Positions 1 to 58,589 of a DNA stretch of 58,589 nucleotides are shown piece after piece (positions within the stretch are counted from its first letter, which is position 1; each line of letters begins with the position of its first letter). Under the pieces are notes generated by a model that was not told the origin of the DNA, searched no databases, and worked only from the letters and a program-made list of their open reading frames with translations. Made by a program: the position numbers and the translations under genes. The DNA is from Candidatus Eiseniibacteriota bacterium (lineage in GTDB: Bacteria; Eisenbacteria; RBG-16-71-46; JABDJR01; JAWXBZ01): the NCBI GenBank assembly GCA_034440375.1, contig JAWXBZ010000011.1, positions 1 through 58,589 on the forward strand, read 5' to 3'.

Positions 1-98
1 ATGAGTGTTCACCTTCCCCGGAATCGCTGTTCAGCTTCCGCCGGAATGGGTGTTCACCTTGCTCCGGAATCGGTGTTCAGCTTGGTCCGGAATACGCA
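1..98. mobile_element. IS21-family terminal region (element extends beyond the left edge)
   Basis: Four 22-23-bp-period repeats TGTTCA(C/G)CTT-N2/3-CCGGAAT start at 6, 28, 51 and 74 and end in ...GGAATACGCA (minus strand 5'-TGCGTATTCCGG...). A TG/CA terminus with multiple internal repeats is the IS21 end architecture. Confidence 0.75.
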
Positions 99-106
99 CT
101 AACCGT

Positions 107-442
107 ATGTCTCATGAACTTCATGATGCGATCAGCCTCGAAATCGGCCGCCGCGTTGCCAATCGCTTGCAGGCAACTCCGGCGTTGATTGACGTTGCCC
201 GGTCCAACCTTGCCCGATGGTCGAGGCTGAATGCGGATGCGCCATCGCTGCTTCGTTGCTACGACGAGTGGCAGGAGATACTCGCCTGGCCGTTGAATGA
301 CGTGTGCGAGCTTCTGCGCGCCCAGACGGACGAAGCTCAGCGGCTTCGCCAGAATTCCCCGTTCGCAGGTGTTCTTCCTCCGGCCGAAGTCTGGTCAATC
401 AAATCCGAAATTCGCAGGCGGCATGCACAGAACGCAGCTTGA
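107..442 (+). CDS. Hypothetical protein, putative antitoxin partner of a DUF6036-type nucleotidyltransferase
   Basis: ATG at 107 lies just after the IS end. The protein carries a LRQNSPFAGVL motif and overlaps a downstream MHRTQLEHIIR start. The ORF-track extension 5-106 is IS sequence. Confidence 0.6.
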   Translation: MSHELHDAISLEIGRRVANRLQATPALIDVARSNLARWSRLNADAPSLLRCYDEWQEILAWPLNDVCELLRAQTDEAQRLRQNSPFAGVLPPAEVWSIKSEIRRRHAQNAA

Positions 443-455
443 ACACATCATTCGG
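423..455 (+). pseudogene. N-terminal remnant of a DUF6036-like nucleotidyltransferase
   Basis: MHRTQLEHIIR resembles the MxRxQLEHxxRAA start of this family. The frame then loses resemblance and stops at 536. Confidence 0.45.
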
Positions 456-675
456 GGGCGCAGCGTGAGTTCCCCGAGGCTCCCCCGGAATTTCTCATCT
501 CAATCGAGGCGGATCCTTCCTCATTCGGAATCCTGAAGGATCGGGAGACCTGACGGGGTGTCAGGCGATGATCATGCCGAAGTCGTATCATGCGGCTCAC
601 TGATTCATCCGTGGCTTCTGGGCGGCCCTCCGGAGAACCCTCCAGAACGGGCACCCGAATCTGAGGAGGCGATTC

Positions 676-2691
676 ATGTTCCCTGGCCGCCCCGCCGTCC
701 GCTCTGCCACCATCCCCTTTCTGATGGCTGTCTGGGTATCAACCATCCTCCTGCTCACCCCAAGCCTCGCCCGTAGTGGCTCCGGGTGGAATGACATTTC
801 AGACGAAGAACTGGCGATGACCTCCTGGCCCGGGGATCCCGAGGCCACGGCGGTTGTCCTGGAGGACGTGGGGGAGGTCGAGTTCATCGGTGAGTTTGAT
901 CTGGTATTCAAGCGATACCGGCGGATCAAGATTCTCACCAAGGGCGCGTACGAGAAATGGGGGACCGTCAAGATTCCCTACTTCGCGAAGAGTGGCAGCC
1001 AGAAGGTGGACTCGATCGAGGGCACGACGACGAATCGGGAAAGTGATGGATCCCAGACGCAGGCAAGAATTGACAGCAAGTCCATCTTTGACGAAGACGT
1101 GAATCGCTCGGTTCGACAGATCCGTTTCACGATGCCGGACCTTCGGCCGGGCAGCATCATCGAGTATCGCTACACGATGCACTCCCGGGGCGGGTCATTC
1201 CTCCGGTCCTGGGAGTTCGGTGCCGATCAGCCCACGCGATCAAGCGAGTTCGTTGCCACCATACCGGACAATCTCGAATACATCATGGTGAAAACCGGCC
1301 TCACTCACTTCGCTACCGAGGTGAAGAAGAAGGTTGGCTGGCCGAGCCGGCTCAGCGGCTACGAAAGTGCCATCAAACATGGCGTCGGCCAGACCCAGTA
1401 TTCATGGACGATGAAGGACGTGCCGGCCATCCGGGAGGAACCCTTCATCACGACGACCATGGACTACGTGCCCCGGCTTCGATTCCAGCTCTCGCACTGG
1501 TCGTGGCCGGGCGCGGAGGGGGTGGACGTCATCAAGGATTGGGAGACGGTGGCCCGGGACTTCAATGACAATATGGGATCCTGCCCCGCGGCGGAAGGAA
1601 AGGTGAAGGGGATCACCAGTGGCAAGACGGATCCCCGGGAGAAGATGGAAGCCATTTTGAAGTATGTCCGGCGGACCATGTCATGGGATCGGGGCGGTGG
1701 AGGAGGCTCGGATATCTGCATGGCTTTCAAGGCGAGAAAAGGCAGCACCGAGGATATCGCCAAGATCCTCACCTTGATGCTTCGGAAGTCGGATCTGCAG
1801 GCCTTCCCGGTTCTGGTCAGTACCCGGAGCAATGGCAAACCCATCACCATCTACCCACTCACGACTCAGTTTGACCGGATCATGACGCTCGTTGTGATCG
1901 AGGGGCGCGAATACCTGCTCGATGCTTCCGATCCACTACGGCCAATGGACCTCCTCCCCATGGAGTTGTTGAACGAGATGGGATTCGTTGCCGATCCCGA
2001 CGACCCGCGCTGGGTGGAAATTCCGGCCGGGAAGAACCGGTCCGAAACGGTGGTCCGGGCGACGCTTTCCGAGCACGGCGTGATATCGGGAGTTCTGGAA
2101 TCCTCGTCAACTGGTTACGCGGCCCTGGAGGCTCGTCACAAGCTTGGCGAGGAATCGGAACAGGCGTTCGTGAATCGCGTCTGGTCGCCGAAATTCCATA
2201 CGGGCTCCCTGGACTCGACCCGGTTCGCCGGCAAGGATTCCGTGGACTTGCCTTTGGTCACCACGGTTTACTTTTCCGACGTGCAAACGGTCAATGAGGG
2301 ATCACATCGCATTTACTTCGAGCCGGTACTGGCAAAGGTGGTCAGCGAGAACCCCTTCCCGAACCCCCGCCGGATCCTTCCGGTCGATCTGGGCTTCACT
2401 CTCGAGCGTGCCTACACGCTGACTCTGGACCTGCCCGAAGCGTATGCCCTTGAGTCGGTGCCGAAGGACATCAACATCATCCTGCCGCACAATGGCGGAC
2501 ATCTAAAACGAAAGATCGAGGCCGTGCCCGGGCAAATCCGCTTCCACCGGGAGTTGAGACTTGACCAGCCACGCTATGACGGCAGCGACCTCAAGGCCCT
2601 CCGCGATTGCTATGATCGCCTGTTGGCCGTTGATTCGGAACACATCGTTCTCGTCAAGCGTGCGGCAACCGCCGATGGAACCAGGCCGTGA
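676..2691 (+). CDS. Secreted DUF3857 / transglutaminase-like / DUF3858 protein, probably catalytically inactive
   Basis: Signal peptide; RIKIL..G, FTMP.L..GSIIEYRY and F..P.R..PVDLGF motifs. The catalytic Cys position reads KGSTED. The start may be ATG 724. Confidence 0.8.
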   Translation: MFPGRPAVRSATIPFLMAVWVSTILLLTPSLARSGSGWNDISDEELAMTSWPGDPEATAVVLEDVGEVEFIGEFDLVFKRYRRIKILTKGAYEKWGTVKIPYFAKSGSQKVDSIEGTTTNRESDGSQTQARIDSKSIFDEDVNRSVRQIRFTMPDLRPGSIIEYRYTMHSRGGSFLRSWEFGADQPTRSSEFVATIPDNLEYIMVKTGLTHFATEVKKKVGWPSRLSGYESAIKHGVGQTQYSWTMKDVPAIREEPFITTTMDYVPRLRFQLSHWSWPGAEGVDVIKDWETVARDFNDNMGSCPAAEGKVKGITSGKTDPREKMEAILKYVRRTMSWDRGGGGGSDICMAFKARKGSTEDIAKILTLMLRKSDLQAFPVLVSTRSNGKPITIYPLTTQFDRIMTLVVIEGREYLLDASDPLRPMDLLPMELLNEMGFVADPDDPRWVEIPAGKNRSETVVRATLSEHGVISGVLESSSTGYAALEARHKLGEESEQAFVNRVWSPKFHTGSLDSTRFAGKDSVDLPLVTTVYFSDVQTVNEGSHRIYFEPVLAKVVSENPFPNPRRILPVDLGFTLERAYTLTLDLPEAYALESVPKDINIILPHNGGHLKRKIEAVPGQIRFHRELRLDQPRYDGSDLKALRDCYDRLLAVDSEHIVLVKRAATADGTRP

Positions 2692-4628
2692 CGACGAAAC
2701 GGCCGGCCATGGCCTCCATTGTGATGCTGATCCTCGTCGCCTACCTGGGCGTTGCCTCGCCGGACCCGGCGACCCCGGCGGATGTGAACCCGTTCGACAC
2801 CTCCCTCATTCCCGCGACCCTGATAAAGGGTGCCGACCTCGTGGTGCGGGAAGAGGTTCAGGTATTTGAGATCGAAAGCATTCGAGCGGCAACGCGCCGC
2901 GTTCGAGTGGTGACGACGGTGATGAATGCCCGGGGCCGGGATGCCGGCGTCATGGTTCTTCCCTACGATGGCTTTCAAAAGGTGCGGTACCTCACCGGGA
3001 AGCTCCTGAACGACCGGGGGAAAGAGGTCCGTCACCTCGCCGGATCGGACATCCAGGATTACAGTGCCATCCAGGGGTTTTCACTTTACGAGGATGGGCG
3101 CGTGAAGTACGCCGAGCTCTCCCACGACAAATATCCCTACACGGTCATTTATGAGTACGAAATTGTCTACAAGGGGATTCTCGGCTGGCCGTCCTGGTGG
3201 CCTCAGAACGAAAAAGGGCCAGTCCAGAAAAGCCGCTTCGAGATCCGCGCGCCTTCCGACATGCCGGTCCGTCATCACATGATCGGCTTGAGTGTCCTGC
3301 CCAAGGTCACGGAGGAGGGCGGCCGCCGGATTTACCGGTGGAGTCTGTCCAACCAGCCGAAGCTCGAGATCGAGCCGCTGGGCCCCTCATACCGGGAGCA
3401 GGCGCCGCATCTCCTGACCGGACCGGTCCAATTCGAGATTGCCGGAAAGCCGGGGGACATGACCAGCTGGAATAGCTTCGGTGCCTGGTTCCACGATCTG
3501 TGGGACGGCCGGGCCGACCTTTCGGAGCCGGATGCCGCACGGGTCAGGGATCTTTGCGCCGGAGCCGGGACCGATATCGAAAAAGTCCGCCGGCTTTATG
3601 AATATCTTCAATCGAAGACCCGCTATGTGAGTGTTCAGCTTGGCATCGGCGGGTGGCAGCCGTTCGATGCCTCCTACGTGAGCCAGCAGGGTTATGGCGA
3701 CTGCAAGGCGCTCACGAACTACATGCTGGGCATGCTCGATGTGGCCGGAATCAAATCATGGCCGGCCTTCGTCATGGCCGGGCGGCACGAACCGGATCTG
3801 GTGGAGTCCTTCCCGAGCAACCAGTTCAACCATGTGATCCTGTTGGTCCCGACTCAGGAGGACACAATCTGGCTCGAATGCACCAGCCAGGACCAGCTCT
3901 TCGGCGAGCTCGGGGCATTTACCGAAGACCGGAACACCCTGGTCGCAACGTCCTCGGGGGGGTTCCTGGTCCGAACTCCGGTGACATCGGCGGGTCAGAA
4001 TCGACTGATCCGAAAGGCCCAGGTGACGCTGAATCCGGCAGGAAGGGCCACCGCCGACATCACAACGCGCTATACGGGCAATCAGCAGGGCGATGTGCGA
4101 AGTTCCCTGTCCGAGGCAACACCCCGTGAACGGGACGAATGGCTGCATCGCGAGATCGACATCGCGAGCTTCACGGTTCAGAGCGCCGATTTCTCCGATC
4201 TCGACGTCAATGACGGGGATCTGACTCTGAAGGCTTCCATTGAAGTGCCGGCCCTGGGGACGACCACCGGGCCCCGCCTTTTCGTGCGCCCCAACCTTGC
4301 GAACCGCTGGGCGCTCAGGCTCCCGAAGGCCCCCGGGAGAAACCACCCCCTCTGCTTCCCCTTTGCCTGGGTCGATGCCGATACGATTTCGTATCGATTG
4401 CCGCGGGCCTATACCGTGGAGAGCGCACCGCCCGATGTAACGATCGAGACGCCGTTCGCAAGGTATGAGTCGTCTCTGGTCGACAGAGGGTCTTTCGTTG
4501 TGTACCACCGCCGCCTGGAGATAAAACAGAAATCGATCGAGACCAGCGATTACGAGGAGTTTCGCCGGTTCCTCGACGAGGTCGTCCGGGCTGATCAGCT
4601 GCAGATGGTGCTGATCCGAAAGACGTGA
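2688..4628 (+). CDS. Secreted DUF3857 / transglutaminase-like protein
   Basis: GTGA overlap with the upstream gene; RYVSVQLGIGGWQP, YGDCKALTNY (Cys), NQFNHVIL (His), WLECT. Confidence 0.85.
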   Translation: MTTKRPAMASIVMLILVAYLGVASPDPATPADVNPFDTSLIPATLIKGADLVVREEVQVFEIESIRAATRRVRVVTTVMNARGRDAGVMVLPYDGFQKVRYLTGKLLNDRGKEVRHLAGSDIQDYSAIQGFSLYEDGRVKYAELSHDKYPYTVIYEYEIVYKGILGWPSWWPQNEKGPVQKSRFEIRAPSDMPVRHHMIGLSVLPKVTEEGGRRIYRWSLSNQPKLEIEPLGPSYREQAPHLLTGPVQFEIAGKPGDMTSWNSFGAWFHDLWDGRADLSEPDAARVRDLCAGAGTDIEKVRRLYEYLQSKTRYVSVQLGIGGWQPFDASYVSQQGYGDCKALTNYMLGMLDVAGIKSWPAFVMAGRHEPDLVESFPSNQFNHVILLVPTQEDTIWLECTSQDQLFGELGAFTEDRNTLVATSSGGFLVRTPVTSAGQNRLIRKAQVTLNPAGRATADITTRYTGNQQGDVRSSLSEATPRERDEWLHREIDIASFTVQSADFSDLDVNDGDLTLKASIEVPALGTTTGPRLFVRPNLANRWALRLPKAPGRNHPLCFPFAWVDADTISYRLPRAYTVESAPPDVTIETPFARYESSLVDRGSFVVYHRRLEIKQKSIETSDYEEFRRFLDEVVRADQLQMVLIRKT

Positions 4629-4696
4629 GACCGGCGGGGCACAGGAACACGTTGGCTGGCCGCCGTTTGGCGGTTATAGTCCGGGAGTGATGTGTC

Positions 4697-6736
4697 ATGC
4701 CTGAGTCGCCGATCATGGTGCGGGTCGTCCTCTTCACCGGAGGGCGCGGGTCCCGCGTGATGTCGCGCGAGCTGCTCAAGAACCCCCGCATCCAGGTGAC
4801 CCTGGCCATCAACGGATACGATGACGGCCTGTCGACCGGTGAAATCCGTCGATTTCTCGGTGATTCGCTCGGCCCATCGGATTTCCGCAAGAATGCCTCA
4901 GGCGTGGCGGCTGAGCTGCGGACCTGTCCCTTCGCGCTGGTGGAATTACTTGATCTCCGCTTTCCCCGGGAGTATGGAGCGCCGGAAGCCCTGGCCGCCT
5001 TCCGCCAGATCCGCGCCCCCGGAGCGCCAGTGGATGCTTTCCAGCAGCAGATGGAGGAACTGCTTGGCCAGGTGGGGGAGACGCCGCGCCGCGCGCTGGC
5101 GGATCGCCTGGAACTGTTCCAGGCCGAGCTGGCGCGGACTTCGAAGTCCTTCGAGTTTTCCGACTGCAGCATCGGCAACCTGGTATTCGTCGGATCGTTC
5201 CTGGTCAGCGGGCGGCACTTCAATCGAGGCGTCGAAGACTACTGCAACCTTCTGGGCCTGCCGCCCGGCCTCATCATGGACGTTACCGACGGGCAGAATC
5301 TGTATCTCGTTGCCCTGGATGAAAACAACCGCATCCTGCCGACCGAAGCGGAAATCGTCGGCCCGAAGGTCGGTCAGCAGATTCGCGACATCTACCTGCT
5401 CGAGCGCCCCATTCCGGATGACGAACTCAAGCGCCTGGAGCAGGAGACGCCCGTCAACATCGAGGGCTACCTGGATCGGCATTCGGTGGCGCCCCGGGCG
5501 AATGAAGAGCTGCTGCAACGGATCGCCGAGGCCGATCTCATCGTCTATGCACCGGGCACCCAGCACTCGAGCCTTTTTCCGTCCTACCTCACACCGGGCC
5601 TGGGCGAGTCCATCGCGGACAACCTCCGCGCCATCAAGCTGTTCATCACCAATCTGCACGAGGATGCGGAGATTGCCGGCAACAGTGCCGTGGATATTGT
5701 TCAGCGAGCCCTCTACTACCTGCGCGGCAAAGGAAGGCTGCCTTGTCCCGCGCCGGCCCTCATCACCCACTACCTCATCAATGACGCGGATCCTTCGGCC
5801 ACCTTCGCGGCGTATGTCCCCCCGGGGCGGCTGGAAACCATTGATGATCCTCGATTGGTTCGAATCGGGAATTTTGAAGACCGGATCACCGGCCACCACG
5901 ACGTGACCAAGGTTCTGCCACCCTTCGTGGAGGCTCTGCTTCGCAAGGGGGACCCGCTTCAACTCGCCGTCGTCCTCCTCGAGACCCGCTCGCTCGACAA
6001 AGCCAGTCAGACGATGATCGAGATGGTCCGCGCGGGACTCGATGCCTTGCCGGTCCAGGTCACCGTCTTCTACCAGGCTTCCCAGGCCTTCGACTCCGGT
6101 TTCATCGACTCGCTGCCGTTCGAGGTTCGGAAGCTGCCCGATGAGGCGGATCACGAGCGATTGTTCACTGATGTCATCGACGCATCGCGTTACGAGTACG
6201 TGGTTCTTTTTGAGTCCTCCGGGATGTACAAAGGGGAGGACATCGTCAGCATTGCGGGGCATCTCAGCAGTCGGAGGCTCGATGCGGTCTGGGGCAGCCG
6301 GCGACTCTCCGTGAATGACATCAAGCAGGCCTATCGCCTCGTTTATCGACGCAGCATCCTCGGCGGAGCCATCAGCTACATGGGAAGCCACGTGCTGAGC
6401 CTGGCCTACCTTGTTTTTTATGGCCGGTACATCGCGGACACCCTTTCCGGTGTCCGGGCCATCCGGGCTTCCTATCTCCGCTCGCATCCGCTGGACCCGG
6501 CGAGACGCGATTTCAATCAGCAGGTCCTCACGGGGTTGCTCCGCGAGCGGGCCGAAGTCATTGAGACACCGGTTCACTACTTTCCGATTTCTCCGGAAAA
6601 GATTCGTCGCACGACGATCGGTGATGGGTGGCGGTCACTCCTCACGATTGTCCTTGGCCGATTCCGCCGGCCGGCGCACGCGCCCCCGGGCGACGACCAC
6701 GGCTCCGCGCCACCGCTTTCGGGGGCGGCGCCCTGA
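4697..6736 (+). CDS. YvcK/CofD (UPF0052) domain fused to a C-terminal GT2-like domain
   Basis: N-terminal motifs LFTGGRGS, YDDGLSTGEIR, GPSDFRKN, SIGNL, ADLIVYAPGTQHSSL. C-terminal DAVWGSRR, IADTLSG and ETPVHYFP align with the GT2 at 8119. Confidence 0.75.
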   Translation: MPESPIMVRVVLFTGGRGSRVMSRELLKNPRIQVTLAINGYDDGLSTGEIRRFLGDSLGPSDFRKNASGVAAELRTCPFALVELLDLRFPREYGAPEALAAFRQIRAPGAPVDAFQQQMEELLGQVGETPRRALADRLELFQAELARTSKSFEFSDCSIGNLVFVGSFLVSGRHFNRGVEDYCNLLGLPPGLIMDVTDGQNLYLVALDENNRILPTEAEIVGPKVGQQIRDIYLLERPIPDDELKRLEQETPVNIEGYLDRHSVAPRANEELLQRIAEADLIVYAPGTQHSSLFPSYLTPGLGESIADNLRAIKLFITNLHEDAEIAGNSAVDIVQRALYYLRGKGRLPCPAPALITHYLINDADPSATFAAYVPPGRLETIDDPRLVRIGNFEDRITGHHDVTKVLPPFVEALLRKGDPLQLAVVLLETRSLDKASQTMIEMVRAGLDALPVQVTVFYQASQAFDSGFIDSLPFEVRKLPDEADHERLFTDVIDASRYEYVVLFESSGMYKGEDIVSIAGHLSSRRLDAVWGSRRLSVNDIKQAYRLVYRRSILGGAISYMGSHVLSLAYLVFYGRYIADTLSGVRAIRASYLRSHPLDPARRDFNQQVLTGLLRERAEVIETPVHYFPISPEKIRRTTIGDGWRSLLTIVLGRFRRPAHAPPGDDHGSAPPLSGAAP

Positions 6737-6741
6737 CCCGC

Positions 6742-7401
6742 GTGGCACGACTCTATTCGCTCGTCATCTTCGATATGGATGGCGTGCTGGCGGACAGTTC
6801 GATAGGGCATGCGCTGGCTTATGCCGAGCTCTGGTCCCGGCTCGGCATCGCCGCGCCGCCGTACGCCACGCTGGCCGGACGCCGCACGGTCGAGGTGGTG
6901 GCCGAAGTGACGCGCGCCCTGGCCCCTTCAACAGAAAAACTGGATGAGTGGGTTCGGTTCAAGCAGGATCAGGCGCGGCGGCATCTCGCGCAGGTGTCGT
7001 CCCTCTATCCTGACACGCTCCCCGTGCTCGATGCCCTGGACAACGCGGGCCTTTCGTTCGCCGTGGCCACCGGTGCCTCGCGCATGACCGCCGAACTCAT
7101 CCTGGCGCACGCCGGGGGCGTTTCACGATTCCGTTCCGTCGTCACGGGCGATGACGTGACCCTTGGAAAGCCGGCACCGGAAACCTATTTGAAGGTACTG
7201 GCCGCGACCGGACAGCCGGCGGATGCCGCGTTGACGGTGGAGGACTCCGAGGCCGGACTGCGGTCGGGGCTGGATGCCGGCACCTGGGCCTGTTCCGTTC
7301 GAACAGGGATCACGGCTCGGGACGATCGATTCGTGGGCGCCCTGGGTGATCTGAAGGGGCTGCTGCGGCTCCTGGGATTGGCGGCGTCGTGTCCCGGTTG
7401 A
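6742..7401 (+). CDS. HAD-family phosphatase (beta-PGM/CbbY-like)
   Basis: IFDMDGVL motif I, VATG motif II, KPAPE motif III, VEDS..G motif IV. Start is GTG 6742 or CTG 6733. Confidence 0.85.
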   Translation: MARLYSLVIFDMDGVLADSSIGHALAYAELWSRLGIAAPPYATLAGRRTVEVVAEVTRALAPSTEKLDEWVRFKQDQARRHLAQVSSLYPDTLPVLDALDNAGLSFAVATGASRMTAELILAHAGGVSRFRSVVTGDDVTLGKPAPETYLKVLAATGQPADAALTVEDSEAGLRSGLDAGTWACSVRTGITARDDRFVGALGDLKGLLRLLGLAASCPG

Positions 7402-8156
7402 TGATCGTTCCGGCGGCGGGCGCCGGCACCCGTCTCGGCTCGACTCTCCCGAAGCTGCTCGTTCCGGTCGGTGGGCAACCGATGATCGACCATCTTGTAG
7501 CGCGTTACGGTCCCTTCGTGGATCAGTTCATCCTGGTGGTCAGCCCCGCCGCGAAAGCGGCCGTGCGTGCGCACTTCCCCGATGGCCCGCGCATCGTGCT
7601 CGACATTCAACCGACCCCGACCGGAATGCTCGACGCGATCCTTATCCCCACCAGTCATGTCCGGAACATGAACGTGGACGAGATCTGGATCACCTGGTGC
7701 GACCAGGTGGCCATCCGGCCGGAAACCGCCGGCCGGCTGGCGGAAGTCATGGCGCACCCGCCCGCCCCCGACCTGGCACTGCCAACGGTTATCCAATCGG
7801 AGCCATACATCCACTTCGATCGCGGGGAGGGAGGTCGGATCAGTCATGTCCGACAACGCCGTGAGGGCGATGTCATGCCGGCCGACGGGGAAGGGGATTC
7901 CGGGCTTTTCGCGCTTTCCAGGCGGGCCTATCTTGAATGGCTGCCTGAGTTCGAGCAGAGTGCACCCACCGGTGGGCTCACCGGCGAGCGCAATTTTCTC
8001 CCGTTCATTCCGTGGGTGGCTGATCGTGCCGAGGTTCGTACCTTTGCGGTGACCCATACCATGGAAGCCACCGGCATCAATACACCCGCTGAACTTGAGC
8101 GGGTCGAGGCATTTCTCCGTGACCAGGACACTCAGTATCGTCATCCCGGCGTATAA
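7389..8156 (+). CDS. Sugar-phosphate nucleotidyltransferase (GlmU N-terminal-like)
   Basis: PAAGAGTRLG..LPKLL.PVGG.PMI, Q..PTG, WCDQ and GINT..EL motifs; no left-handed beta-helix domain. Confidence 0.85.
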   Translation: MSRLMIVPAAGAGTRLGSTLPKLLVPVGGQPMIDHLVARYGPFVDQFILVVSPAAKAAVRAHFPDGPRIVLDIQPTPTGMLDAILIPTSHVRNMNVDEIWITWCDQVAIRPETAGRLAEVMAHPPAPDLALPTVIQSEPYIHFDRGEGGRISHVRQRREGDVMPADGEGDSGLFALSRRAYLEWLPEFEQSAPTGGLTGERNFLPFIPWVADRAEVRTFAVTHTMEATGINTPAELERVEAFLRDQDTQYRHPGV

Positions 8157-8847
8157 CGAGGAGCGATTCATCGGGCCGCTGCTCGAGCGGATTCTGGCAC
8201 TCGATCTTTCGCCCCTCGGTGTGGACAAACAGGTGATCGTGGTCAACGACTGTTCGAAGGACAGGACAGCGGAGATCGCGGCGGGGTTTCCGGGGGTCAG
8301 TGTCACGACGCTGGCGCAAAACAGCGGAAAGGGTGAGGCGGTCAAGACCGGGATCGCGATCGCAACCGGCGATCTGCTCATCATCCAGGATGCCGACCTG
8401 GAGTACGACCCGGAGGATTACATCCCGATGCTCCGTGTGCTGCTGGCGGGGGAGGCGGATGTCGTTTACGGCAGCCGGTACACCCGGCACCCCGGGCGGG
8501 GCCGGCTATACAACCTCCTGACCGGCAAACATGCCAACCAGGGCTGGCTGGCCTACCTGGGTGGCCAGAGCCTCAGCTTTGTCTGCCTGCTGTCCACGGG
8601 CCATTACCTGGCTGACACCGTGACGGCACTCAAGCTGTTCCCCTCCGAGGTCATCAAGTCGCTGGGATTGGAGACGACCGGATTCGAACTGGATCATGAG
8701 ATCACCGCCAGGCTCTTCGCGCGCGGTTACCGGATCCGCGAGGTCCCGATCAAGTATTTTCCCCGTACCAAGGCCGAGGGGAAGAAGATTGGCCTGCGGG
8801 ACTGGTTCATCGGAACCCGGACATTTTTCCGCTATCGCAGCGGCTGA
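8119..8847 (+). CDS. Glycosyltransferase family 2, polyprenol-phosphate glycosyltransferase (DPM1-like)
   Basis: LSIVIPAYNEE, VNDCSKDRT, NSGKG.AV, QDADLEYDP, VYGSR and EVPI.Y.PR motifs. Confidence 0.9.
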   Translation: MTRTLSIVIPAYNEERFIGPLLERILALDLSPLGVDKQVIVVNDCSKDRTAEIAAGFPGVSVTTLAQNSGKGEAVKTGIAIATGDLLIIQDADLEYDPEDYIPMLRVLLAGEADVVYGSRYTRHPGRGRLYNLLTGKHANQGWLAYLGGQSLSFVCLLSTGHYLADTVTALKLFPSEVIKSLGLETTGFELDHEITARLFARGYRIREVPIKYFPRTKAEGKKIGLRDWFIGTRTFFRYRSG

Positions 8848-8865
8848 TTTCACCCGGAATCACCC

Positions 8866-10467
8866 TCACGGCACCGGGATGTGTGTCGGCCAGATGATCC
8901 AGTAATCGTTCTGGAAAACAGATCCCTCCGGGGGTGTATCCGCTTTCCTCGAAATCAATATGTACTGGGCCTCGTACTTCCTGGCCACACTCTCGAGTGC
9001 CGTGCGCGAACCGTCGCGATAGGCAGGCTCGACATCTTTCATGCGAGCCAGCCACTCCGGGCCGCTTATTCCGTCGTAGGCGCAGGCCCCCCCGTCCTTG
9101 TCGGATACGACGATGGCCCGTCGGCTCAGCACCCGGAACCCGGCATTGGCCTCATGGGGTGGGACAAGGATCAGGTCGTCCCGCGCGGTATGAGCCTGAA
9201 CCCACGCTCCGGCTTCCGCCAGATAACAGCGGGTCGATGCGTCGTTACCTGTTGGCACGGCCGCCGCCTGACCCTCCCGCGCACGATGTCGGAGGGCCTG
9301 CATCGCGTTGACGGCCTTTGTATCCAGGTTCAGCAACAGCGCAAAAGCAGCGAGCCAGATCAAGGCTCCCCTCCCACCGCCGAAATCCCGCCAGTGCCAT
9401 AGCCCCAGCGCAATGACGGCAAAGATCGAGAAATAGGCATAACGGGATGCGAACCAGAGTGCGAAACGAGACAGGCCGGGCCAGACATAGGTGATCGAGC
9501 TGGCCAGGCTCAGGATCATGGCCAGAACAACGGTGGTCTCGATGAACCGGCGGGCACCGGCCGTCAGTCTCTGTCTTATCCGCGGATAGATCAGCAGGGC
9601 GAGCAGAAGAGGTGCAAGGAGCGTGCTGGCCGCCACCAGCACGGTTCCCCGGGTCGGGAAGAAGGTCAGATCAGCCCTCACGAGCAGAATCTCCAGCGAG
9701 GGAGCCTTCTGGATCATCGTGGCGTGTTTCAGCACCAGTGGAAACAAAACGACCGGCAGGATGAGGGCGGAGTGAATCAAGCCCTCACGGTAGTGAGATC
9801 CAGTCCGCCCCAGCCAGGCATAGGTGCCGGCACCGATGGCAAGGAGCAGAAATCCTGTCGGTGGATGCGTGTAGGTCAGCACGGCCGCCAACAGCGTGAA
9901 GATCTGGATCAGCCAGCGCTCGCTCAGCCCCCGGTACAGCAGGTAGAGAAGCAGCGGCGAGGCGGCACCCACGATTTCGTTCGGCTTCAGTGAGGGAAGC
10001 CCCCAGATCGGGTAGCCCCGACGGGTGAATGCGGCCAACAACGTTGCCATGGCGGCCACGATCGGATTCCCGATCACGCGCTGATTGAGCAGAAAGCATC
10101 CCGCGAGGAACAGGAAACCCATGGCGCCCAGGGCGATTCTTATGGTGGTCCAGCGGTTTTCCGTCAAGTCGTTGAGGAAATTCATGGCATGGGAATAGGC
10201 CTGAGGATAGATCGCGTGATGAACGACGAACAGCCTGTCTCTCCGAAAGAGATCGGGCTCCCGGGTCATCAATTCGTGGGCCTGGTAAAGCGCCATGTCA
10301 CAACCGCTGCAGACAATCTCGCAGGGCGGCAGATCTCTGAAACTGCCCATCAGCGTGATCAGCCAGTACGCCGCTATCCCTGCTAGGATGGCCCCGGCAA
10401 TCAGCGACGCTCGTGAGCCCGTGAATCCCGGGCGGGTCGAATGGGGGGGGATGGGATTCTCCATCAT
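8866..10467 (-). CDS. Polytopic membrane protein, GT-C-like, with a DUF6798-like C-terminal region
   Basis: Many hydrophobic segments; C-terminal FR..SRR.IVV..K...W..R...ARKY...YI pattern. Start uncertain (10467, 10464 or 10566). Confidence 0.55.
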   Translation of the reverse strand: MMENPIPPHSTRPGFTGSRASLIAGAILAGIAAYWLITLMGSFRDLPPCEIVCSGCDMALYQAHELMTREPDLFRRDRLFVVHHAIYPQAYSHAMNFLNDLTENRWTTIRIALGAMGFLFLAGCFLLNQRVIGNPIVAAMATLLAAFTRRGYPIWGLPSLKPNEIVGAASPLLLYLLYRGLSERWLIQIFTLLAAVLTYTHPPTGFLLLAIGAGTYAWLGRTGSHYREGLIHSALILPVVLFPLVLKHATMIQKAPSLEILLVRADLTFFPTRGTVLVAASTLLAPLLLALLIYPRIRQRLTAGARRFIETTVVLAMILSLASSITYVWPGLSRFALWFASRYAYFSIFAVIALGLWHWRDFGGGRGALIWLAAFALLLNLDTKAVNAMQALRHRAREGQAAAVPTGNDASTRCYLAEAGAWVQAHTARDDLILVPPHEANAGFRVLSRRAIVVSDKDGGACAYDGISGPEWLARMKDVEPAYRDGSRTALESVARKYEAQYILISRKADTPPEGSVFQNDYWIIWPTHIPVP

Positions 10468-10581
10468 GGTCAGTGTCCCTGGGATTCGCTTCGAAAAACA
10501 CGAGCGGGGAGCCTCGACAGCGCACGATCGTAACAGATCAGATGATCCATGGCTCATGGCCACCATCTCAGGGAGGATTCA

Positions 10582-11211
10582 GTGAACAAATACGTCACCG
10601 AACTCATCGGAACGTTCTTCCTCGTTCTCACCATCGGTTGCACGGTCGTGGGCGGGGCCGCGGGGGTTATTCCGCCCCTGGCGATCGGTGCGGTGCTCAT
10701 GGTCATGGTCTACGCGTGTGGACATATCTCCGGGGCCCATTTCAACCCGGCGGTGACGCTGGCCATTGTCATGCGCGGCAAGTGCGAATCGAAGGACATG
10801 ATCCCGTACTGGATCTTCCAGGTTGTCGGCGCCGTGCTGGCCGCATTCGTGGTCAAGTTTCTCTTCCCGACCGCAAGTCCGGCCGCGGCGGAGATCGACA
10901 CGGTGCGCGCGCTCGTGGCCGAGTTTCTCTTCACGTTTGCGCTGGCCTGGGTCGTGTTGAACGTGGCCACATCCAGCGACACGGCCAACAACTCCTTCTA
11001 CGGCCTGGCCATCGGCATGACCGTGCTCGCAGGTGCCTTTGCGGTTGGCGGCGTCTCGGGCGGTGCCTTTAACCCCGCGGTTGCCATCGGGGCGGCCATC
11101 ATGGGATTGCTCGACATGACCAGCATCTGGATCCACCTGGTGGCCGATTTCGCCGGTGCGGCCGCCGCGGCGCTGGCCTTCAAGGCGTTGAGCACGGCGG
11201 ACGCCTCCTGA
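10582..11211 (+). CDS. MIP-family aquaporin
   Basis: GGAGG RBS and GTG start; SGAHFNPAVT and GGAFNPAVA; AEFLFTF. Confidence 0.92.
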   Translation: MNKYVTELIGTFFLVLTIGCTVVGGAAGVIPPLAIGAVLMVMVYACGHISGAHFNPAVTLAIVMRGKCESKDMIPYWIFQVVGAVLAAFVVKFLFPTASPAAAEIDTVRALVAEFLFTFALAWVVLNVATSSDTANNSFYGLAIGMTVLAGAFAVGGVSGGAFNPAVAIGAAIMGLLDMTSIWIHLVADFAGAAAAALAFKALSTADAS

Positions 11212-11915
11212 GCCTCGCGGACAACCTGGGCGCCGTTCGCGCCCGCATCGAAATAGCCTGTCGCCTGGCCGGCCGTGAGGTCGGTTCGGTGACACTGGTG
11301 GCCGTGTCAAAGACCTTTCCCGCCGAGGCGGTGGTCCTGGCACGCGAGGCTGGCCTCTTTCATTTCGGGGAAAATCGGATCCAGGAAGCCGAAGCCAAGA
11401 TCCCGCAGGTCGCCGCCTTGTCCCGGGGCGTCGCCGGTGATCCCGTCTGGCACCTGATCGGCCATCTCCAAACGAACAAAGCCGGCAAGGCCGTAGAACT
11501 CTTCGACCTGATCCACACCATCGATTCGCCCGCGCTGGCCGCCGCCGTCGCCCACCGAGCCGCCGCCATCAACAAGCAACAGCGCGTCCTCGTACAGGTC
11601 AACTGCTCCGGTGAACCCCAAAAAAGCGGCTGCCGCCCCGAAGAAGCACAGGAACTGGTAAGAACCGTAGCCACCCACCCCGAGCTGGCCCTCGAAGGCT
11701 TCATGACCATCGGCCCCCGGAACGAAAACCCCGAATCAGCCCGCCCAGCCTTCCAACAATGTCGCGCCCTGCGCGACGAGATAGCAAAGTCCCAGACCCT
11801 CAAACTCCCCCACCTATCCATGGGAATGTCCAACGATCTGGAAGTAGCCATCGAAGAAGGTGCCACTCTGATCAGGCTAGGAAGCTCCCTCTTCGGCCAC
11901 CGCCCAAGTCCCTGA
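11208..11915 (+). CDS. yggS: PLP-homeostasis protein YggS
   Basis: LVAVSKT, FGENRIQE, WHLIGHLQTNK, LSMGMSND and AIEEGAT..RLGS motifs. The family-like N-terminus (NL..VR.RI..AC..AGR) extends upstream of GTG 11289 to CTG 11208. Confidence 0.93.
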   Translation: MSLADNLGAVRARIEIACRLAGREVGSVTLVAVSKTFPAEAVVLAREAGLFHFGENRIQEAEAKIPQVAALSRGVAGDPVWHLIGHLQTNKAGKAVELFDLIHTIDSPALAAAVAHRAAAINKQQRVLVQVNCSGEPQKSGCRPEEAQELVRTVATHPELALEGFMTIGPRNENPESARPAFQQCRALRDEIAKSQTLKLPHLSMGMSNDLEVAIEEGATLIRLGSSLFGHRPSP

Positions 11916-12052
11916 AGTTTTATCCCGGCAAGCGACTCAGGGGGGGCGATACATCTTGCGGAACTTTCCCCCCACCACTATATTGTCGCCGCGCAGGTAA
12001 CCCGGGGGGGATACCAGGGCTCCAGGGCCCTAACTTGAAGGGGTGCAAAAAG

Positions 12053-12640
12053 ATGGCCAAACTGACCCCGCTTGATATCCGCAAGCAGGAATTTCCCCAG
12101 CGCTTTCGCGGTTACGATCCGGAAGAGGTGGACACGTTTCTCGACCTGATCGCCGACGATGCGGAATCGCTGACGCTCGAAAGAAACCAGCTCCAGGAAC
12201 GCTCGTCCACGCTGGAATCGCAGCTGGCCGAGTTCAAGGAAATCGAGCGTTCGCTGCGCGATGCCCTGGTCATGGCGGAGAGGATGCAGGCGGAAGCCAG
12301 CGAGAACGCCCAGCGCCGTATCGAGTCGATGCTCCGTGAAGCCGAAGTGAAATCGTACAGCATCATCGGTGAAGCCGAGGCCAAGGGACGCGACATCATT
12401 CTTGATGCCGAGAACCGCCGCCGCGCCTTGCTCCTTGAACTGGAAGCACTTGACAGCCAGCGCGCCTACGCCTTGTCCAAGTTCCGCAGTCTTCTGGACG
12501 AGCAACGGTCCGTGCTCGAAGTGCACCTGATGTCCCGACCGGGTTCGGCGAACCTGCCGGGCCCGAACGGGTCGACCCTGGTGCCACCAAGGGAATCGGC
12601 GCCATCGCCTCAGCGTGAATCGGCGCCGGCCAGGGCCTGA
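12053..12640 (+). CDS. divIVA: DivIVA-domain coiled-coil protein
   Basis: LTPLDIRKQEF...FRGYD.EEVD.FL followed by a coiled coil; yggS/ileS context. Confidence 0.88.
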   Translation: MAKLTPLDIRKQEFPQRFRGYDPEEVDTFLDLIADDAESLTLERNQLQERSSTLESQLAEFKEIERSLRDALVMAERMQAEASENAQRRIESMLREAEVKSYSIIGEAEAKGRDIILDAENRRRALLLELEALDSQRAYALSKFRSLLDEQRSVLEVHLMSRPGSANLPGPNGSTLVPPRESAPSPQRESAPARA

Positions 12641-12960
12641 GCCGCGACACCGGCGGGCGGCCGGCCATCGAAACAACGGCCACCGGCGTACGAATCACGG
12701 TACGCGTGACGCCGCGCGCATCGTCCAACGAGGTGCGTGGCTTTGATGCGGCGGGCCTTCTTTCTGTTCGGGTGACGGCGCCGCCGGTTGATGGCGACGC
12801 CAATCGGACCGTCGTCGAACTGCTGGCGCTGTGGTCGGGAGTTTCCAAATCCTCGGTGCGGGTCGTGCGCGGCGCGTCGTCCCGGACCAAAACGATCGAG
12901 ATCAATGGCGTCGATGCCGGCACGCTGGGCGAACGCCTGACGCGAAAGGACCAACGGTGA
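12637..12960 (+). CDS. DUF167 (YggU/UPF0235) protein
   Basis: VRVTPRAS, VRVTAPPVDG.AN and G.SSR.K motifs. Start is CTG 12637 (inferred) or GTG 12706. Confidence 0.85.
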   Translation: MSRDTGGRPAIETTATGVRITVRVTPRASSNEVRGFDAAGLLSVRVTAPPVDGDANRTVVELLALWSGVSKSSVRVVRGASSRTKTIEINGVDAGTLGERLTRKDQR

Positions 12961-13778
12961 TTCCACTCCGCCAGCAGCTCGATGAAGCCGTTTCCGCCAT
13001 CAGGAAGAAGGCCGGCCTTTCGCCACGCCTGGGCCTGATTCTCGGCACGGGGCTCGGCGACGCCTCGGACGCCATCGAGGATGCCGTGGCCATCCCTTAC
13101 CACGAGATCCCGCATTTCCCGACCTCCACCGTCGTTTCCCACTCCGGCCAGTTGATCCTCGGCCACCTGTCGGGGCAGCCGGTGGTGGCCATGAAGGGGC
13201 GCGTGCACTTCTACGAGGGTTACACGATGCAACAGGTCACCTTTCCGATCCGCGTCATGCGGGCACTCGGGGCGGAGATCCTGGTGGCCTCCAACGCCGT
13301 GGGGGGAATGAACCCGCTGTTCGATGCCGGCGATATTGTCTGCATCACGGACCATATCAACTTGATGGGGGACAACCCGCTCATCGGGGCCAACGACGAC
13401 ACCCTTGGGCCCCGCTTTCCCGACATGAGCGAGCCGTATGACAAAGGGCTAATGCGGCTCGCCGAGCGCGTAGCGCTCGACGAGAAAATCAAACTCCAGA
13501 AGGGGGTGTTCGTCGCGGTGGCGGGCCCCAATCTCGAAACGCGGGCCGAGTACCGGTTTCTGCGGGCCCTCGGTGCCGATGTCGTCGGAATGAGCCTCGT
13601 CCCGGAAACAATTGTCGCGGTGCATGGGGGCATGAGGGTGCTGGCTTTTTCGGTGGTCACCGATGCCTGCCTGCCGGATGCGCTGGAGGCGGTCGACATC
13701 GAGCGGATCCTGGCCACGGCGGCCAGGGCCGAGCCGGTCCTTTCGCGGCTGGTGTCCGCGGTCCTCAAGCAGATCTGA
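12957..13778 (+). CDS. punA: Purine-nucleoside phosphorylase (trimeric, PunA/XapA type)
   Basis: ILGTGLG, GRVHFYEGY, DHIN, GPRFPDMS, GPNLET.AE and GADVVGMS.VPE motifs. Confidence 0.92.
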   Translation: MIPLRQQLDEAVSAIRKKAGLSPRLGLILGTGLGDASDAIEDAVAIPYHEIPHFPTSTVVSHSGQLILGHLSGQPVVAMKGRVHFYEGYTMQQVTFPIRVMRALGAEILVASNAVGGMNPLFDAGDIVCITDHINLMGDNPLIGANDDTLGPRFPDMSEPYDKGLMRLAERVALDEKIKLQKGVFVAVAGPNLETRAEYRFLRALGADVVGMSLVPETIVAVHGGMRVLAFSVVTDACLPDALEAVDIERILATAARAEPVLSRLVSAVLKQI

Positions 13779-13794
13779 CCGCGATCCTTTCCCG

Positions 13795-16700
13795 ATGAGT
13801 CTTTTCCCCGGGTTCTCCCGCACCATCCTCCTTGCCGACGACGAGGAGGTCACGCTTCGCTTCTGGCGCGAGGAGAAAATATTCGCGCGCCAGCTCGAAC
13901 TGCGTCAGGACGCACCGCGCTTCGTCTTTTACGAGGGCCCACCCACGGCCAACGGCCGGCCGGGCATCCACCATGTGCTGGGTCGCACGATCAAGGACCT
14001 GGTCTGCCGCTACCAGGCGATGCGGGGCTACCTGGTGGAACGGAAAAGTGGCTGGGATACCCATGGCCTGCCGGTCGAGCTCGAGGTCGAAAAGAAGCTC
14101 AAGATCCAGGGGAAGGAACAGATCGAGGCGTACGGCCTCGAGGAGTTCAATCGGCTGTGCAAGGAGTCGGTCTTCACTTACAAGGATGAGTGGGAGAGGA
14201 TCACCGAACGAATAGGCTTCTGGCTTGACCTCGAGCACCCGTATGTCACGCTGGACAATGACTACATCGAATCCGTCTGGTGGTGCCTCTCACAGTTCTG
14301 GGACAAGGGACTGGTGTACGAGGGGTTCAAGATCCTGCCCTACTGCCCCCGCTGCGAGACCCCCCTTTCCAGCCACGAGGTCAGCCAGGGATACGCCGAT
14401 GTCGAGGATCCCTCCGTCTTCGTGAAATTCCAGAGCGTCGACGACCCGAATCTCTTCTACCTGGCCTGGACGACGACCCCCTGGACGTTGATCAGCAACG
14501 TGGCGCTCGCGGTTCATCCGGAAGAGACGTATGTGCGGGTGAAACTCCTGCCGCGCGTCGGGAAGGATGGGGTGGCGAAAGTCGATACGGGGCACGCGGC
14601 CGGCGAGGATCTGATTCTGGCGAAGGCGCGGTTGTCGGTCCTGTATGGGCCGTATGACATGGTGAGCGAGTTCCCGGGGAAGGATCTCGCCGAGAAGAGA
14701 TACGTCCCGCTGTTTCCCTACTTTGGCGTCTCCGAGAACGCGTTCCGCGTTCTCGGAGCTGTGTTTGTCTCCATGTCCGACGGCACCGGCGTCGTTCACA
14801 CGGCTCCGGCCTTCGGCGAGGACGACTACCGGCTCGGATTGGCGGAGAAACTCCCCATGCCCCGACCCGTCAATCGGCGTGGCGAGTTCACGGAGGACAT
14901 CACGGCCTTCGCCGGTCAGTTCGTCAAGAAGACCGACCCGGCCATCATCGAGGAGCTGCGCGCCCGTGGCGCCCTGTACACGGCCACGACCTTCACCCAC
15001 AGCTATCCCTTCTGCTGGCGATGCGACACGCCGCTCATCTATTACGCGCGGGATTCGTGGTACCTGAAGACGACGGCATTGAAAGCGGAGATGCTGGCGG
15101 CCAACGCCACGATCGAGTGGTTTCCGCCCGAGGTGGGCGAGAAGCGATTCGGCGAGTGGCTCGAAAACAACATTGACTGGGCGATCAGCCGCGACCGCTA
15201 CTGGGGAACACCGCTGCCGATCTGGCGCTGCGAAGAGTGCGGGATCACCGATCTGGTTCCGAGCCGCGCGGGCCTCGCCGAACGGGGCGCGCTCGTTCCG
15301 GACGATCTCGACCTGCACCGGCCGTTCCTCGATCGGATCACGTTTCCCTGCCGGGTGTGCCGGGCCACCATGCGGCGCGTCCCCGAAGTCATCGACGTCT
15401 GGTTCGACTCGGGCGCCATGCCCTTCGCCCAGTGGCACTACCCCTTCGAGAACAAGGACCGGTTCGATATCAGCTTCCCGGCCGACTTCATCTCGGAGGG
15501 GATCGACCAGTGTCGCGGCTGGTTCTACAGCCTGCTGGCCGTTTCGGTGGCGGTGACCGGCCAGGCGCCGTATCGACGCTGCCTGGTCAACGGACATGTG
15601 CTGGATGCCGCCGGCCAGAAGATGTCGAAGCACAAGGGAAATACGGTCGACCCGTGGGATCTCCTGGGGAAGGAAGGGGCGGACGCGGTCCGCTGGTACC
15701 TGATGGTCAATTCGCCGCCATGGCTGCCCACCCGCTTTGACCGGAACGGCGTCACCGAAGTGGCTCGCAAGTTTTTCGGCACCCTCCGGAACGTGGCCAG
15801 TTTCTTTGCCGTGTACGCCAATATCGATGGTTGGGGCTCGGGCGCTAAGTCCGCGTCCGACACCCCCTGGCCCCTCCTCGCCGTGGAAAGCCGCCCGCTG
15901 ATCGACCGCTGGATCCTCTCGCGCCTCGACGGCCTCGTGGCGGACGTCAGCCGCCATCTTGATGAACACGATGTGACCCGCGGTGCCCGGGCACTCCAAT
16001 CCTTTGTTCTCGATGATCTTTCCAACTGGTACGTCCGGCGCAACCGTCGGCGTTTCTGGAAAGGGGAGATCGGGGCCGACAAGTCGGCCGCCTATGCCAC
16101 GCTTCACGAGGTGCTGGCCACGCTCTCGCGATTGGTGGCACCCTGGGCACCGTTCCTCGCCGAGGAACTGCACCAGAAGATCGTCCGGCCAATCGATCCA
16201 ATGGCCCCGCTCAGCGTCCATCTCACCGACTGGCCGATCGGCGGCGTCCGCCCCCGGGAGGATGCGCTCGAACAGGCGATGACCGCAGCCATGACCGTGG
16301 TGGAGACGGCCCGGGCGGTCCGGAGCCAGGCCGGACTCAAGGTACGTCAGCCGCTGGCGTTATTGATGGTGGCGCCGATTCCCAAAGCGGCGGACGCGGG
16401 AGCCGCGCCGACGCTCCCGCCCGCTGTGCATCGAGCCCTGGCCGAACTGGGTGACCTGATCCTGGATGAACTGAACGTGCGCGAGGTTCGCGCGGTACCG
16501 CCGGCCGGTCTCTTCCGCTACGAGATCAAACCGAACTTCAAGGCACTCGGACCGGTGTTCGGCAAGGAGGTCGGCCCGGTGGCCGAAGCCATCCGCCACC
16601 TTCCGGCCGAAGCGGTCGGCCGACTCGCCGGAGGGGAATCGGCCACGGCGCTGGTGGGGGGAACCGACGTGACCCTGCTGCCCGCCTGGGTGGATGTCCT

Positions 16701-17043
16701 GCATCACCCGGCCGAGGGGCTGGCCCTCCTCGAACAGGGGGGAATGGTCGTTGCGTTGGATACCCGGCTGACGCCGGCCCTCCTGGCCGAGGGATTGGTC
16801 CGGGAGCTGATACACCGGCTTCAGGGGCTAAGGAAGGAGTCCGGACTCCTCCCGACGGATCGAATTCATGTAGACTACTGGGCCGATTCAGGCCTTGCCT
16901 CCGCCATTTTGACCCATGCCGAGCTGGTCCGGGTTGAAACCCTGGCGACGGCCCTGAATTTCAAGACCAATCCGACCGACCTTGGGGCGGAGTGGGATGT
17001 GGATGGACAGGCGTTTCGCGTGACGATTCGGCCGGCCGGTTGA
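13795..17043 (+). CDS. ileS: Isoleucine--tRNA ligase, type 2
   Basis: FYEGPPTANG.PGIHH, GWDTHGLP, WTTTPWTL, DWAISR.RYWG, KMSKH and LSNWYVRR.RRRFW motifs; type-2 C-terminus. Confidence 0.97.
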   Translation: MSLFPGFSRTILLADDEEVTLRFWREEKIFARQLELRQDAPRFVFYEGPPTANGRPGIHHVLGRTIKDLVCRYQAMRGYLVERKSGWDTHGLPVELEVEKKLKIQGKEQIEAYGLEEFNRLCKESVFTYKDEWERITERIGFWLDLEHPYVTLDNDYIESVWWCLSQFWDKGLVYEGFKILPYCPRCETPLSSHEVSQGYADVEDPSVFVKFQSVDDPNLFYLAWTTTPWTLISNVALAVHPEETYVRVKLLPRVGKDGVAKVDTGHAAGEDLILAKARLSVLYGPYDMVSEFPGKDLAEKRYVPLFPYFGVSENAFRVLGAVFVSMSDGTGVVHTAPAFGEDDYRLGLAEKLPMPRPVNRRGEFTEDITAFAGQFVKKTDPAIIEELRARGALYTATTFTHSYPFCWRCDTPLIYYARDSWYLKTTALKAEMLAANATIEWFPPEVGEKRFGEWLENNIDWAISRDRYWGTPLPIWRCEECGITDLVPSRAGLAERGALVPDDLDLHRPFLDRITFPCRVCRATMRRVPEVIDVWFDSGAMPFAQWHYPFENKDRFDISFPADFISEGIDQCRGWFYSLLAVSVAVTGQAPYRRCLVNGHVLDAAGQKMSKHKGNTVDPWDLLGKEGADAVRWYLMVNSPPWLPTRFDRNGVTEVARKFFGTLRNVASFFAVYANIDGWGSGAKSASDTPWPLLAVESRPLIDRWILSRLDGLVADVSRHLDEHDVTRGARALQSFVLDDLSNWYVRRNRRRFWKGEIGADKSAAYATLHEVLATLSRLVAPWAPFLAEELHQKIVRPIDPMAPLSVHLTDWPIGGVRPREDALEQAMTAAMTVVETARAVRSQAGLKVRQPLALLMVAPIPKAADAGAAPTLPPAVHRALAELGDLILDELNVREVRAVPPAGLFRYEIKPNFKALGPVFGKEVGPVAEAIRHLPAEAVGRLAGGESATALVGGTDVTLLPAWVDVLHHPAEGLALLEQGGMVVALDTRLTPALLAEGLVRELIHRLQGLRKESGLLPTDRIHVDYWADSGLASAILTHAELVRVETLATALNFKTNPTDLGAEWDVDGQAFRVTIRPAG

Positions 17044-17058
17044 CCCGGGGAGGAGCCC

Positions 17059-17442
17059 TTGAAGAAGAAAGATCTGGAAACCCTTGAGAAGCGTCTGCTG
17101 GAAGAGCGCCAGAAACGGGTGGTTGAAATCAAACACCTGGACGAGACGGTCCTGAACAAGAACCCCAAGGATGCCTCGGGCGATCTCTCCAGCTACAGTT
17201 TCCACATGGCTGACATGGGCTCCGATGCGACGGAGCGCGAGCGGGCCTTCCTGACCGCCTCCGCCGAAGGTCGTGCCCTCCTCGATGTGGACGAAGCGCT
17301 GCGTCGCCTGTACCGGGACGAGTATGGTGTCTGCGAAACGTGCGGCGAGGAGATCCCCATGAAGCGGCTCGAAGCCGTGCCACAGGCCACCCTCTGCCTC
17401 AGCTGCAAGGCCAAGGAAGAGAAGGCGGGGCGGCGACCATGA
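17059..17442 (+). CDS. TraR/DksA C4-type zinc-finger protein
   Basis: GGAGG RBS and TTG start; HMADMGSD, YGVCETCG..I...RLEAVP....CLSC. Confidence 0.88.
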   Translation: MKKKDLETLEKRLLEERQKRVVEIKHLDETVLNKNPKDASGDLSSYSFHMADMGSDATERERAFLTASAEGRALLDVDEALRRLYRDEYGVCETCGEEIPMKRLEAVPQATLCLSCKAKEEKAGRRP

Positions 17443-17972
17443 CGGATGGGGCAGAGGGGCAAGTCCAGCCTCCCGCGCCCCGGTCCCGGCTGGTCGTCTT
17501 CGCCCTCATCGCGCTCGGGGTGATTGGCCTCGATCACCTGACCAAGTGGCTCGTGATTCAAAAGCTGCCGTTCAACCATGACATTCAATTGATCGGCGAG
17601 TGGGTCATGCTGACTCACATCAAGAATACCGGCGGCGCCTTCGGCCTCTTTCCCGGGAGCACGGTGCCGCTCATCATCGTCTCCTCGGTGGCCTCCGTCA
17701 TCCTCTGCTTCCTGGCCGTTCGGCTCCGGGCCGACTGGACGCGGCTCATCGCGCTCGGCCTTATCCTGGGTGGTGCCGTCGGCAACCTCATCGACCGGAT
17801 CACACAGAAAAAGGTGACGGACTTCATCAACGTCGGGCTTCCGGACGGGCTTCGCTGGCCCATTTTCAACGTGGCCGATTCGGCGGTCACCATCGGCGTG
17901 GTCGTGCTCGGCTACCTCGTTTACGTCAAAGGATCGGGCAACGATCATGCGCCAGACGGTTCCACCGGCTGA
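17439..17972 (+). CDS. lspA: Lipoprotein signal peptidase II
   Basis: D..TK, NTGGAFG, GNLIDR, VTDFI and FNVADS motifs; ATGA overlap. Confidence 0.95.
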   Translation: MTDGAEGQVQPPAPRSRLVVFALIALGVIGLDHLTKWLVIQKLPFNHDIQLIGEWVMLTHIKNTGGAFGLFPGSTVPLIIVSSVASVILCFLAVRLRADWTRLIALGLILGGAVGNLIDRITQKKVTDFINVGLPDGLRWPIFNVADSAVTIGVVVLGYLVYVKGSGNDHAPDGSTG

Positions 17973-18918
17973 GGCCGGCCGGCGCCTGGACCAGTGGCTG
18001 ACCGAGCAAACGCCGGACATCAGTCGCTCGCAGGTGCGCCGTTGGATCGAGATGGGGCACGTCACGGTCAACGGCAGCGTGGTCAAGGCCGGCCATCCGC
18101 TCCGCGCCGACGAGGTGGTCACCTGGAATGCGCCCCCGCCCGTGCCCCACGGCATCGCGCCCCCGGCCGAGGACCTGGCCATCACGCTGGTCCATGTCGA
18201 TGACGATCTGGTGGTCGTCGACAAGCCGGCCGGAATGGTTGTTCACCCGGCCGCCGGAGTTTTCCACGGCACCCTCGTCTCCGCTCTCCTTGGGCGCGGC
18301 CTTTCGCTGGCCACGCTGGGCGGCCCGCTCCGGCCGGGGATCATTCACCGTCTCGACAAGGGGACGAGCGGCCTCCTGGTCGTGGCCCGCACCGACCGGG
18401 CGCACGAGGCGCTGGCCCGGGCCATCACGCTGCGCCAGATCGACCGCCGCTACCGGGCGCTGGTCTGGGGCGACATCGCCATCCCGACGGGACGTATCGA
18501 GGCGGCCATCACGAGGAGCCGGGCCGATCGCAAAAAAATGACCATCACCCGTTCCGGTGGGCGATCGGCCGTGACCCACTGGAAGGTCCGTGCCCGCCAT
18601 CGCCTGGTGACCGACCTCGATCTGAAGCTGGAGACGGGACGGACTCACCAGATCCGGGTACACTGGCGACACGAGGGGCACCCGGTCTTCGGCGATCCGG
18701 CCTACGGTGGGCGATCGCGCGGGGCTTCCCTCTCACCGGACGATCGTCGGCTCGTGACATCGTGGCTGTCACTGGTCGATCGACAGGCCTTGCATGCCTG
18801 CCGCCTTGAGTTCGATCATCCGGTGCATGGTGGTCGGATGACCTTTACGGTGCCGCTGCCGCCCGATATGGAAGAGCTTTTCGAACGCGTGGCCGGAGGC
18901 CAGAGCGGCTCCCCGTGA
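17947..18918 (+). CDS. rluD: RluA-family pseudouridine synthase with S4 domain
   Basis: RLDQWL...SRS, VDKPAGMVVHP, HRLDKGTSG, LETGRTHQIRVH and RQALHA motifs. Confidence 0.92.
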   Translation: MRQTVPPAEAGRRLDQWLTEQTPDISRSQVRRWIEMGHVTVNGSVVKAGHPLRADEVVTWNAPPPVPHGIAPPAEDLAITLVHVDDDLVVVDKPAGMVVHPAAGVFHGTLVSALLGRGLSLATLGGPLRPGIIHRLDKGTSGLLVVARTDRAHEALARAITLRQIDRRYRALVWGDIAIPTGRIEAAITRSRADRKKMTITRSGGRSAVTHWKVRARHRLVTDLDLKLETGRTHQIRVHWRHEGHPVFGDPAYGGRSRGASLSPDDRRLVTSWLSLVDRQALHACRLEFDHPVHGGRMTFTVPLPPDMEELFERVAGGQSGSP

Positions 18919-18939
18919 CGAACGGCGTGATTGCCGGGA

Positions 18940-19290
18940 TTGGACAAAGAACGCATGACACGACGCGATGACGGAGACGTGACCATCCTGACGTTGTCGG
19001 GACGCCTGATGGGCGGTCCGGACACCGAACAATTCCTGAAGGCGATGCGGGAGGTGATCGACGCGAAACGGACGCGGGTCATCCTCGACATGGGCGATGT
19101 GGCCTGGGTCAACAGCTCCGGCCTCGGGGCGCTGATCGCCGGCTGGACCCTTCTGCAGGAGAAGGGGGGCTCCCTGAAATTGATCCGGGTGTCGCGGCGC
19201 ATCGAGCAGATTCTGGCCGTGACCAAGCTCGACACGGTGTTCGAACTCCATCCGGACGAGGCCTCGGCCCGCGCCGGCTTCGGAGGCTGA
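18940..19290 (+). CDS. STAS-domain anti-sigma-factor antagonist (RsbV/SpoIIAA-like)
   Basis: V.WVNSSGLGALI phosphoacceptor motif; L.VTKLD.VF. Start uncertain (18931, 18940 or 18955). Confidence 0.88.
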   Translation: MDKERMTRRDDGDVTILTLSGRLMGGPDTEQFLKAMREVIDAKRTRVILDMGDVAWVNSSGLGALIAGWTLLQEKGGSLKLIRVSRRIEQILAVTKLDTVFELHPDEASARAGFGG

Positions 19291-19292
19291 AA

Positions 19293-19769
19293 GTGGTCGA
19301 CACTCCGGATGCGGAGGTGGTTCGGCTGGTCATCCCAAGCCGGCTGGAACTCCTGTCGATCATCGACAAGGTCGTCGATGGCGTGGCGGAGCAGATGGGC
19401 TTCGAGGAGGATGACAAGGACGCGGTGGCCATTTCCGTGATCGAGGCCGGCACCAACGCGATACAGCATGGCCACGGACACGAATCGGAACGAATGGTCG
19501 AGATCATCTTCCGCCTGCTGCCGGACGAACTGGTCATTGAAGTCATGGACAATGGCCGCGGCTTCAACCTGGATGTCCTGGAGGACGCCACCGCACCGGA
19601 GAATCTCCTCAAGGAGCGCGGCCGCGGCATCTTCATCATGCGCTCGATGATGGATGACGTTCATTTCGAGTTCACGGACTCAGGCACCCGCTGCCGGCTG
19701 GTCAAGCGCCGCCGGCCCCTCGAGGTCGATGTGACCGGCAGCCCGGCTCCTCTTGACGACACCATCTGA
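19293..19769 (+). CDS. Anti-sigma factor / Ser kinase (RsbW/SpoIIAB-like HATPase)
   Basis: EAGTNAIQHG, DNGRGF and GRGIFIMRSMMD motifs. Confidence 0.88.
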   Translation: MVDTPDAEVVRLVIPSRLELLSIIDKVVDGVAEQMGFEEDDKDAVAISVIEAGTNAIQHGHGHESERMVEIIFRLLPDELVIEVMDNGRGFNLDVLEDATAPENLLKERGRGIFIMRSMMDDVHFEFTDSGTRCRLVKRRRPLEVDVTGSPAPLDDTI

Positions 19770-20235
19770 CGTCCGAATCCTGGCGATCGATCCGGGAACG
19801 AAGCGCATCGGCCTGGCCATCGGCGGATTCGAGTCGGGGATGGCCACGCGCCTCGCCGTTTTGGACGTGACCCCGGGTGCCGCAGGGGAGGCGATGGCCA
19901 TCGATGCCATTGCCCGCCACGCCCTGGAGGAGGGGGCCACGGGACTGCTGATCGGACTGCCGCTCAACATGGATGGCACGGAGGGAAAGGAGGCGATCCG
20001 GGCCCGCCGCTTTGCGGGGCTGGTCGCAACCCGAACGGGACTTTCGCCGCAGTTCTGCGACGAGCGCCTCACCTCCGAGGAGGCCAAGGCCGTGGCCCGT
20101 CAGAACGGATGGACACAGAGGAGCGGCAAGCCGATCGACGACCTGGCTGCTGCCCTTCTCCTGCAGGGTTTTCTGGACGAATCCCGGGCCAAAAGGACCC
20201 GTGACGCCCTGGGCCTCCCGGAGGACTCCCGGTGA
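19753..20235 (+). CDS. ruvX: Holliday-junction-resolvase-like pre-16S rRNA nuclease YqgF/RuvX
   Basis: LAIDPG.KRIGLA, GLPLNMDG, DERLTS.EA and D..AA...LQ motifs. Confidence 0.92.
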   Translation: MTTPSDVRILAIDPGTKRIGLAIGGFESGMATRLAVLDVTPGAAGEAMAIDAIARHALEEGATGLLIGLPLNMDGTEGKEAIRARRFAGLVATRTGLSPQFCDERLTSEEAKAVARQNGWTQRSGKPIDDLAAALLLQGFLDESRAKRTRDALGLPEDSR

Positions 20236-21245
20236 CGACCGCGCTCAAGAATTTGCTCTGGATCCTGACCCTTTTCCTCTTTCTCGGTTTCGGCGTGGGC
20301 AGCCTGTTTCTGCCGGCCACTCTTTCCCCCCGCGACCCGACGGTCACCCTGACCCTGGCTCCGGGGATGACCACGCGACAGATTGGAAAAGCGCTTCGGC
20401 GGGTCGGCGTTGTCCGGTCATCCGATGCGTTCATGGTCATGGCGCTGGTCCGGGGGCAATCCGGTCGACTCCGGGCCGGCACCTACCAGATCAGCGCTTC
20501 CGAGGGGCTCGACCGCATTGTTGCCCGGTTGGCCGATGGCGATGTCCTTCGCATGGCCGTCACCATCCCGGAGGGGTTCAACTCCCGGGAGATTGCCGAG
20601 CGCGTGGCGCCGATCCTCGGGTGCGGAGTCGATGAGTTCCTGGCGGTCATCCGGGATACGGTTCTGGCCCGATCGATGGGAGCCGGGCCTGCGGGACTGG
20701 AAGGCTACCTGTTTCCGGATACCTACAACCTGATCCCCGGCACCGGGGCGTCCGGCTTTGTTCAGCGCCTCGTCGAACGAACCATCACGATCTTCGAGGA
20801 ACGCTATGCGGCCCGGGCGGAGAGCCTTGGCCTGGCGCGTCATGACGCGCTGACGCTGGCCAGCCTGATCGAGGCCGAAGCCGCGGTCGATGAGGAGCGC
20901 CCGCGCATCGCGGCCGTCTTCTGGAATCGCCTCCGGGAGGGAATGAAGCTGCAGTCGGATCCGACCGTGGCCTATGTCCTTGGGCGCCGGCCCGATCGGA
21001 TCTACTACAAGGACCTGACGGTCGAATCACCCTATAATACGTACCTGGTTGCCGGCCTTCCGCCGGGTCCGATCTGCTCGCCGGGTGAGGCCTCGATTCG
21101 GGCCGCGCTGTATCCGGTGCCCAATTCCCGCGAGCTCTACTTCGTGGCGACAGGCGACGGACGCCATCGCTTCAGTGTGACCAACGAGCAGCACAACGCC
21201 GCACGGCGTCAGGTCGACTCCAACCGGCTCCCGACGAACAGATAA
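20232..21245 (+). CDS. mltG: Endolytic transglycosylase MltG
   Basis: N-terminal TM; TIPEG, LEGYLFPDTY, ASLIE.EA, LQSDPTV, SPYNTY...GLPPGPI and YFVA motifs. Confidence 0.95.
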   Translation: MTTALKNLLWILTLFLFLGFGVGSLFLPATLSPRDPTVTLTLAPGMTTRQIGKALRRVGVVRSSDAFMVMALVRGQSGRLRAGTYQISASEGLDRIVARLADGDVLRMAVTIPEGFNSREIAERVAPILGCGVDEFLAVIRDTVLARSMGAGPAGLEGYLFPDTYNLIPGTGASGFVQRLVERTITIFEERYAARAESLGLARHDALTLASLIEAEAAVDEERPRIAAVFWNRLREGMKLQSDPTVAYVLGRRPDRIYYKDLTVESPYNTYLVAGLPPGPICSPGEASIRAALYPVPNSRELYFVATGDGRHRFSVTNEQHNAARRQVDSNRLPTNR

Positions 21246-21264
21246 TCAGGAGGAAGATATCGCC

Positions 21265-21519
21265 ATGTCGACGTCCAGGACCGCCCGGAAGGGCACAACA
21301 ATGCGAGGCCGGGTGGCCCACCCGCGGGATGAGGTCCGGCTGACCCGCAAAAACTGGATTCTCTTCGGGGTGGCTCTCGGGGTCATTGCCCTCGGATTCA
21401 TCCTCCTCCGCTCGGGATCGATCACGCTGGCCCCGATTCTCCTGGTGGCCGGCTACTGTTTTTTGATCCCCTGGGCGATCATGGCCCGGGATGGGGCCCT
21501 TGCCCCTCCGAAGGTGTGA
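21265..21519 (+). CDS. Small membrane protein, DUF3098-like
   Basis: AGGAGG RBS; KNW.L...G.I..GF...ITLAPILL...Y...P.AI with two TM segments. Confidence 0.65.
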   Translation: MSTSRTARKGTTMRGRVAHPRDEVRLTRKNWILFGVALGVIALGFILLRSGSITLAPILLVAGYCFLIPWAIMARDGALAPPKV

Positions 21520-21578
21520 AGCCAGGCCGGCACTCGATAACTGGCGGCCAATGAATATTTTACAAATTTTTACAACTC

Positions 21579-21654
21579 GGGCGAATAGCTCAGCTGGCAG
21601 AGCACGTGCTTTACACGCACGGGGTCACAGGTTCGATCCCTGTTTCGCCCACCA
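21579..21654 (+). tRNA. trnV: tRNA-Val(UAC)
   Basis: GGGCGAA/TTCGCCC acceptor stem, TAGCTCAG D-arm, CGTGC-TTTACAC-GCACG anticodon arm, GGTTCGATCC T-arm, encoded CCA; 76 nt. Confidence 0.97.
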
Positions 21655-21662
21655 TTTTTAGA

Positions 21663-21692
21663 TTGACGCCTCCCGTGGGGCCGGGCTACTCT
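21663..21692 (+). promoter_or_regulatory. Candidate sigma70 promoter for the secreted-protein cluster
   Basis: TTGACG-N18-TACTCT immediately after the tRNA. Confidence 0.4.
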
Positions 21693-22001
21693 TTATGGGT
21701 CCCGGATTTACCCCGTCGGACTCGTGACCAGAGAGGCCCCCTTGATCGCAATCGGTTGTCACGCGGGAATCCCCAAATTCCCTTCCTTAGCGGTGTTACC
21801 GCCGCTCCTGAATACCGGCTATCCATCCAAAAAGGTTGGCGCATTCGCGCCATGTTCCCTAAACTTTTCGTGTGTGTGTGTGGCCTTCCTCAGCACCTTT
21901 GCCAGGTGCACGAAAGGGGGTACCGTTACCGTACTCAGGGAAGAACTGCCCTGCTATCTCTCGGACAACCTAGCTCTCGGTAGTAACTTAGGAGGTTTAA
22001 C

Positions 22002-22691
22002 ATGATTCGAAACCTGCGCTCGGTCATGGCGTTGACGGCCTGCGGTGTCCTCGCAGCCGTCGTTGCGTCCGCCAACGTGCCGGTTCCGGAGCTGAGCACC
22101 GTACCCCGGTGTTTCCAGCTTCACCCGTCCGTCGCTCTTGCCAATGCTGTTCCGGCGAATGCAGCCAAGTACAACGTCACGATTCTCGGTATCGGCGGCC
22201 CCATCAGTGCCGCCTCTGTCGAGCTTCGCATGATCACCCCGGGCGATACACTGGTTTGCTGGTGCAACACACCGGCCGGCCCGCGTCCGTATGTGTTCCA
22301 GATGTCGACGAACCCGTCGGGCGTTGCCCGCTTCGTGATCGGCGGCGGTGGTTGCATTCAGTATGGCCTCGCGGCCATCCCGGGCAGCCAGGATTTCGCT
22401 GGTGAAGTGTTTGCCGATGGTATCCGCATGCAGGAGTTCGGCACGGTGTCTTCGGACGCTGTCGACAGCTCCGGTAGGCGCCCCACCGACACCATGCCCG
22501 GTTGGGAGCCAGGACTTATCTGTGCTGCCGGTCTGGCCGACGCCGTGGAACATACCAATCCGCTGGCGACGAACACCTACGACTACTGCACCGACTTCAA
22601 CTGCGATAACCAGTCAGGAGCGTCGGACGCCGTTATCGTCACGCCGTTCCTCGCCGGTGCCGCCAGCTGTGCCGGTAACGCCGGGCCCTAG
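22002..22691 (+). CDS. Secreted Cys-rich protein with a C-terminal dockerin/EF-hand-like region
   Basis: TAGGAGG RBS; signal peptide ending ASA; C-terminal ...GLADAV...YDYCTDFNCDNQSGASDAVIV. Confidence 0.7.
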   Translation: MIRNLRSVMALTACGVLAAVVASANVPVPELSTVPRCFQLHPSVALANAVPANAAKYNVTILGIGGPISAASVELRMITPGDTLVCWCNTPAGPRPYVFQMSTNPSGVARFVIGGGGCIQYGLAAIPGSQDFAGEVFADGIRMQEFGTVSSDAVDSSGRRPTDTMPGWEPGLICAAGLADAVEHTNPLATNTYDYCTDFNCDNQSGASDAVIVTPFLAGAASCAGNAGP

Positions 22692-22704
22692 TACCAGTTT
22701 CAAG

Positions 22705-22767
22705 CGTCCGGCCCTCGCGGGCCGGACGTCGGTTTTACGGGTCCCGCTCCGCAAGGAGCGGGGCCCG
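22705..22767 (+). terminator. Two consecutive strong hairpins (terminator or mRNA-stabilising element)
   Basis: CGTCCGGCCC-TCGC-GGGCCGGACG (22705-22728) followed by TCGGTTTT, then a 13-bp stem with a GCAA loop (22738-22767). Confidence 0.55.
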
Positions 22768-22829
22768 GTAAGTAGGGCCGCACCATCGAGACCGCAAAGC
22801 TTTACAATCGCCAAAGGAGGCAATTTCTA

Positions 22830-23555
22830 ATGAAGCGTGTGCTTGCGACAATGCTCCTGGCCGGCATCGCCACGGTGGGTATTTCCACCGGCGCCAATGC
22901 CGCCGGGAACGCCAATGCGAAGATCATGCTCCACGCCCTTACCACGACGACCAAGAACGTGTGTCTCCGGACAATCGCGCCCAACGTGAACCTTCCGGCA
23001 ACCTGCTCGGACTACAACCTTGGTATCAACAACAAGGCCCTCTACCCGACGAGTTACTTCACGTACCTGCTGGTGGTTAACGGCAGCCTGATCGAAGGGA
23101 TCGCCGGCGTACAGTGCGGTGTCGATTTCAATGGTGCACCCGGCGCGGGCGTTGATGTGTTCACCTGGTCGCTCTGTGCCACGCTCGAGTTCTCTTCGAC
23201 CGGCTGGCCGCAGGATGGCGGCGGCAACCTGATCACCTGGAATGCCACCGGCCCGCAGTGTCTGACCCCTCCGGGGAATGCCACAATCGGTGCCATCGGT
23301 GTGGCCGGCTACTTCTACATGGCTGCCTACACGCCCGACCTGATGCGCGTAATCCCCCGTCCGGTTGACGGGGTGGCCAAGGTGGCGAACTGCGGATCGG
23401 TCGAAGACATTGTGTATGTCGATCCCAACGATGCCCTCACCTTCCTCGGCGCGGTCGGTTTCGGCCAGCCTGGCATCAATCCCTGCGGTCGTGAGCGTCC
23501 GGTCGGTATTGAAAATGCCACCTGGTCGGGTGTGAAGACGCTGATCGGTAGCTGA
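22830..23555 (+). CDS. Secreted Cys-rich protein, TW-tail family paralogue 1
   Basis: AAGGAGG RBS; signal peptide; KIMLH, GIAGVQCG, GGGNLITW, GYFY and NPC motifs; tail IENATWSGVKTLIGS. Confidence 0.85.
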   Translation: MKRVLATMLLAGIATVGISTGANAAGNANAKIMLHALTTTTKNVCLRTIAPNVNLPATCSDYNLGINNKALYPTSYFTYLLVVNGSLIEGIAGVQCGVDFNGAPGAGVDVFTWSLCATLEFSSTGWPQDGGGNLITWNATGPQCLTPPGNATIGAIGVAGYFYMAAYTPDLMRVIPRPVDGVAKVANCGSVEDIVYVDPNDALTFLGAVGFGQPGINPCGRERPVGIENATWSGVKTLIGS

Positions 23556-23575
23556 ATTAGTCCGTTTTGAATACC

Positions 23576-23612
23576 AAATGGGGGGTGGCGTTTCTGCGCC
23601 GCCCCCCATTTT
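23576..23612 (+). terminator. Intrinsic terminator
   Basis: AAATGGGGGGTGGCG-TTTCTG-CGCCGCCCCCCATTTT. Confidence 0.7.
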
Positions 23613-23697
23613 CTGAATGTCCTGCCCGGGCCGCACGGCGGCTCGTTTCAAAAGATGGTCGCTGGTCCCCCTGCCCTGCCCCAAGGAGGCTCTTTTC

Positions 23698-24417
23698 ATG
23701 CATCGTGCGCTTCGGACAGCCGTTCTAGCCGGTATCGCCACCGTGGCCCTGGCCACGGGGGCTCACGCCGCCGGAAATGTGAACGCCAAGATCATGCTCC
23801 ATGCCCTGCCCACGACGACCAAGGCCGTCTGTACCCGTAACGGGGCGCTCGTTCAGAGCACCTGCTCCGGCTACGACGTTGGCATCAACAACAAGTCCCT
23901 GGCCCCGACGTACTACTTCGCCTACCTGCTGGTTATCAATGGCAGCATGACCGAAGGGATCGCCGGCGTTCAGTGCGGCATCGACTTCAATCCAATGGTC
24001 GGAGCCGGCGTGGACGTGTTCACCTGGTCGCTCTGCGCCACCCTCGAGTTCGCCTCGACCGGCTGGCCGCAGGATGGCGGCGGCAACTTGATCACCTGGA
24101 ATGCCACCGGCCCGCAGTGCACGGCCCCTCCGGGAAATGCCACCGTTGGCGCGATCGGTATCGCCGGCTACTTCTACTGCGGTGCCTATTCGCCCGACAT
24201 GATGCGCGTGACCCCCCGACCGGTTGACGGTCTGGCCAAGGTTGCGGGCTGCGGTTCGGTTGAGGACATCACCTACACGTCGCCGAACGACGGCGCGACG
24301 TTCCTGGGTGCCATCGGATTTGGACAGCCGGGCATCAATCCCTGCGGTCGCGATCTGCCGCCACTGGGTCTCGAGAATTCAACCTGGTCGGGCGTGAAGA
24401 CGCTGATCGGGAGCTGA
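23698..24417 (+). CDS. Secreted Cys-rich protein, TW-tail family paralogue 2
   Basis: AAGGAGG RBS and ATG 23698; highly similar to 22830-23555; tail LENSTWSGVKTLIGS. Confidence 0.85.
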   Translation: MHRALRTAVLAGIATVALATGAHAAGNVNAKIMLHALPTTTKAVCTRNGALVQSTCSGYDVGINNKSLAPTYYFAYLLVINGSMTEGIAGVQCGIDFNPMVGAGVDVFTWSLCATLEFASTGWPQDGGGNLITWNATGPQCTAPPGNATVGAIGIAGYFYCGAYSPDMMRVTPRPVDGLAKVAGCGSVEDITYTSPNDGATFLGAIGFGQPGINPCGRDLPPLGLENSTWSGVKTLIGS

Positions 24418-24458
24418 TTCAAGGGCCATACCGGCTTTTACGAACAAGACAGAACTGA

Positions 24459-24491
24459 GAAGGGGTGGCGCTTCGGCGCCACCTTTTTTTT
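24459..24491 (+). terminator. Intrinsic terminator
   Basis: GGTGGCGC-TTCG-GCGCCACC followed by T8. Confidence 0.85.
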
Positions 24492-24653
24492 GGTTCACCC
24501 CCGCCCTGCCGGGTCCGAAACCTATCCGGGAACCCGGCCGTGGCCGCAGGGGTGGGGGCCATGACCCCTGTACCTTTTGTTATTCGGCATTCCACGGATG
24601 CCGGATGCCCTCTATACTTGAACGTCGCCCACCTGCACGGAGGAACGGCCCGA

Positions 24654-25412
24654 ATGACCCTGACCACCCCCCGGATGCGTTCGACGGCCCTTTTGGCGGG
24701 CGCCCTGGCCCTCGCGGCCGGTGCTTTCGCCCCCGTTCCGGCCCGCGCGCAATTTGGAAAGCCGAACGAGGACGCCAAGATCATCCTCCACGTGGCCCCC
24801 ACCGCCGGCGGCCGCCCCTGCACCAGCACCAAGGCCCGGGCGCGCTGCGATGAAATGAAGGTCAATGCCGCCATCGGCGCCAACTACTATGCGTTCGTCT
24901 GCGTGGTGGACGGCCAGGCGAATGCGGGGATCGCGGGGGTTCAGTTCGGCGTCAAGTTCCGGAAGGCAAGGAACCAGGGTGTGGATATCAGCGAATGGAA
25001 AAACTGTGGCGACCTCCAATTTCCCTCCCCGCCGGGAAAGACCGATTGGTACAACGCCAGTAACGGCGGCAACCTGGTCACCTGGGATCCGGTGAACAAC
25101 TGTCAGAGGACGGAGCCATCGGGCGCCGGCACCGGCGTCACCGCGGTCGTCGGTTACTTCTACGTAGGTTCGTACAACCCGCCGGATCGGTTGGAAATTA
25201 CGGTACGTCCCAATGACGGCCTCGCCAAGGTGGCCGCTTGCAATTCCGTAGAGGCCATTGTCGCCGGCCCCGGCGCCCCCTTCCGCAGCAAATCCTACCT
25301 CGGCTTCGTGGAATTCAGTGATGGTGCCACGGTGGCCGGCAGCAATCCGTGTGGACTCGCGCGGCCGGTCGTCGAATCGACCTGGACGGGTGTGAAGAAC
25401 TCCGGGCGTTAG
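24654..25412 (+). CDS. Secreted Cys-rich protein, TW-tail family paralogue 3
   Basis: GGAGG RBS and ATG 24654; signal peptide ending ARA; KIILH, GIAGVQFG, GGNLVTW, GYFY and NPC motifs; tail VESTWTGVKNSGR. Confidence 0.8.
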   Translation: MTLTTPRMRSTALLAGALALAAGAFAPVPARAQFGKPNEDAKIILHVAPTAGGRPCTSTKARARCDEMKVNAAIGANYYAFVCVVDGQANAGIAGVQFGVKFRKARNQGVDISEWKNCGDLQFPSPPGKTDWYNASNGGNLVTWDPVNNCQRTEPSGAGTGVTAVVGYFYVGSYNPPDRLEITVRPNDGLAKVAACNSVEAIVAGPGAPFRSKSYLGFVEFSDGATVAGSNPCGLARPVVESTWTGVKNSGR

Positions 25413-25475
25413 AGGGCGGATATGGCAGCCGGGCCTGTTCGCGCCCGAGGGGCCAACCGATTACAATCCGCGGCC

Positions 25476-27026
25476 ATGTCGATCCTGAAATCCCGTGTCG
25501 TGCCGGCCACGCTTCTCCATCTCCTTACCGTTATTCTCTTCCTCCTGGCCCCGGCCTGCTCCGCGCCCCGGCCCAAAGCCAGAGCCCTGGTCATCGGCCT
25601 TGATGGCGCCACCTGGAAGCTTCTGCGCCCCTGGATGGCGGCGGGGAAGTTGCCGACGCTCAAGGCGCTGGTCGACGAGGGCGTGTCGGGCGATTTGATT
25701 TCGGTGGTGCCGTTTCTTTCGCCGCCGGCGTGGACCTCTGCGGTGACCGGGGTGAACCCGGGCAAGCATGGCATCTACGATTTCCTGCGGCGGTTGCCGG
25801 GCGAGATGACCATGATCAATGAATCCTCGCGCAGCCGGCGGGTGCCGGCCATCTGGCAGCTGCTGTCCACCGCAGGGGTCAAGGTAGGGGTGGTCAATGT
25901 CCCCTGCTCGGATCCACCCGATCCGGTCAACGGCTTCATGATTTCGGGCATGCCGCACGTCGATGTCACCGACTTCACTTATCCAAAGGAATTGGAGTCG
26001 GAGCTCAAGGGCTACAAGATCGATCGGATGGATCTGTCGATCCAGCCGGGGCAGGAGCAGGCGCTCCTGGATGAACTCATGAGCACCATGCGGGCACGGG
26101 CGACGAACATCGAATACCTTCTGACGACGAAGGATTGGGAATTTGCCTGGGTGGTCTTCACTTCCACCGACCGCATTCAGCACTTCTTCTGGAAGTTCAT
26201 GGATCCGGATTGGCCGGGGTACGACCCGGTGCTGGCGGCGCGTTATGGCACCGCCATTCATGACCTGTGGGTCGAACTGGACGGCCATCTGGGCCTGATC
26301 ATCGCGGCGGCCCGCGCGAAGCAGGGGAATGACCTGCCGATCATGATCGTGTCCGATCATGGGTTCGGGCCGGTGCACCGCGAATTTCGCGTGCAGTCGT
26401 ATCTGCGCAACCCGCCGACCGGCGAGCCGCCGATCACGGCCGCCTATGCCGTCGAGACGAACGGGGCCTATCTCTACTTCAGCCGGCAGGGGCGCGAGCC
26501 AGGGGGGGCCCTGACCCGTCAGGAGTTCGAGTTGACGCGCAACGACGTGGTGGCGCGAATCAAGTCGACGCGGGATCCCGACACGGGCCTGCCGCCGATG
26601 CGGGCCATTTTCAAGAACGAGCAGATCTATTCGGGCGGCTTCCGCGAGAAAGGGCCGGACTTGGCCATGGTGCCGGCACCGGGCGTCTATATCTCCAACG
26701 ACCGCGGCCATCGCGAGCCATGGGGAACGCCGTCGTACACCTTCTCCGGACACCACGAAATGGAGGGGATCCTGATCGCTTCCGGCGGACCGTTTCGAAA
26801 GGGGAAACTCGATGCCGGCGCCAGCCTTCTGGATATCACACCAACACTCCTTTACCTTCTTGGCCAGCCGATTCCCGACAACGTGGACGGCAAGGTCTTG
26901 AAGGAGATTCTCGATCCGGAGTTCGTCGGTCGAAACCGTGTGCGCACGACGGCTGCCGGCGGGTCGACCGGGTCCGATTCCGTTGACATCCGTGGTCTGC
27001 TGAACGACCTCCCCTACATGCACTGA
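25476..27026 (+). CDS. Alkaline-phosphatase-superfamily (type I phosphodiesterase/NPP-like) lipoprotein
   Basis: Lipobox-like LAPAC; IGLDGATW, SPPAWTSAVTGVNPGKHG, TDRIQH, SDHGF and GHH motifs. Confidence 0.85.
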   Translation: MSILKSRVVPATLLHLLTVILFLLAPACSAPRPKARALVIGLDGATWKLLRPWMAAGKLPTLKALVDEGVSGDLISVVPFLSPPAWTSAVTGVNPGKHGIYDFLRRLPGEMTMINESSRSRRVPAIWQLLSTAGVKVGVVNVPCSDPPDPVNGFMISGMPHVDVTDFTYPKELESELKGYKIDRMDLSIQPGQEQALLDELMSTMRARATNIEYLLTTKDWEFAWVVFTSTDRIQHFFWKFMDPDWPGYDPVLAARYGTAIHDLWVELDGHLGLIIAAARAKQGNDLPIMIVSDHGFGPVHREFRVQSYLRNPPTGEPPITAAYAVETNGAYLYFSRQGREPGGALTRQEFELTRNDVVARIKSTRDPDTGLPPMRAIFKNEQIYSGGFREKGPDLAMVPAPGVYISNDRGHREPWGTPSYTFSGHHEMEGILIASGGPFRKGKLDAGASLLDITPTLLYLLGQPIPDNVDGKVLKEILDPEFVGRNRVRTTAAGGSTGSDSVDIRGLLNDLPYMH

Positions 27027-27029
27027 GGC

Positions 27030-28574
27030 ATGATGACCCGCTTCCTGATCGTGGTAATGGCACTCGTGTTTTCCATCGGGGCACTCGCCTGTTCGACGCG
27101 GAAGAAGACGCCGCGCGTCTTCGTCATCGGGCTGGATGGGGCCACGTTCGACCTGTTGCAGCCGTGGCTCGATGCCGGCGAGCTGCCGAACCTGAAAAAG
27201 CTGATCGATTCCGGCGTTCATGGCGAGCTGCAAAGCGTCAATCCGATCATTTCGCCGGTGGCGTGGACATCGGCCGCCACCGGCGTGAATCCCGGCAAGC
27301 ATGGCATTTATGGATTTGAACGACCCGATCCGGCCAGTCCCGGAGCTCAGCTGCTGAATACTTCGGAGCAACGAAAGGCGCTGCCGATCTGGGCGTTATT
27401 GCAGGATGCCGGCCTGTCGGTGGCGATTCTCAACGTGCCGATGACCTGGCCCCCCGACCCGATGACGCACGGGGTGATGGTGTCCGGTTTTCCATTTCCG
27501 GCGAAGCAGGACAGCCTCATCTACACGACGCCGCCAAGTCTCGCGGCGGGGTTGGGTGCGTATCCGCTCGACCAGATGGGCGAAGGGCTGGTGACCGGCG
27601 CCGAAGGGGACATGCTGGCCCGGATCGTGACCAGCCGGGATGCCGTGGTCCGCGTCTTCAACGAGTGGAAATCGGTCAGGAAGGATGACTTCACCTGGGC
27701 GGTAATCACGGCCACCGACCGGGTGCAGCACTTCTTCTGGGGGATGATGGACGAGAAGCACCCCTACTGGACTCCCGCGCGCGGCCGGGAATTCGGCAAC
27801 GCCATCCACGAGTTCTGGATCGGCATGGACAGGCGCCTGGGGGAAATGCTGGCGGGCCTGCCGGAGGATGCCATCGTCATGGTCTTGTCCGACCATGGCT
27901 TCGCGCCGATCTATCGTGAGATGAACATGTACAACTGGTTCACCGGGACGCATCTGGATGAGTACGTCCGGGAGCACCGGGTGGCGGATGTCTTCATCAC
28001 GAACGGCATCTTCAATTACCGGCTTGGAACAACCTGGCCGCGGAGCCCGTCATACGACGAGTTCCGTTCACTCTTCGAGAAGGAGGCGGTGGCTTACATC
28101 GATCCGGTCACCGGCCTTTCACCCGTTGCCCGGGTGGCCCGGCGCGAGGCGATTTTCTCCGGGCCGCACATCGGCAAGGCTCCGGACCTGGTCATGGTCG
28201 AGGCACCGAATTACTACATCGGCGCCGGCGATCCCACGAAGGCCCTCGAGCCGGTCACCGACCTCCATTCCACCAGCTATTCGGCCTATCACCGGCCGAA
28301 CGGCATCGTGATCGTGTCGGGGCCGAACATTCGCAAGGGTGTACTGGCCGGCGCCTCGTTGCTCGATGTCACCCCGACGCTGCTTCACTTGATGGGGCAG
28401 CCCGTTCCACAGGCCATGGACGGACGCGTGCTGACGGCCATTTTCGATACCGCATGGCTGGCCCGAAATGCCCCTCACTATACCGACGGGCTCAACATCC
28501 TGACCGACCGGCCCGAGCGAGTGCTCTCCGATGCGGAACGGGAGCAACTTCAGGGCGTTCCCTACATCCGGTGA
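27030..28574 (+). CDS. Alkaline-phosphatase-superfamily lipoprotein (paralogue)
   Basis: Lipobox ALAC; IGLDGATF, SPVAWTSAATGVNPGKHG, TDRVQH and SDHGF motifs; E.L..V.YI tail. Confidence 0.85.
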   Translation: MMTRFLIVVMALVFSIGALACSTRKKTPRVFVIGLDGATFDLLQPWLDAGELPNLKKLIDSGVHGELQSVNPIISPVAWTSAATGVNPGKHGIYGFERPDPASPGAQLLNTSEQRKALPIWALLQDAGLSVAILNVPMTWPPDPMTHGVMVSGFPFPAKQDSLIYTTPPSLAAGLGAYPLDQMGEGLVTGAEGDMLARIVTSRDAVVRVFNEWKSVRKDDFTWAVITATDRVQHFFWGMMDEKHPYWTPARGREFGNAIHEFWIGMDRRLGEMLAGLPEDAIVMVLSDHGFAPIYREMNMYNWFTGTHLDEYVREHRVADVFITNGIFNYRLGTTWPRSPSYDEFRSLFEKEAVAYIDPVTGLSPVARVARREAIFSGPHIGKAPDLVMVEAPNYYIGAGDPTKALEPVTDLHSTSYSAYHRPNGIVIVSGPNIRKGVLAGASLLDVTPTLLHLMGQPVPQAMDGRVLTAIFDTAWLARNAPHYTDGLNILTDRPERVLSDAEREQLQGVPYIR

Positions 28575-30526
28575 CACGCCCGACCCTGCTCCTCATCACA
28601 GGCCTCACGGCGTTTCTCGTTTACGTTACGACCCTCGGCAACCAGTTCGCGTACGACGACGGGATCATCATCGAGGAAAACCCGCGCGTCACCGAGGCGG
28701 CCCGGATGGGCGAAATCCTCACAACGCCCTACTGGGGGAGCCGGGCCGGCGGCGGGCTGTACCGTCCGGTGGCCAGCTTCAGTTACGCCTTGAATCATCG
28801 ATTGCACGGCCTCCAGCCGTTCGGCTATCACCTGGTCAACGTCCTCCTGCATGCGGCGGTCAGCGTCCTTCTGACGCTGGTGGCGCTGGAGTACCTGCCG
28901 CTCCTGGCCGCCATGCTGGCCGGCCTGATCTTTGCGGTTCACCCGATTCATACCGAGGCGGTGGCCAACGTGGTCGGGCGCGCCGAGCTGTTGTCGGCGC
29001 TCGGCTTCCTGGCGGCGTGGCTGGCCGCGCGGCGCGTTTCGGGGGGGGCGTGGACGTGGGGCTATCGGATACTGGCGGGGGTTGGTTACGCCTTCGGCCT
29101 TTTCTCCAAGGAAGTGGCGGTGGTGCTTCCCCTGGTCCTCCTTGTTTCGGATTGGATCGAACGACGCCGGATCGATCGGCCACTGTATGGCGTGCTTCTC
29201 CTGGCGGCGGTGGGATACTTCGCGCTCCGCTGGCAGGTGCTCGGTGCGATCGGACTGCCGAAGGAATTCATCATCTCCCGGCTGGATAACGTGATCGCGA
29301 CACAGCCGCTCCTGCCGGGTCTCTGGACGGCTCTCTCGGTTCTCGGGCGATACCTGGTTTTGCTGGTTTTCCCGTGGCGATTGTCGGCCGACTATTCGTG
29401 GGCGCAAATCACGGAGGCGGGAATCGGCGAGCCGTGGGCCTGGGTCGGGCTGTTCGGTGTCGTGGCGCTCTCGGCTCTCCTGGCATTTGCGGTCCATCGG
29501 CGAGCCGTGGCCGCACGGGGCACCGGCACGCCCACGTCGTGGCCGGCGGTAACGGCGGGGCTCCTGATCTTTGGTGCGGCGATCCTGCCGGTATCGAACC
29601 TGGTCGTCCGGATCGGCACGGTGATGGGCGAACGACTCCTGTATCTCCCCTCGGCCGGCGCGGCGATCGTGATGTCGGCGGGCCTTTTCGCGCTCTGGCA
29701 ACGGCTCGGCGTTCCGTCCAGGCGCGTGCTGGCGGGGGTCGTGGCGCTTCTCCTCGTGGCTGGCGGTGCCCGCTGTCTGATGCGCGGGCCGGAATGGAAG
29801 AACGATCTCACGCTGCATGCCACCACATTGAAAACTTCGCCGAAGAGTGCCCGTGCCCACTTCAACATGGCACCGTCGCTCTGGGCATCCGGGCGCCAGG
29901 ATGAGGCCATCGACATGGTGCGCGAAGCCATTCGCATCGAGCCGACCTACACCGAGGCGTGGACCAACCTGGGTGGCTATCTGGTGAAGGGGGAGCGGTA
30001 CGACGAGGCCCGCGTTGCACTGAAGGGGGCCCTGGCCATCTCTCCCCTGGATGAACTGGCCGCACTGGCTCTCGGCGCGCTGGAACTGGAAACCGGACGT
30101 CCGCGGGAATCGATTCCATGGTTCGAGCAGATCGTCCGTGCCAACCCGAGACGTGCCGAGGCGTGGTTCGATCTGGGCCTTGCCCGGCAGGCCATCGGCG
30201 ATACGATGGCCGCCGTGGCCGCCTTTCGGGCCGCCGTGGCGTCGAAACCATCGGCGCCGGATCCGGACGCACAGAACAATCTGGCATGGCTGCTCACCCT
30301 GCGCGCAAAAACCAGCGCCGAACGGGAGGCGGCCGTTTTGGAAGCGCGGCAGGGTGTGGCGCTCCGTCCGGATGCGGCGGCGTGGGATACGCTGGGCGAG
30401 GCGCTGTTGCGCGCGGGACGCGTGGGTGAGGCGCGCGAGGCCTTTGAGAAGGCGATCGCGCTGGGCGCAGCGAATCCGGACAGCATTCGGGCGCGGCTGA
30501 CGCGGGCCGCGGATGGTGGAAGCTAG
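28571..30526 (+). CDS. TMTC-like GT-C membrane glycosyltransferase with C-terminal TPRs
   Basis: FAYDD..I..N, YRP, YHLVNVLLH, FAVHPIHTEAV..VVGRAELL, SKE, LSADY and ERLLYLPS motifs, followed by TPRs. Confidence 0.85.
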   Translation: MTRPTLLLITGLTAFLVYVTTLGNQFAYDDGIIIEENPRVTEAARMGEILTTPYWGSRAGGGLYRPVASFSYALNHRLHGLQPFGYHLVNVLLHAAVSVLLTLVALEYLPLLAAMLAGLIFAVHPIHTEAVANVVGRAELLSALGFLAAWLAARRVSGGAWTWGYRILAGVGYAFGLFSKEVAVVLPLVLLVSDWIERRRIDRPLYGVLLLAAVGYFALRWQVLGAIGLPKEFIISRLDNVIATQPLLPGLWTALSVLGRYLVLLVFPWRLSADYSWAQITEAGIGEPWAWVGLFGVVALSALLAFAVHRRAVAARGTGTPTSWPAVTAGLLIFGAAILPVSNLVVRIGTVMGERLLYLPSAGAAIVMSAGLFALWQRLGVPSRRVLAGVVALLLVAGGARCLMRGPEWKNDLTLHATTLKTSPKSARAHFNMAPSLWASGRQDEAIDMVREAIRIEPTYTEAWTNLGGYLVKGERYDEARVALKGALAISPLDELAALALGALELETGRPRESIPWFEQIVRANPRRAEAWFDLGLARQAIGDTMAAVAAFRAAVASKPSAPDPDAQNNLAWLLTLRAKTSAEREAAVLEARQGVALRPDAAAWDTLGEALLRAGRVGEAREAFEKAIALGAANPDSIRARLTRAADGGS

Positions 30527-30562
30527 AGCGGAGGCGCGGCCGCGGGCATGCCCGTCCGCTGC

Positions 30563-31660
30563 TTACGGCGTACGGCCGCCCGCGCTCAGTTGATCGATGC
30601 CGGCGCGGGCCGGCTGGTTGTTCGGGTCGAGCTTGAGAACTTCTTCAAAGGCCCTGATGGCCGCGGCCGTTTGCCCCTGGCGCATGCGGACGACCCCCAG
30701 GTTGTACCAGGCGGCGGTGGCCAGGGTGGGGGAGGAGCGGGCCCTTTCCAGAAGACTGGCGGCTTCATCCAGGCGGCCCACGTGCAGGGCCAGCGTTCCA
30801 GCGGCCATGTCGATTTCGGGTGAAGCACCAAACGATTCGCGCAGGCGGGCGAGGACGGCCTGTGCGCCGGCCACGTCGTTGGCCTGGATCTTCGTCATGA
30901 CATCGGCCACACCGGCCGAGAGGGCAAGGGCGCCCGAGCCAGGCTCCTGCAACGAGGGGGTGGCGGCGGCGAGTCCGGCCGGACCGCGCTTCGTAAGTTC
31001 GGTCAGGTTGACGAAGGCACTCCGATAGTTCGGATCGATGGCCAGCGCCTGACGCAACGCGGCCACGGCCGGCTCGTAGTGGCCCAGCGTGGCGTGAATC
31101 GTGCCCAGGTTGTTCCAGGCCTCCGGGTCACGGGGCGTTTCCTCGACCACGCGTTCGTAGGCCGACACGGCCTCCGTCCACCGTTTCTGCGATTGGTACA
31201 GACGGGCCAGCACGTTCCAGACCGTCACCAGCCGCGGATTGGCGGCCACGATGTTTTCGGCCTCGCTGATGGCGCCGTCATACAGCCCGTCCGTGGCCAG
31301 TCGACCGGCCCGGGCCAGCTGGGCGCCGACATGGCGCGGATCGGTGGCCAGCGCACGGTCATAGGCAGCGCCGGCTTCAGCCGAACGTTTCATCCGATCG
31401 AGCGCCGTACCGAGGAGGTAGTTGTCCTCGGCCGTCGACTCGAGGCGACGACCCTCCACGGCCCATGCGAAAACGCCAAAGATCAGCACCACGGCACCGA
31501 CCGCCACGGTGGGGCGCCAGGGGAGAGATCGGAACCGGGTCAGCGTGACGGCGGCCATGCCGGTCATGGCCATCAGGAGCGCCAGGCGATCTCCGGTGCG
31601 GAATACGCCGCCGAGGGCGGCCAGAAGTGTGGCCAGCAACAGGGCCTTGATCACCGTCAA
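30563..31660 (-). CDS. Membrane-anchored TPR protein (possibly the C-terminal half of the upstream membrane protein)
   Basis: TTG 31660 overlaps the upstream TGA; about three TM segments, then TPRs (AWNNLG, AWYNLG). Confidence 0.65.
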   Translation of the reverse strand: MTVIKALLLATLLAALGGVFRTGDRLALLMAMTGMAAVTLTRFRSLPWRPTVAVGAVVLIFGVFAWAVEGRRLESTAEDNYLLGTALDRMKRSAEAGAAYDRALATDPRHVGAQLARAGRLATDGLYDGAISEAENIVAANPRLVTVWNVLARLYQSQKRWTEAVSAYERVVEETPRDPEAWNNLGTIHATLGHYEPAVAALRQALAIDPNYRSAFVNLTELTKRGPAGLAAATPSLQEPGSGALALSAGVADVMTKIQANDVAGAQAVLARLRESFGASPEIDMAAGTLALHVGRLDEAASLLERARSSPTLATAAWYNLGVVRMRQGQTAAAIRAFEEVLKLDPNNQPARAGIDQLSAGGRTP

Positions 31661-32823
31661 GCCATCGAGCGGGGGCGGCCGGGTCGCTTGAGGGTGCCGA
31701 CGCCATTCGGTCCGCTCTGGCCCGCGAGGCCCGCCATACCCAGCACCATCACCAGGATTGATACGGGAAGGAGCCACCGGGCCCATGGCACCGTCTGCTC
31801 GGCCCGGAAACGCGCGCTTTCGGGGGCGGCCAGTTCGGCGCCGGAGAGGACCAACCAGTATTTCCGCAGGACCAGTTCGAGAGAGGCGGCCGGATGTCGC
31901 ACGGCCCATGCGGATGCGTGCGCGTAGCTTTTCCGTGAGAGTTCGGGGATGTTGAGGCTTCGCTTCTCCGTCTTCTCGGTTTCGATGGCGATCTCGCGCG
32001 CGGTGGTCCAGCGCCAGGGTGCACTTTCGCCGCGTCGCGGATCGACACCGGTGGCACCGTCATGCCAGCCCAGCACGGCGTCCACACCGCCGCCAAAGAG
32101 GAGTGGCGCGGCTCCCGCCGTCTTGTCGAGGCGGGCGGCGCCGCCGAGGGCCAGGGCGATGCCAAAAGCGGCCACAAGGGCGATTCCGGGAATGAACTCT
32201 CGTCGGACAAGGAGGACCACGAGCAGGACAACCGCGAGGGCCGGGGCCCAGGCCGCGCCGAAAAGGCGCGTGATGGCCAGGACGATGCCCATGCCGATGA
32301 CCGCAGCAAGGAGCGGCGCCGGGCGATCCTCCGGACTCTCGTTCTGGCGAGTGAATCGTGGCGTCAGGAGCAGCAGTATCAGCGCGCCGACGGCCTGCCA
32401 GGCATGCGGTACCAGTGTGCCGGCGCTGACCCAGAATCCTCCGGTGAGCATGACGAGGCCACCGGCCACGAGTCCGGCTCGCGCGCCGAAGTGCCGGGCC
32501 GCTGCGAGGCCGGACAGGAAAGGGAGGAGCGCACCGAGCAGTATCCACTGCATCTGGCGGGCGCCGGCAATACCACTGGTGAGATCACCGAACTGCGCCA
32601 GCAGGTGTGGATAGGCGGGCGCGGTCGTGGAAACGGGCGGCTCGATCATCCGCGGGGAATCGAGATTGCGGGCGGCCGCCACGTACTGGTATTCGCCGCC
32701 GGCGGGCTCCTGGAACATGGGTCGATCGGCGGCCATCCGGGCGGTCAGGAATGCAATGAGCCCACCGAGCACGAGGAGGATCAGCAGTCCCGGCCAGGGA
32801 GTGGCGTGGCGACTCGTCATCAT
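31657..32823 (-). CDS. Polytopic membrane protein, GT-C/PMT-like N-terminal half
   Basis: Y...A.....P.YP..LA segment and multiple TMs; A..W...HP.....L...K periplasmic motif. Confidence 0.55.
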   Translation of the reverse strand: MMTSRHATPWPGLLILLVLGGLIAFLTARMAADRPMFQEPAGGEYQYVAAARNLDSPRMIEPPVSTTAPAYPHLLAQFGDLTSGIAGARQMQWILLGALLPFLSGLAAARHFGARAGLVAGGLVMLTGGFWVSAGTLVPHAWQAVGALILLLLTPRFTRQNESPEDRPAPLLAAVIGMGIVLAITRLFGAAWAPALAVVLLVVLLVRREFIPGIALVAAFGIALALGGAARLDKTAGAAPLLFGGGVDAVLGWHDGATGVDPRRGESAPWRWTTAREIAIETEKTEKRSLNIPELSRKSYAHASAWAVRHPAASLELVLRKYWLVLSGAELAAPESARFRAEQTVPWARWLLPVSILVMVLGMAGLAGQSGPNGVGTLKRPGRPRSMA

Positions 32824-32830
32824 TGTCTCC

Positions 32831-35800
32831 TCAGCGAAGTGCCTTGAGTTCGGCGGCGGCCTGCTCGCCGAGAGGCTGGCCCTTGGCCCGGCGAGCCACC
32901 TCGTCGAGCAATGGACGGGCCAGCGGCCCCTGTCCTTTTTGAATCAGGAGGCGGGCCAGGTGAAAGCGGGCCTCGAGATTGTCGGGGGCCCGCAGCATGA
33001 TGTCGCGGAAGATCTTCTCGGCAAGGACCATGTCACCGCTTTGAAACAGCGACCAACCCAGCGTATCCCGATAGGGATCGACCGGTTCGACGGCAACCGC
33101 GCGTCGGGCAAACCCGACGGCCTCGGCCGCCGTCGCCACGTCCTGTGACAGGATCCATGCCAGGTTGTTCAGTGCCCCCGCGTTTTCAGGCTCCAGTTCA
33201 ATCACGGTGCGATAGTGCCCGGCCGCGTTCAACGGCCGGCCGAGTTTTTCCTCCACCAGCGCCAGGTTGTAATGGATGATCGGGCTGTCCGGCTCGATGT
33301 CCACCGCCCGCTGCCAGTAGTCGCGTGCCGAGTCCGGTTGATCGTCGGAAAAATATTGCAGGCCGATGTTGTTCAAGGCCAGCGCCCGCTCCGAGGGGGA
33401 GCCGACGGCGGCGGCCCGGCGGAATTCGCCGAGCGCCTGGGTCGTCTGTCCTCCCTCGAGCAGGGTGAGGCCGATGCTGTTCCGGGTCTGGGAGAGGTAG
33501 TGGATGGCCAGGGGATCGCCCGGCACCAGGCGGAGCGCCTGCTCCAGCGTCGCCACGGTCTCGGCGTTGCGGCCGGCCTGCCACTGCATGACTCCAGCGA
33601 GCGTCAGCCGCCTTCCCTCGAACAGCCGCGCGGAGAGCTGCTCCAGCGAATCGGCCGGCCCATTGGTGAGCGTGGAGGTCAAACGTCCCCGCAGCGGAAT
33701 CAGAACGGCTTGATCCATCATCAAGACATGCGGGTCATACAGGTTTTGCGGCATCGAAAATTCGAGGAGCAGGTTGTCGTCCGTGATGATCGGCCCGGCC
33801 TCCCGGGTGAGGCTCGTCAGCATCGCCTCGCCGCCGAGATAGGCCGTGAGAAAACTTTCGGGGTCGGTCACGCCCACGACATCCAGGTCCTCCGCCACGC
33901 TCGGCACGGCCAGCCGGTCATGAAGGCGGTTCCAATCGAGCCCGAGCGGTTGCCGGCCGCCGACCAGGATGACATCACCCGGCACGCCCATCCAGATGGC
34001 CACGTGCGGGAAGACCTCATGATACGTCTTGAGAATGGAACCGAAGTCCGCCCTCGACATCTGGTAGGTCTGGACCCACTGGCAGAAGATGCCATCCGGA
34101 TTCAGGCGTCTGGCGCCCAGCTGGAAGAACTCCCGCGTGAACAGTGAGCCGATGCCGACGATCCACGGGTTGGACGGCTGCGAGATGATGACGTCGTACA
34201 TCCTGTCGGTCAGCTGCAGATAGTTGCGGCCATCGTTGATCAGGAGTTTCGTCCGGGGATCACGAAGGGCGTCGTGGTTCCACTTGCGAAAGTAGTCCGA
34301 AACTTCGCGCATGCCGGCGAGCATCTCCACGCAGTCGGCCTTCGAAACTTCCGGATGGACGATCACCGAACCGAGTGAGATGCCGCTGGCCAGGCCGATC
34401 ATCAGGACGTCGGAGGGGGCCCGGTGGTACAGGATCGGCAGGTGCGAGATCATTTTCTGCGTCAGCATGTCTCCCGAGGACGAGGCCTCGACCTTGCCGT
34501 TCGTGCGCAGCGACAGGACATGCTGCGAGCGCCAGACCGACAGGATGGCCTCCGATTCCTCCTTGAAGAGCAGGAGCCGCTGCTCGTGGATGGAGGCCGT
34601 CATGTCCTTGTCCTTGGCGTAACTCTCGGCGTACACATAGGCCCCCGACGCCATGAGATACGGGTCCCACCGTCTGGCCGTGATCGGCAGGAGCGAGAGC
34701 GCGGCCGCCGCCAGCACCCCGGCCGGAATCCAGGCCCGCCGATTCATCCAGCCGGCGCGTGCGAGGACGGTGTACAGGATCAGGGCCGACAGGAGATTGA
34801 CGCCGACGGCCACCAGGATCGTCGATTGGCGTCCGATGGCCGGAATGAAAATGAAACCGGCCACGAACGAGCCGAGGATGGCGCCGACCGTGTTGGCCGC
34901 GTACATCTCGCCGACCTTGCGACCGAGGCCCACCGTCCCCTGCGTGTAGAGCCGGGCCACCAGGGGGAAGGCGGCACCCATGAGGATCGTCGGCGGCAGC
35001 ATGGTGATCGTGCAGAGGACGAAGCGGGAAAAGACCTGCGCCGGCCAGGACGGGCCCCAGGTCTTGAATGCCTGGATGAACAGGATCGGCAGATTGCCGA
35101 AGAGGGGAAGGGCCATCAATGCCAGGACCGCGATGCCCAGTTGCATCAATGCCATCATCCGCGCCGGCTCGAATCGGTTGAGCCATCGTGCCGCAATCAT
35201 GGCACCCAGGGACAGGCCGGCCAGGAAGGTGGTCAGCATCGCGGTAAATGCATAGGTGGTCGTACCGAGCGCGCCGGAAAGCACCTTGGTCCAGGCCACT
35301 TCGTAAGTCAGCGCCGCGAAGCCGCTGAGCGCGTAAACGACGAGGGCGGCGCGACGGACGCCGCCAGCCCCGGCCCGGACATCCGCCGGCGGCGGGCTTG
35401 CGGTATCAATGAGTGTCGGGGGCCCGTCCTTGATCGCGCCGGGATTAGGCACCGCGATTCGCCGGACAAGCAGGACGGCCAGAAGCGTCACCAGGATGTT
35501 GAAAGCGACAGCGATCCAGGTCGCGGAGCGCATGCCGAAGGCCGGGATCAGGAAAAATCCGGCCGAGGCGGTTCCGGCCACCGCACCGATCGTATTGATG
35601 GCGTAGAGGAGGCCGGCCTTCAACCCGACGGCCGATCGATTGTCCACCAGGAGGCGCGACAGAACGGGGAGTGTTCCCCCCATGAGAATTGTCGGAACGA
35701 GGAGCACCAGGAACGACAGGGCAAAGCGGATGAGTGACAGCCCCATCGGGCCAGGATTCAGCGAACGGTAGAGTCCGCCGTACAGGCCGTCGAGCAGGGT

Positions 35801-36142
35801 GAGTATGAACGGCAGCACGATGGCCCAGCCCGCGATGCCCGCTTCGAGGATGGCGTAGATGACCAGGGGGTGCCCCCCTCGATCGATCCGCCGACCGAAG
35901 AGGTAGGAACCGATCGCCAATCCGGCCATGTAGGCCGAGAGCACGGTGGCGATGGCCGAGGCGGTGCCCCCGAACACGAACGTGAACAGACGGCTCCAGA
36001 CCACCTGATAGACGAGGGCGCTGGCGCCGGAGAGGAAAAAAAGTCCCAGAACCGCCAGGTCTGTCCCGGACAGGCCCCCGGTGCCCGATTCGGAATGGGC
36101 GGCCCGGCGGATGGTGGCGGCTTTGGATCGGCTGCTGGTCAA
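32831..36142 (-). CDS. Fused MFS-like / spermidine-synthase-like protein with C-terminal TPRs
   Basis: Duplicated SG..AL.Y(Q/E)V.W and G.LYA.NT.GA membrane repeats; VLMIGLASG, DGRNYL, YDVIISQPSNPW, TDDN..LEF; TPRs. Confidence 0.88.
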   Translation of the reverse strand: MTSSRSKAATIRRAAHSESGTGGLSGTDLAVLGLFFLSGASALVYQVVWSRLFTFVFGGTASAIATVLSAYMAGLAIGSYLFGRRIDRGGHPLVIYAILEAGIAGWAIVLPFILTLLDGLYGGLYRSLNPGPMGLSLIRFALSFLVLLVPTILMGGTLPVLSRLLVDNRSAVGLKAGLLYAINTIGAVAGTASAGFFLIPAFGMRSATWIAVAFNILVTLLAVLLVRRIAVPNPGAIKDGPPTLIDTASPPPADVRAGAGGVRRAALVVYALSGFAALTYEVAWTKVLSGALGTTTYAFTAMLTTFLAGLSLGAMIAARWLNRFEPARMMALMQLGIAVLALMALPLFGNLPILFIQAFKTWGPSWPAQVFSRFVLCTITMLPPTILMGAAFPLVARLYTQGTVGLGRKVGEMYAANTVGAILGSFVAGFIFIPAIGRQSTILVAVGVNLLSALILYTVLARAGWMNRRAWIPAGVLAAAALSLLPITARRWDPYLMASGAYVYAESYAKDKDMTASIHEQRLLLFKEESEAILSVWRSQHVLSLRTNGKVEASSSGDMLTQKMISHLPILYHRAPSDVLMIGLASGISLGSVIVHPEVSKADCVEMLAGMREVSDYFRKWNHDALRDPRTKLLINDGRNYLQLTDRMYDVIISQPSNPWIVGIGSLFTREFFQLGARRLNPDGIFCQWVQTYQMSRADFGSILKTYHEVFPHVAIWMGVPGDVILVGGRQPLGLDWNRLHDRLAVPSVAEDLDVVGVTDPESFLTAYLGGEAMLTSLTREAGPIITDDNLLLEFSMPQNLYDPHVLMMDQAVLIPLRGRLTSTLTNGPADSLEQLSARLFEGRRLTLAGVMQWQAGRNAETVATLEQALRLVPGDPLAIHYLSQTRNSIGLTLLEGGQTTQALGEFRRAAAVGSPSERALALNNIGLQYFSDDQPDSARDYWQRAVDIEPDSPIIHYNLALVEEKLGRPLNAAGHYRTVIELEPENAGALNNLAWILSQDVATAAEAVGFARRAVAVEPVDPYRDTLGWSLFQSGDMVLAEKIFRDIMLRAPDNLEARFHLARLLIQKGQGPLARPLLDEVARRAKGQPLGEQAAAELKALR

Positions 36143-36413
36143 GTCACTCCCGAAATCCCATGGGTTTCCGACCCGGGACGGGCCGGGCGACCGGGTGTAA
36201 AGACGCGCAAGAGACTATCATCCGGCGAGTTGGCCGGACAACCAGATCCCGGGCTTTCTCCATGGTCCATTGGAAGCTGTTGCGACAATCTTGCCCGCTC
36301 ATATAAGATTTTGCACTTACGCAAGGCCCTTTCGGAGTCGGTCCGACTGGCCAATTCGCCCGGGGCCCCCATATCGGGTTAGCACCCGGTCAACTCCAGA
36401 GGAGCAATCACGC

Positions 36414-38186
36414 ATGAATCGCGGTCTTTCGGCCGGCCTACTTCTGACCCTGCTCGTCACCCTGGCCGCGGGCTGCTCGCGCAAGGCCAATGATCCAACC
36501 CTGGCCACGGTTGGCGAGAAGACGATCCGACTCTCCCACTACGTCTCGGCCTGGCAGGGACTGCCGGATCAATCGAAGCCCGATGTCGCCACGCCCGAAG
36601 CTCGCCTGGCTTTCCTGAATGACCTCATCAACAAGGATGTCATGGAGATGGAGGCCCGCCGCCGGCAGCCGGAACTCGAGGAAACTCAGCGCCGTCGGCT
36701 CCACCGCTTCGCCGAGACGCAGTTGATGAATCAGCTGACCGAGGTCGAGATCAACCGGAAGATCAAGGTCGATGACGCCGAGATCCGTCCGATCTGGAAT
36801 CGGATGGACCGCGAATTTCACGCCCGCCACATCCTGGTGCCGACCCAGGAACAGGCCCTGGATATTCGGAAGCAGCTCGACGCAGGCGCCACGTTCGAGG
36901 ACATGGCCCGCGAGCATTCGAAGGATCCCGATAATGCCACCCGGGGCGGTGATCTGGGTTGGGTCACGGCCGGAGTCATGGTCCAGCCGTTCGAAGAGGC
37001 GCTCTTCGAACTTGAGCCGGGGGAGATCTCGCCGCCGGTCATGACGCGCTTTGGATGGCACCTGATCAAGGTCGACGAGAAACGAACGGCCGAACGACCC
37101 GAATTTGATGCGGTCCGGGAGAAGGTCTACATGCTCCTGCTCCAGCAGCGTTCGCTCGCCCGGCAGGAAGCCTTCCAGAAGGAGCTGAACGAGAAGGGGA
37201 AGCCGCAAAACCAGATCGAAGCCATTCAGCTCATCGACAAGAAGTACTACTTCGAGGTGCCCGCGGCGCAGGCCAACGATCCATACGCGATGCTAAACGC
37301 CAATCGGACCACGCCGGCTTTCACTAAGGAGGAACTGGCCCTCCCGGTCATCAAGTTCGCCGACCGGCCGGATTTCACGATGCAGGCCTTCAACGAGCAG
37401 CTCTCGTGGATGCCGCCAGGCCTCTGGCCCTCCGGCAAGGGGCTCGATGAAATCGAGACGCTTCTTCGTCAGATGACCCGGACCAAGCTGTATCGCGATC
37501 ACGCCCTCGCGCTTGGGCTTGAAAAGACGCCCGAGTATTTCCGCCTGATCCAGAAGAAGGAAAGCGAGATGCGGGTCAACGGGCTCTACTACAACCAGGT
37601 CCTGGGGGCCATCCAGTTGACGGATACCGACCGGCGAAACTTCTTCGATCAGCATCCGGAAAACTACCGGGTGGCCGAACGCTATCGGCTGTCACGCATC
37701 GAGACACCCGATTCCTCCGTGGCGGTACTGGCCTACCGCGCCTGGAAAACCGGCAAGGATTTCGCGGATATCGAATCGCTGGTCAAGGGTCTCGATCCGA
37801 CGGCCGGTGCCGTGGCGGCGTCATTTGAAATTCCGCGCGGGCAGAGTGCCCCGGTCGACACGGTCGTGTTCCAGTCCCGAATTGGCGACATCATCGGTCC
37901 GATTTTTCTCGAAAGCACCCAGCTCGAGAGCGGTCAGACCCTTCCGCCGCGCTGGCTGGTGGGCAAGGTCCTCGACATCAAGCCGGAGCGGTTGATGACC
38001 TACGAGGAGGCGGAGTCGTTCGTGGCCGAGCACGCCAAGACGGCACGCGCCGAAGAAGACCTGAAAAAGATTCTCGAGGACGCGCGGGTCACGTTCAAGG
38101 TCAAGGTGGACGATGCCGCCATGGCGAAGCTGACGGCCGCCACCATCCAGGAAGCGCCAAAGAAGTCGGTTCCGACCCCGAGCTAG
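36414..38186 (+). CDS. Parvulin-type peptidyl-prolyl isomerase lipoprotein (PrsA/SurA-like)
   Basis: GAGGAG RBS; lipobox LAAGC; ARHILV, FEDMAREHS.D, GGDLGW, FEEALF and T.FGWHLIK motifs; second degenerate parvulin domain. Confidence 0.88.
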   Translation: MNRGLSAGLLLTLLVTLAAGCSRKANDPTLATVGEKTIRLSHYVSAWQGLPDQSKPDVATPEARLAFLNDLINKDVMEMEARRRQPELEETQRRRLHRFAETQLMNQLTEVEINRKIKVDDAEIRPIWNRMDREFHARHILVPTQEQALDIRKQLDAGATFEDMAREHSKDPDNATRGGDLGWVTAGVMVQPFEEALFELEPGEISPPVMTRFGWHLIKVDEKRTAERPEFDAVREKVYMLLLQQRSLARQEAFQKELNEKGKPQNQIEAIQLIDKKYYFEVPAAQANDPYAMLNANRTTPAFTKEELALPVIKFADRPDFTMQAFNEQLSWMPPGLWPSGKGLDEIETLLRQMTRTKLYRDHALALGLEKTPEYFRLIQKKESEMRVNGLYYNQVLGAIQLTDTDRRNFFDQHPENYRVAERYRLSRIETPDSSVAVLAYRAWKTGKDFADIESLVKGLDPTAGAVAASFEIPRGQSAPVDTVVFQSRIGDIIGPIFLESTQLESGQTLPPRWLVGKVLDIKPERLMTYEEAESFVAEHAKTARAEEDLKKILEDARVTFKVKVDDAAMAKLTAATIQEAPKKSVPTPS

Positions 38187-38941
38187 GGCGCCAGGGCTTT
38201 CTGGAGTGTCAACTGCCAGTGACTGGCCAGAAGCGCCTTGAGCAGCACATCCAGGATAACCAGGGCCAGTGACAGTGACAGGAAGTGCGAAGCCGGACCG
38301 GGCCACCGGCCGGGCTCGTCCTTGAGCCGTCGGATGGCGGTGCGAAAGAGCCAGGCCATGGCCACACCGCCGGCGATGTAGCCGACGACGCGCACCATCG
38401 ACCAGATCGGCCACCCCATGAGCGCCAGCGTCCAGGTGCTGTCCGATCCGACATCGTTCACAAAGAGTGAGCCGACGTAAAAGCTCATGTAGTTCAGCAG
38501 GACGGCTCCCATGACAAGTCCGGCCCCGCCGGCGGTCAGGGCCGAAAGCACCAGGAATCCGCCGTAGTGCAGGGCGTGCTGCGGCAGGAAGAGTCGGGGC
38601 GAACCTTCCCTCCCGATGCCGGACCTGATCCAGGTGAACATCTCGTCCCGGTAGGCGGCGCCTTGCCAGATTGCGGCTTCGGCGCCCACCGGGTCCCACT
38701 GCGTATTCAGGATAACCGAGGTGCTCGACGCGACGGCCCACAGCACCATGAGACCGAGGGCCGCGCCCAGGCGGCCGGCCTGGATCCGATCGGCAAACAC
38801 CAGGATGGCGGGCAGCGCCGTCAGGACGGGCATGAGGATGGGCTGACCGATCCGTATGCCGACCCAGGCGAGGAGTGGCGCGCTGAGGACGAGGACAACC
38901 GCGGCTTCGCGGTCGCGCGGCAGAATGCGCGGCACTCTCAC
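38183..38941 (-). CDS. Hypothetical polytopic membrane protein
   Basis: GTGA overlap with the UbiA-family gene; several hydrophobic segments. Confidence 0.7.
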   Translation of the reverse strand: MRVPRILPRDREAAVVLVLSAPLLAWVGIRIGQPILMPVLTALPAILVFADRIQAGRLGAALGLMVLWAVASSTSVILNTQWDPVGAEAAIWQGAAYRDEMFTWIRSGIGREGSPRLFLPQHALHYGGFLVLSALTAGGAGLVMGAVLLNYMSFYVGSLFVNDVGSDSTWTLALMGWPIWSMVRVVGYIAGGVAMAWLFRTAIRRLKDEPGRWPGPASHFLSLSLALVILDVLLKALLASHWQLTLQKALAP

Positions 38942-39843
38942 AGGAGGTAGGCCACCATGAAGCCAATCTGGGTCACGAACATCATCCAGTACATGTGCGT
39001 CCACGACGGGTGGTTCTCGGTGGCGGCCAGTTCCTCCGGCCGGCGCAGGATCAGCCAGCAAACATAACTTCCCCACAGGGCAAGCCCGAGCCCGAGCAGT
39101 ACCAGAAAGTGACCGTTGCCGGTCAGTATCCCCAGGTGCACCCCCAACGGCAGCAAGAGGAACGGCAGCACGAAAGAGGGGGATATCATCCAGGCACTGG
39201 CCGCAAGGCCGTAAACGATCGGTAGCGTCCGGCAGCCGTCGGCCTTGTCCCCCTCGATGTCCGAGTAGTCCTTGGTCGTGGCGGCGCCCAGCAGGAAGAG
39301 GCCGAAGATGGAGCCGATGAACCAGGGCTCCACTCCGAGGGCGCTCTTCACGGTCGACCAGCCGGCCACCTTGAGGAGGACCCCCCGCGGAATGGCAATC
39401 GTGACATTGGCCAACAGCCCCAGTCTCTTGGTCCGAAGCGGCGGGGCCGAGTAGGCCCATGTAAAGATGGCGGCGACCAGCGCCAGCAGGAAGCACTGCC
39501 AGTTGACCAGTGCGGCAAGGATGAGGGCCAGCGCGAAGGTGACGACGCTGAACCAGCCCGCTTCCCGAAGGCTCATCCTCCCCGAGGGGATGGGGCGCCC
39601 CGGCTTGTTGACCCGGTCGTTGGTCAGGTCATATATCTGATTCAGGCCATTCGACGCGGCGTTCAACACGGCGGCCATCAAGGTGCCCAGCGCGATGTGT
39701 ACCACGTGCCGCCAGGCAAAGACTTCGTGTGGATACGCGCCATAAGCGGTGACGCCTCCCGACAAGATACCAAGTGCGGGCGCCACCAGGGTAAAGGGCC
39801 GGGCAAACTCCCAGTAGAGCGCCGCTCGTTTTGTGAGTGACAA
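38938..39843 (-). CDS. UbiA-superfamily prenyltransferase (DGGGP-synthase/homogentisate-prenyltransferase-like)
   Basis: RPFT, NQIYD...DRVNKP.RPIPSG, YSAPPLR.K and KDYSDIEGD motifs. Start is TTG 39843 or ATG 39909. Confidence 0.85.
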   Translation of the reverse strand: MSLTKRAALYWEFARPFTLVAPALGILSGGVTAYGAYPHEVFAWRHVVHIALGTLMAAVLNAASNGLNQIYDLTNDRVNKPGRPIPSGRMSLREAGWFSVVTFALALILAALVNWQCFLLALVAAIFTWAYSAPPLRTKRLGLLANVTIAIPRGVLLKVAGWSTVKSALGVEPWFIGSIFGLFLLGAATTKDYSDIEGDKADGCRTLPIVYGLAASAWMISPSFVLPFLLLPLGVHLGILTGNGHFLVLLGLGLALWGSYVCWLILRRPEELAATENHPSWTHMYWMMFVTQIGFMVAYLL

Positions 39844-40099
39844 GGAGATCCAGGCCCTCGAAAAGTCGGGTAACCTAACTTGCGTCAGATCAATAACTAA
39901 AGCTACCATCTCGAATGTAGAACGTCAAATTGAATGCTGGTGGCCGCACCCGGAGTGTTCCGGTAATCGGGCGCCATGCCGATGGTGTCCGCATCACAAG
40001 GAACCGGAGGTCGGAAATCGTGTTTGTGGCGCGGGCCGACGGCTGCGCCACGGTCGACTCATCTGGACATCCCTTCCAGTCCCCGATCATGGAGCGTAC

Positions 40100-43000
40100 A
40101 TGACCGATTGCGCGCGTCGCTTGACCCTTCGTCCCGCTCTGTTTCTTGCCCTCCTTGCCCTGCTGCTCCCAACCCGTCCGGTATCCGCGTCCACCGACAA
40201 TCCATTTCGATTGGTCAGTGCCGACGAACGGGGCGTGACACTGGAGTACACGGCGCCCGAACCGCGCTTCGAAGAGGTGGAGACACCGTTCGGCCTGTTC
40301 AGCCGAATTCGGATGGATGGCCACGCCCTGGCCGGGTATCTCGGACAGCCGGAGCTGCCCGAGCGGGGTGCCGGCGTCGCCATCCCCGAGGGGGCCGAAC
40401 CGTCGATCTCCTTCGAGATCCTCGAGAGTGGCGAGTACGTCGGCCGCCGACCGCTGCCGGTGAGCCATGGGCCGGAGAAAAACGGCTCCCGCCTCGAGCG
40501 GGATGGTGCCCAGGCCTTCGATCCCGAGGCTTATGCGCTGACGGGTGTCTCCGATGCGCCCCCGATCACCTTCGAGGAAATCGGCCGCCTGCGGCATCAC
40601 CGGGTCGGCCAGGTGGGCGTCCGACCGCTGGTCTTTCACGCCGGCCAGGACCGCCTGACGCTGATCCGACGGGCCCGAATCCGCGTCGATTTTCGTCTCC
40701 CCGCGCGCGGCGCGAACAACCCCACCGCCATGGCGCTCCCCGTCGGCACCGAACAAGCCTGGGAGGAAACGTATCGTGGAGCTTTCCTCAACTACGAATC
40801 GGCGAAGTCGTTCCGCACCCGGCCGGCCCCGGGCCTCGACATCTCCTCGCGTGACCGCGGGTCGATCGAAGCCGCAGACCTGGCTTCCGCCGCCGCCCCG
40901 GTAACGGACGGCAATCCGGAGTGGCGCCTGTTCGTGGCGCGCACCGGCCTCTACTACGCCAGCTTCGCGGAGCTTTCAGCGAAAGGGTGGCCGGCCGGTG
41001 TGGCCACCGCCCAGATCGACTTCTACGAAAAATCATTCAACCAGGCGAACCCCGCCAATCCGCTGATCCGCGACATCCCCATCCTGGTCGAGGAGGGGGA
41101 AACCGGCACGGCCGGCGTCTTCGACGGGGACGACACGATCTACCTGTACGTGCTCAACTACGTCGATCGGTACCAGGCCGGCCCGGCCATCACCCGCTTC
41201 AGCAATCTGAATGCCTACTGGCTTTCATGGCGGGCCGCCGGAGGGCAGCGCATGGCGGCTTCCCCCGGCTGGTTCGAATCGGCCTCCGTGACGACGCCTT
41301 CGAGCTACGTCATGGAAAGCCACTACGAGCTGAACCCCTACTACATCGACAGCCGTCCCGAGTCGGAACTGAGCGTCACCTACCCGACGATCGAGGCCTA
41401 CTTCTGGCTCGAGGCCATCGCCTACATCGAGGAACTCCAGTTCCAGACACCGGGGCGGGATGCCACCCGTCCCTTCCGGGTCCGCGCCCGCTGGCAGGGG
41501 CTCTTCGCCGGCACCCACTTTGTCTCCATCTGGGCGAAGCAGGGGTGCGGCAGTGTGCCCGATACCCTGCTTGCCAATCGGCGCACCTTCGCCAGCGGCG
41601 CCGAATTCATCTACGACTCCGGCTATACGGTTCCGGGCGCCCGGTTGAACGACGGCTGCAACGAACTTCGCCTCCAGGGAAACGGCGTGGCCAACGGCGA
41701 TCCGACCAGCCAGGGGAGCGGCGCCTATTTCGACTGGTTCGATGTCGATTACCACCGTCGCTACGTGGCATCGGGCGGCACCCTTCGCTTCACCTCCGGT
41801 CGGGCCACCGGCGATGTCGAGTTCGTCATTTCCGATCTGAAAGAGGACCAGGTCCTGGTCTTCGACATCACCGACGCCCTGGCCCCGCGCCTCGTCACCA
41901 TCGGCCCGGAGCATATCGTCCAGACCGCCGGCCCGCCCCAGCGGCGGTACGAGCTGCGGATGCGCGCCCAGGTGACCGGCGGCCAGCGGACCTACCTGCT
42001 CCACGAACTCTCCAGCATTCCGCTCCTGACCACCGCCGTGGCCGTCAACCGGATGCCCAAGGACCAGGGGACGACGAACCTGGCCATGGATATTCCCGAT
42101 CAGTTGACGACCGACACCGGGGCCAACGCGCTCGTGATCGTCCCGCCCGAATTTCGGGAGACGTTTGCCCCGTGGAAGGCGCTTCGCGAATCGCAGGGAT
42201 ACCGGATGCGGGTCGCCACGCCGCAGGACATCTACGATCAATTCAACGGGGGGGTCAAATCGCCGTTCGCCATCCGGCAGTGGCTAAGGCACGTCTACCG
42301 GAACTGGGCGGTGCCGCCGGACATGGTCGTCCTGATCGGCGACGGCAACGAGGACCACCGGAGCGATGTCACGGCCAACCCCAAGTTCAAATCCGATACC
42401 GACTGGATTCCGACGATGATGTCGTACGGGCCGGTCCCGAACGTGGCTCAACGCCTCGAGAAAATCGGCACCGACCACTGGTATATCGGTTCGCTCGGCC
42501 CCTCGCAGGGGGATTTCGACATCCTGCCCGAAATGTTCATCGGGCGCATTACTGTCAGCAGCGTGGCCGAGGCCCAGGTGCAGGTGGACAAGCTGGTGAA
42601 TTACGACAACTACTCGCCGAGCGATACGTGGCGGAATCGCGGCCTCATCGTCAGTGACGACCAGTTTTCCAGTCCACTTTCCGGGTTCAGCACCTACGGC
42701 TACCAGTCGGGCGAACTGATCTTCGAGGAAGGGGGCGATTCGCTGTCCAATGTCTATTCCAACCTTTCGTGCTACACCGGCTTCAGCGTCGATCACTTCC
42801 GGCTGGACGACTACCTGACCGCCTTGAATCGGCCCAAGCCCCCCTGTCCGGCGGACAACCGGACCTGCCAGGCCAGTGCCTCGGCGGCGCAGGCGGAGGC
42901 CCGTCGGACGGCCACGCCGGCCTGGGTCCAGAAATCGAGCGAGGGGCACCTCTTCCAGATATTCTCGGGGCATGCCAATTCGGCCGTCATGGCCACCGAG

Positions 43001-44371
43001 CTGTTTGTCGAATTTCGGGGCGATCGTCTATCGCCCGATGCCCGGATCACCGATCAGCTCACCAATTATGGCAAGCCGTTCATTTTCATCGGCGTGGCCT
43101 GCCACCTGAACGAGTTCGAGTCGTATAACGAGGGGAATACCAAGCACTGCCTCTCCGAGTCGATGCTCCTCCTGCCGAACCGGGGAGCGATCGCCTCGAT
43201 CGCTTCCACGGGCTTCGAGTGGCTCCCTTCGAACAAGGGGGTTGAGCTCTACCTGGGCCGGGCCCTCTTCGCCGACCATCCGCGCGATCCGGTGACCGGC
43301 CGGCCGCGCCGGATCCTTGGAGAAGCCACCTATACCGGCCTCGTTCGGCTGGTACTGGAGCTGGGCGTTTCGCAGGCATTCCTGTACCGGGAGACCATCC
43401 GCTCGTACGGCCTTCTCGGCGACCCGTTGATGCGGATCGACATGGCCCCGCCGGTACTTTCGGTCACGGTAGACGGCCAGGCCGTCGAGCCGAACGCCAC
43501 CATCCGGGCCGCCGTCGGCCAGGGCGGGGTAACCGTCCGGGTGAAGGTGGCCGACGATGTGGATGACCGGGTGGACAGCTTCGCCATCCAAAGCGGCGGG
43601 ACCGCCGTTCCAGCCAGCCAGTGGACCGCAACCCCGTTCCAGACTTCGGATCTCGGCGCCTGTCACGGCGTCACGATCGACTGGCCGGCGACCATCCAAC
43701 CGGCCAACTACACGATCAACCTGACCGGAACCGATTGGATTGGCCGGACGATGGAGTTTCCGCTCCGCGTCGAGGTTCAAACCGAGTTCAAAATCGAGGG
43801 GCGCACCATCACGCCGAATGAACTCCTGCCGACCGACGTGGCGCTGGAGAGTTGTGTCATCCTGCCGGTCGAGGTGACCCCGGGCGCCGTCCGATTCCTC
43901 GTGAATGGTGAATCGGGCTACTTCAACGTGACGGAGGGAATCGATGCCCGCGAGTGGTTGGGTACACTCACCCGCACACTACCGAGCGGTACGCTCACCA
44001 TTGTGACGATGGTTCACGACCAGCCGGTGGGGTCGTTTCAAATCCGGACACAGGCGGAATTCGGTGTTGATGCCATCTACTTCTATCCCAGCCCATGGAA
44101 CGGAGTTGACCCGGCCTACTTCACCTATCAGTTGAGCTATCTCGAAGGTGGTTTGCCGCGGTCCGCCCGTGTCAGCGTCTACTCCGTCAGCGGTCGCAAG
44201 GTGGTCACGATCGAGGCGCCGACCCAGGTCGGACGCAACACGCTGGCGTGGAACGTCACCGACGAAAAGGGGGATGCGATCTCGAACGGCGTGTACCTCT
44301 ACAAGCTGACCATCGAAGATGCCGAGGGCAGACTTCACACGACGGTTGATCGCCTGGTCGTTCATCGCTGA
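40100..44371 (+). CDS. C25 (gingipain/PorU-like) cysteine peptidase with propeptide and C-terminal T9SS-CTD/FlgD-Ig-like domain
   Basis: Signal peptide; G.PELP propeptide; IYDQFNGG, LIGDG, D.WY, IGRI, FSGH (His), VAC (Cys), GAIA and LLGDP motifs; tail YP.P...VYSVSGRKV...W...D..G..ISNGVYLYKL. Confidence 0.88.
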   Translation: MTDCARRLTLRPALFLALLALLLPTRPVSASTDNPFRLVSADERGVTLEYTAPEPRFEEVETPFGLFSRIRMDGHALAGYLGQPELPERGAGVAIPEGAEPSISFEILESGEYVGRRPLPVSHGPEKNGSRLERDGAQAFDPEAYALTGVSDAPPITFEEIGRLRHHRVGQVGVRPLVFHAGQDRLTLIRRARIRVDFRLPARGANNPTAMALPVGTEQAWEETYRGAFLNYESAKSFRTRPAPGLDISSRDRGSIEAADLASAAAPVTDGNPEWRLFVARTGLYYASFAELSAKGWPAGVATAQIDFYEKSFNQANPANPLIRDIPILVEEGETGTAGVFDGDDTIYLYVLNYVDRYQAGPAITRFSNLNAYWLSWRAAGGQRMAASPGWFESASVTTPSSYVMESHYELNPYYIDSRPESELSVTYPTIEAYFWLEAIAYIEELQFQTPGRDATRPFRVRARWQGLFAGTHFVSIWAKQGCGSVPDTLLANRRTFASGAEFIYDSGYTVPGARLNDGCNELRLQGNGVANGDPTSQGSGAYFDWFDVDYHRRYVASGGTLRFTSGRATGDVEFVISDLKEDQVLVFDITDALAPRLVTIGPEHIVQTAGPPQRRYELRMRAQVTGGQRTYLLHELSSIPLLTTAVAVNRMPKDQGTTNLAMDIPDQLTTDTGANALVIVPPEFRETFAPWKALRESQGYRMRVATPQDIYDQFNGGVKSPFAIRQWLRHVYRNWAVPPDMVVLIGDGNEDHRSDVTANPKFKSDTDWIPTMMSYGPVPNVAQRLEKIGTDHWYIGSLGPSQGDFDILPEMFIGRITVSSVAEAQVQVDKLVNYDNYSPSDTWRNRGLIVSDDQFSSPLSGFSTYGYQSGELIFEEGGDSLSNVYSNLSCYTGFSVDHFRLDDYLTALNRPKPPCPADNRTCQASASAAQAEARRTATPAWVQKSSEGHLFQIFSGHANSAVMATELFVEFRGDRLSPDARITDQLTNYGKPFIFIGVACHLNEFESYNEGNTKHCLSESMLLLPNRGAIASIASTGFEWLPSNKGVELYLGRALFADHPRDPVTGRPRRILGEATYTGLVRLVLELGVSQAFLYRETIRSYGLLGDPLMRIDMAPPVLSVTVDGQAVEPNATIRAAVGQGGVTVRVKVADDVDDRVDSFAIQSGGTAVPASQWTATPFQTSDLGACHGVTIDWPATIQPANYTINLTGTDWIGRTMEFPLRVEVQTEFKIEGRTITPNELLPTDVALESCVILPVEVTPGAVRFLVNGESGYFNVTEGIDAREWLGTLTRTLPSGTLTIVTMVHDQPVGSFQIRTQAEFGVDAIYFYPSPWNGVDPAYFTYQLSYLEGGLPRSARVSVYSVSGRKVVTIEAPTQVGRNTLAWNVTDEKGDAISNGVYLYKLTIEDAEGRLHTTVDRLVVHR

Positions 44372-44632
44372 GGGTCCACACACTGCGGTTTCCGCGCCGC
44401 GGATGCCACCGGAAATCACCTTTGATGCGCATCGTGGCGCCCGCCCGCGTGGCCCGTCACCCGTCGCGCATCGGCGGTAATCCGCAATTTTTATGGCCTG
44501 TTCGCGTTTCTGCTCTTGACGACCCGCCGCGCTGGTGATAAATCCAGCATGTCACGGTGCGTGAAATGACCGCGCGCACCACGCTGCTCCCCGTCCGGGG
44601 CGCGGTGCTCGGGGTCATCCGGAGGAACGTCC

Positions 44633-44899
44633 ATGAACAAAGCGGACCTCATCGAATCCGTCGCCAATGACTGTGGATTCACCAAGAAGGACGCGGCGGC
44701 GGCCGTGGAAGCCACCCTCGGCCATATCAAGAAGGGGGTCAAGAAGGGGAATGTCCAGCTCATCGGCTTCGGTTCGTTTGCGGTGACGCGTCGCAAGGCT
44801 CGCATGGGCCGGAACCCGCAGACGGGCGAAGCGATCAAGATCGCCGCCTCGAAGTCGGTCCGCTTCAAGCCTGGCAAGGAGTTCAAGGACAAGCTCTAG
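44633..44899 (+). CDS. hup: DNA-binding protein HU
   Basis: GGAGG RBS; MNKADLI, VQLIGFGSF, R.GRNPQTG and FKPGK motifs. Confidence 0.95.
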   Translation: MNKADLIESVANDCGFTKKDAAAAVEATLGHIKKGVKKGNVQLIGFGSFAVTRRKARMGRNPQTGEAIKIAASKSVRFKPGKEFKDKL

Positions 44900-44933
44900 T
44901 CCCGACCCAGACTTCAGAATTCCCGGATATCGC

Positions 44934-44967
44934 ACGGGCCCGAGGCCGTCCAAGGCTTCGGGCCCGT
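44934..44967. terminator. GC-rich hairpin downstream of hup
   Basis: ACGGGCCCGAGGCC-GTCCAA-GGCTTCGGGCCCGT; no clear U-tract. Confidence 0.45.
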
Positions 44968-44982
44968 TGCCATTGGGGGAGG

Positions 44983-45048
44983 AGCAACTCGGTCTGGACC
45001 GAGTCTTGTCAGTTACGCCTGACGAAACTCGCACCGGTGCGAGTTGCT
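44983..45048. repeat. Nested inverted-repeat element
   Basis: A 66-bp imperfect inverted repeat; each arm contains ACTCG-N8-CGAGT, and 45026-45045 is a perfect 20-bp palindrome. Confidence 0.7.
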
Positions 45049-45158
45049 GCGACGGTTCTGCCAGAAATTGCCGTGCCTGTCCTGGGACGGCTGCGCATAT
45101 CCTCGTGTGAATCGAGGCACTTCCTGGCGATCCAAGTCTGGCCCGGGTATTCTGACTC

Positions 45159-47117
45159 TCAGCGCCCGAACCGGGACTTGATGGCACTCCAGGTGGATGG
45201 CGTGACGGGCGTCGGCAGTTCCGCGAGCGCCGCCAGTGGCAGCATAGAGGAATTTGTTCCGGCGTCGAGCGACCCCCGGAACTCTCCGGCGACCGCCGAT
45301 TCGAACCGGACGCGGAACGTGGCGCTGCTACCGGGGGCCAGGTCATAGCCCGTGCCACCGACCAGGACGAACTCCGGACGGTTACTCCGGATGGTGCCGG
45401 CGATTCGCTCGCCGGCGGTGTTTGTCACCTCGAATGACCGTTCCGAGGCGCTGCCGGTGGCGATGGTCCCGAAGTCGATCGACGCCGGCGCGAGGGCGCC
45501 GGGACCCGGGAGCCGTGCCCAGCCTGCCAGGGTGACCGGGGCACACTCGGCCATCTGGAGCTGACAGGTAAACGGGCCGGGTGCTGTCGGCAGGAACTCG
45601 AGCCGGATGACGCCCGTTTCCCCCGTGAAGAGATCCATCCGGGAAGGGAAGCTCCCGTGGGCGCGAAACTCCGGGCAGTCGGGCGCAATCTGAAGACGCA
45701 ACGTACCACCGCCGGTATTGGTCGCGTGCAGGCGGCCGTCGGCGACCTGCCCCACGATCACTGTGTCGAAATCGACGACGGTGGGATTCACGGAGCAGGC
45801 CGGCGGGATCGGCTGGTCGACGTAGCCGTACCCGAACACCCGGGCCGCGAAACAGAAGGTCGACGAGCGGATTTCGCACTCCTGCCTTTCGACCCGTGTC
45901 GGCGCGAATCGAAGTCCTACCTGTTTCGTTGCGCCGGCGGCCAGCGAAAAAGTCGTATCGCCGACGAGGCTGAAGTCCGGGCTGCAGGCATCGAGTTCGA
46001 TCGCCCCCGAGACAGGTCCCGGCCCCCGGTTCTCGACATATATCCATTGGTCCCGGTACTCGCCGATCCGGGTCTCGGGAAACTGCGCGTTGGTCGCGAC
46101 GACGTAGCAGTCTGCATAGGGCACCGCCGAACCGGTGAATCGCAACGTTGGACACCCCGAACCGATGGACAACAGCGCCTCGTGGTCCCCGACGTCGGAC
46201 GGCTGGTAGGTGATCCAGAATTCCTTCGACTCGTACGGCATCAGGGAATAGCTGTCGATCCCGGACCACATCCGGAAGTGCGGCGAGCTGAGCGTCAGCT
46301 GTCCGGTCATCCGTTGGCCCCCCCCGTTTCGGACCGTGATCATCCGGTGGTTGTTGCCATCGTGGACACGGATGGTCGGAAACGCCGTGTTCGTCGCCAC
46401 CGTGACCTCGCACTGGGCCGGCGGAAACATCGGGGGATCGGGACAGGGGGCGAGGCACGGGTTGCAGCCGTCGGTGCCGCCCGACGCGGTAAATCGGATC
46501 GAGCCGAGATCCCTCCCGGCAACCGGTGTCTCGACGGCGCCGCAATCCGCAACCCCGGCACGATCGGACGATGGGCGCGCCACGAGGTGCAGCGCATCGG
46601 GAGAGTAGGCGGTCAGGTAGAAGTACCCCATGACCGCCGTCTCGCCTGTCTGGCAGGCCTGCACCGCATCGTAAATGATGATGTTTCCGCCGCCGGGGGC
46701 CGGCCAGGCTCGGGGAGCGGGGCTGGCGAAGTCCAGCGCCGCGCAGCGAGTCCATGAAAAGATGTCGATACCGACGCCGTCCGACTGGCCCGAGGCGAGC
46801 CCGTCCTGGTAGATCAGCCCGCACTCCACCGCACTGAGCGTTGGTAGATGGCCGCGAACCCCGAGCAGGTAGACGAATCGGGGTTCTCCGACCGTGGCGG
46901 CCGTCGTTGCAGTCTGACAATCGCCAAGTCGTGCCCGGTCGCAGACGTTCTTGGCGTTCACGCTCATGGAGTGAAGCAGGATCTTTGGGTTGCCGTCGAA
47001 CGGTACGGCCCGCGCCGTCCGGGGAGCCGATGCCAGGAGCAGGGCGACAAATATCAGGATCGCTGGCACGGTCCCGGCATCAAATTGTTGGGTGCTACCG
47101 TGGGAGGTGGCCGGCAC
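45159..47117 (-). CDS. Secreted TW-tail family paralogue 4 with four ASH/choice-of-anchor-D-like Ig repeats
   Basis: GGAGG RBS and GTG 47117; signal peptide; KILLH, GIDIFSW..C, GGGN, GYFY..AYSPD and NPC motifs; four F..(I/V)..G...V.N.G...F.P repeats; tail [18 protein letters not shown]. Confidence 0.8.
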
Positions 47118-47279
47118 GTTGATTCCTCCGGGAGAGTCATCGAAGCTGACGACCCATTGAGCGTATGCTCTTATAGACCCTCTGTAAACCCGGAAGATCA
47201 GGTGTCCGCCCGCGAGGCCCCGAATCGGCCGGACGGTGTATATGATCAACAGACAGTTCGAATACGACCCGAGGACCCC

Positions 47280-49885
<2,606 letters not shown>

Positions 49886-49889
<4 letters not shown>

Positions 49890-50260
49890 CGCCGCGTCGA
49901 GCGGATCAACTCGCCGCTGGCCACCTCGAAGACGTACTGGCGATTCACGTTTGGGTAGAACCAGGTCTCGGTCAGGCGATTGTCGTACTGGTCACGCCAA
50001 CGGTGGTGTGGGAAGCCCTGCTCGTTGGCCACGACTTTCTGGTCGGGTGACCAGAAGGCCACCAATCGCGCGAAGCGGACGTTGCGCCGTTCCCGCTCAC
50101 CTTTGACGGCCATCCAGACACCCGGCGCCACTTCGACGAAGTGCTTGCCGAGGGTGAGGCCGGCCGCCTTCGCGGTTTGAACGGCGGGTACGGGGTAGGC
50201 GGTGGCGTTGCCGGCCATCAAGGCCAGGGCCAGCGTCACGAGGGTCACGATGCGTTTCAT
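49886..50260 (-). CDS. Small secreted hypothetical protein
   Basis: [21 protein letters not shown] signal peptide; G.P...ETWFYP...YVF motif. Confidence 0.7.
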
Positions 50261-50286
50261 GGATGATTCCCCCCAGGGAAGCGGAC

Positions 50287-51714
50287 CTAGGGTCCGCGGT
50301 CGTGGTCGGTGGCGTTTCCACCGTCCGTTGAAGTTTGATCGGGAGATGGGTCGTTCGGGGGCAGTGGCGTACTGGATCCTCCCCCGAGATCGCCGAAGAA
50401 CGTGACGCGATTCTTGCCGTGATCCTTGGACCAGACGAGCGCGGCATTGGCGGCGCGCCACAGGTCGGCGCCGTTGACCGCATCGTCCGGGTACAGGGCG
50501 CCTCCGCCCGATACGGTGATGTTGACGGCGTGCGCCGTCCCCTCGAGGCCGGTGATATTGAAAGCCTGCCGTTCGATACCACGGCGCAATCGGCCGCAAA
50601 CGGTCCGGGCGTGTTCCATGCCGATCGGTGCGGTCAGAATCATGGCGAACTCCTCACCACCCCAGCGGGCCACCGAGTCGAAGGGGCGCAGGCCGGATTT
50701 CAGGTGCCGGGCCACGCGGGTCAGGACATCATTTCCCCCCTCGTAGCCGTACTGGCTGTTGAACCGTTTGAAGTCGTCGATGTCGACGATGATCAGGGCC
50801 AGCCCCTTGCTTTCGCGCCGCGCGCGGGCGATCTCGTTTTCGAGTTGCAGATTGAAATAGGAGCGGTTGTAGACCTTGGTCGCGGCATCCACGAAAACAA
50901 GATCGGCCAGGATGGCGGCGCGGCTCAGGATGTCGGTGCCGCTTTCCGACAGGAGCGCGAGCAGACCCAGCCGGTCCTCGGTGAAGAAGCGCGGACGCGC
51001 GCTCCAGGCCTGCAGGACTCCCTGCACCGGCGATTGCTTATCCCCCAGCGGCACCAGGGCCAGTGATGACATGCCGGGCGGGATGCGTCCCGAGGCGCGG
51101 GCGGCGGGGGAGATCTCCGGTACGTGGACGAGATGGTTTCGACCAACCACCCATTCCCGGATGAGGTACGGGTCATACGGCTCGGAGAGGCAGTCGGGGT
51201 CCAGGGTGCCCTCGACCCCCGGAGCCTCGCGCACGGAAACGAAGTGTGCCTGATCACAGCCAAGAACGCTGCGAGAGGCCTGCACGATCTGGCGCAGGAT
51301 GTCCGGAACACCGGCCAGGAGGCTCGAGTCGCGAGCCAGGATCCGGTTGTACAACGTGAGGATGGAGCGAATCTCGTCCAGCGAGGTGGCACCCTTCCAA
51401 TCACGCAGTGGCAGCGGCAATCGAAAGACGCCGTCGCTGGTTGGCGCGACCGGCAGTCGAAGCGAAATCGTATTGGCGGAGTGAAGATCGCGATATCGGA
51501 GAACGCGCTCGTCACCCTCCGTAGTCTCGTCGAGCGCACGGAGGTGGCCGAGCCGGGTCAACTTTTGAATGACGTCGAGCGCCACCTTCTCGATACGTGC
51601 CGGTTCGCCCTCGCCCAAAGCCGCGCGGATATCGGCCTGGTCGACAAGGGGCAGGCGATCGACCGGCAGGACGGTCGAGAGGAGCTGATCGAACGGGATC
51701 GGCTTCCGTTTCAT
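50287..51714 (-). CDS. GAF-GGDEF diguanylate cyclase
   Basis: GAF-like SLALVPL..GVLQ...F..D..LL; D..T..YNR, DIDDFK.FN..YG..GN, RPFD I-site, RWGGEEF and K..GKN motifs. Confidence 0.9.
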   Translation of the reverse strand: MKRKPIPFDQLLSTVLPVDRLPLVDQADIRAALGEGEPARIEKVALDVIQKLTRLGHLRALDETTEGDERVLRYRDLHSANTISLRLPVAPTSDGVFRLPLPLRDWKGATSLDEIRSILTLYNRILARDSSLLAGVPDILRQIVQASRSVLGCDQAHFVSVREAPGVEGTLDPDCLSEPYDPYLIREWVVGRNHLVHVPEISPAARASGRIPPGMSSLALVPLGDKQSPVQGVLQAWSARPRFFTEDRLGLLALLSESGTDILSRAAILADLVFVDAATKVYNRSYFNLQLENEIARARRESKGLALIIVDIDDFKRFNSQYGYEGGNDVLTRVARHLKSGLRPFDSVARWGGEEFAMILTAPIGMEHARTVCGRLRRGIERQAFNITGLEGTAHAVNITVSGGGALYPDDAVNGADLWRAANAALVWSKDHGKNRVTFFGDLGGGSSTPLPPNDPSPDQTSTDGGNATDHDRGP

Positions 51715-52000
51715 GCCTTGACCGTGGTGTCCTCTTGGGGTGGCATTCGGGGTGCCGTGGACTTTGGGCCCGGCCGGGCCGGGGGGTGGGGGCGGGCGGC
51801 AATCCCCATTTGGCGGCCTGATGCGGGCTTTGAGCGTCAATTATAGCGGTAACACCGGTCCGGCCCCGGAACTTTCGTCAAAACAACAGGATGGATGCCA
51901 CCGTCCCCACGGTACCCGGCGGGCCGACGACGGCGGTGACACACTGGAACAATTGCGGTCGCGGCACTGGATACTTCGTACCCAAAATTAACTATTTACA

Positions 52001-52032
52001 AGTCAACAACTTGCGATGAATTGAGTCATCGC
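52001..52032. promoter_or_regulatory. IHF-like box plus dyad (candidate enhancer/UAS)
   Basis: AGTCAACAACTTG has one mismatch to WATCAANNNNTTR and follows an AT-rich tract; GCGATGA-N6-TCATCGC dyad at 52013-52032. Confidence 0.4.
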
Positions 52033-52167
52033 TGTATACTGGGGTGGCAAGGGGTGGATCGACACTTGGCGGAAACGACGTCATCGCCATGACCTTCGAT
52101 TTCACAAGACCAAGCTGCATAATAGCTTACAAGATTAGCGGATCCGAGGCTCTCCTTTAGCTCCGGA

Positions 52168-52183
52168 TGGCACGGCGAATGCT
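52168..52183 (+). promoter_or_regulatory. Sigma54 (-24/-12) promoter
   Basis: TGGCACGGCGAATGCT has an exact TGGCAC and GG-N10-GC spacing, about 50 bp upstream of the ATG at 52236 and in front of a sigma54 activator gene. Confidence 0.75.
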
Positions 52184-52235
52184 ACCTTCATAGACAGGTC
52201 TCCGCATCCACTACGATGCATGAAGGAGTAGCTCA

Positions 52236-52607
52236 ATGAAGAATCGTTCGAAGAAGTGGGTGGTCGTTCTCGGGATGACCGCAGTGCTGACTGGCGGGCA
52301 GGCTGGCTTTGAAGGCCTGACGACCTGGGCAAACCAGGCTCCCTCCGGCGGCAGTGACGGTGAGGTCATTCTCGATTCCGCCCGCCAGCCCGGCCAGGAC
52401 GGCAGTGGAAACAACCCCGGATCGGGAAGCGGCCAGACGGATGGTATCCGTCAGGGCGCGGATCCGAATGACTTCAGTGTGTCCAGCCCGCGCCGGCCTC
52501 AAGTTCCCACCACCGAGGCCCCCGTACGGCGCGACATCGTGAATTCATTCCGGACGTGGCTCCAGAGCCTGCTCAACCGATTCGCGGGGATGGTGCGCCG
52601 CAGCTGA
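52236..52607 (+). CDS. Small secreted, largely disordered protein
   Basis: AAGGAG RBS; basic-hydrophobic signal peptide; G/S/D/Q-rich middle; amphipathic C-terminal helix SFRTWLQSLLNRFAGMV. Confidence 0.65.
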   Translation: MKNRSKKWVVVLGMTAVLTGGQAGFEGLTTWANQAPSGGSDGEVILDSARQPGQDGSGNNPGSGSGQTDGIRQGADPNDFSVSSPRRPQVPTTEAPVRRDIVNSFRTWLQSLLNRFAGMVRRS

Positions 52608-52710
52608 TCGGCGCCCTCCCCGTGGTGATTGGCCTTGGGGCCGGCACCACGGGGAATCGATCTCCCAGTTCGCCAGCTGCCAACGTGAACATTCCTTCGT
52701 GGAGAAGTGA

Positions 52711-55700
52711 ATGGCTCCCTTCAAGGAAGATCGGCCGCCCGCCCGGCAGGACCGCGGGCGGCCTTCTGTGGAAAAGCTTTCCAGCCTCACTTCCACCACC
52801 GACGCCGATCAGCTGGTGGCGTCGGGTCAGTACGACGACGCGCTCGACGCGCTCCGGCTTCTCATCGACCGACCGGCTCTTTCGGCGGCCGAAACCGTCC
52901 TCCTCAAGCGAAAAATGGCCGGCGTCCTTGCCTCGCTCGCGCGGTGGGAAGAGGCGCGAGCCCTGCTGGGTGAAGCCCGTGACCTGGCGCGCCGCTCGGA
53001 CCTGGCCGGCGAAGAAGCCCTGCTCCTCGTGGAGTTCGGGAAGGTTCACATGGTTCGTGGCGAGATCGATCGCGCGCTGGAATGCGCGCGGGGCGCCATC
53101 GAGCGCGCCGATGCCGCGGGCGAAACGCTGCCGCGGGCCTTCGCCGAGAACCTGACCGGTTATGCCCTGTTCACCCGCGGTCAACTCGACCAGAGTCAGC
53201 AGGCTTTCGAACGCGCCCTCCAGGCCTGCAAAGCCTCCGGAAATCTGCGCGCACTTTCACTGGTGTATAACAATCTCGGCCTTCTGTACAAGGAACGCTG
53301 CCAGTGGAAGAAAGCGCTGGAGCATTTCCAGGTTGCCGGTAACCTGAATGCCATCGACGGTGCCGAGTCCGAGCGCCGCAAAGGTCTTCAGAACCTCGGC
53401 CTCGTTCACCTTCGACTCGGCCAGTGGCCGGAAGCCCGGGGCTGTTTCGATGAAAGCCTAACCATCGGCCGGAAGCTGGGGGATCCCCTGTCGGTCATTC
53501 GGGCGCTGCTTGGCCTGGCCCAGCTGAATTTGTCGGCGGGGCAGCCGGACAGCGCGCGTGATCAGCTGGAGCAATCACTTGAGCTCTGTACCCAGGATGC
53601 CTATCCGCGCGAGACTGCGCTGACTCACCGCTCACTGGGCGTGCTGCACTTGAAGGCCGGCGACTTTGAACGAGCCCGGCGCTGCTTCGAAACCGCCTGG
53701 AAACGGGCCGTCGAAATCGCGCCCGAGGGTGACCTGGCCATCGAGATCCTGTTCCACCGTGCCGAGTTGTCGCTGGCCGTGGGCAAGGCAAAGGACGCAG
53801 AAAACCTGGCGCTGCGCAGTCAGGCGCTGGCGAAAAAAGCCGGCGATGCCTACTACGAGGCGGAGTCCTATCGTCTTCTGGGCAACGTGTCATGGGCCCT
53901 TGGCAACCTGGATGTGGCCGAAGCCAATTTTCGGGAAGGAGTCACCGCCTTTCGCAGCATCGACGCGCCGTACCCGCTGGCCGAAGTGCTGCTCGACATG
54001 GGCAAGCTGGGTGCCGAGCGGCTGACCGCACGGCAGGAACCGGAAAAGGTCCTGAATGTGCTGGAAGAGGCTCTGCGCCTCTTTACGCAACTCGGCGTGG
54101 CCGCGCTCCGCGGCGAGGCGCTGCTGGCGCTGGCACGTGCTCATGTCCGGGCGGCGGCGTTTGATCGCGCTTCAACCTGCCTGGCCGAAGCCACGGAAGC
54201 TTATCGAGGACTCAACCTGCCCACCGGGCTCAATCGCGTGGCCGAGGTTCAGACCGAACTCGAAGGGCGATTTGTCGACGAGTCGGTATCCCATCTGAAC
54301 GAGTTCCGGGCCACCAACCGCATCGCGGAAATTCTCGAGGTGCGCGCCGAGGCGGAAATCAAGATCGGCCAGATCATTGATGTCATCGCAAGCGCGGTCG
54401 AGGCCGATGGCATCCTCTTGATCCGGGGAATCAGCGCGACGGAGGCCGAACCGATTGCCTTCCGCGGCATGAGTCCACCGGTGGCCCGATCCATCGGCGA
54501 GCAACTCGCCGCGTTGCACGGAACCGCGCTCGGTGCCCGCCCCCAGATTGTGCTCAACACAGAGTCGTGCACGGTGCCGGAACTGGCCGACCTGGCCGTC
54601 CGTCACCAGGCGCAGAGCCTGATACTGATTCCAATTCGCTGGGACGACGGTCGCGAAGCGCTGCTCTATCTTGACCGGACGAAGAACGGTCGGCGTGGCC
54701 CCTTCCGTCTCAGCAATCTCAACCTGACCGTGGTCCTGGCCTCCTATCTCACCGATCTCTTCTCCCAGATGGACCGCGACCGGACCATCACGGAAAACAT
54801 TCGCCTGAAGAGTCAGCTCGAGGAACGCATCGCGCTGGCCGATGTGGTGACACAGAATCGCGAGATGCTCCAGATCCTCAGGCTGGTCGAGAAGATCAAT
54901 CGCTCCGACCTGACAGTGCTTCTCCAGGGGGAAACCGGCACCGGCAAGACACTGCTGGCCAAGTCCATCCACCTGTCGAGTCCGCGGGGCAAGGGACCGT
55001 TCGTGACGGTCGACTGCGCCGCCCTGCCCGACAACCTGCTCGAGAGTGAACTCTTCGGTTACGTGAAGGGATCGTTCACCGGGGCCATGAACGACAAGAA
55101 GGGGCTCTTCGAAGAGGCCGACGGCGGCACCATCTTCCTGGACGAGGTTGGCCGCGCGGGCCTGACCGTCCAACGGCGCCTGCTTCACCTTCTCGACAAG
55201 GGCGAGGTCCGACCCGTCGGCAGCAACAGCTACAAGAAGCTCGACGTGCGGGTCATCTGCGCCACATCCAGCAAGGACCTGCGTCATGACGTGGCCCAGG
55301 GGGCCTTCATCAAGGATCTTTACTACCGGCTGAATGACATCAGCGTGGTGGTCCCCTCACTGCGCGATCGTGTCGAGGACATTCCATTGCTGGCCGAATA
55401 TTTCCTGGCCACGTTTACCGCGGACACCCAGCGCAACGTGCCCGGCTTCGCGCGGGCCACGCTGAACCGCCTGGTCCGGTACAACTGGCCGGGCAATGTG
55501 CGCGAACTGGAGAAAGTCGTCCGCCGCGCGGCCATTCTGTGCGACGAAGGGGCGCCGATCGGCGTTGAGCACCTGCCGGATGAGCTTGTCGGCGCGCTGC
55601 TCGAGGAGCCGACCATGATCTCCGATGGAAGCAGCATTCACGATAACGTGGAGGAGATGGAGCGCCGGATGGTCCTGAAGGCACTCGAAGAGAACAACTG

Positions 55701-55803
55701 GAACAAGAGCCGCGCGGCCATCGCCCTCGGGCTATCGCGGAAGGGACTGAAAAACAAGATCACCCGTTACGACCTCGATCGTCGGATCATCACCCGCCGC
55801 TAG
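52711..55803 (+). CDS. Sigma54-dependent enhancer-binding protein: TPR array, GAF, AAA+, Fis-type HTH
   Basis: About 500 aa of TPRs (YNNLG, LQNLG); GAF; GETGTGKT, ESELFG..KGSFTGA, FLDEVG, YYRLN, WPGNVREL and WNKSRAA.ALG motifs. Confidence 0.92.
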   Translation: MAPFKEDRPPARQDRGRPSVEKLSSLTSTTDADQLVASGQYDDALDALRLLIDRPALSAAETVLLKRKMAGVLASLARWEEARALLGEARDLARRSDLAGEEALLLVEFGKVHMVRGEIDRALECARGAIERADAAGETLPRAFAENLTGYALFTRGQLDQSQQAFERALQACKASGNLRALSLVYNNLGLLYKERCQWKKALEHFQVAGNLNAIDGAESERRKGLQNLGLVHLRLGQWPEARGCFDESLTIGRKLGDPLSVIRALLGLAQLNLSAGQPDSARDQLEQSLELCTQDAYPRETALTHRSLGVLHLKAGDFERARRCFETAWKRAVEIAPEGDLAIEILFHRAELSLAVGKAKDAENLALRSQALAKKAGDAYYEAESYRLLGNVSWALGNLDVAEANFREGVTAFRSIDAPYPLAEVLLDMGKLGAERLTARQEPEKVLNVLEEALRLFTQLGVAALRGEALLALARAHVRAAAFDRASTCLAEATEAYRGLNLPTGLNRVAEVQTELEGRFVDESVSHLNEFRATNRIAEILEVRAEAEIKIGQIIDVIASAVEADGILLIRGISATEAEPIAFRGMSPPVARSIGEQLAALHGTALGARPQIVLNTESCTVPELADLAVRHQAQSLILIPIRWDDGREALLYLDRTKNGRRGPFRLSNLNLTVVLASYLTDLFSQMDRDRTITENIRLKSQLEERIALADVVTQNREMLQILRLVEKINRSDLTVLLQGETGTGKTLLAKSIHLSSPRGKGPFVTVDCAALPDNLLESELFGYVKGSFTGAMNDKKGLFEEADGGTIFLDEVGRAGLTVQRRLLHLLDKGEVRPVGSNSYKKLDVRVICATSSKDLRHDVAQGAFIKDLYYRLNDISVVVPSLRDRVEDIPLLAEYFLATFTADTQRNVPGFARATLNRLVRYNWPGNVRELEKVVRRAAILCDEGAPIGVEHLPDELVGALLEEPTMISDGSSIHDNVEEMERRMVLKALEENNWNKSRAAIALGLSRKGLKNKITRYDLDRRIITRR

Positions 55804-55920
55804 AAGTCCACCTTGATTCGTGGCGGTCGGCAACTCCCGGCGCCTGCTCCCTCGCGGGGTGGGCGCCGTGCTGCAGCAAGGGGGCATGGTGAAGCGTTCC
55901 TACCGGCCGCGGTCCGGATC

Positions 55921-57936
55921 ATGACCGCCACCCCGTTCCGGGCTGTCCTCATCACGCTGTGCCTGCTTCTCGGGCCGGCCACGGCGTTGCTCGCCGCCCA
56001 GCCAAACCAGCCCGACGACGATCCGCATGTTCAAGCCGCCCGCGATTCGCTTCGGGCGGAGCCGCGTCGGCCGGAGCGGTGGCTGGCCGTGGCCCACGCC
56101 TGCTGGGACCTTGGAACCATCGAGGGGCGGCGCGAGGCCGATCAAGTATTCGAAGACTCTCTTCAAAAATGGCCCGGCGACAGCCGCATTCTGCTGGAAT
56201 GGGCGCGACTCAACATGGAGCGCCGGTTTTTCGGAAGGGCCAGGGGACTCTATCGCCGCGCCCTGAAATCCACGCCGGATTCCGAGCCGGCGCAGATGGG
56301 GCTGGTTCGACTCGCCCTGTACGACTATCGGCGCTACTTGCGGGTGAAGTCGCTGCGCGAAGCCAACACGCGCCTTGACCAGCTGCTGACCAGCCACCCC
56401 GATCATGCCGACGCCCTGTCGTCCAGTGTCTTCGCCCGGATGATGCGGGCCGACACGAGCGGGGCCGAGTCACGCGCCGCCGAACTGGTTCGTCGCCACC
56501 CCCGGGATCCCAGGGGGCATTTCTTCAAGCTTCACTTTGCCATGGAAGCCGGGCGGTGGGATGAGGCCTCCGATGATGCCGCAGAGGCGCTTCGGTGTCT
56601 TGAGGAGCCCGCATCGATCGAGGCCTATCGAACGCTCGAACATATAAACTGGGGATGGGAAGACCTGCGCGAGGCCATGCCCGACTCGGCCAGGGTCATT
56701 CTGGAAACCAATTTCTGGAAGCACCGTGACCCTACGCCCGCGACCCTGCTGAACGAGCGCCGCCTCGAGCACCTGCGACGGGTCTTTCTCGCCGATCTGG
56801 CTTATGGGCTGCCGGAACGCAACCTGCGCGGCTGGGATACCGAGCCCGGCGAATCGATCATCCGATTCGGCATGCCGGAATCTCGTCACATCACCACCGG
56901 CAGCCAGATCCTGACCTCCTTCCGCGCGGAACGGATGGTCCACCGTCACCGGATCGAGGGAGAGCCGTACGAGTTCCACTTCGAGGATCAGTTTCTCTCC
57001 GGTGACTGGGTCGAGCCCTACCACTGGGGGCGGCCATCCCTGATGGACAAGCTGGCGAGCGTGCTGGAGGGATCGATGATCCACCCGGTCGGTGGCCCGA
57101 ACATCGACATCGTGATCGATGCGGTTCAGTTCATGGGAATCGGGGGGGACACGCGACTTGAACTGATCGTGGCCGTGCCGATGGCCCCCGATTCAGCCGC
57201 AGCCTGGCGTCGACCCCTGGCGCTGTACGATCGGAGCTGGCAACTGGTGGCCCAGCGCGGCGGCACGTTTGCCCTTGCCGCGCGTGTCGGCGACCGGGAG
57301 CGTGCGGGGGCGGAATGGCTGGTCGATCTCCTGCCGTTTCGTGTCGATCCGGAATTGGATTCGCTCTTCGTCGGAAGCCAGGTGGAGGTTGGTCGACTGG
57401 CGGGATTTGGCGGCGGGTTCGATCGACTGCTGCTGCGGCGATTCCATGAGGACTCGTTGGAAATCTCGGATGTGATGCTCCTCGATCGGATCGATCCGGA
57501 CCTCGCGTCCGGGCCGTTTGCCCGGGCGGACGGGGGCACGATTCCGAGCCCGGACGCCACCTATCAACAGGGCGAGTCGGTGCCAATCTATTTCGAAGCC
57601 TACGGACTGACACCCGCCGCCGACGGACGACATGCGTACACGCTCGAGGTCGAGATCAACGATTTGAAAACCTTCGGGGATTGGGCAAGCAAGCGTCGGG
57701 CCTCGCTCACCGCCAACCGTCGGCCACGTCGGCCACGTTCCACCTCGCGGTTTGAGGAGTGGAGCCCGACGCCGTCGATCGAACGAATGCTGGACCTCTC
57801 GGTCGGCCGGTTGCCGAGGGGGGATTACTGGGTCCGGGTGGTCATCCAGGATCTGACTTCCGGTCGGAAAACACATGGCGAGGGGGCGTTTCGTATCGTC
57901 ACCTCGAAGCTGGAGAAGGGCTGGGCGACGCCATGA
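55921..57936 (+). CDS. Secreted TPR + GWxTD-domain protein
   Basis: Signal peptide; TPRs; FWK.RDPTP.T..NE...EH..R....D..Y...GWDTEPG...IRFG.P; C-terminal LSDV.L and L..G.Y...V...D beta-region. Confidence 0.82.
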   Translation: MTATPFRAVLITLCLLLGPATALLAAQPNQPDDDPHVQAARDSLRAEPRRPERWLAVAHACWDLGTIEGRREADQVFEDSLQKWPGDSRILLEWARLNMERRFFGRARGLYRRALKSTPDSEPAQMGLVRLALYDYRRYLRVKSLREANTRLDQLLTSHPDHADALSSSVFARMMRADTSGAESRAAELVRRHPRDPRGHFFKLHFAMEAGRWDEASDDAAEALRCLEEPASIEAYRTLEHINWGWEDLREAMPDSARVILETNFWKHRDPTPATLLNERRLEHLRRVFLADLAYGLPERNLRGWDTEPGESIIRFGMPESRHITTGSQILTSFRAERMVHRHRIEGEPYEFHFEDQFLSGDWVEPYHWGRPSLMDKLASVLEGSMIHPVGGPNIDIVIDAVQFMGIGGDTRLELIVAVPMAPDSAAAWRRPLALYDRSWQLVAQRGGTFALAARVGDRERAGAEWLVDLLPFRVDPELDSLFVGSQVEVGRLAGFGGGFDRLLLRRFHEDSLEISDVMLLDRIDPDLASGPFARADGGTIPSPDATYQQGESVPIYFEAYGLTPAADGRHAYTLEVEINDLKTFGDWASKRRASLTANRRPRRPRSTSRFEEWSPTPSIERMLDLSVGRLPRGDYWVRVVIQDLTSGRKTHGEGAFRIVTSKLEKGWATP

Positions 57937-58589
57937 TCGGGCGTCCCTCCGGCTCGATGCCGTGGCTGGTGTTTGGCGCGGCGGGGGCCGCCATGCTCGG
58001 AATCGTCCTTCTGCTTCCGGAAGGTCGTGAGCCACGACGGGAGCCGCTCGCCGAGCGGACGCCGGCCATGGCGGCGCGTGAGGCGGCGCATGAGGCGGCG
58101 CGTGAGGCGCCGGCATCGCAGGTCGGGATCGCCGCCCTGCCGATCGGGGGCCCGGAGCTGGTCGATTCGAGCAACACGCCGCCGGCCCTGCTGGCCTCTC
58201 TGGTTTTAACCGGCGCCGGCGACCCCATGGCCGATCAGGTGGACATCGACATCCCGGTTCCTTCGCCCCGGCCCGAGACGCCGGCCGTGGCGGAATCAAG
58301 AGTGAGCGAACCCGGGCCGCCGGCGCCACCGGACACAACAACGCCACCGCCGTCGGCTGGCCTCGGCAAATCGGATGTCGCGTCGGTTGATTCACCGGCA
58401 AAAGGGGAGAAATTGGCAGAGGCCGCGATGGCCCCGGAGCCGGATGCCGGCGGTGGCAATCGTCTGCTCATTCCGCCGGTCGTGCTGAAGGCGGCCTGGC
58501 TCGACTATCCACGCGAGGCGCGCAAGCGGAAGAGCGAGGGAGATGTCGAGGTGCGGATACTGGTTGACGATGCGGGTGGCGTCTCGGCG
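57933..58589 (+). CDS. tonB: Energy transducer TonB (partial, runs off the window)
   Basis: ATGA overlap; N-terminal TM (WLVFGAAGAAMLGIVLLL), Pro-rich spacer, then YPREARKRKSEGDVEVRILVDDAGGV. Absent from the ORF track because it has no stop in the window. Confidence 0.8.
   Translation, partial: MIGRPSGSMPWLVFGAAGAAMLGIVLLLPEGREPRREPLAERTPAMAAREAAHEAAREAPASQVGIAALPIGGPELVDSSNTPPALLASLVLTGAGDPMADQVDIDIPVPSPRPETPAVAESRVSEPGPPAPPDTTTPPPSAGLGKSDVASVDSPAKGEKLAEAAMAPEPDAGGGNRLLIPPVVLKAAWLDYPREARKRKSEGDVEVRILVDDAGGVSA
58070..58108 (+). repeat. 12-bp in-frame tandem repeat x3 in the TonB spacer
   Basis: GCGGCGC(G/A)TGAG x3 encodes AARE-AAHE-AARE. Confidence 0.7.

Follow-up and report, generated by a model that had tools for sequence, protein, structure and literature searches.

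The window, by which we mean the whole 58,589-nucleotide stretch of DNA analysed, carries at positions 4697-8847 four genes that the earlier note had read as one tight cluster. All four were confirmed as genuine, tightly packed and partly overlapping open reading frames on the plus strand (4697-6736, 6628-7401, 7389-8156 and 8095-8847). The likely starts were read from the sequence and from homologue alignments, and the features of the locus are as follows.

4652..4680, plus strand: sigma-70-like hexamer pair TTGGCT-17-TATAGT, inside the 68-nt gap 5' of FUS
4697..6736, plus strand: FUS, a 679-aa fusion protein (P0001) of a YvcK/UPF0052 fold and a DPM1-like GT-A fold
4697..5938, plus strand: FUS N-domain (residues 1-414), with a putative YvcK/GlmR-type nucleotide-sugar site
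5939..6736, plus strand: FUS C-domain (residues 415-679), DPM1-like GT-A fold, predicted GT2 paralogue
6742..7401, plus strand: HAD, predicted HAD-IA hydrolase, 219 aa from GTG 6742
7389..8156, plus strand: NTP, predicted 255-aa sugar-1-phosphate nucleotidyltransferase
8125..8847, plus strand: GT2, a 240-aa DPM1/AglJ-like glycosyltransferase
8866..10467, minus strand: DUF6798 protein (P0121), polytopic membrane protein, 533 aa from the Met at 10467

The likely start of HAD, GTG 6742, leaves a 5-nt gap past the FUS stop, and those of NTP (GTG 7389) and GT2 (GTG 8125) give overlaps of 13 nt with HAD and 32 nt with NTP, respectively. The DUF6798 gene is convergent to GT2 across an 18-nt gap, and its open reading frame reaches 10566. 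The gap before FUS held one sigma-70-like site against 1.5 ± 1.1 in shuffled sequences, which is no evidence for a promoter. When 8000 candidates were scored, 1786 relatives of FUS were found at E<=1e-3, and with relatives so numerous the four open reading frames are taken as genes and not as chance frames. The best 120 of the 1786 were 51-100% identical over 93-100% of the query; the 100% match is the window's own protein, and the other 119 homologues among the matches listed were 51-70% identical.

This genome has no PF01933 gene other than FUS, whose residues 10-367 match that Pfam family (CofD) at 68.7 bits (cut-off 30). In the AF2 model (pLDDT 75, pTM 0.68), residues 5-412 aligned with YvcK (2o2z/2hzb) at a Z score of 24.3 and an rmsd of 3.5 over 300 residues, compared with Z scores of 14.4-15.8 for CofD/FbiA structures (VIA). 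The N-domain profile A7 matched five UPF0052 structures (2ppv, 2hzb, 2o2z, 2q7x and 2p0y; E 6.7e-13 to 5e-6) and none of the CofD/FbiA structures at E<=1. The N-domain is YvcK-like, not CofD-like. FUS scored 54.8 bits against TIGR01826, far under the cut-off of 196, and no match to the CofD equivalog was reported at E<=0.01. Judged from these scores FUS is not an ordinary orthologue of GlmR or CofD, in line with the earlier note.

YvcK/GlmR of B. subtilis and L. monocytogenes (UPF0052) shares with the FUS N-domain its fold, an Asp-Asp pair, a conserved Asn and the motifs GG-x-G-S, (D)DG-x-S-x-G, P-(G/S)-D-(I/F)-R, (H/C)S-(L/I)-GNL and PG-(S/T)-x-x-(T/S)S. Unlike YvcK, FUS has between roughly residues 87 and 155 a helical insert about 70 aa long, an invariant Arg (R17) in place of the Thr of the GGGTG loop, a diverged C-terminal third that cannot be aligned, and the fusion to a GT-A domain. 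Residues 352-400 are poorly modelled (pLDDT below 50). The mean column identity of the N-domain across phyla is 64%, and GGRGS and D42-D43 are invariant. According to the available excerpts of the GlmR study, GlmR catalyses UDP-GlcNAc synthesis and requires D40, D41 and N198 (PMC10128056). D42/D43 of FUS are the predicted equivalents of D40/D41, the pair essential for uridylyltransferase activity in those excerpts, and the nucleotide-sugar site of FUS looks conserved and putatively competent for catalysis.

The C-domain gave no Pfam GT2 match at E<=1e-3, and its profile matched no PDB sequence at E<=1. Residues 418-657 nevertheless matched DPMS, ArnC and GtrB by Foldseek and VIA, with Z 15.6, rmsd 3.4 and 211 aligned residues for residues 420-657 against DPMS 9ep0 (VIA). 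The C-domain profile A2 aligned with profile A3 of the neighbouring GT2 over 218 columns (hhalign 99%, E 8.5e-18), which marks the C-domain as a paralogue of that GT2. The YvcK/CofD-GT2 fusion proposed from the letters is therefore real, the N-domain being recognised by Pfam and the C-domain by Foldseek, VIA and hhalign. This GT-A copy is altered: where GT2 has DADLE, the C-domain has (E/D)-S-S-G-M, with S507, S508, G509, M510 and Y511 invariant, and its mean column identity across phyla is 62%. Residues were mapped through the GT2-5mlz alignment and the GT2/C-domain profile alignment and read against passages of the DPMS study, in which D91 and Q93 are metal/diphosphate ligands, R202 belongs to the A-loop and R117 contacts the acceptor phosphate (PMC5526996). 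By this transitive mapping over two alignments, DPMS D91, Q93 and R202 correspond to S508, M510 and I631 of FUS, and R117 corresponds to the invariant R535, next to which a second invariant arginine, R536, has been gained. The C-domain thus appears to have lost the metal/diphosphate ligands and kept the acceptor-phosphate arginine. The many conserved polar residues in both domains would suit an enzyme more than a protein that only senses or serves as a scaffold.

The protein encoded by NTP matches NTP_transf_3 (E 2.5e-18), TIGR01173 glmU over residues 5-249 (59 bits, cut-off 367) and the GlmU structure 9dqf over residues 2-248 (E 3e-11); it has no acetyltransferase domain and resembles the GlmU N-domain. 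K22, Q74 and D105 are invariant in 18/18 sequences; such a K/Q/D triad belongs to the uridylyltransferase site of GlmU in the available text of the GlmR paper (PMC10128056), and CofC (PF01983) was not reported on NTP at E<=1e-3. NTP is therefore predicted to be GlmU-like along its entire length, with the UTP triad kept, and not CofC-like. CofD/FbiA with CofC (3c3d, 3c3e, 3cgw, 6uw1) do share the superfamily fold and an enzyme lying beside a nucleotidyltransferase. However, the structural match of FUS to them is far weaker than to YvcK and the NTP partner is GlmU-like, and the CofC/CofD analogy drawn in the earlier note was not supported.

The stand-alone GT2 matches Glycos_transf_2 (E 5e-31), and its best PDB match over residues 3-223 is DPMS 5mlz (E 1.3e-14), followed by GtrB sll0501 and ArnC. 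Its DAD motif is intact; D89, A90, D91, R118, R214 and K220 are invariant, and no hydrophobic segment, hence no transmembrane segment, was found in it. The HAD protein matches HAD_2 (E 1.3e-21) and stays under the cut-offs of TIGR02009 (92.5 bits, cut-off 153) and NF053653 (77 bits, cut-off 245). With beta-PGM 3dv9 (2e-16) and pyrophosphatase 3qub (3e-13) as its best PDB matches, it is assigned by similarity to HAD-IA, in the beta-phosphoglucomutase/BT2127-pyrophosphatase subfamily.

Of 396 loci that matched, the best 80, all of them MAG records, were used to assess synteny. Among these, the adjacent GT2 and NTP are 46-81% and 44-59% identical, respectively, to the window's proteins. Fifty-six loci flanked on both sides by 2.5 kb or more formed the synteny set, in which genes were sought within 6 kb of FUS. 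GT2 was present in 56/56 loci and NTP in 55/56, and FUS-NTP-GT2 is a strongly conserved trio, found in MAGs of Gemmatimonadota, Acidobacteriota, Nitrospirota, Calditrichota and Pseudomonadota. HAD occurred in only 17/56 loci and in 0/25 loci with c9. Synteny elsewhere, which the earlier note had named as its test, thus stood, with HAD, the phosphatase of that note, optional and outside the core. The remark that the YvcK-fold domain lies outside its usual yvcJ/whiA context was sound, since its neighbours are HAD, NTP and GT2. A search of 40 related genomes did not find the cassette, and FUS falls within Gemmatimonadota sequences; both observations suggest that it was acquired horizontally.

The C-terminal domain of P0121 is DUF6798 (PF20604, E 4e-12), and a crude hydropathy scan showed six or more hydrophobic segments. 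Its sole close homologue is P0122 (60% identity), for which the longest contig is 7718 bp, a length also given for the FUS homologue P0002. We use the label c9 for a polytopic membrane protein family whose profile A4 aligned with the DUF6798 profile A8 over 487 columns (hhalign 97.7%, E 1.9e-12), and the protein at 8866-10467 is a distant c9 homologue. GT87 and c9 are unrelated polytopic membrane proteins, each found naturally fused to FUS: P0037 and P0038 are GT87-FUS fusions, and P0123-P0125 consist of FUS with a C-terminal extension of roughly 600-650 aa, which in P0123, the one compared, matches c9 (hhalign 100%, E 8.5e-147). GT87 was present in 17/56 loci and c9 in 25/56; the two never occurred together (0/56), either one was found in 42/56, and neither in 14/56 within the fetched flank. 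Other FUS loci also carry DedA/VTT, LPG_synthase_TM, Wzx-like and LtaS-like envelope genes. Together with GT87 and the membrane protein fusions, the first three point to the lipid-linked glycan context that had been surmised. No real PDB relative was found for A8 or A4, and the predicted model of the DUF6798 protein has a pLDDT of 38. The atlas neighbours of DUF6798/c9, a cluster with PMT_2 in 57% of members (TM 0.68) and DUF2298 (TM 0.80), offer weak leads to a GT-C nature of this partner, and the DUF6798 protein is probably the user of the lipid-linked sugar.

We consider it an even call that the four genes, together with the convergent one at 8866-10467, make up a single module for envelope glycosylation by way of a lipid carrier. 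NTP would convert UTP and a sugar-1-phosphate to a UDP-sugar, the enzyme type being assigned by similarity. The anchor-less GT2 would then move the sugar onto polyprenyl phosphate at the inner membrane face; the grounds are that DPMS, GtrB and ArnC are the solved structures nearest to it and that its donor and acceptor residues are intact. A polytopic, probably GT-C-type protein (the DUF6798 protein here, GT87 or c9 elsewhere) would use the lipid-linked sugar outside the cytoplasm. The natural fusions suggest that FUS docks on the membrane protein, and it would be an obligatory third cytoplasmic subunit. Most likely FUS would bind both the UDP-sugar and the lipid carrier (or loaded lipid) and in this way couple the sugar supply to lipid loading and hand-over, or gate it, either as a sensor only or also as a catalyst. 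HAD may be an accessory, acting as a sugar-phosphate mutase/phosphatase or as a pyrophosphatase pulling the first step forward.

It is unlikely, though the best of the alternatives, that the FUS N-domain is a CofD-type phosphotransferase using an NDP-activated donor made by NTP, a sharper version of what the earlier note proposed. It would transfer a sugar-1-phosphate or polyol-phosphate, with release of NMP, to a hydroxyl or phosphate of a lipid carrier, or of a lipid-linked sugar bound in the GT-A domain that lacks DXD. A phosphodiester- or diphosphate-linked lipid intermediate would result, and the part of HAD would be to remove a phosphate. The fold shared with CofD/FbiA fits, as do the many invariant polar residues of the N-domain, which are enzyme-like; HAD adjoins NTP in the window and in 17/56 loci, and the lost C-domain donor site, with R535 kept and R536 gained, makes a composite active site conceivable. 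However, the N-domain is far nearer YvcK than CofD, NTP is not CofC-like, 39/56 loci are without HAD, and the ordinary intact GT2, always there, would be enough for lipid loading.

A little less likely again is that the N-domain is a GlmR-like accessory uridylyltransferase, that is, a second UDP-sugar synthase, which the GT-A-like domain tethers to the membrane machinery so that the UDP-sugar is channelled to GT2. The YvcK/GlmR homologues are the best structural matches, and the invariant D42 and D43 recall the residues that GlmR needs to make UDP-GlcNAc in the excerpts cited above, but a dedicated GlmU-like NTP lies beside FUS in 55/56 loci, so that a second synthase would be redundant. R17 also replaces the GGGTG-loop Thr, and the region of the UDP-sugar-binding Y265 and R301 of B. 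subtilis is unalignable and poorly modelled in FUS.

A glycosyltransferase, a HAD phosphatase and a nucleotidyltransferase make up the classic gene set of glucosyl-/mannosyl-3-phosphoglycerate-type pathways. By that logic the cassette would yield a soluble glycoside or compatible solute, NTP activating the sugar, GT2 glycosylating a phosphorylated small acceptor and HAD dephosphorylating the product. GpgS and MpgS are indeed GT-A relatives, in sequence and fold, of GT2 and the FUS C-domain. We regard this reading as improbable: GT2 is most closely related to the polyprenyl-phosphate enzymes DPMS, GtrB and ArnC, the DPMS match spans its whole catalytic domain, HAD is optional and lacking in most loci, polytopic membrane proteins are fused to FUS, and envelope and flippase-type genes abound at the loci. 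An F420-like or other CofD-dependent cofactor is very improbable, being favoured only by the Pfam name of PF01933 and source annotations as '2-phospho-L-lactate transferase', against the missing profile matches to CofD, CofD/FbiA structures and CofC at the thresholds given, no F420 context seen within the window, and the company that the CofD-fold domain keeps, with a GT-A domain in the same protein and GT2 and membrane glycosylation genes alongside.

The cassette is best read as the half of a lipid-carrier/GT-C-type system for envelope glycosylation that makes the donor in the cytoplasm. Ppm1-PimE (GT87), GtrB-GtrA/Gtr and ArnC-ArnT pair a polyprenyl-phosphate sugar synthase with a membrane glycosyltransferase, and in mycobacterial Ppm1 the catalytic GT2 has no anchor and depends on a partner. 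Here, too, a DXD-bearing, DPM1-like GT2 adjoins a polytopic membrane protein, GT87 in 17/56 loci, and its lack of an anchor recalls Ppm1. Unlike in those systems, an obligatory FUS and a dedicated UDP-sugar synthase accompany the GT2, the partner is interchangeable (GT87, c9 or DUF6798), and it is FUS, not GT2, that is fused to the membrane partner. No published description of the cassette was found in the literature searched, and FUS is an unstudied protein. A clostridia-like region of Mycoplasma fermentans PG18, as described in the available part of its report, likewise combines a CofD-family gene, an NDP-nucleotidyltransferase and a GT2, a likeness by description; there, unlike in the cassette, the GT2 is a membrane-embedded, polymerising glucofuranan synthase and the split CofD-family gene is a pseudogene (PMC11658790). 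Most likely, the four genes would prepare a lipid-linked sugar that the neighbouring membrane protein then uses on the cell envelope.

The genes of the cassette and of its immediate surroundings are as follows.

676-2691 and 2688-4628, plus strand: two paralogous exported proteins encoded in tandem, with DUF3857 and a transglutaminase core, directly upstream of the cassette
4697-6736, plus strand: FUS, the YvcK/CofD-fold::GT-A fusion protein (P0001, 679 aa; ORF and Pfam CofD match)
6742-7401, plus strand: HAD, a HAD-IA hydrolase (start GTG at 6742)
7389-8156, plus strand: NTP, a nucleotidyltransferase of 255 aa
8125-8847, plus strand: GT2, a glycosyltransferase of 240 aa (PF00535, E 5e-31)
8866-10467, minus strand: a polytopic membrane protein with DUF6798 at its C-terminal end (P0121; the DUF6798 protein), convergent, 18 nt beyond the end of GT2
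10549-11211, plus strand: MIP/aquaporin (PF00230, E 2e-34)
12831-13778, plus strand: PNP_UDP_1 phosphorylase, ordinary housekeeping, downstream past YggS and DivIVA
13663-17043, plus strand: isoleucyl/class-I tRNA synthetase with a DUF5915 tail, also ordinary housekeeping past YggS and DivIVA

FUS and HAD are separated by a 5-nt gap, HAD and NTP overlap by 13 nt, and NTP and GT2 overlap by 32 nt, as judged from the sequence and from homologue alignments. A promoter and terminator scan gave no signal above chance, and the GC content over the cassette (0.62-0.645) was the same as that of the surroundings. The two DUF3857/transglutaminase proteins (676-4628) have one N-terminal hydrophobic segment each, their genes overlap by 4 nt, and neither clustered with any ORF of the 80 related loci. 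A 254-aa Arg/Gly-rich ORF opposite the MIP gene (10579-11343, minus strand) had no family match and was rejected, as it looks like a shadow ORF.

YvcK/GlmR proteins are widespread, and their biochemical role is debated between that of a UDP-sugar sensor, a GlmS activator and an accessory uridylyltransferase. Whereas YvcK is a stand-alone protein of ~320 aa encoded in yvcJ(rapZ)-yvcK-whiA, FUS is a 679-aa fusion whose neighbours are the transglutaminase-like genes, HAD, NTP and GT2 and not rapZ/whiA, in agreement with the earlier note, which had placed this YvcK-fold domain outside its usual context. Pfam CofD (PF01933) covers FUS residues 10-367 with 68.7 bits (cut-off, 30). The top NCBIfam match of the N-terminal part was TIGR04357 'GAK CofD-like' (88.7 bits; below the cut-off of 340), TIGR01826 YvcK scored 54.8 bits (below the cut-off of 196), and the CofD equivalog was absent at E<=0.01. 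By these scores the N-domain is probably neither an ordinary GlmR nor an ordinary CofD orthologue, a grouping that would have told against the reading in the earlier note. Structural comparison was carried out on an AF2 model of FUS built from 25 homologues (pLDDT 75, pTM 0.68). Residues 5-412 matched 2o2z and 2hzb (VIA: Z 24.3, rmsd 3.5, 300 aligned; Foldseek agrees) and the N-domain matched 2ppv (VIA, Z 23.5), whereas the CofD/FbiA structures reached just Z 14.4-15.8 (VIA), well under YvcK. The N-domain profile A7 (31 sequences) matched five UPF0052 structures with E-values of 6.7e-13 to 5e-6 and no CofD/FbiA chain of the PDB at E<=1. By sequence and modelled structure, YvcK rather than CofD is the closer relative of the FUS N-domain.

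The full set of YvcK motifs is present in the N-domain. D42 and D43 of FUS are invariant in 25/25 and 31/31 sequences and align with DDG/DNG of the YvcK structures. In L. monocytogenes GlmR, mutation of the Asp-Asp pair (D40/D41) and N198 abolished uridylyltransferase activity, according to Pensinger et al. (PMC10128056); D42/D43 is the counterpart of this pair. The UDP-sugar contacts quoted for B. halodurans YvcK are T13, N217, Y264 and R300, of which T13 is the ligand-touching Thr in the GGGTG loop (PMC5482804). The position of N217 aligns with the invariant N319 of FUS, that of T13 is occupied by the invariant R17, and those of Y264 and R300 fall past the alignable part of the N-domain. The N-domain differs from YvcK in an extra helical insert of ~70 residues between the PSDFRKN and CSIGNL motifs, in a diverged and poorly modelled C-terminal third, and in a mean column identity of 64% across phyla with dozens of invariant polar residues.

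The C-domain of FUS is a remodelled relative of GT2. Pfam had no match to the C-terminal 280 residues at E<=1e-3, PF00535 included, and NCBIfam gave a weak AglJ-type GT2 match to residues 498-651 (E 1.2e-4). In the AF2 model, residues 418-657 resemble polyprenyl-phosphate glycosyltransferases, DPMS followed by ArnC and GtrB, with GpgS and MpgS after these (Foldseek, VIA); the Z-scores to DPMS 9ep0 and to 5mlz were 15.6 and 15.5, respectively (VIA). The C-domain profile A2 (31 sequences) had no match among PDB sequences at E<=1 and aligned with the GT2 profile A3 (18 sequences) over 218 columns (hhalign probability 99%, E 8.5e-18). A complex prediction for A2 and A3 scored 0.00 in both runs and is uninformative on pairing of the two paralogues.

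Active-site residues of P. furiosus DPMS (PfDPMS) and their counterparts. Roles are those given by Gandini et al. (PMC5526996); the mapping to FUS is transitive, through the GT2/5mlz alignment and the A2/A3 profile alignment.
PfDPMS D91, metal/diphosphate ligand: GT2 D91; FUS C-domain S508
PfDPMS Q93, metal/diphosphate ligand: GT2 E93; FUS C-domain M510
PfDPMS R202, A-loop arginine: GT2 R214; FUS C-domain I631
PfDPMS R117, binding of the dolichyl-phosphate phosphate: GT2 R118; FUS C-domain R535

S508 and M510 are invariant in the C-domain, and an E or D still stands at the first carboxylate position of the DXD. The WGSRRLS motif, aligned with YGSRY, contains the invariant R535 and, next to it, R536, which is likewise invariant. 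Given the loss of these ligands and the retention of R535, the C-domain would lack a canonical NDP-sugar/metal site and retain the carrier-phosphate site at least in part, as far as the transitive mapping holds. Since these changes go together with strong constraint (mean column identity 62%), we term the domain remodelled rather than dead. A DXD-less yet strongly conserved GT-A domain is a good case for repurposing of a glycosyltransferase paralogue.

The stand-alone GT2 retains D89, D91, R118, R214 and K220. Among solved structures, P. furiosus DPMS is its best relative and matches the catalytic domain in full (E 1.3e-14), with GtrB and ArnC next; the invariant D89-A-D91 and R118 align with the DAD and GSR of 5mlz, whose residue roles are described in PMC5526996. 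A hydropathy scan of GT2 found no hydrophobic segment. By its similarity to DPMS, GtrB and ArnC, GT2 is a putative enzyme that would transfer a sugar to polyprenyl phosphate.

NTP was matched by the Pfam families NTP_transf_3, IspD and NTP_transferase and, over residues 5-249, by TIGR01173 glmU (59.4 bits, below the cut-off of 366.85), and it had no match to CofC (PF01983) at E<=1e-3. Residues 2-248 aligned with PDB GlmU 9dqf (E 3e-11), the GlmU uridylyltransferase domain covering the full length of NTP; the protein consists of this N-domain only, without the C-terminal acetyltransferase domain of GlmU. K22, Q74 and D105 of NTP are invariant in 18/18 family members and align with the matching GlmU residues, K25/Q76/D105, the UTP-site triad whose role is quoted in PMC10128056. 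Considering the GlmU-like alignment, the retained triad and the missing CofC match, the product of NTP is likely a UDP-sugar. HAD falls within the beta-phosphoglucomutase / BT2127-pyrophosphatase / CbbY subfamily, and mutase, phosphatase and pyrophosphatase activities are all conceivable for it. Because BT2127, a HAD-type inorganic pyrophosphatase, is among its closest characterised relatives (NF053653, E 1.5e-21; PDB 3qub, E 3e-13), HAD may pull the uridylyltransferase reaction by PPi hydrolysis instead of using a sugar phosphate.

Of 8000 candidates scored in a search with FUS, 1786 are relatives at E<=1e-3. In the 120 relatives listed, the window's own included, the other 119 shared 51-70% identity with FUS at 93-100% query coverage. 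FUS relatives are encoded by 396 stretches in GTDB (one genome per species, ~185,600), mainly of Acidobacteriota and Gemmatimonadota, and the best 80 of these 396 loci were fetched. No cultured host was found among these 80, all being MAG records, and the protein clusters likewise bear MAG labels alone. The gene order FUS-(HAD)-NTP-GT2 was seen by tblastn nearly everywhere in the fetched loci. Neighbours were counted wherever each flank of FUS reached at least 2.5 kb, as was the case at 56 loci; by this crude count (stop-to-stop ORFs clustered by BLAST, with paralogues in the GT2 cluster), GT2 was near FUS in 56/56 and NTP in 55/56. HAD was near FUS in 17/56, as was a GT87 membrane protein; c9, a polytopic protein of ~670 aa without a Pfam family, was found in 25/56, an LPG_synthase_TM protein in 26/56 and a radical-SAM/SPASM protein in 30/56. 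At L048 (11969-12820), the one well-flanked locus without an NTP ORF, FUS and GT2 are separated by an 850-bp gap that would accommodate an NTP, so that a frameshift in NTP or faulty assembly may explain the absence. The genes are thus syntenic elsewhere, which the earlier note had made a condition of its reading, with FUS-NTP-GT2 as the conserved trio and HAD as an optional member.

HAD pairs with GT87 (both in 14 loci) and is present in none of the 25 c9 loci, and GT87 and c9 co-occur in 0/56. Two layouts account for these associations and correspond to the two main FUS clades (FastTree, 69 rows, 99% support each). Gemmatimonadota, Blastocatellia and other groups carry type A, (LtaS-like)-GT87-FUS-HAD-NTP-GT2. 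Type B, seen in Vicinamibacterales, has DedA, a long GT2 and GDSL ahead of FUS-NTP-GT2, together with convergent c9, LPG_synthase_TM and radical SAM genes. In the type-A loci L009, L013, L021 and L076, LtaS/sulfatase-family membrane proteins (PF00884, ~620-670 aa) are encoded directly upstream of GT87-FUS and may be a periplasmic phospho-transferase partner. In type-B loci (L017:15490-16446; e.g. L038, L063, L072 and L077), genes for LPG_synthase_TM (MprF flippase-like) and radical-SAM/SPASM proteins adjoin c9.

The membrane proteins are also found fused to FUS. GT87 is joined to the FUS N-terminus in two protein clusters (P0037 and P0038; 1165 and 1172 aa), and FUS bears a C-terminal extension of ~600-650 aa in three others (P0123-P0125; 1283-1323 aa). 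The extension of P0123, the one compared, is c9 (residues 677-1323 against the c9 profile, hhalign 100%, E 8.5e-147). A comparison by hhalign of GT87 (A5) with c9 and with the DUF6798 protein found no relation. Since GT87 and c9 are unrelated and both fused to FUS, two membrane families appear to fill the same place, joined to FUS and not to GT2, and the fusions argue that FUS sits on its membrane partner. In the window, P0121 has six hydrophobic segments in its first 420 residues by a crude hydropathy scan and DUF6798 at residues 418-479. A word-index search gave P0122 alone as a close homologue (60% identity); P0122 and the closest FUS homologue, P0002, are both listed with a longest contig of 7718 bp. 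An exhaustive search with P0121 gave 111 representatives at E<=1e-3. A profile of 26 full-length family members (A8; PF20604 in 24/26) aligned with the c9 profile over 487 columns (hhalign 97.7%, E 1.9e-12). Given this homology, the window represents a third variant, in which a type-A core including HAD is combined with a c9-like partner encoded convergently. Among atlas structure neighbours, P0121 was matched to a cluster with PMT_2 in 57% of its members (TM 0.68) and c9 to DUF2298 (TM 0.80); a GT-C glycosyltransferase identity for the DUF6798/c9 partners is only a lead. The model of P0121 itself, from a two-sequence alignment, was unusable (pLDDT 38, pTM 0.29). Against the PDB, neither A8 (all matches at E >=0.26) nor the c9 profile A4 (low E-values only to designed repeat proteins, without a passing stretch) had a convincing relative.

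FUS is the sole PF01933 gene of the 3.96-Mb assembly. In 40 genomes from the same family, order or class, with a completeness of 70-100%, no orthologue was found of FUS (best match 25%, N-domain only), of NTP (best matches GlmU-like genes, 26-28% identical) or of the DUF6798 protein (only its C-terminal domain matched, inside other proteins). In the midpoint-rooted FastTree phylogeny, the window FUS pairs with a Gemmatimonadales sequence, L001, as its sister (64% identity, support 99), and both are nested in a set of 13 rows, 11 of them Gemmatimonadota (support 98). Absence from related genomes and this nesting fit horizontal acquisition of the entire block. In five relatives, the flank homologues (transglutaminase-like and YggS) lie on different contigs, with YggS identity <=59%, so that no island boundary can be drawn.

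Collectively, the parts of the cassette fit a lipid-carrier glycosylation module in which NTP would first make a UDP-sugar, GT2 would then load the sugar onto polyprenyl phosphate, and the membrane partner would use the lipid-linked sugar on the outer side. FUS, whose domains look able to bind UDP-sugar and carrier phosphate, would be the always-present third cytoplasmic component on the membrane partner, and of its possible roles we favour coupling or gating. The high conservation of FUS leaves real room for catalysis. It could catalyse GlmR-type nucleotidyl transfer, in favour of which D42/D43 is in place and against which R17 replaces a ligand-touching Thr. It could also act by CofD-type sugar-1-phosphate transfer, although the CofC/CofD analogy drawn in the earlier note is weakened by a GlmU-like partner NTP, a YvcK-like N-domain and a phosphatase dispensable in most lineages. 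We regard it as improbable that FUS is a new kind of enzyme, in which the YvcK/CofD-fold and DXD-less DPM1-like domains would share a composite active site and transfer sugar-1-phosphate from UDP-sugar onto polyprenyl phosphate or polyprenyl-phosphate-sugar with release of UMP. If true, FUS would be a soluble phosphoglycosyl transferase docked on a membrane partner and unrelated to the known PGT superfamilies, and the enigmatic YvcK fold would gain a defined transferase chemistry.

A trio of CofD-family, NDP-nucleotidyltransferase and GT2 genes also occurs in Mycoplasma fermentans PG18 (glucofuranan synthase), where, in PMC11658790, the CofD-family gene is described as split and a pseudogene, in a transposase-flanked, Clostridia-like region. 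In the literature searched, neither a description of the fusion or the cassette nor a mention of DUF6798/PF20604 was found.

Common among the major soil phyla, the cassette probably marks an undescribed envelope glycoconjugate. It presents the YvcK fold in a dedicated glycosylation cassette with clear partners, namely a UDP-sugar synthase, an intact lipid-carrier GT2 and a membrane protein sometimes fused to FUS, and this partner set offers a simple, testable setting for what the YvcK fold does with UDP-sugar.
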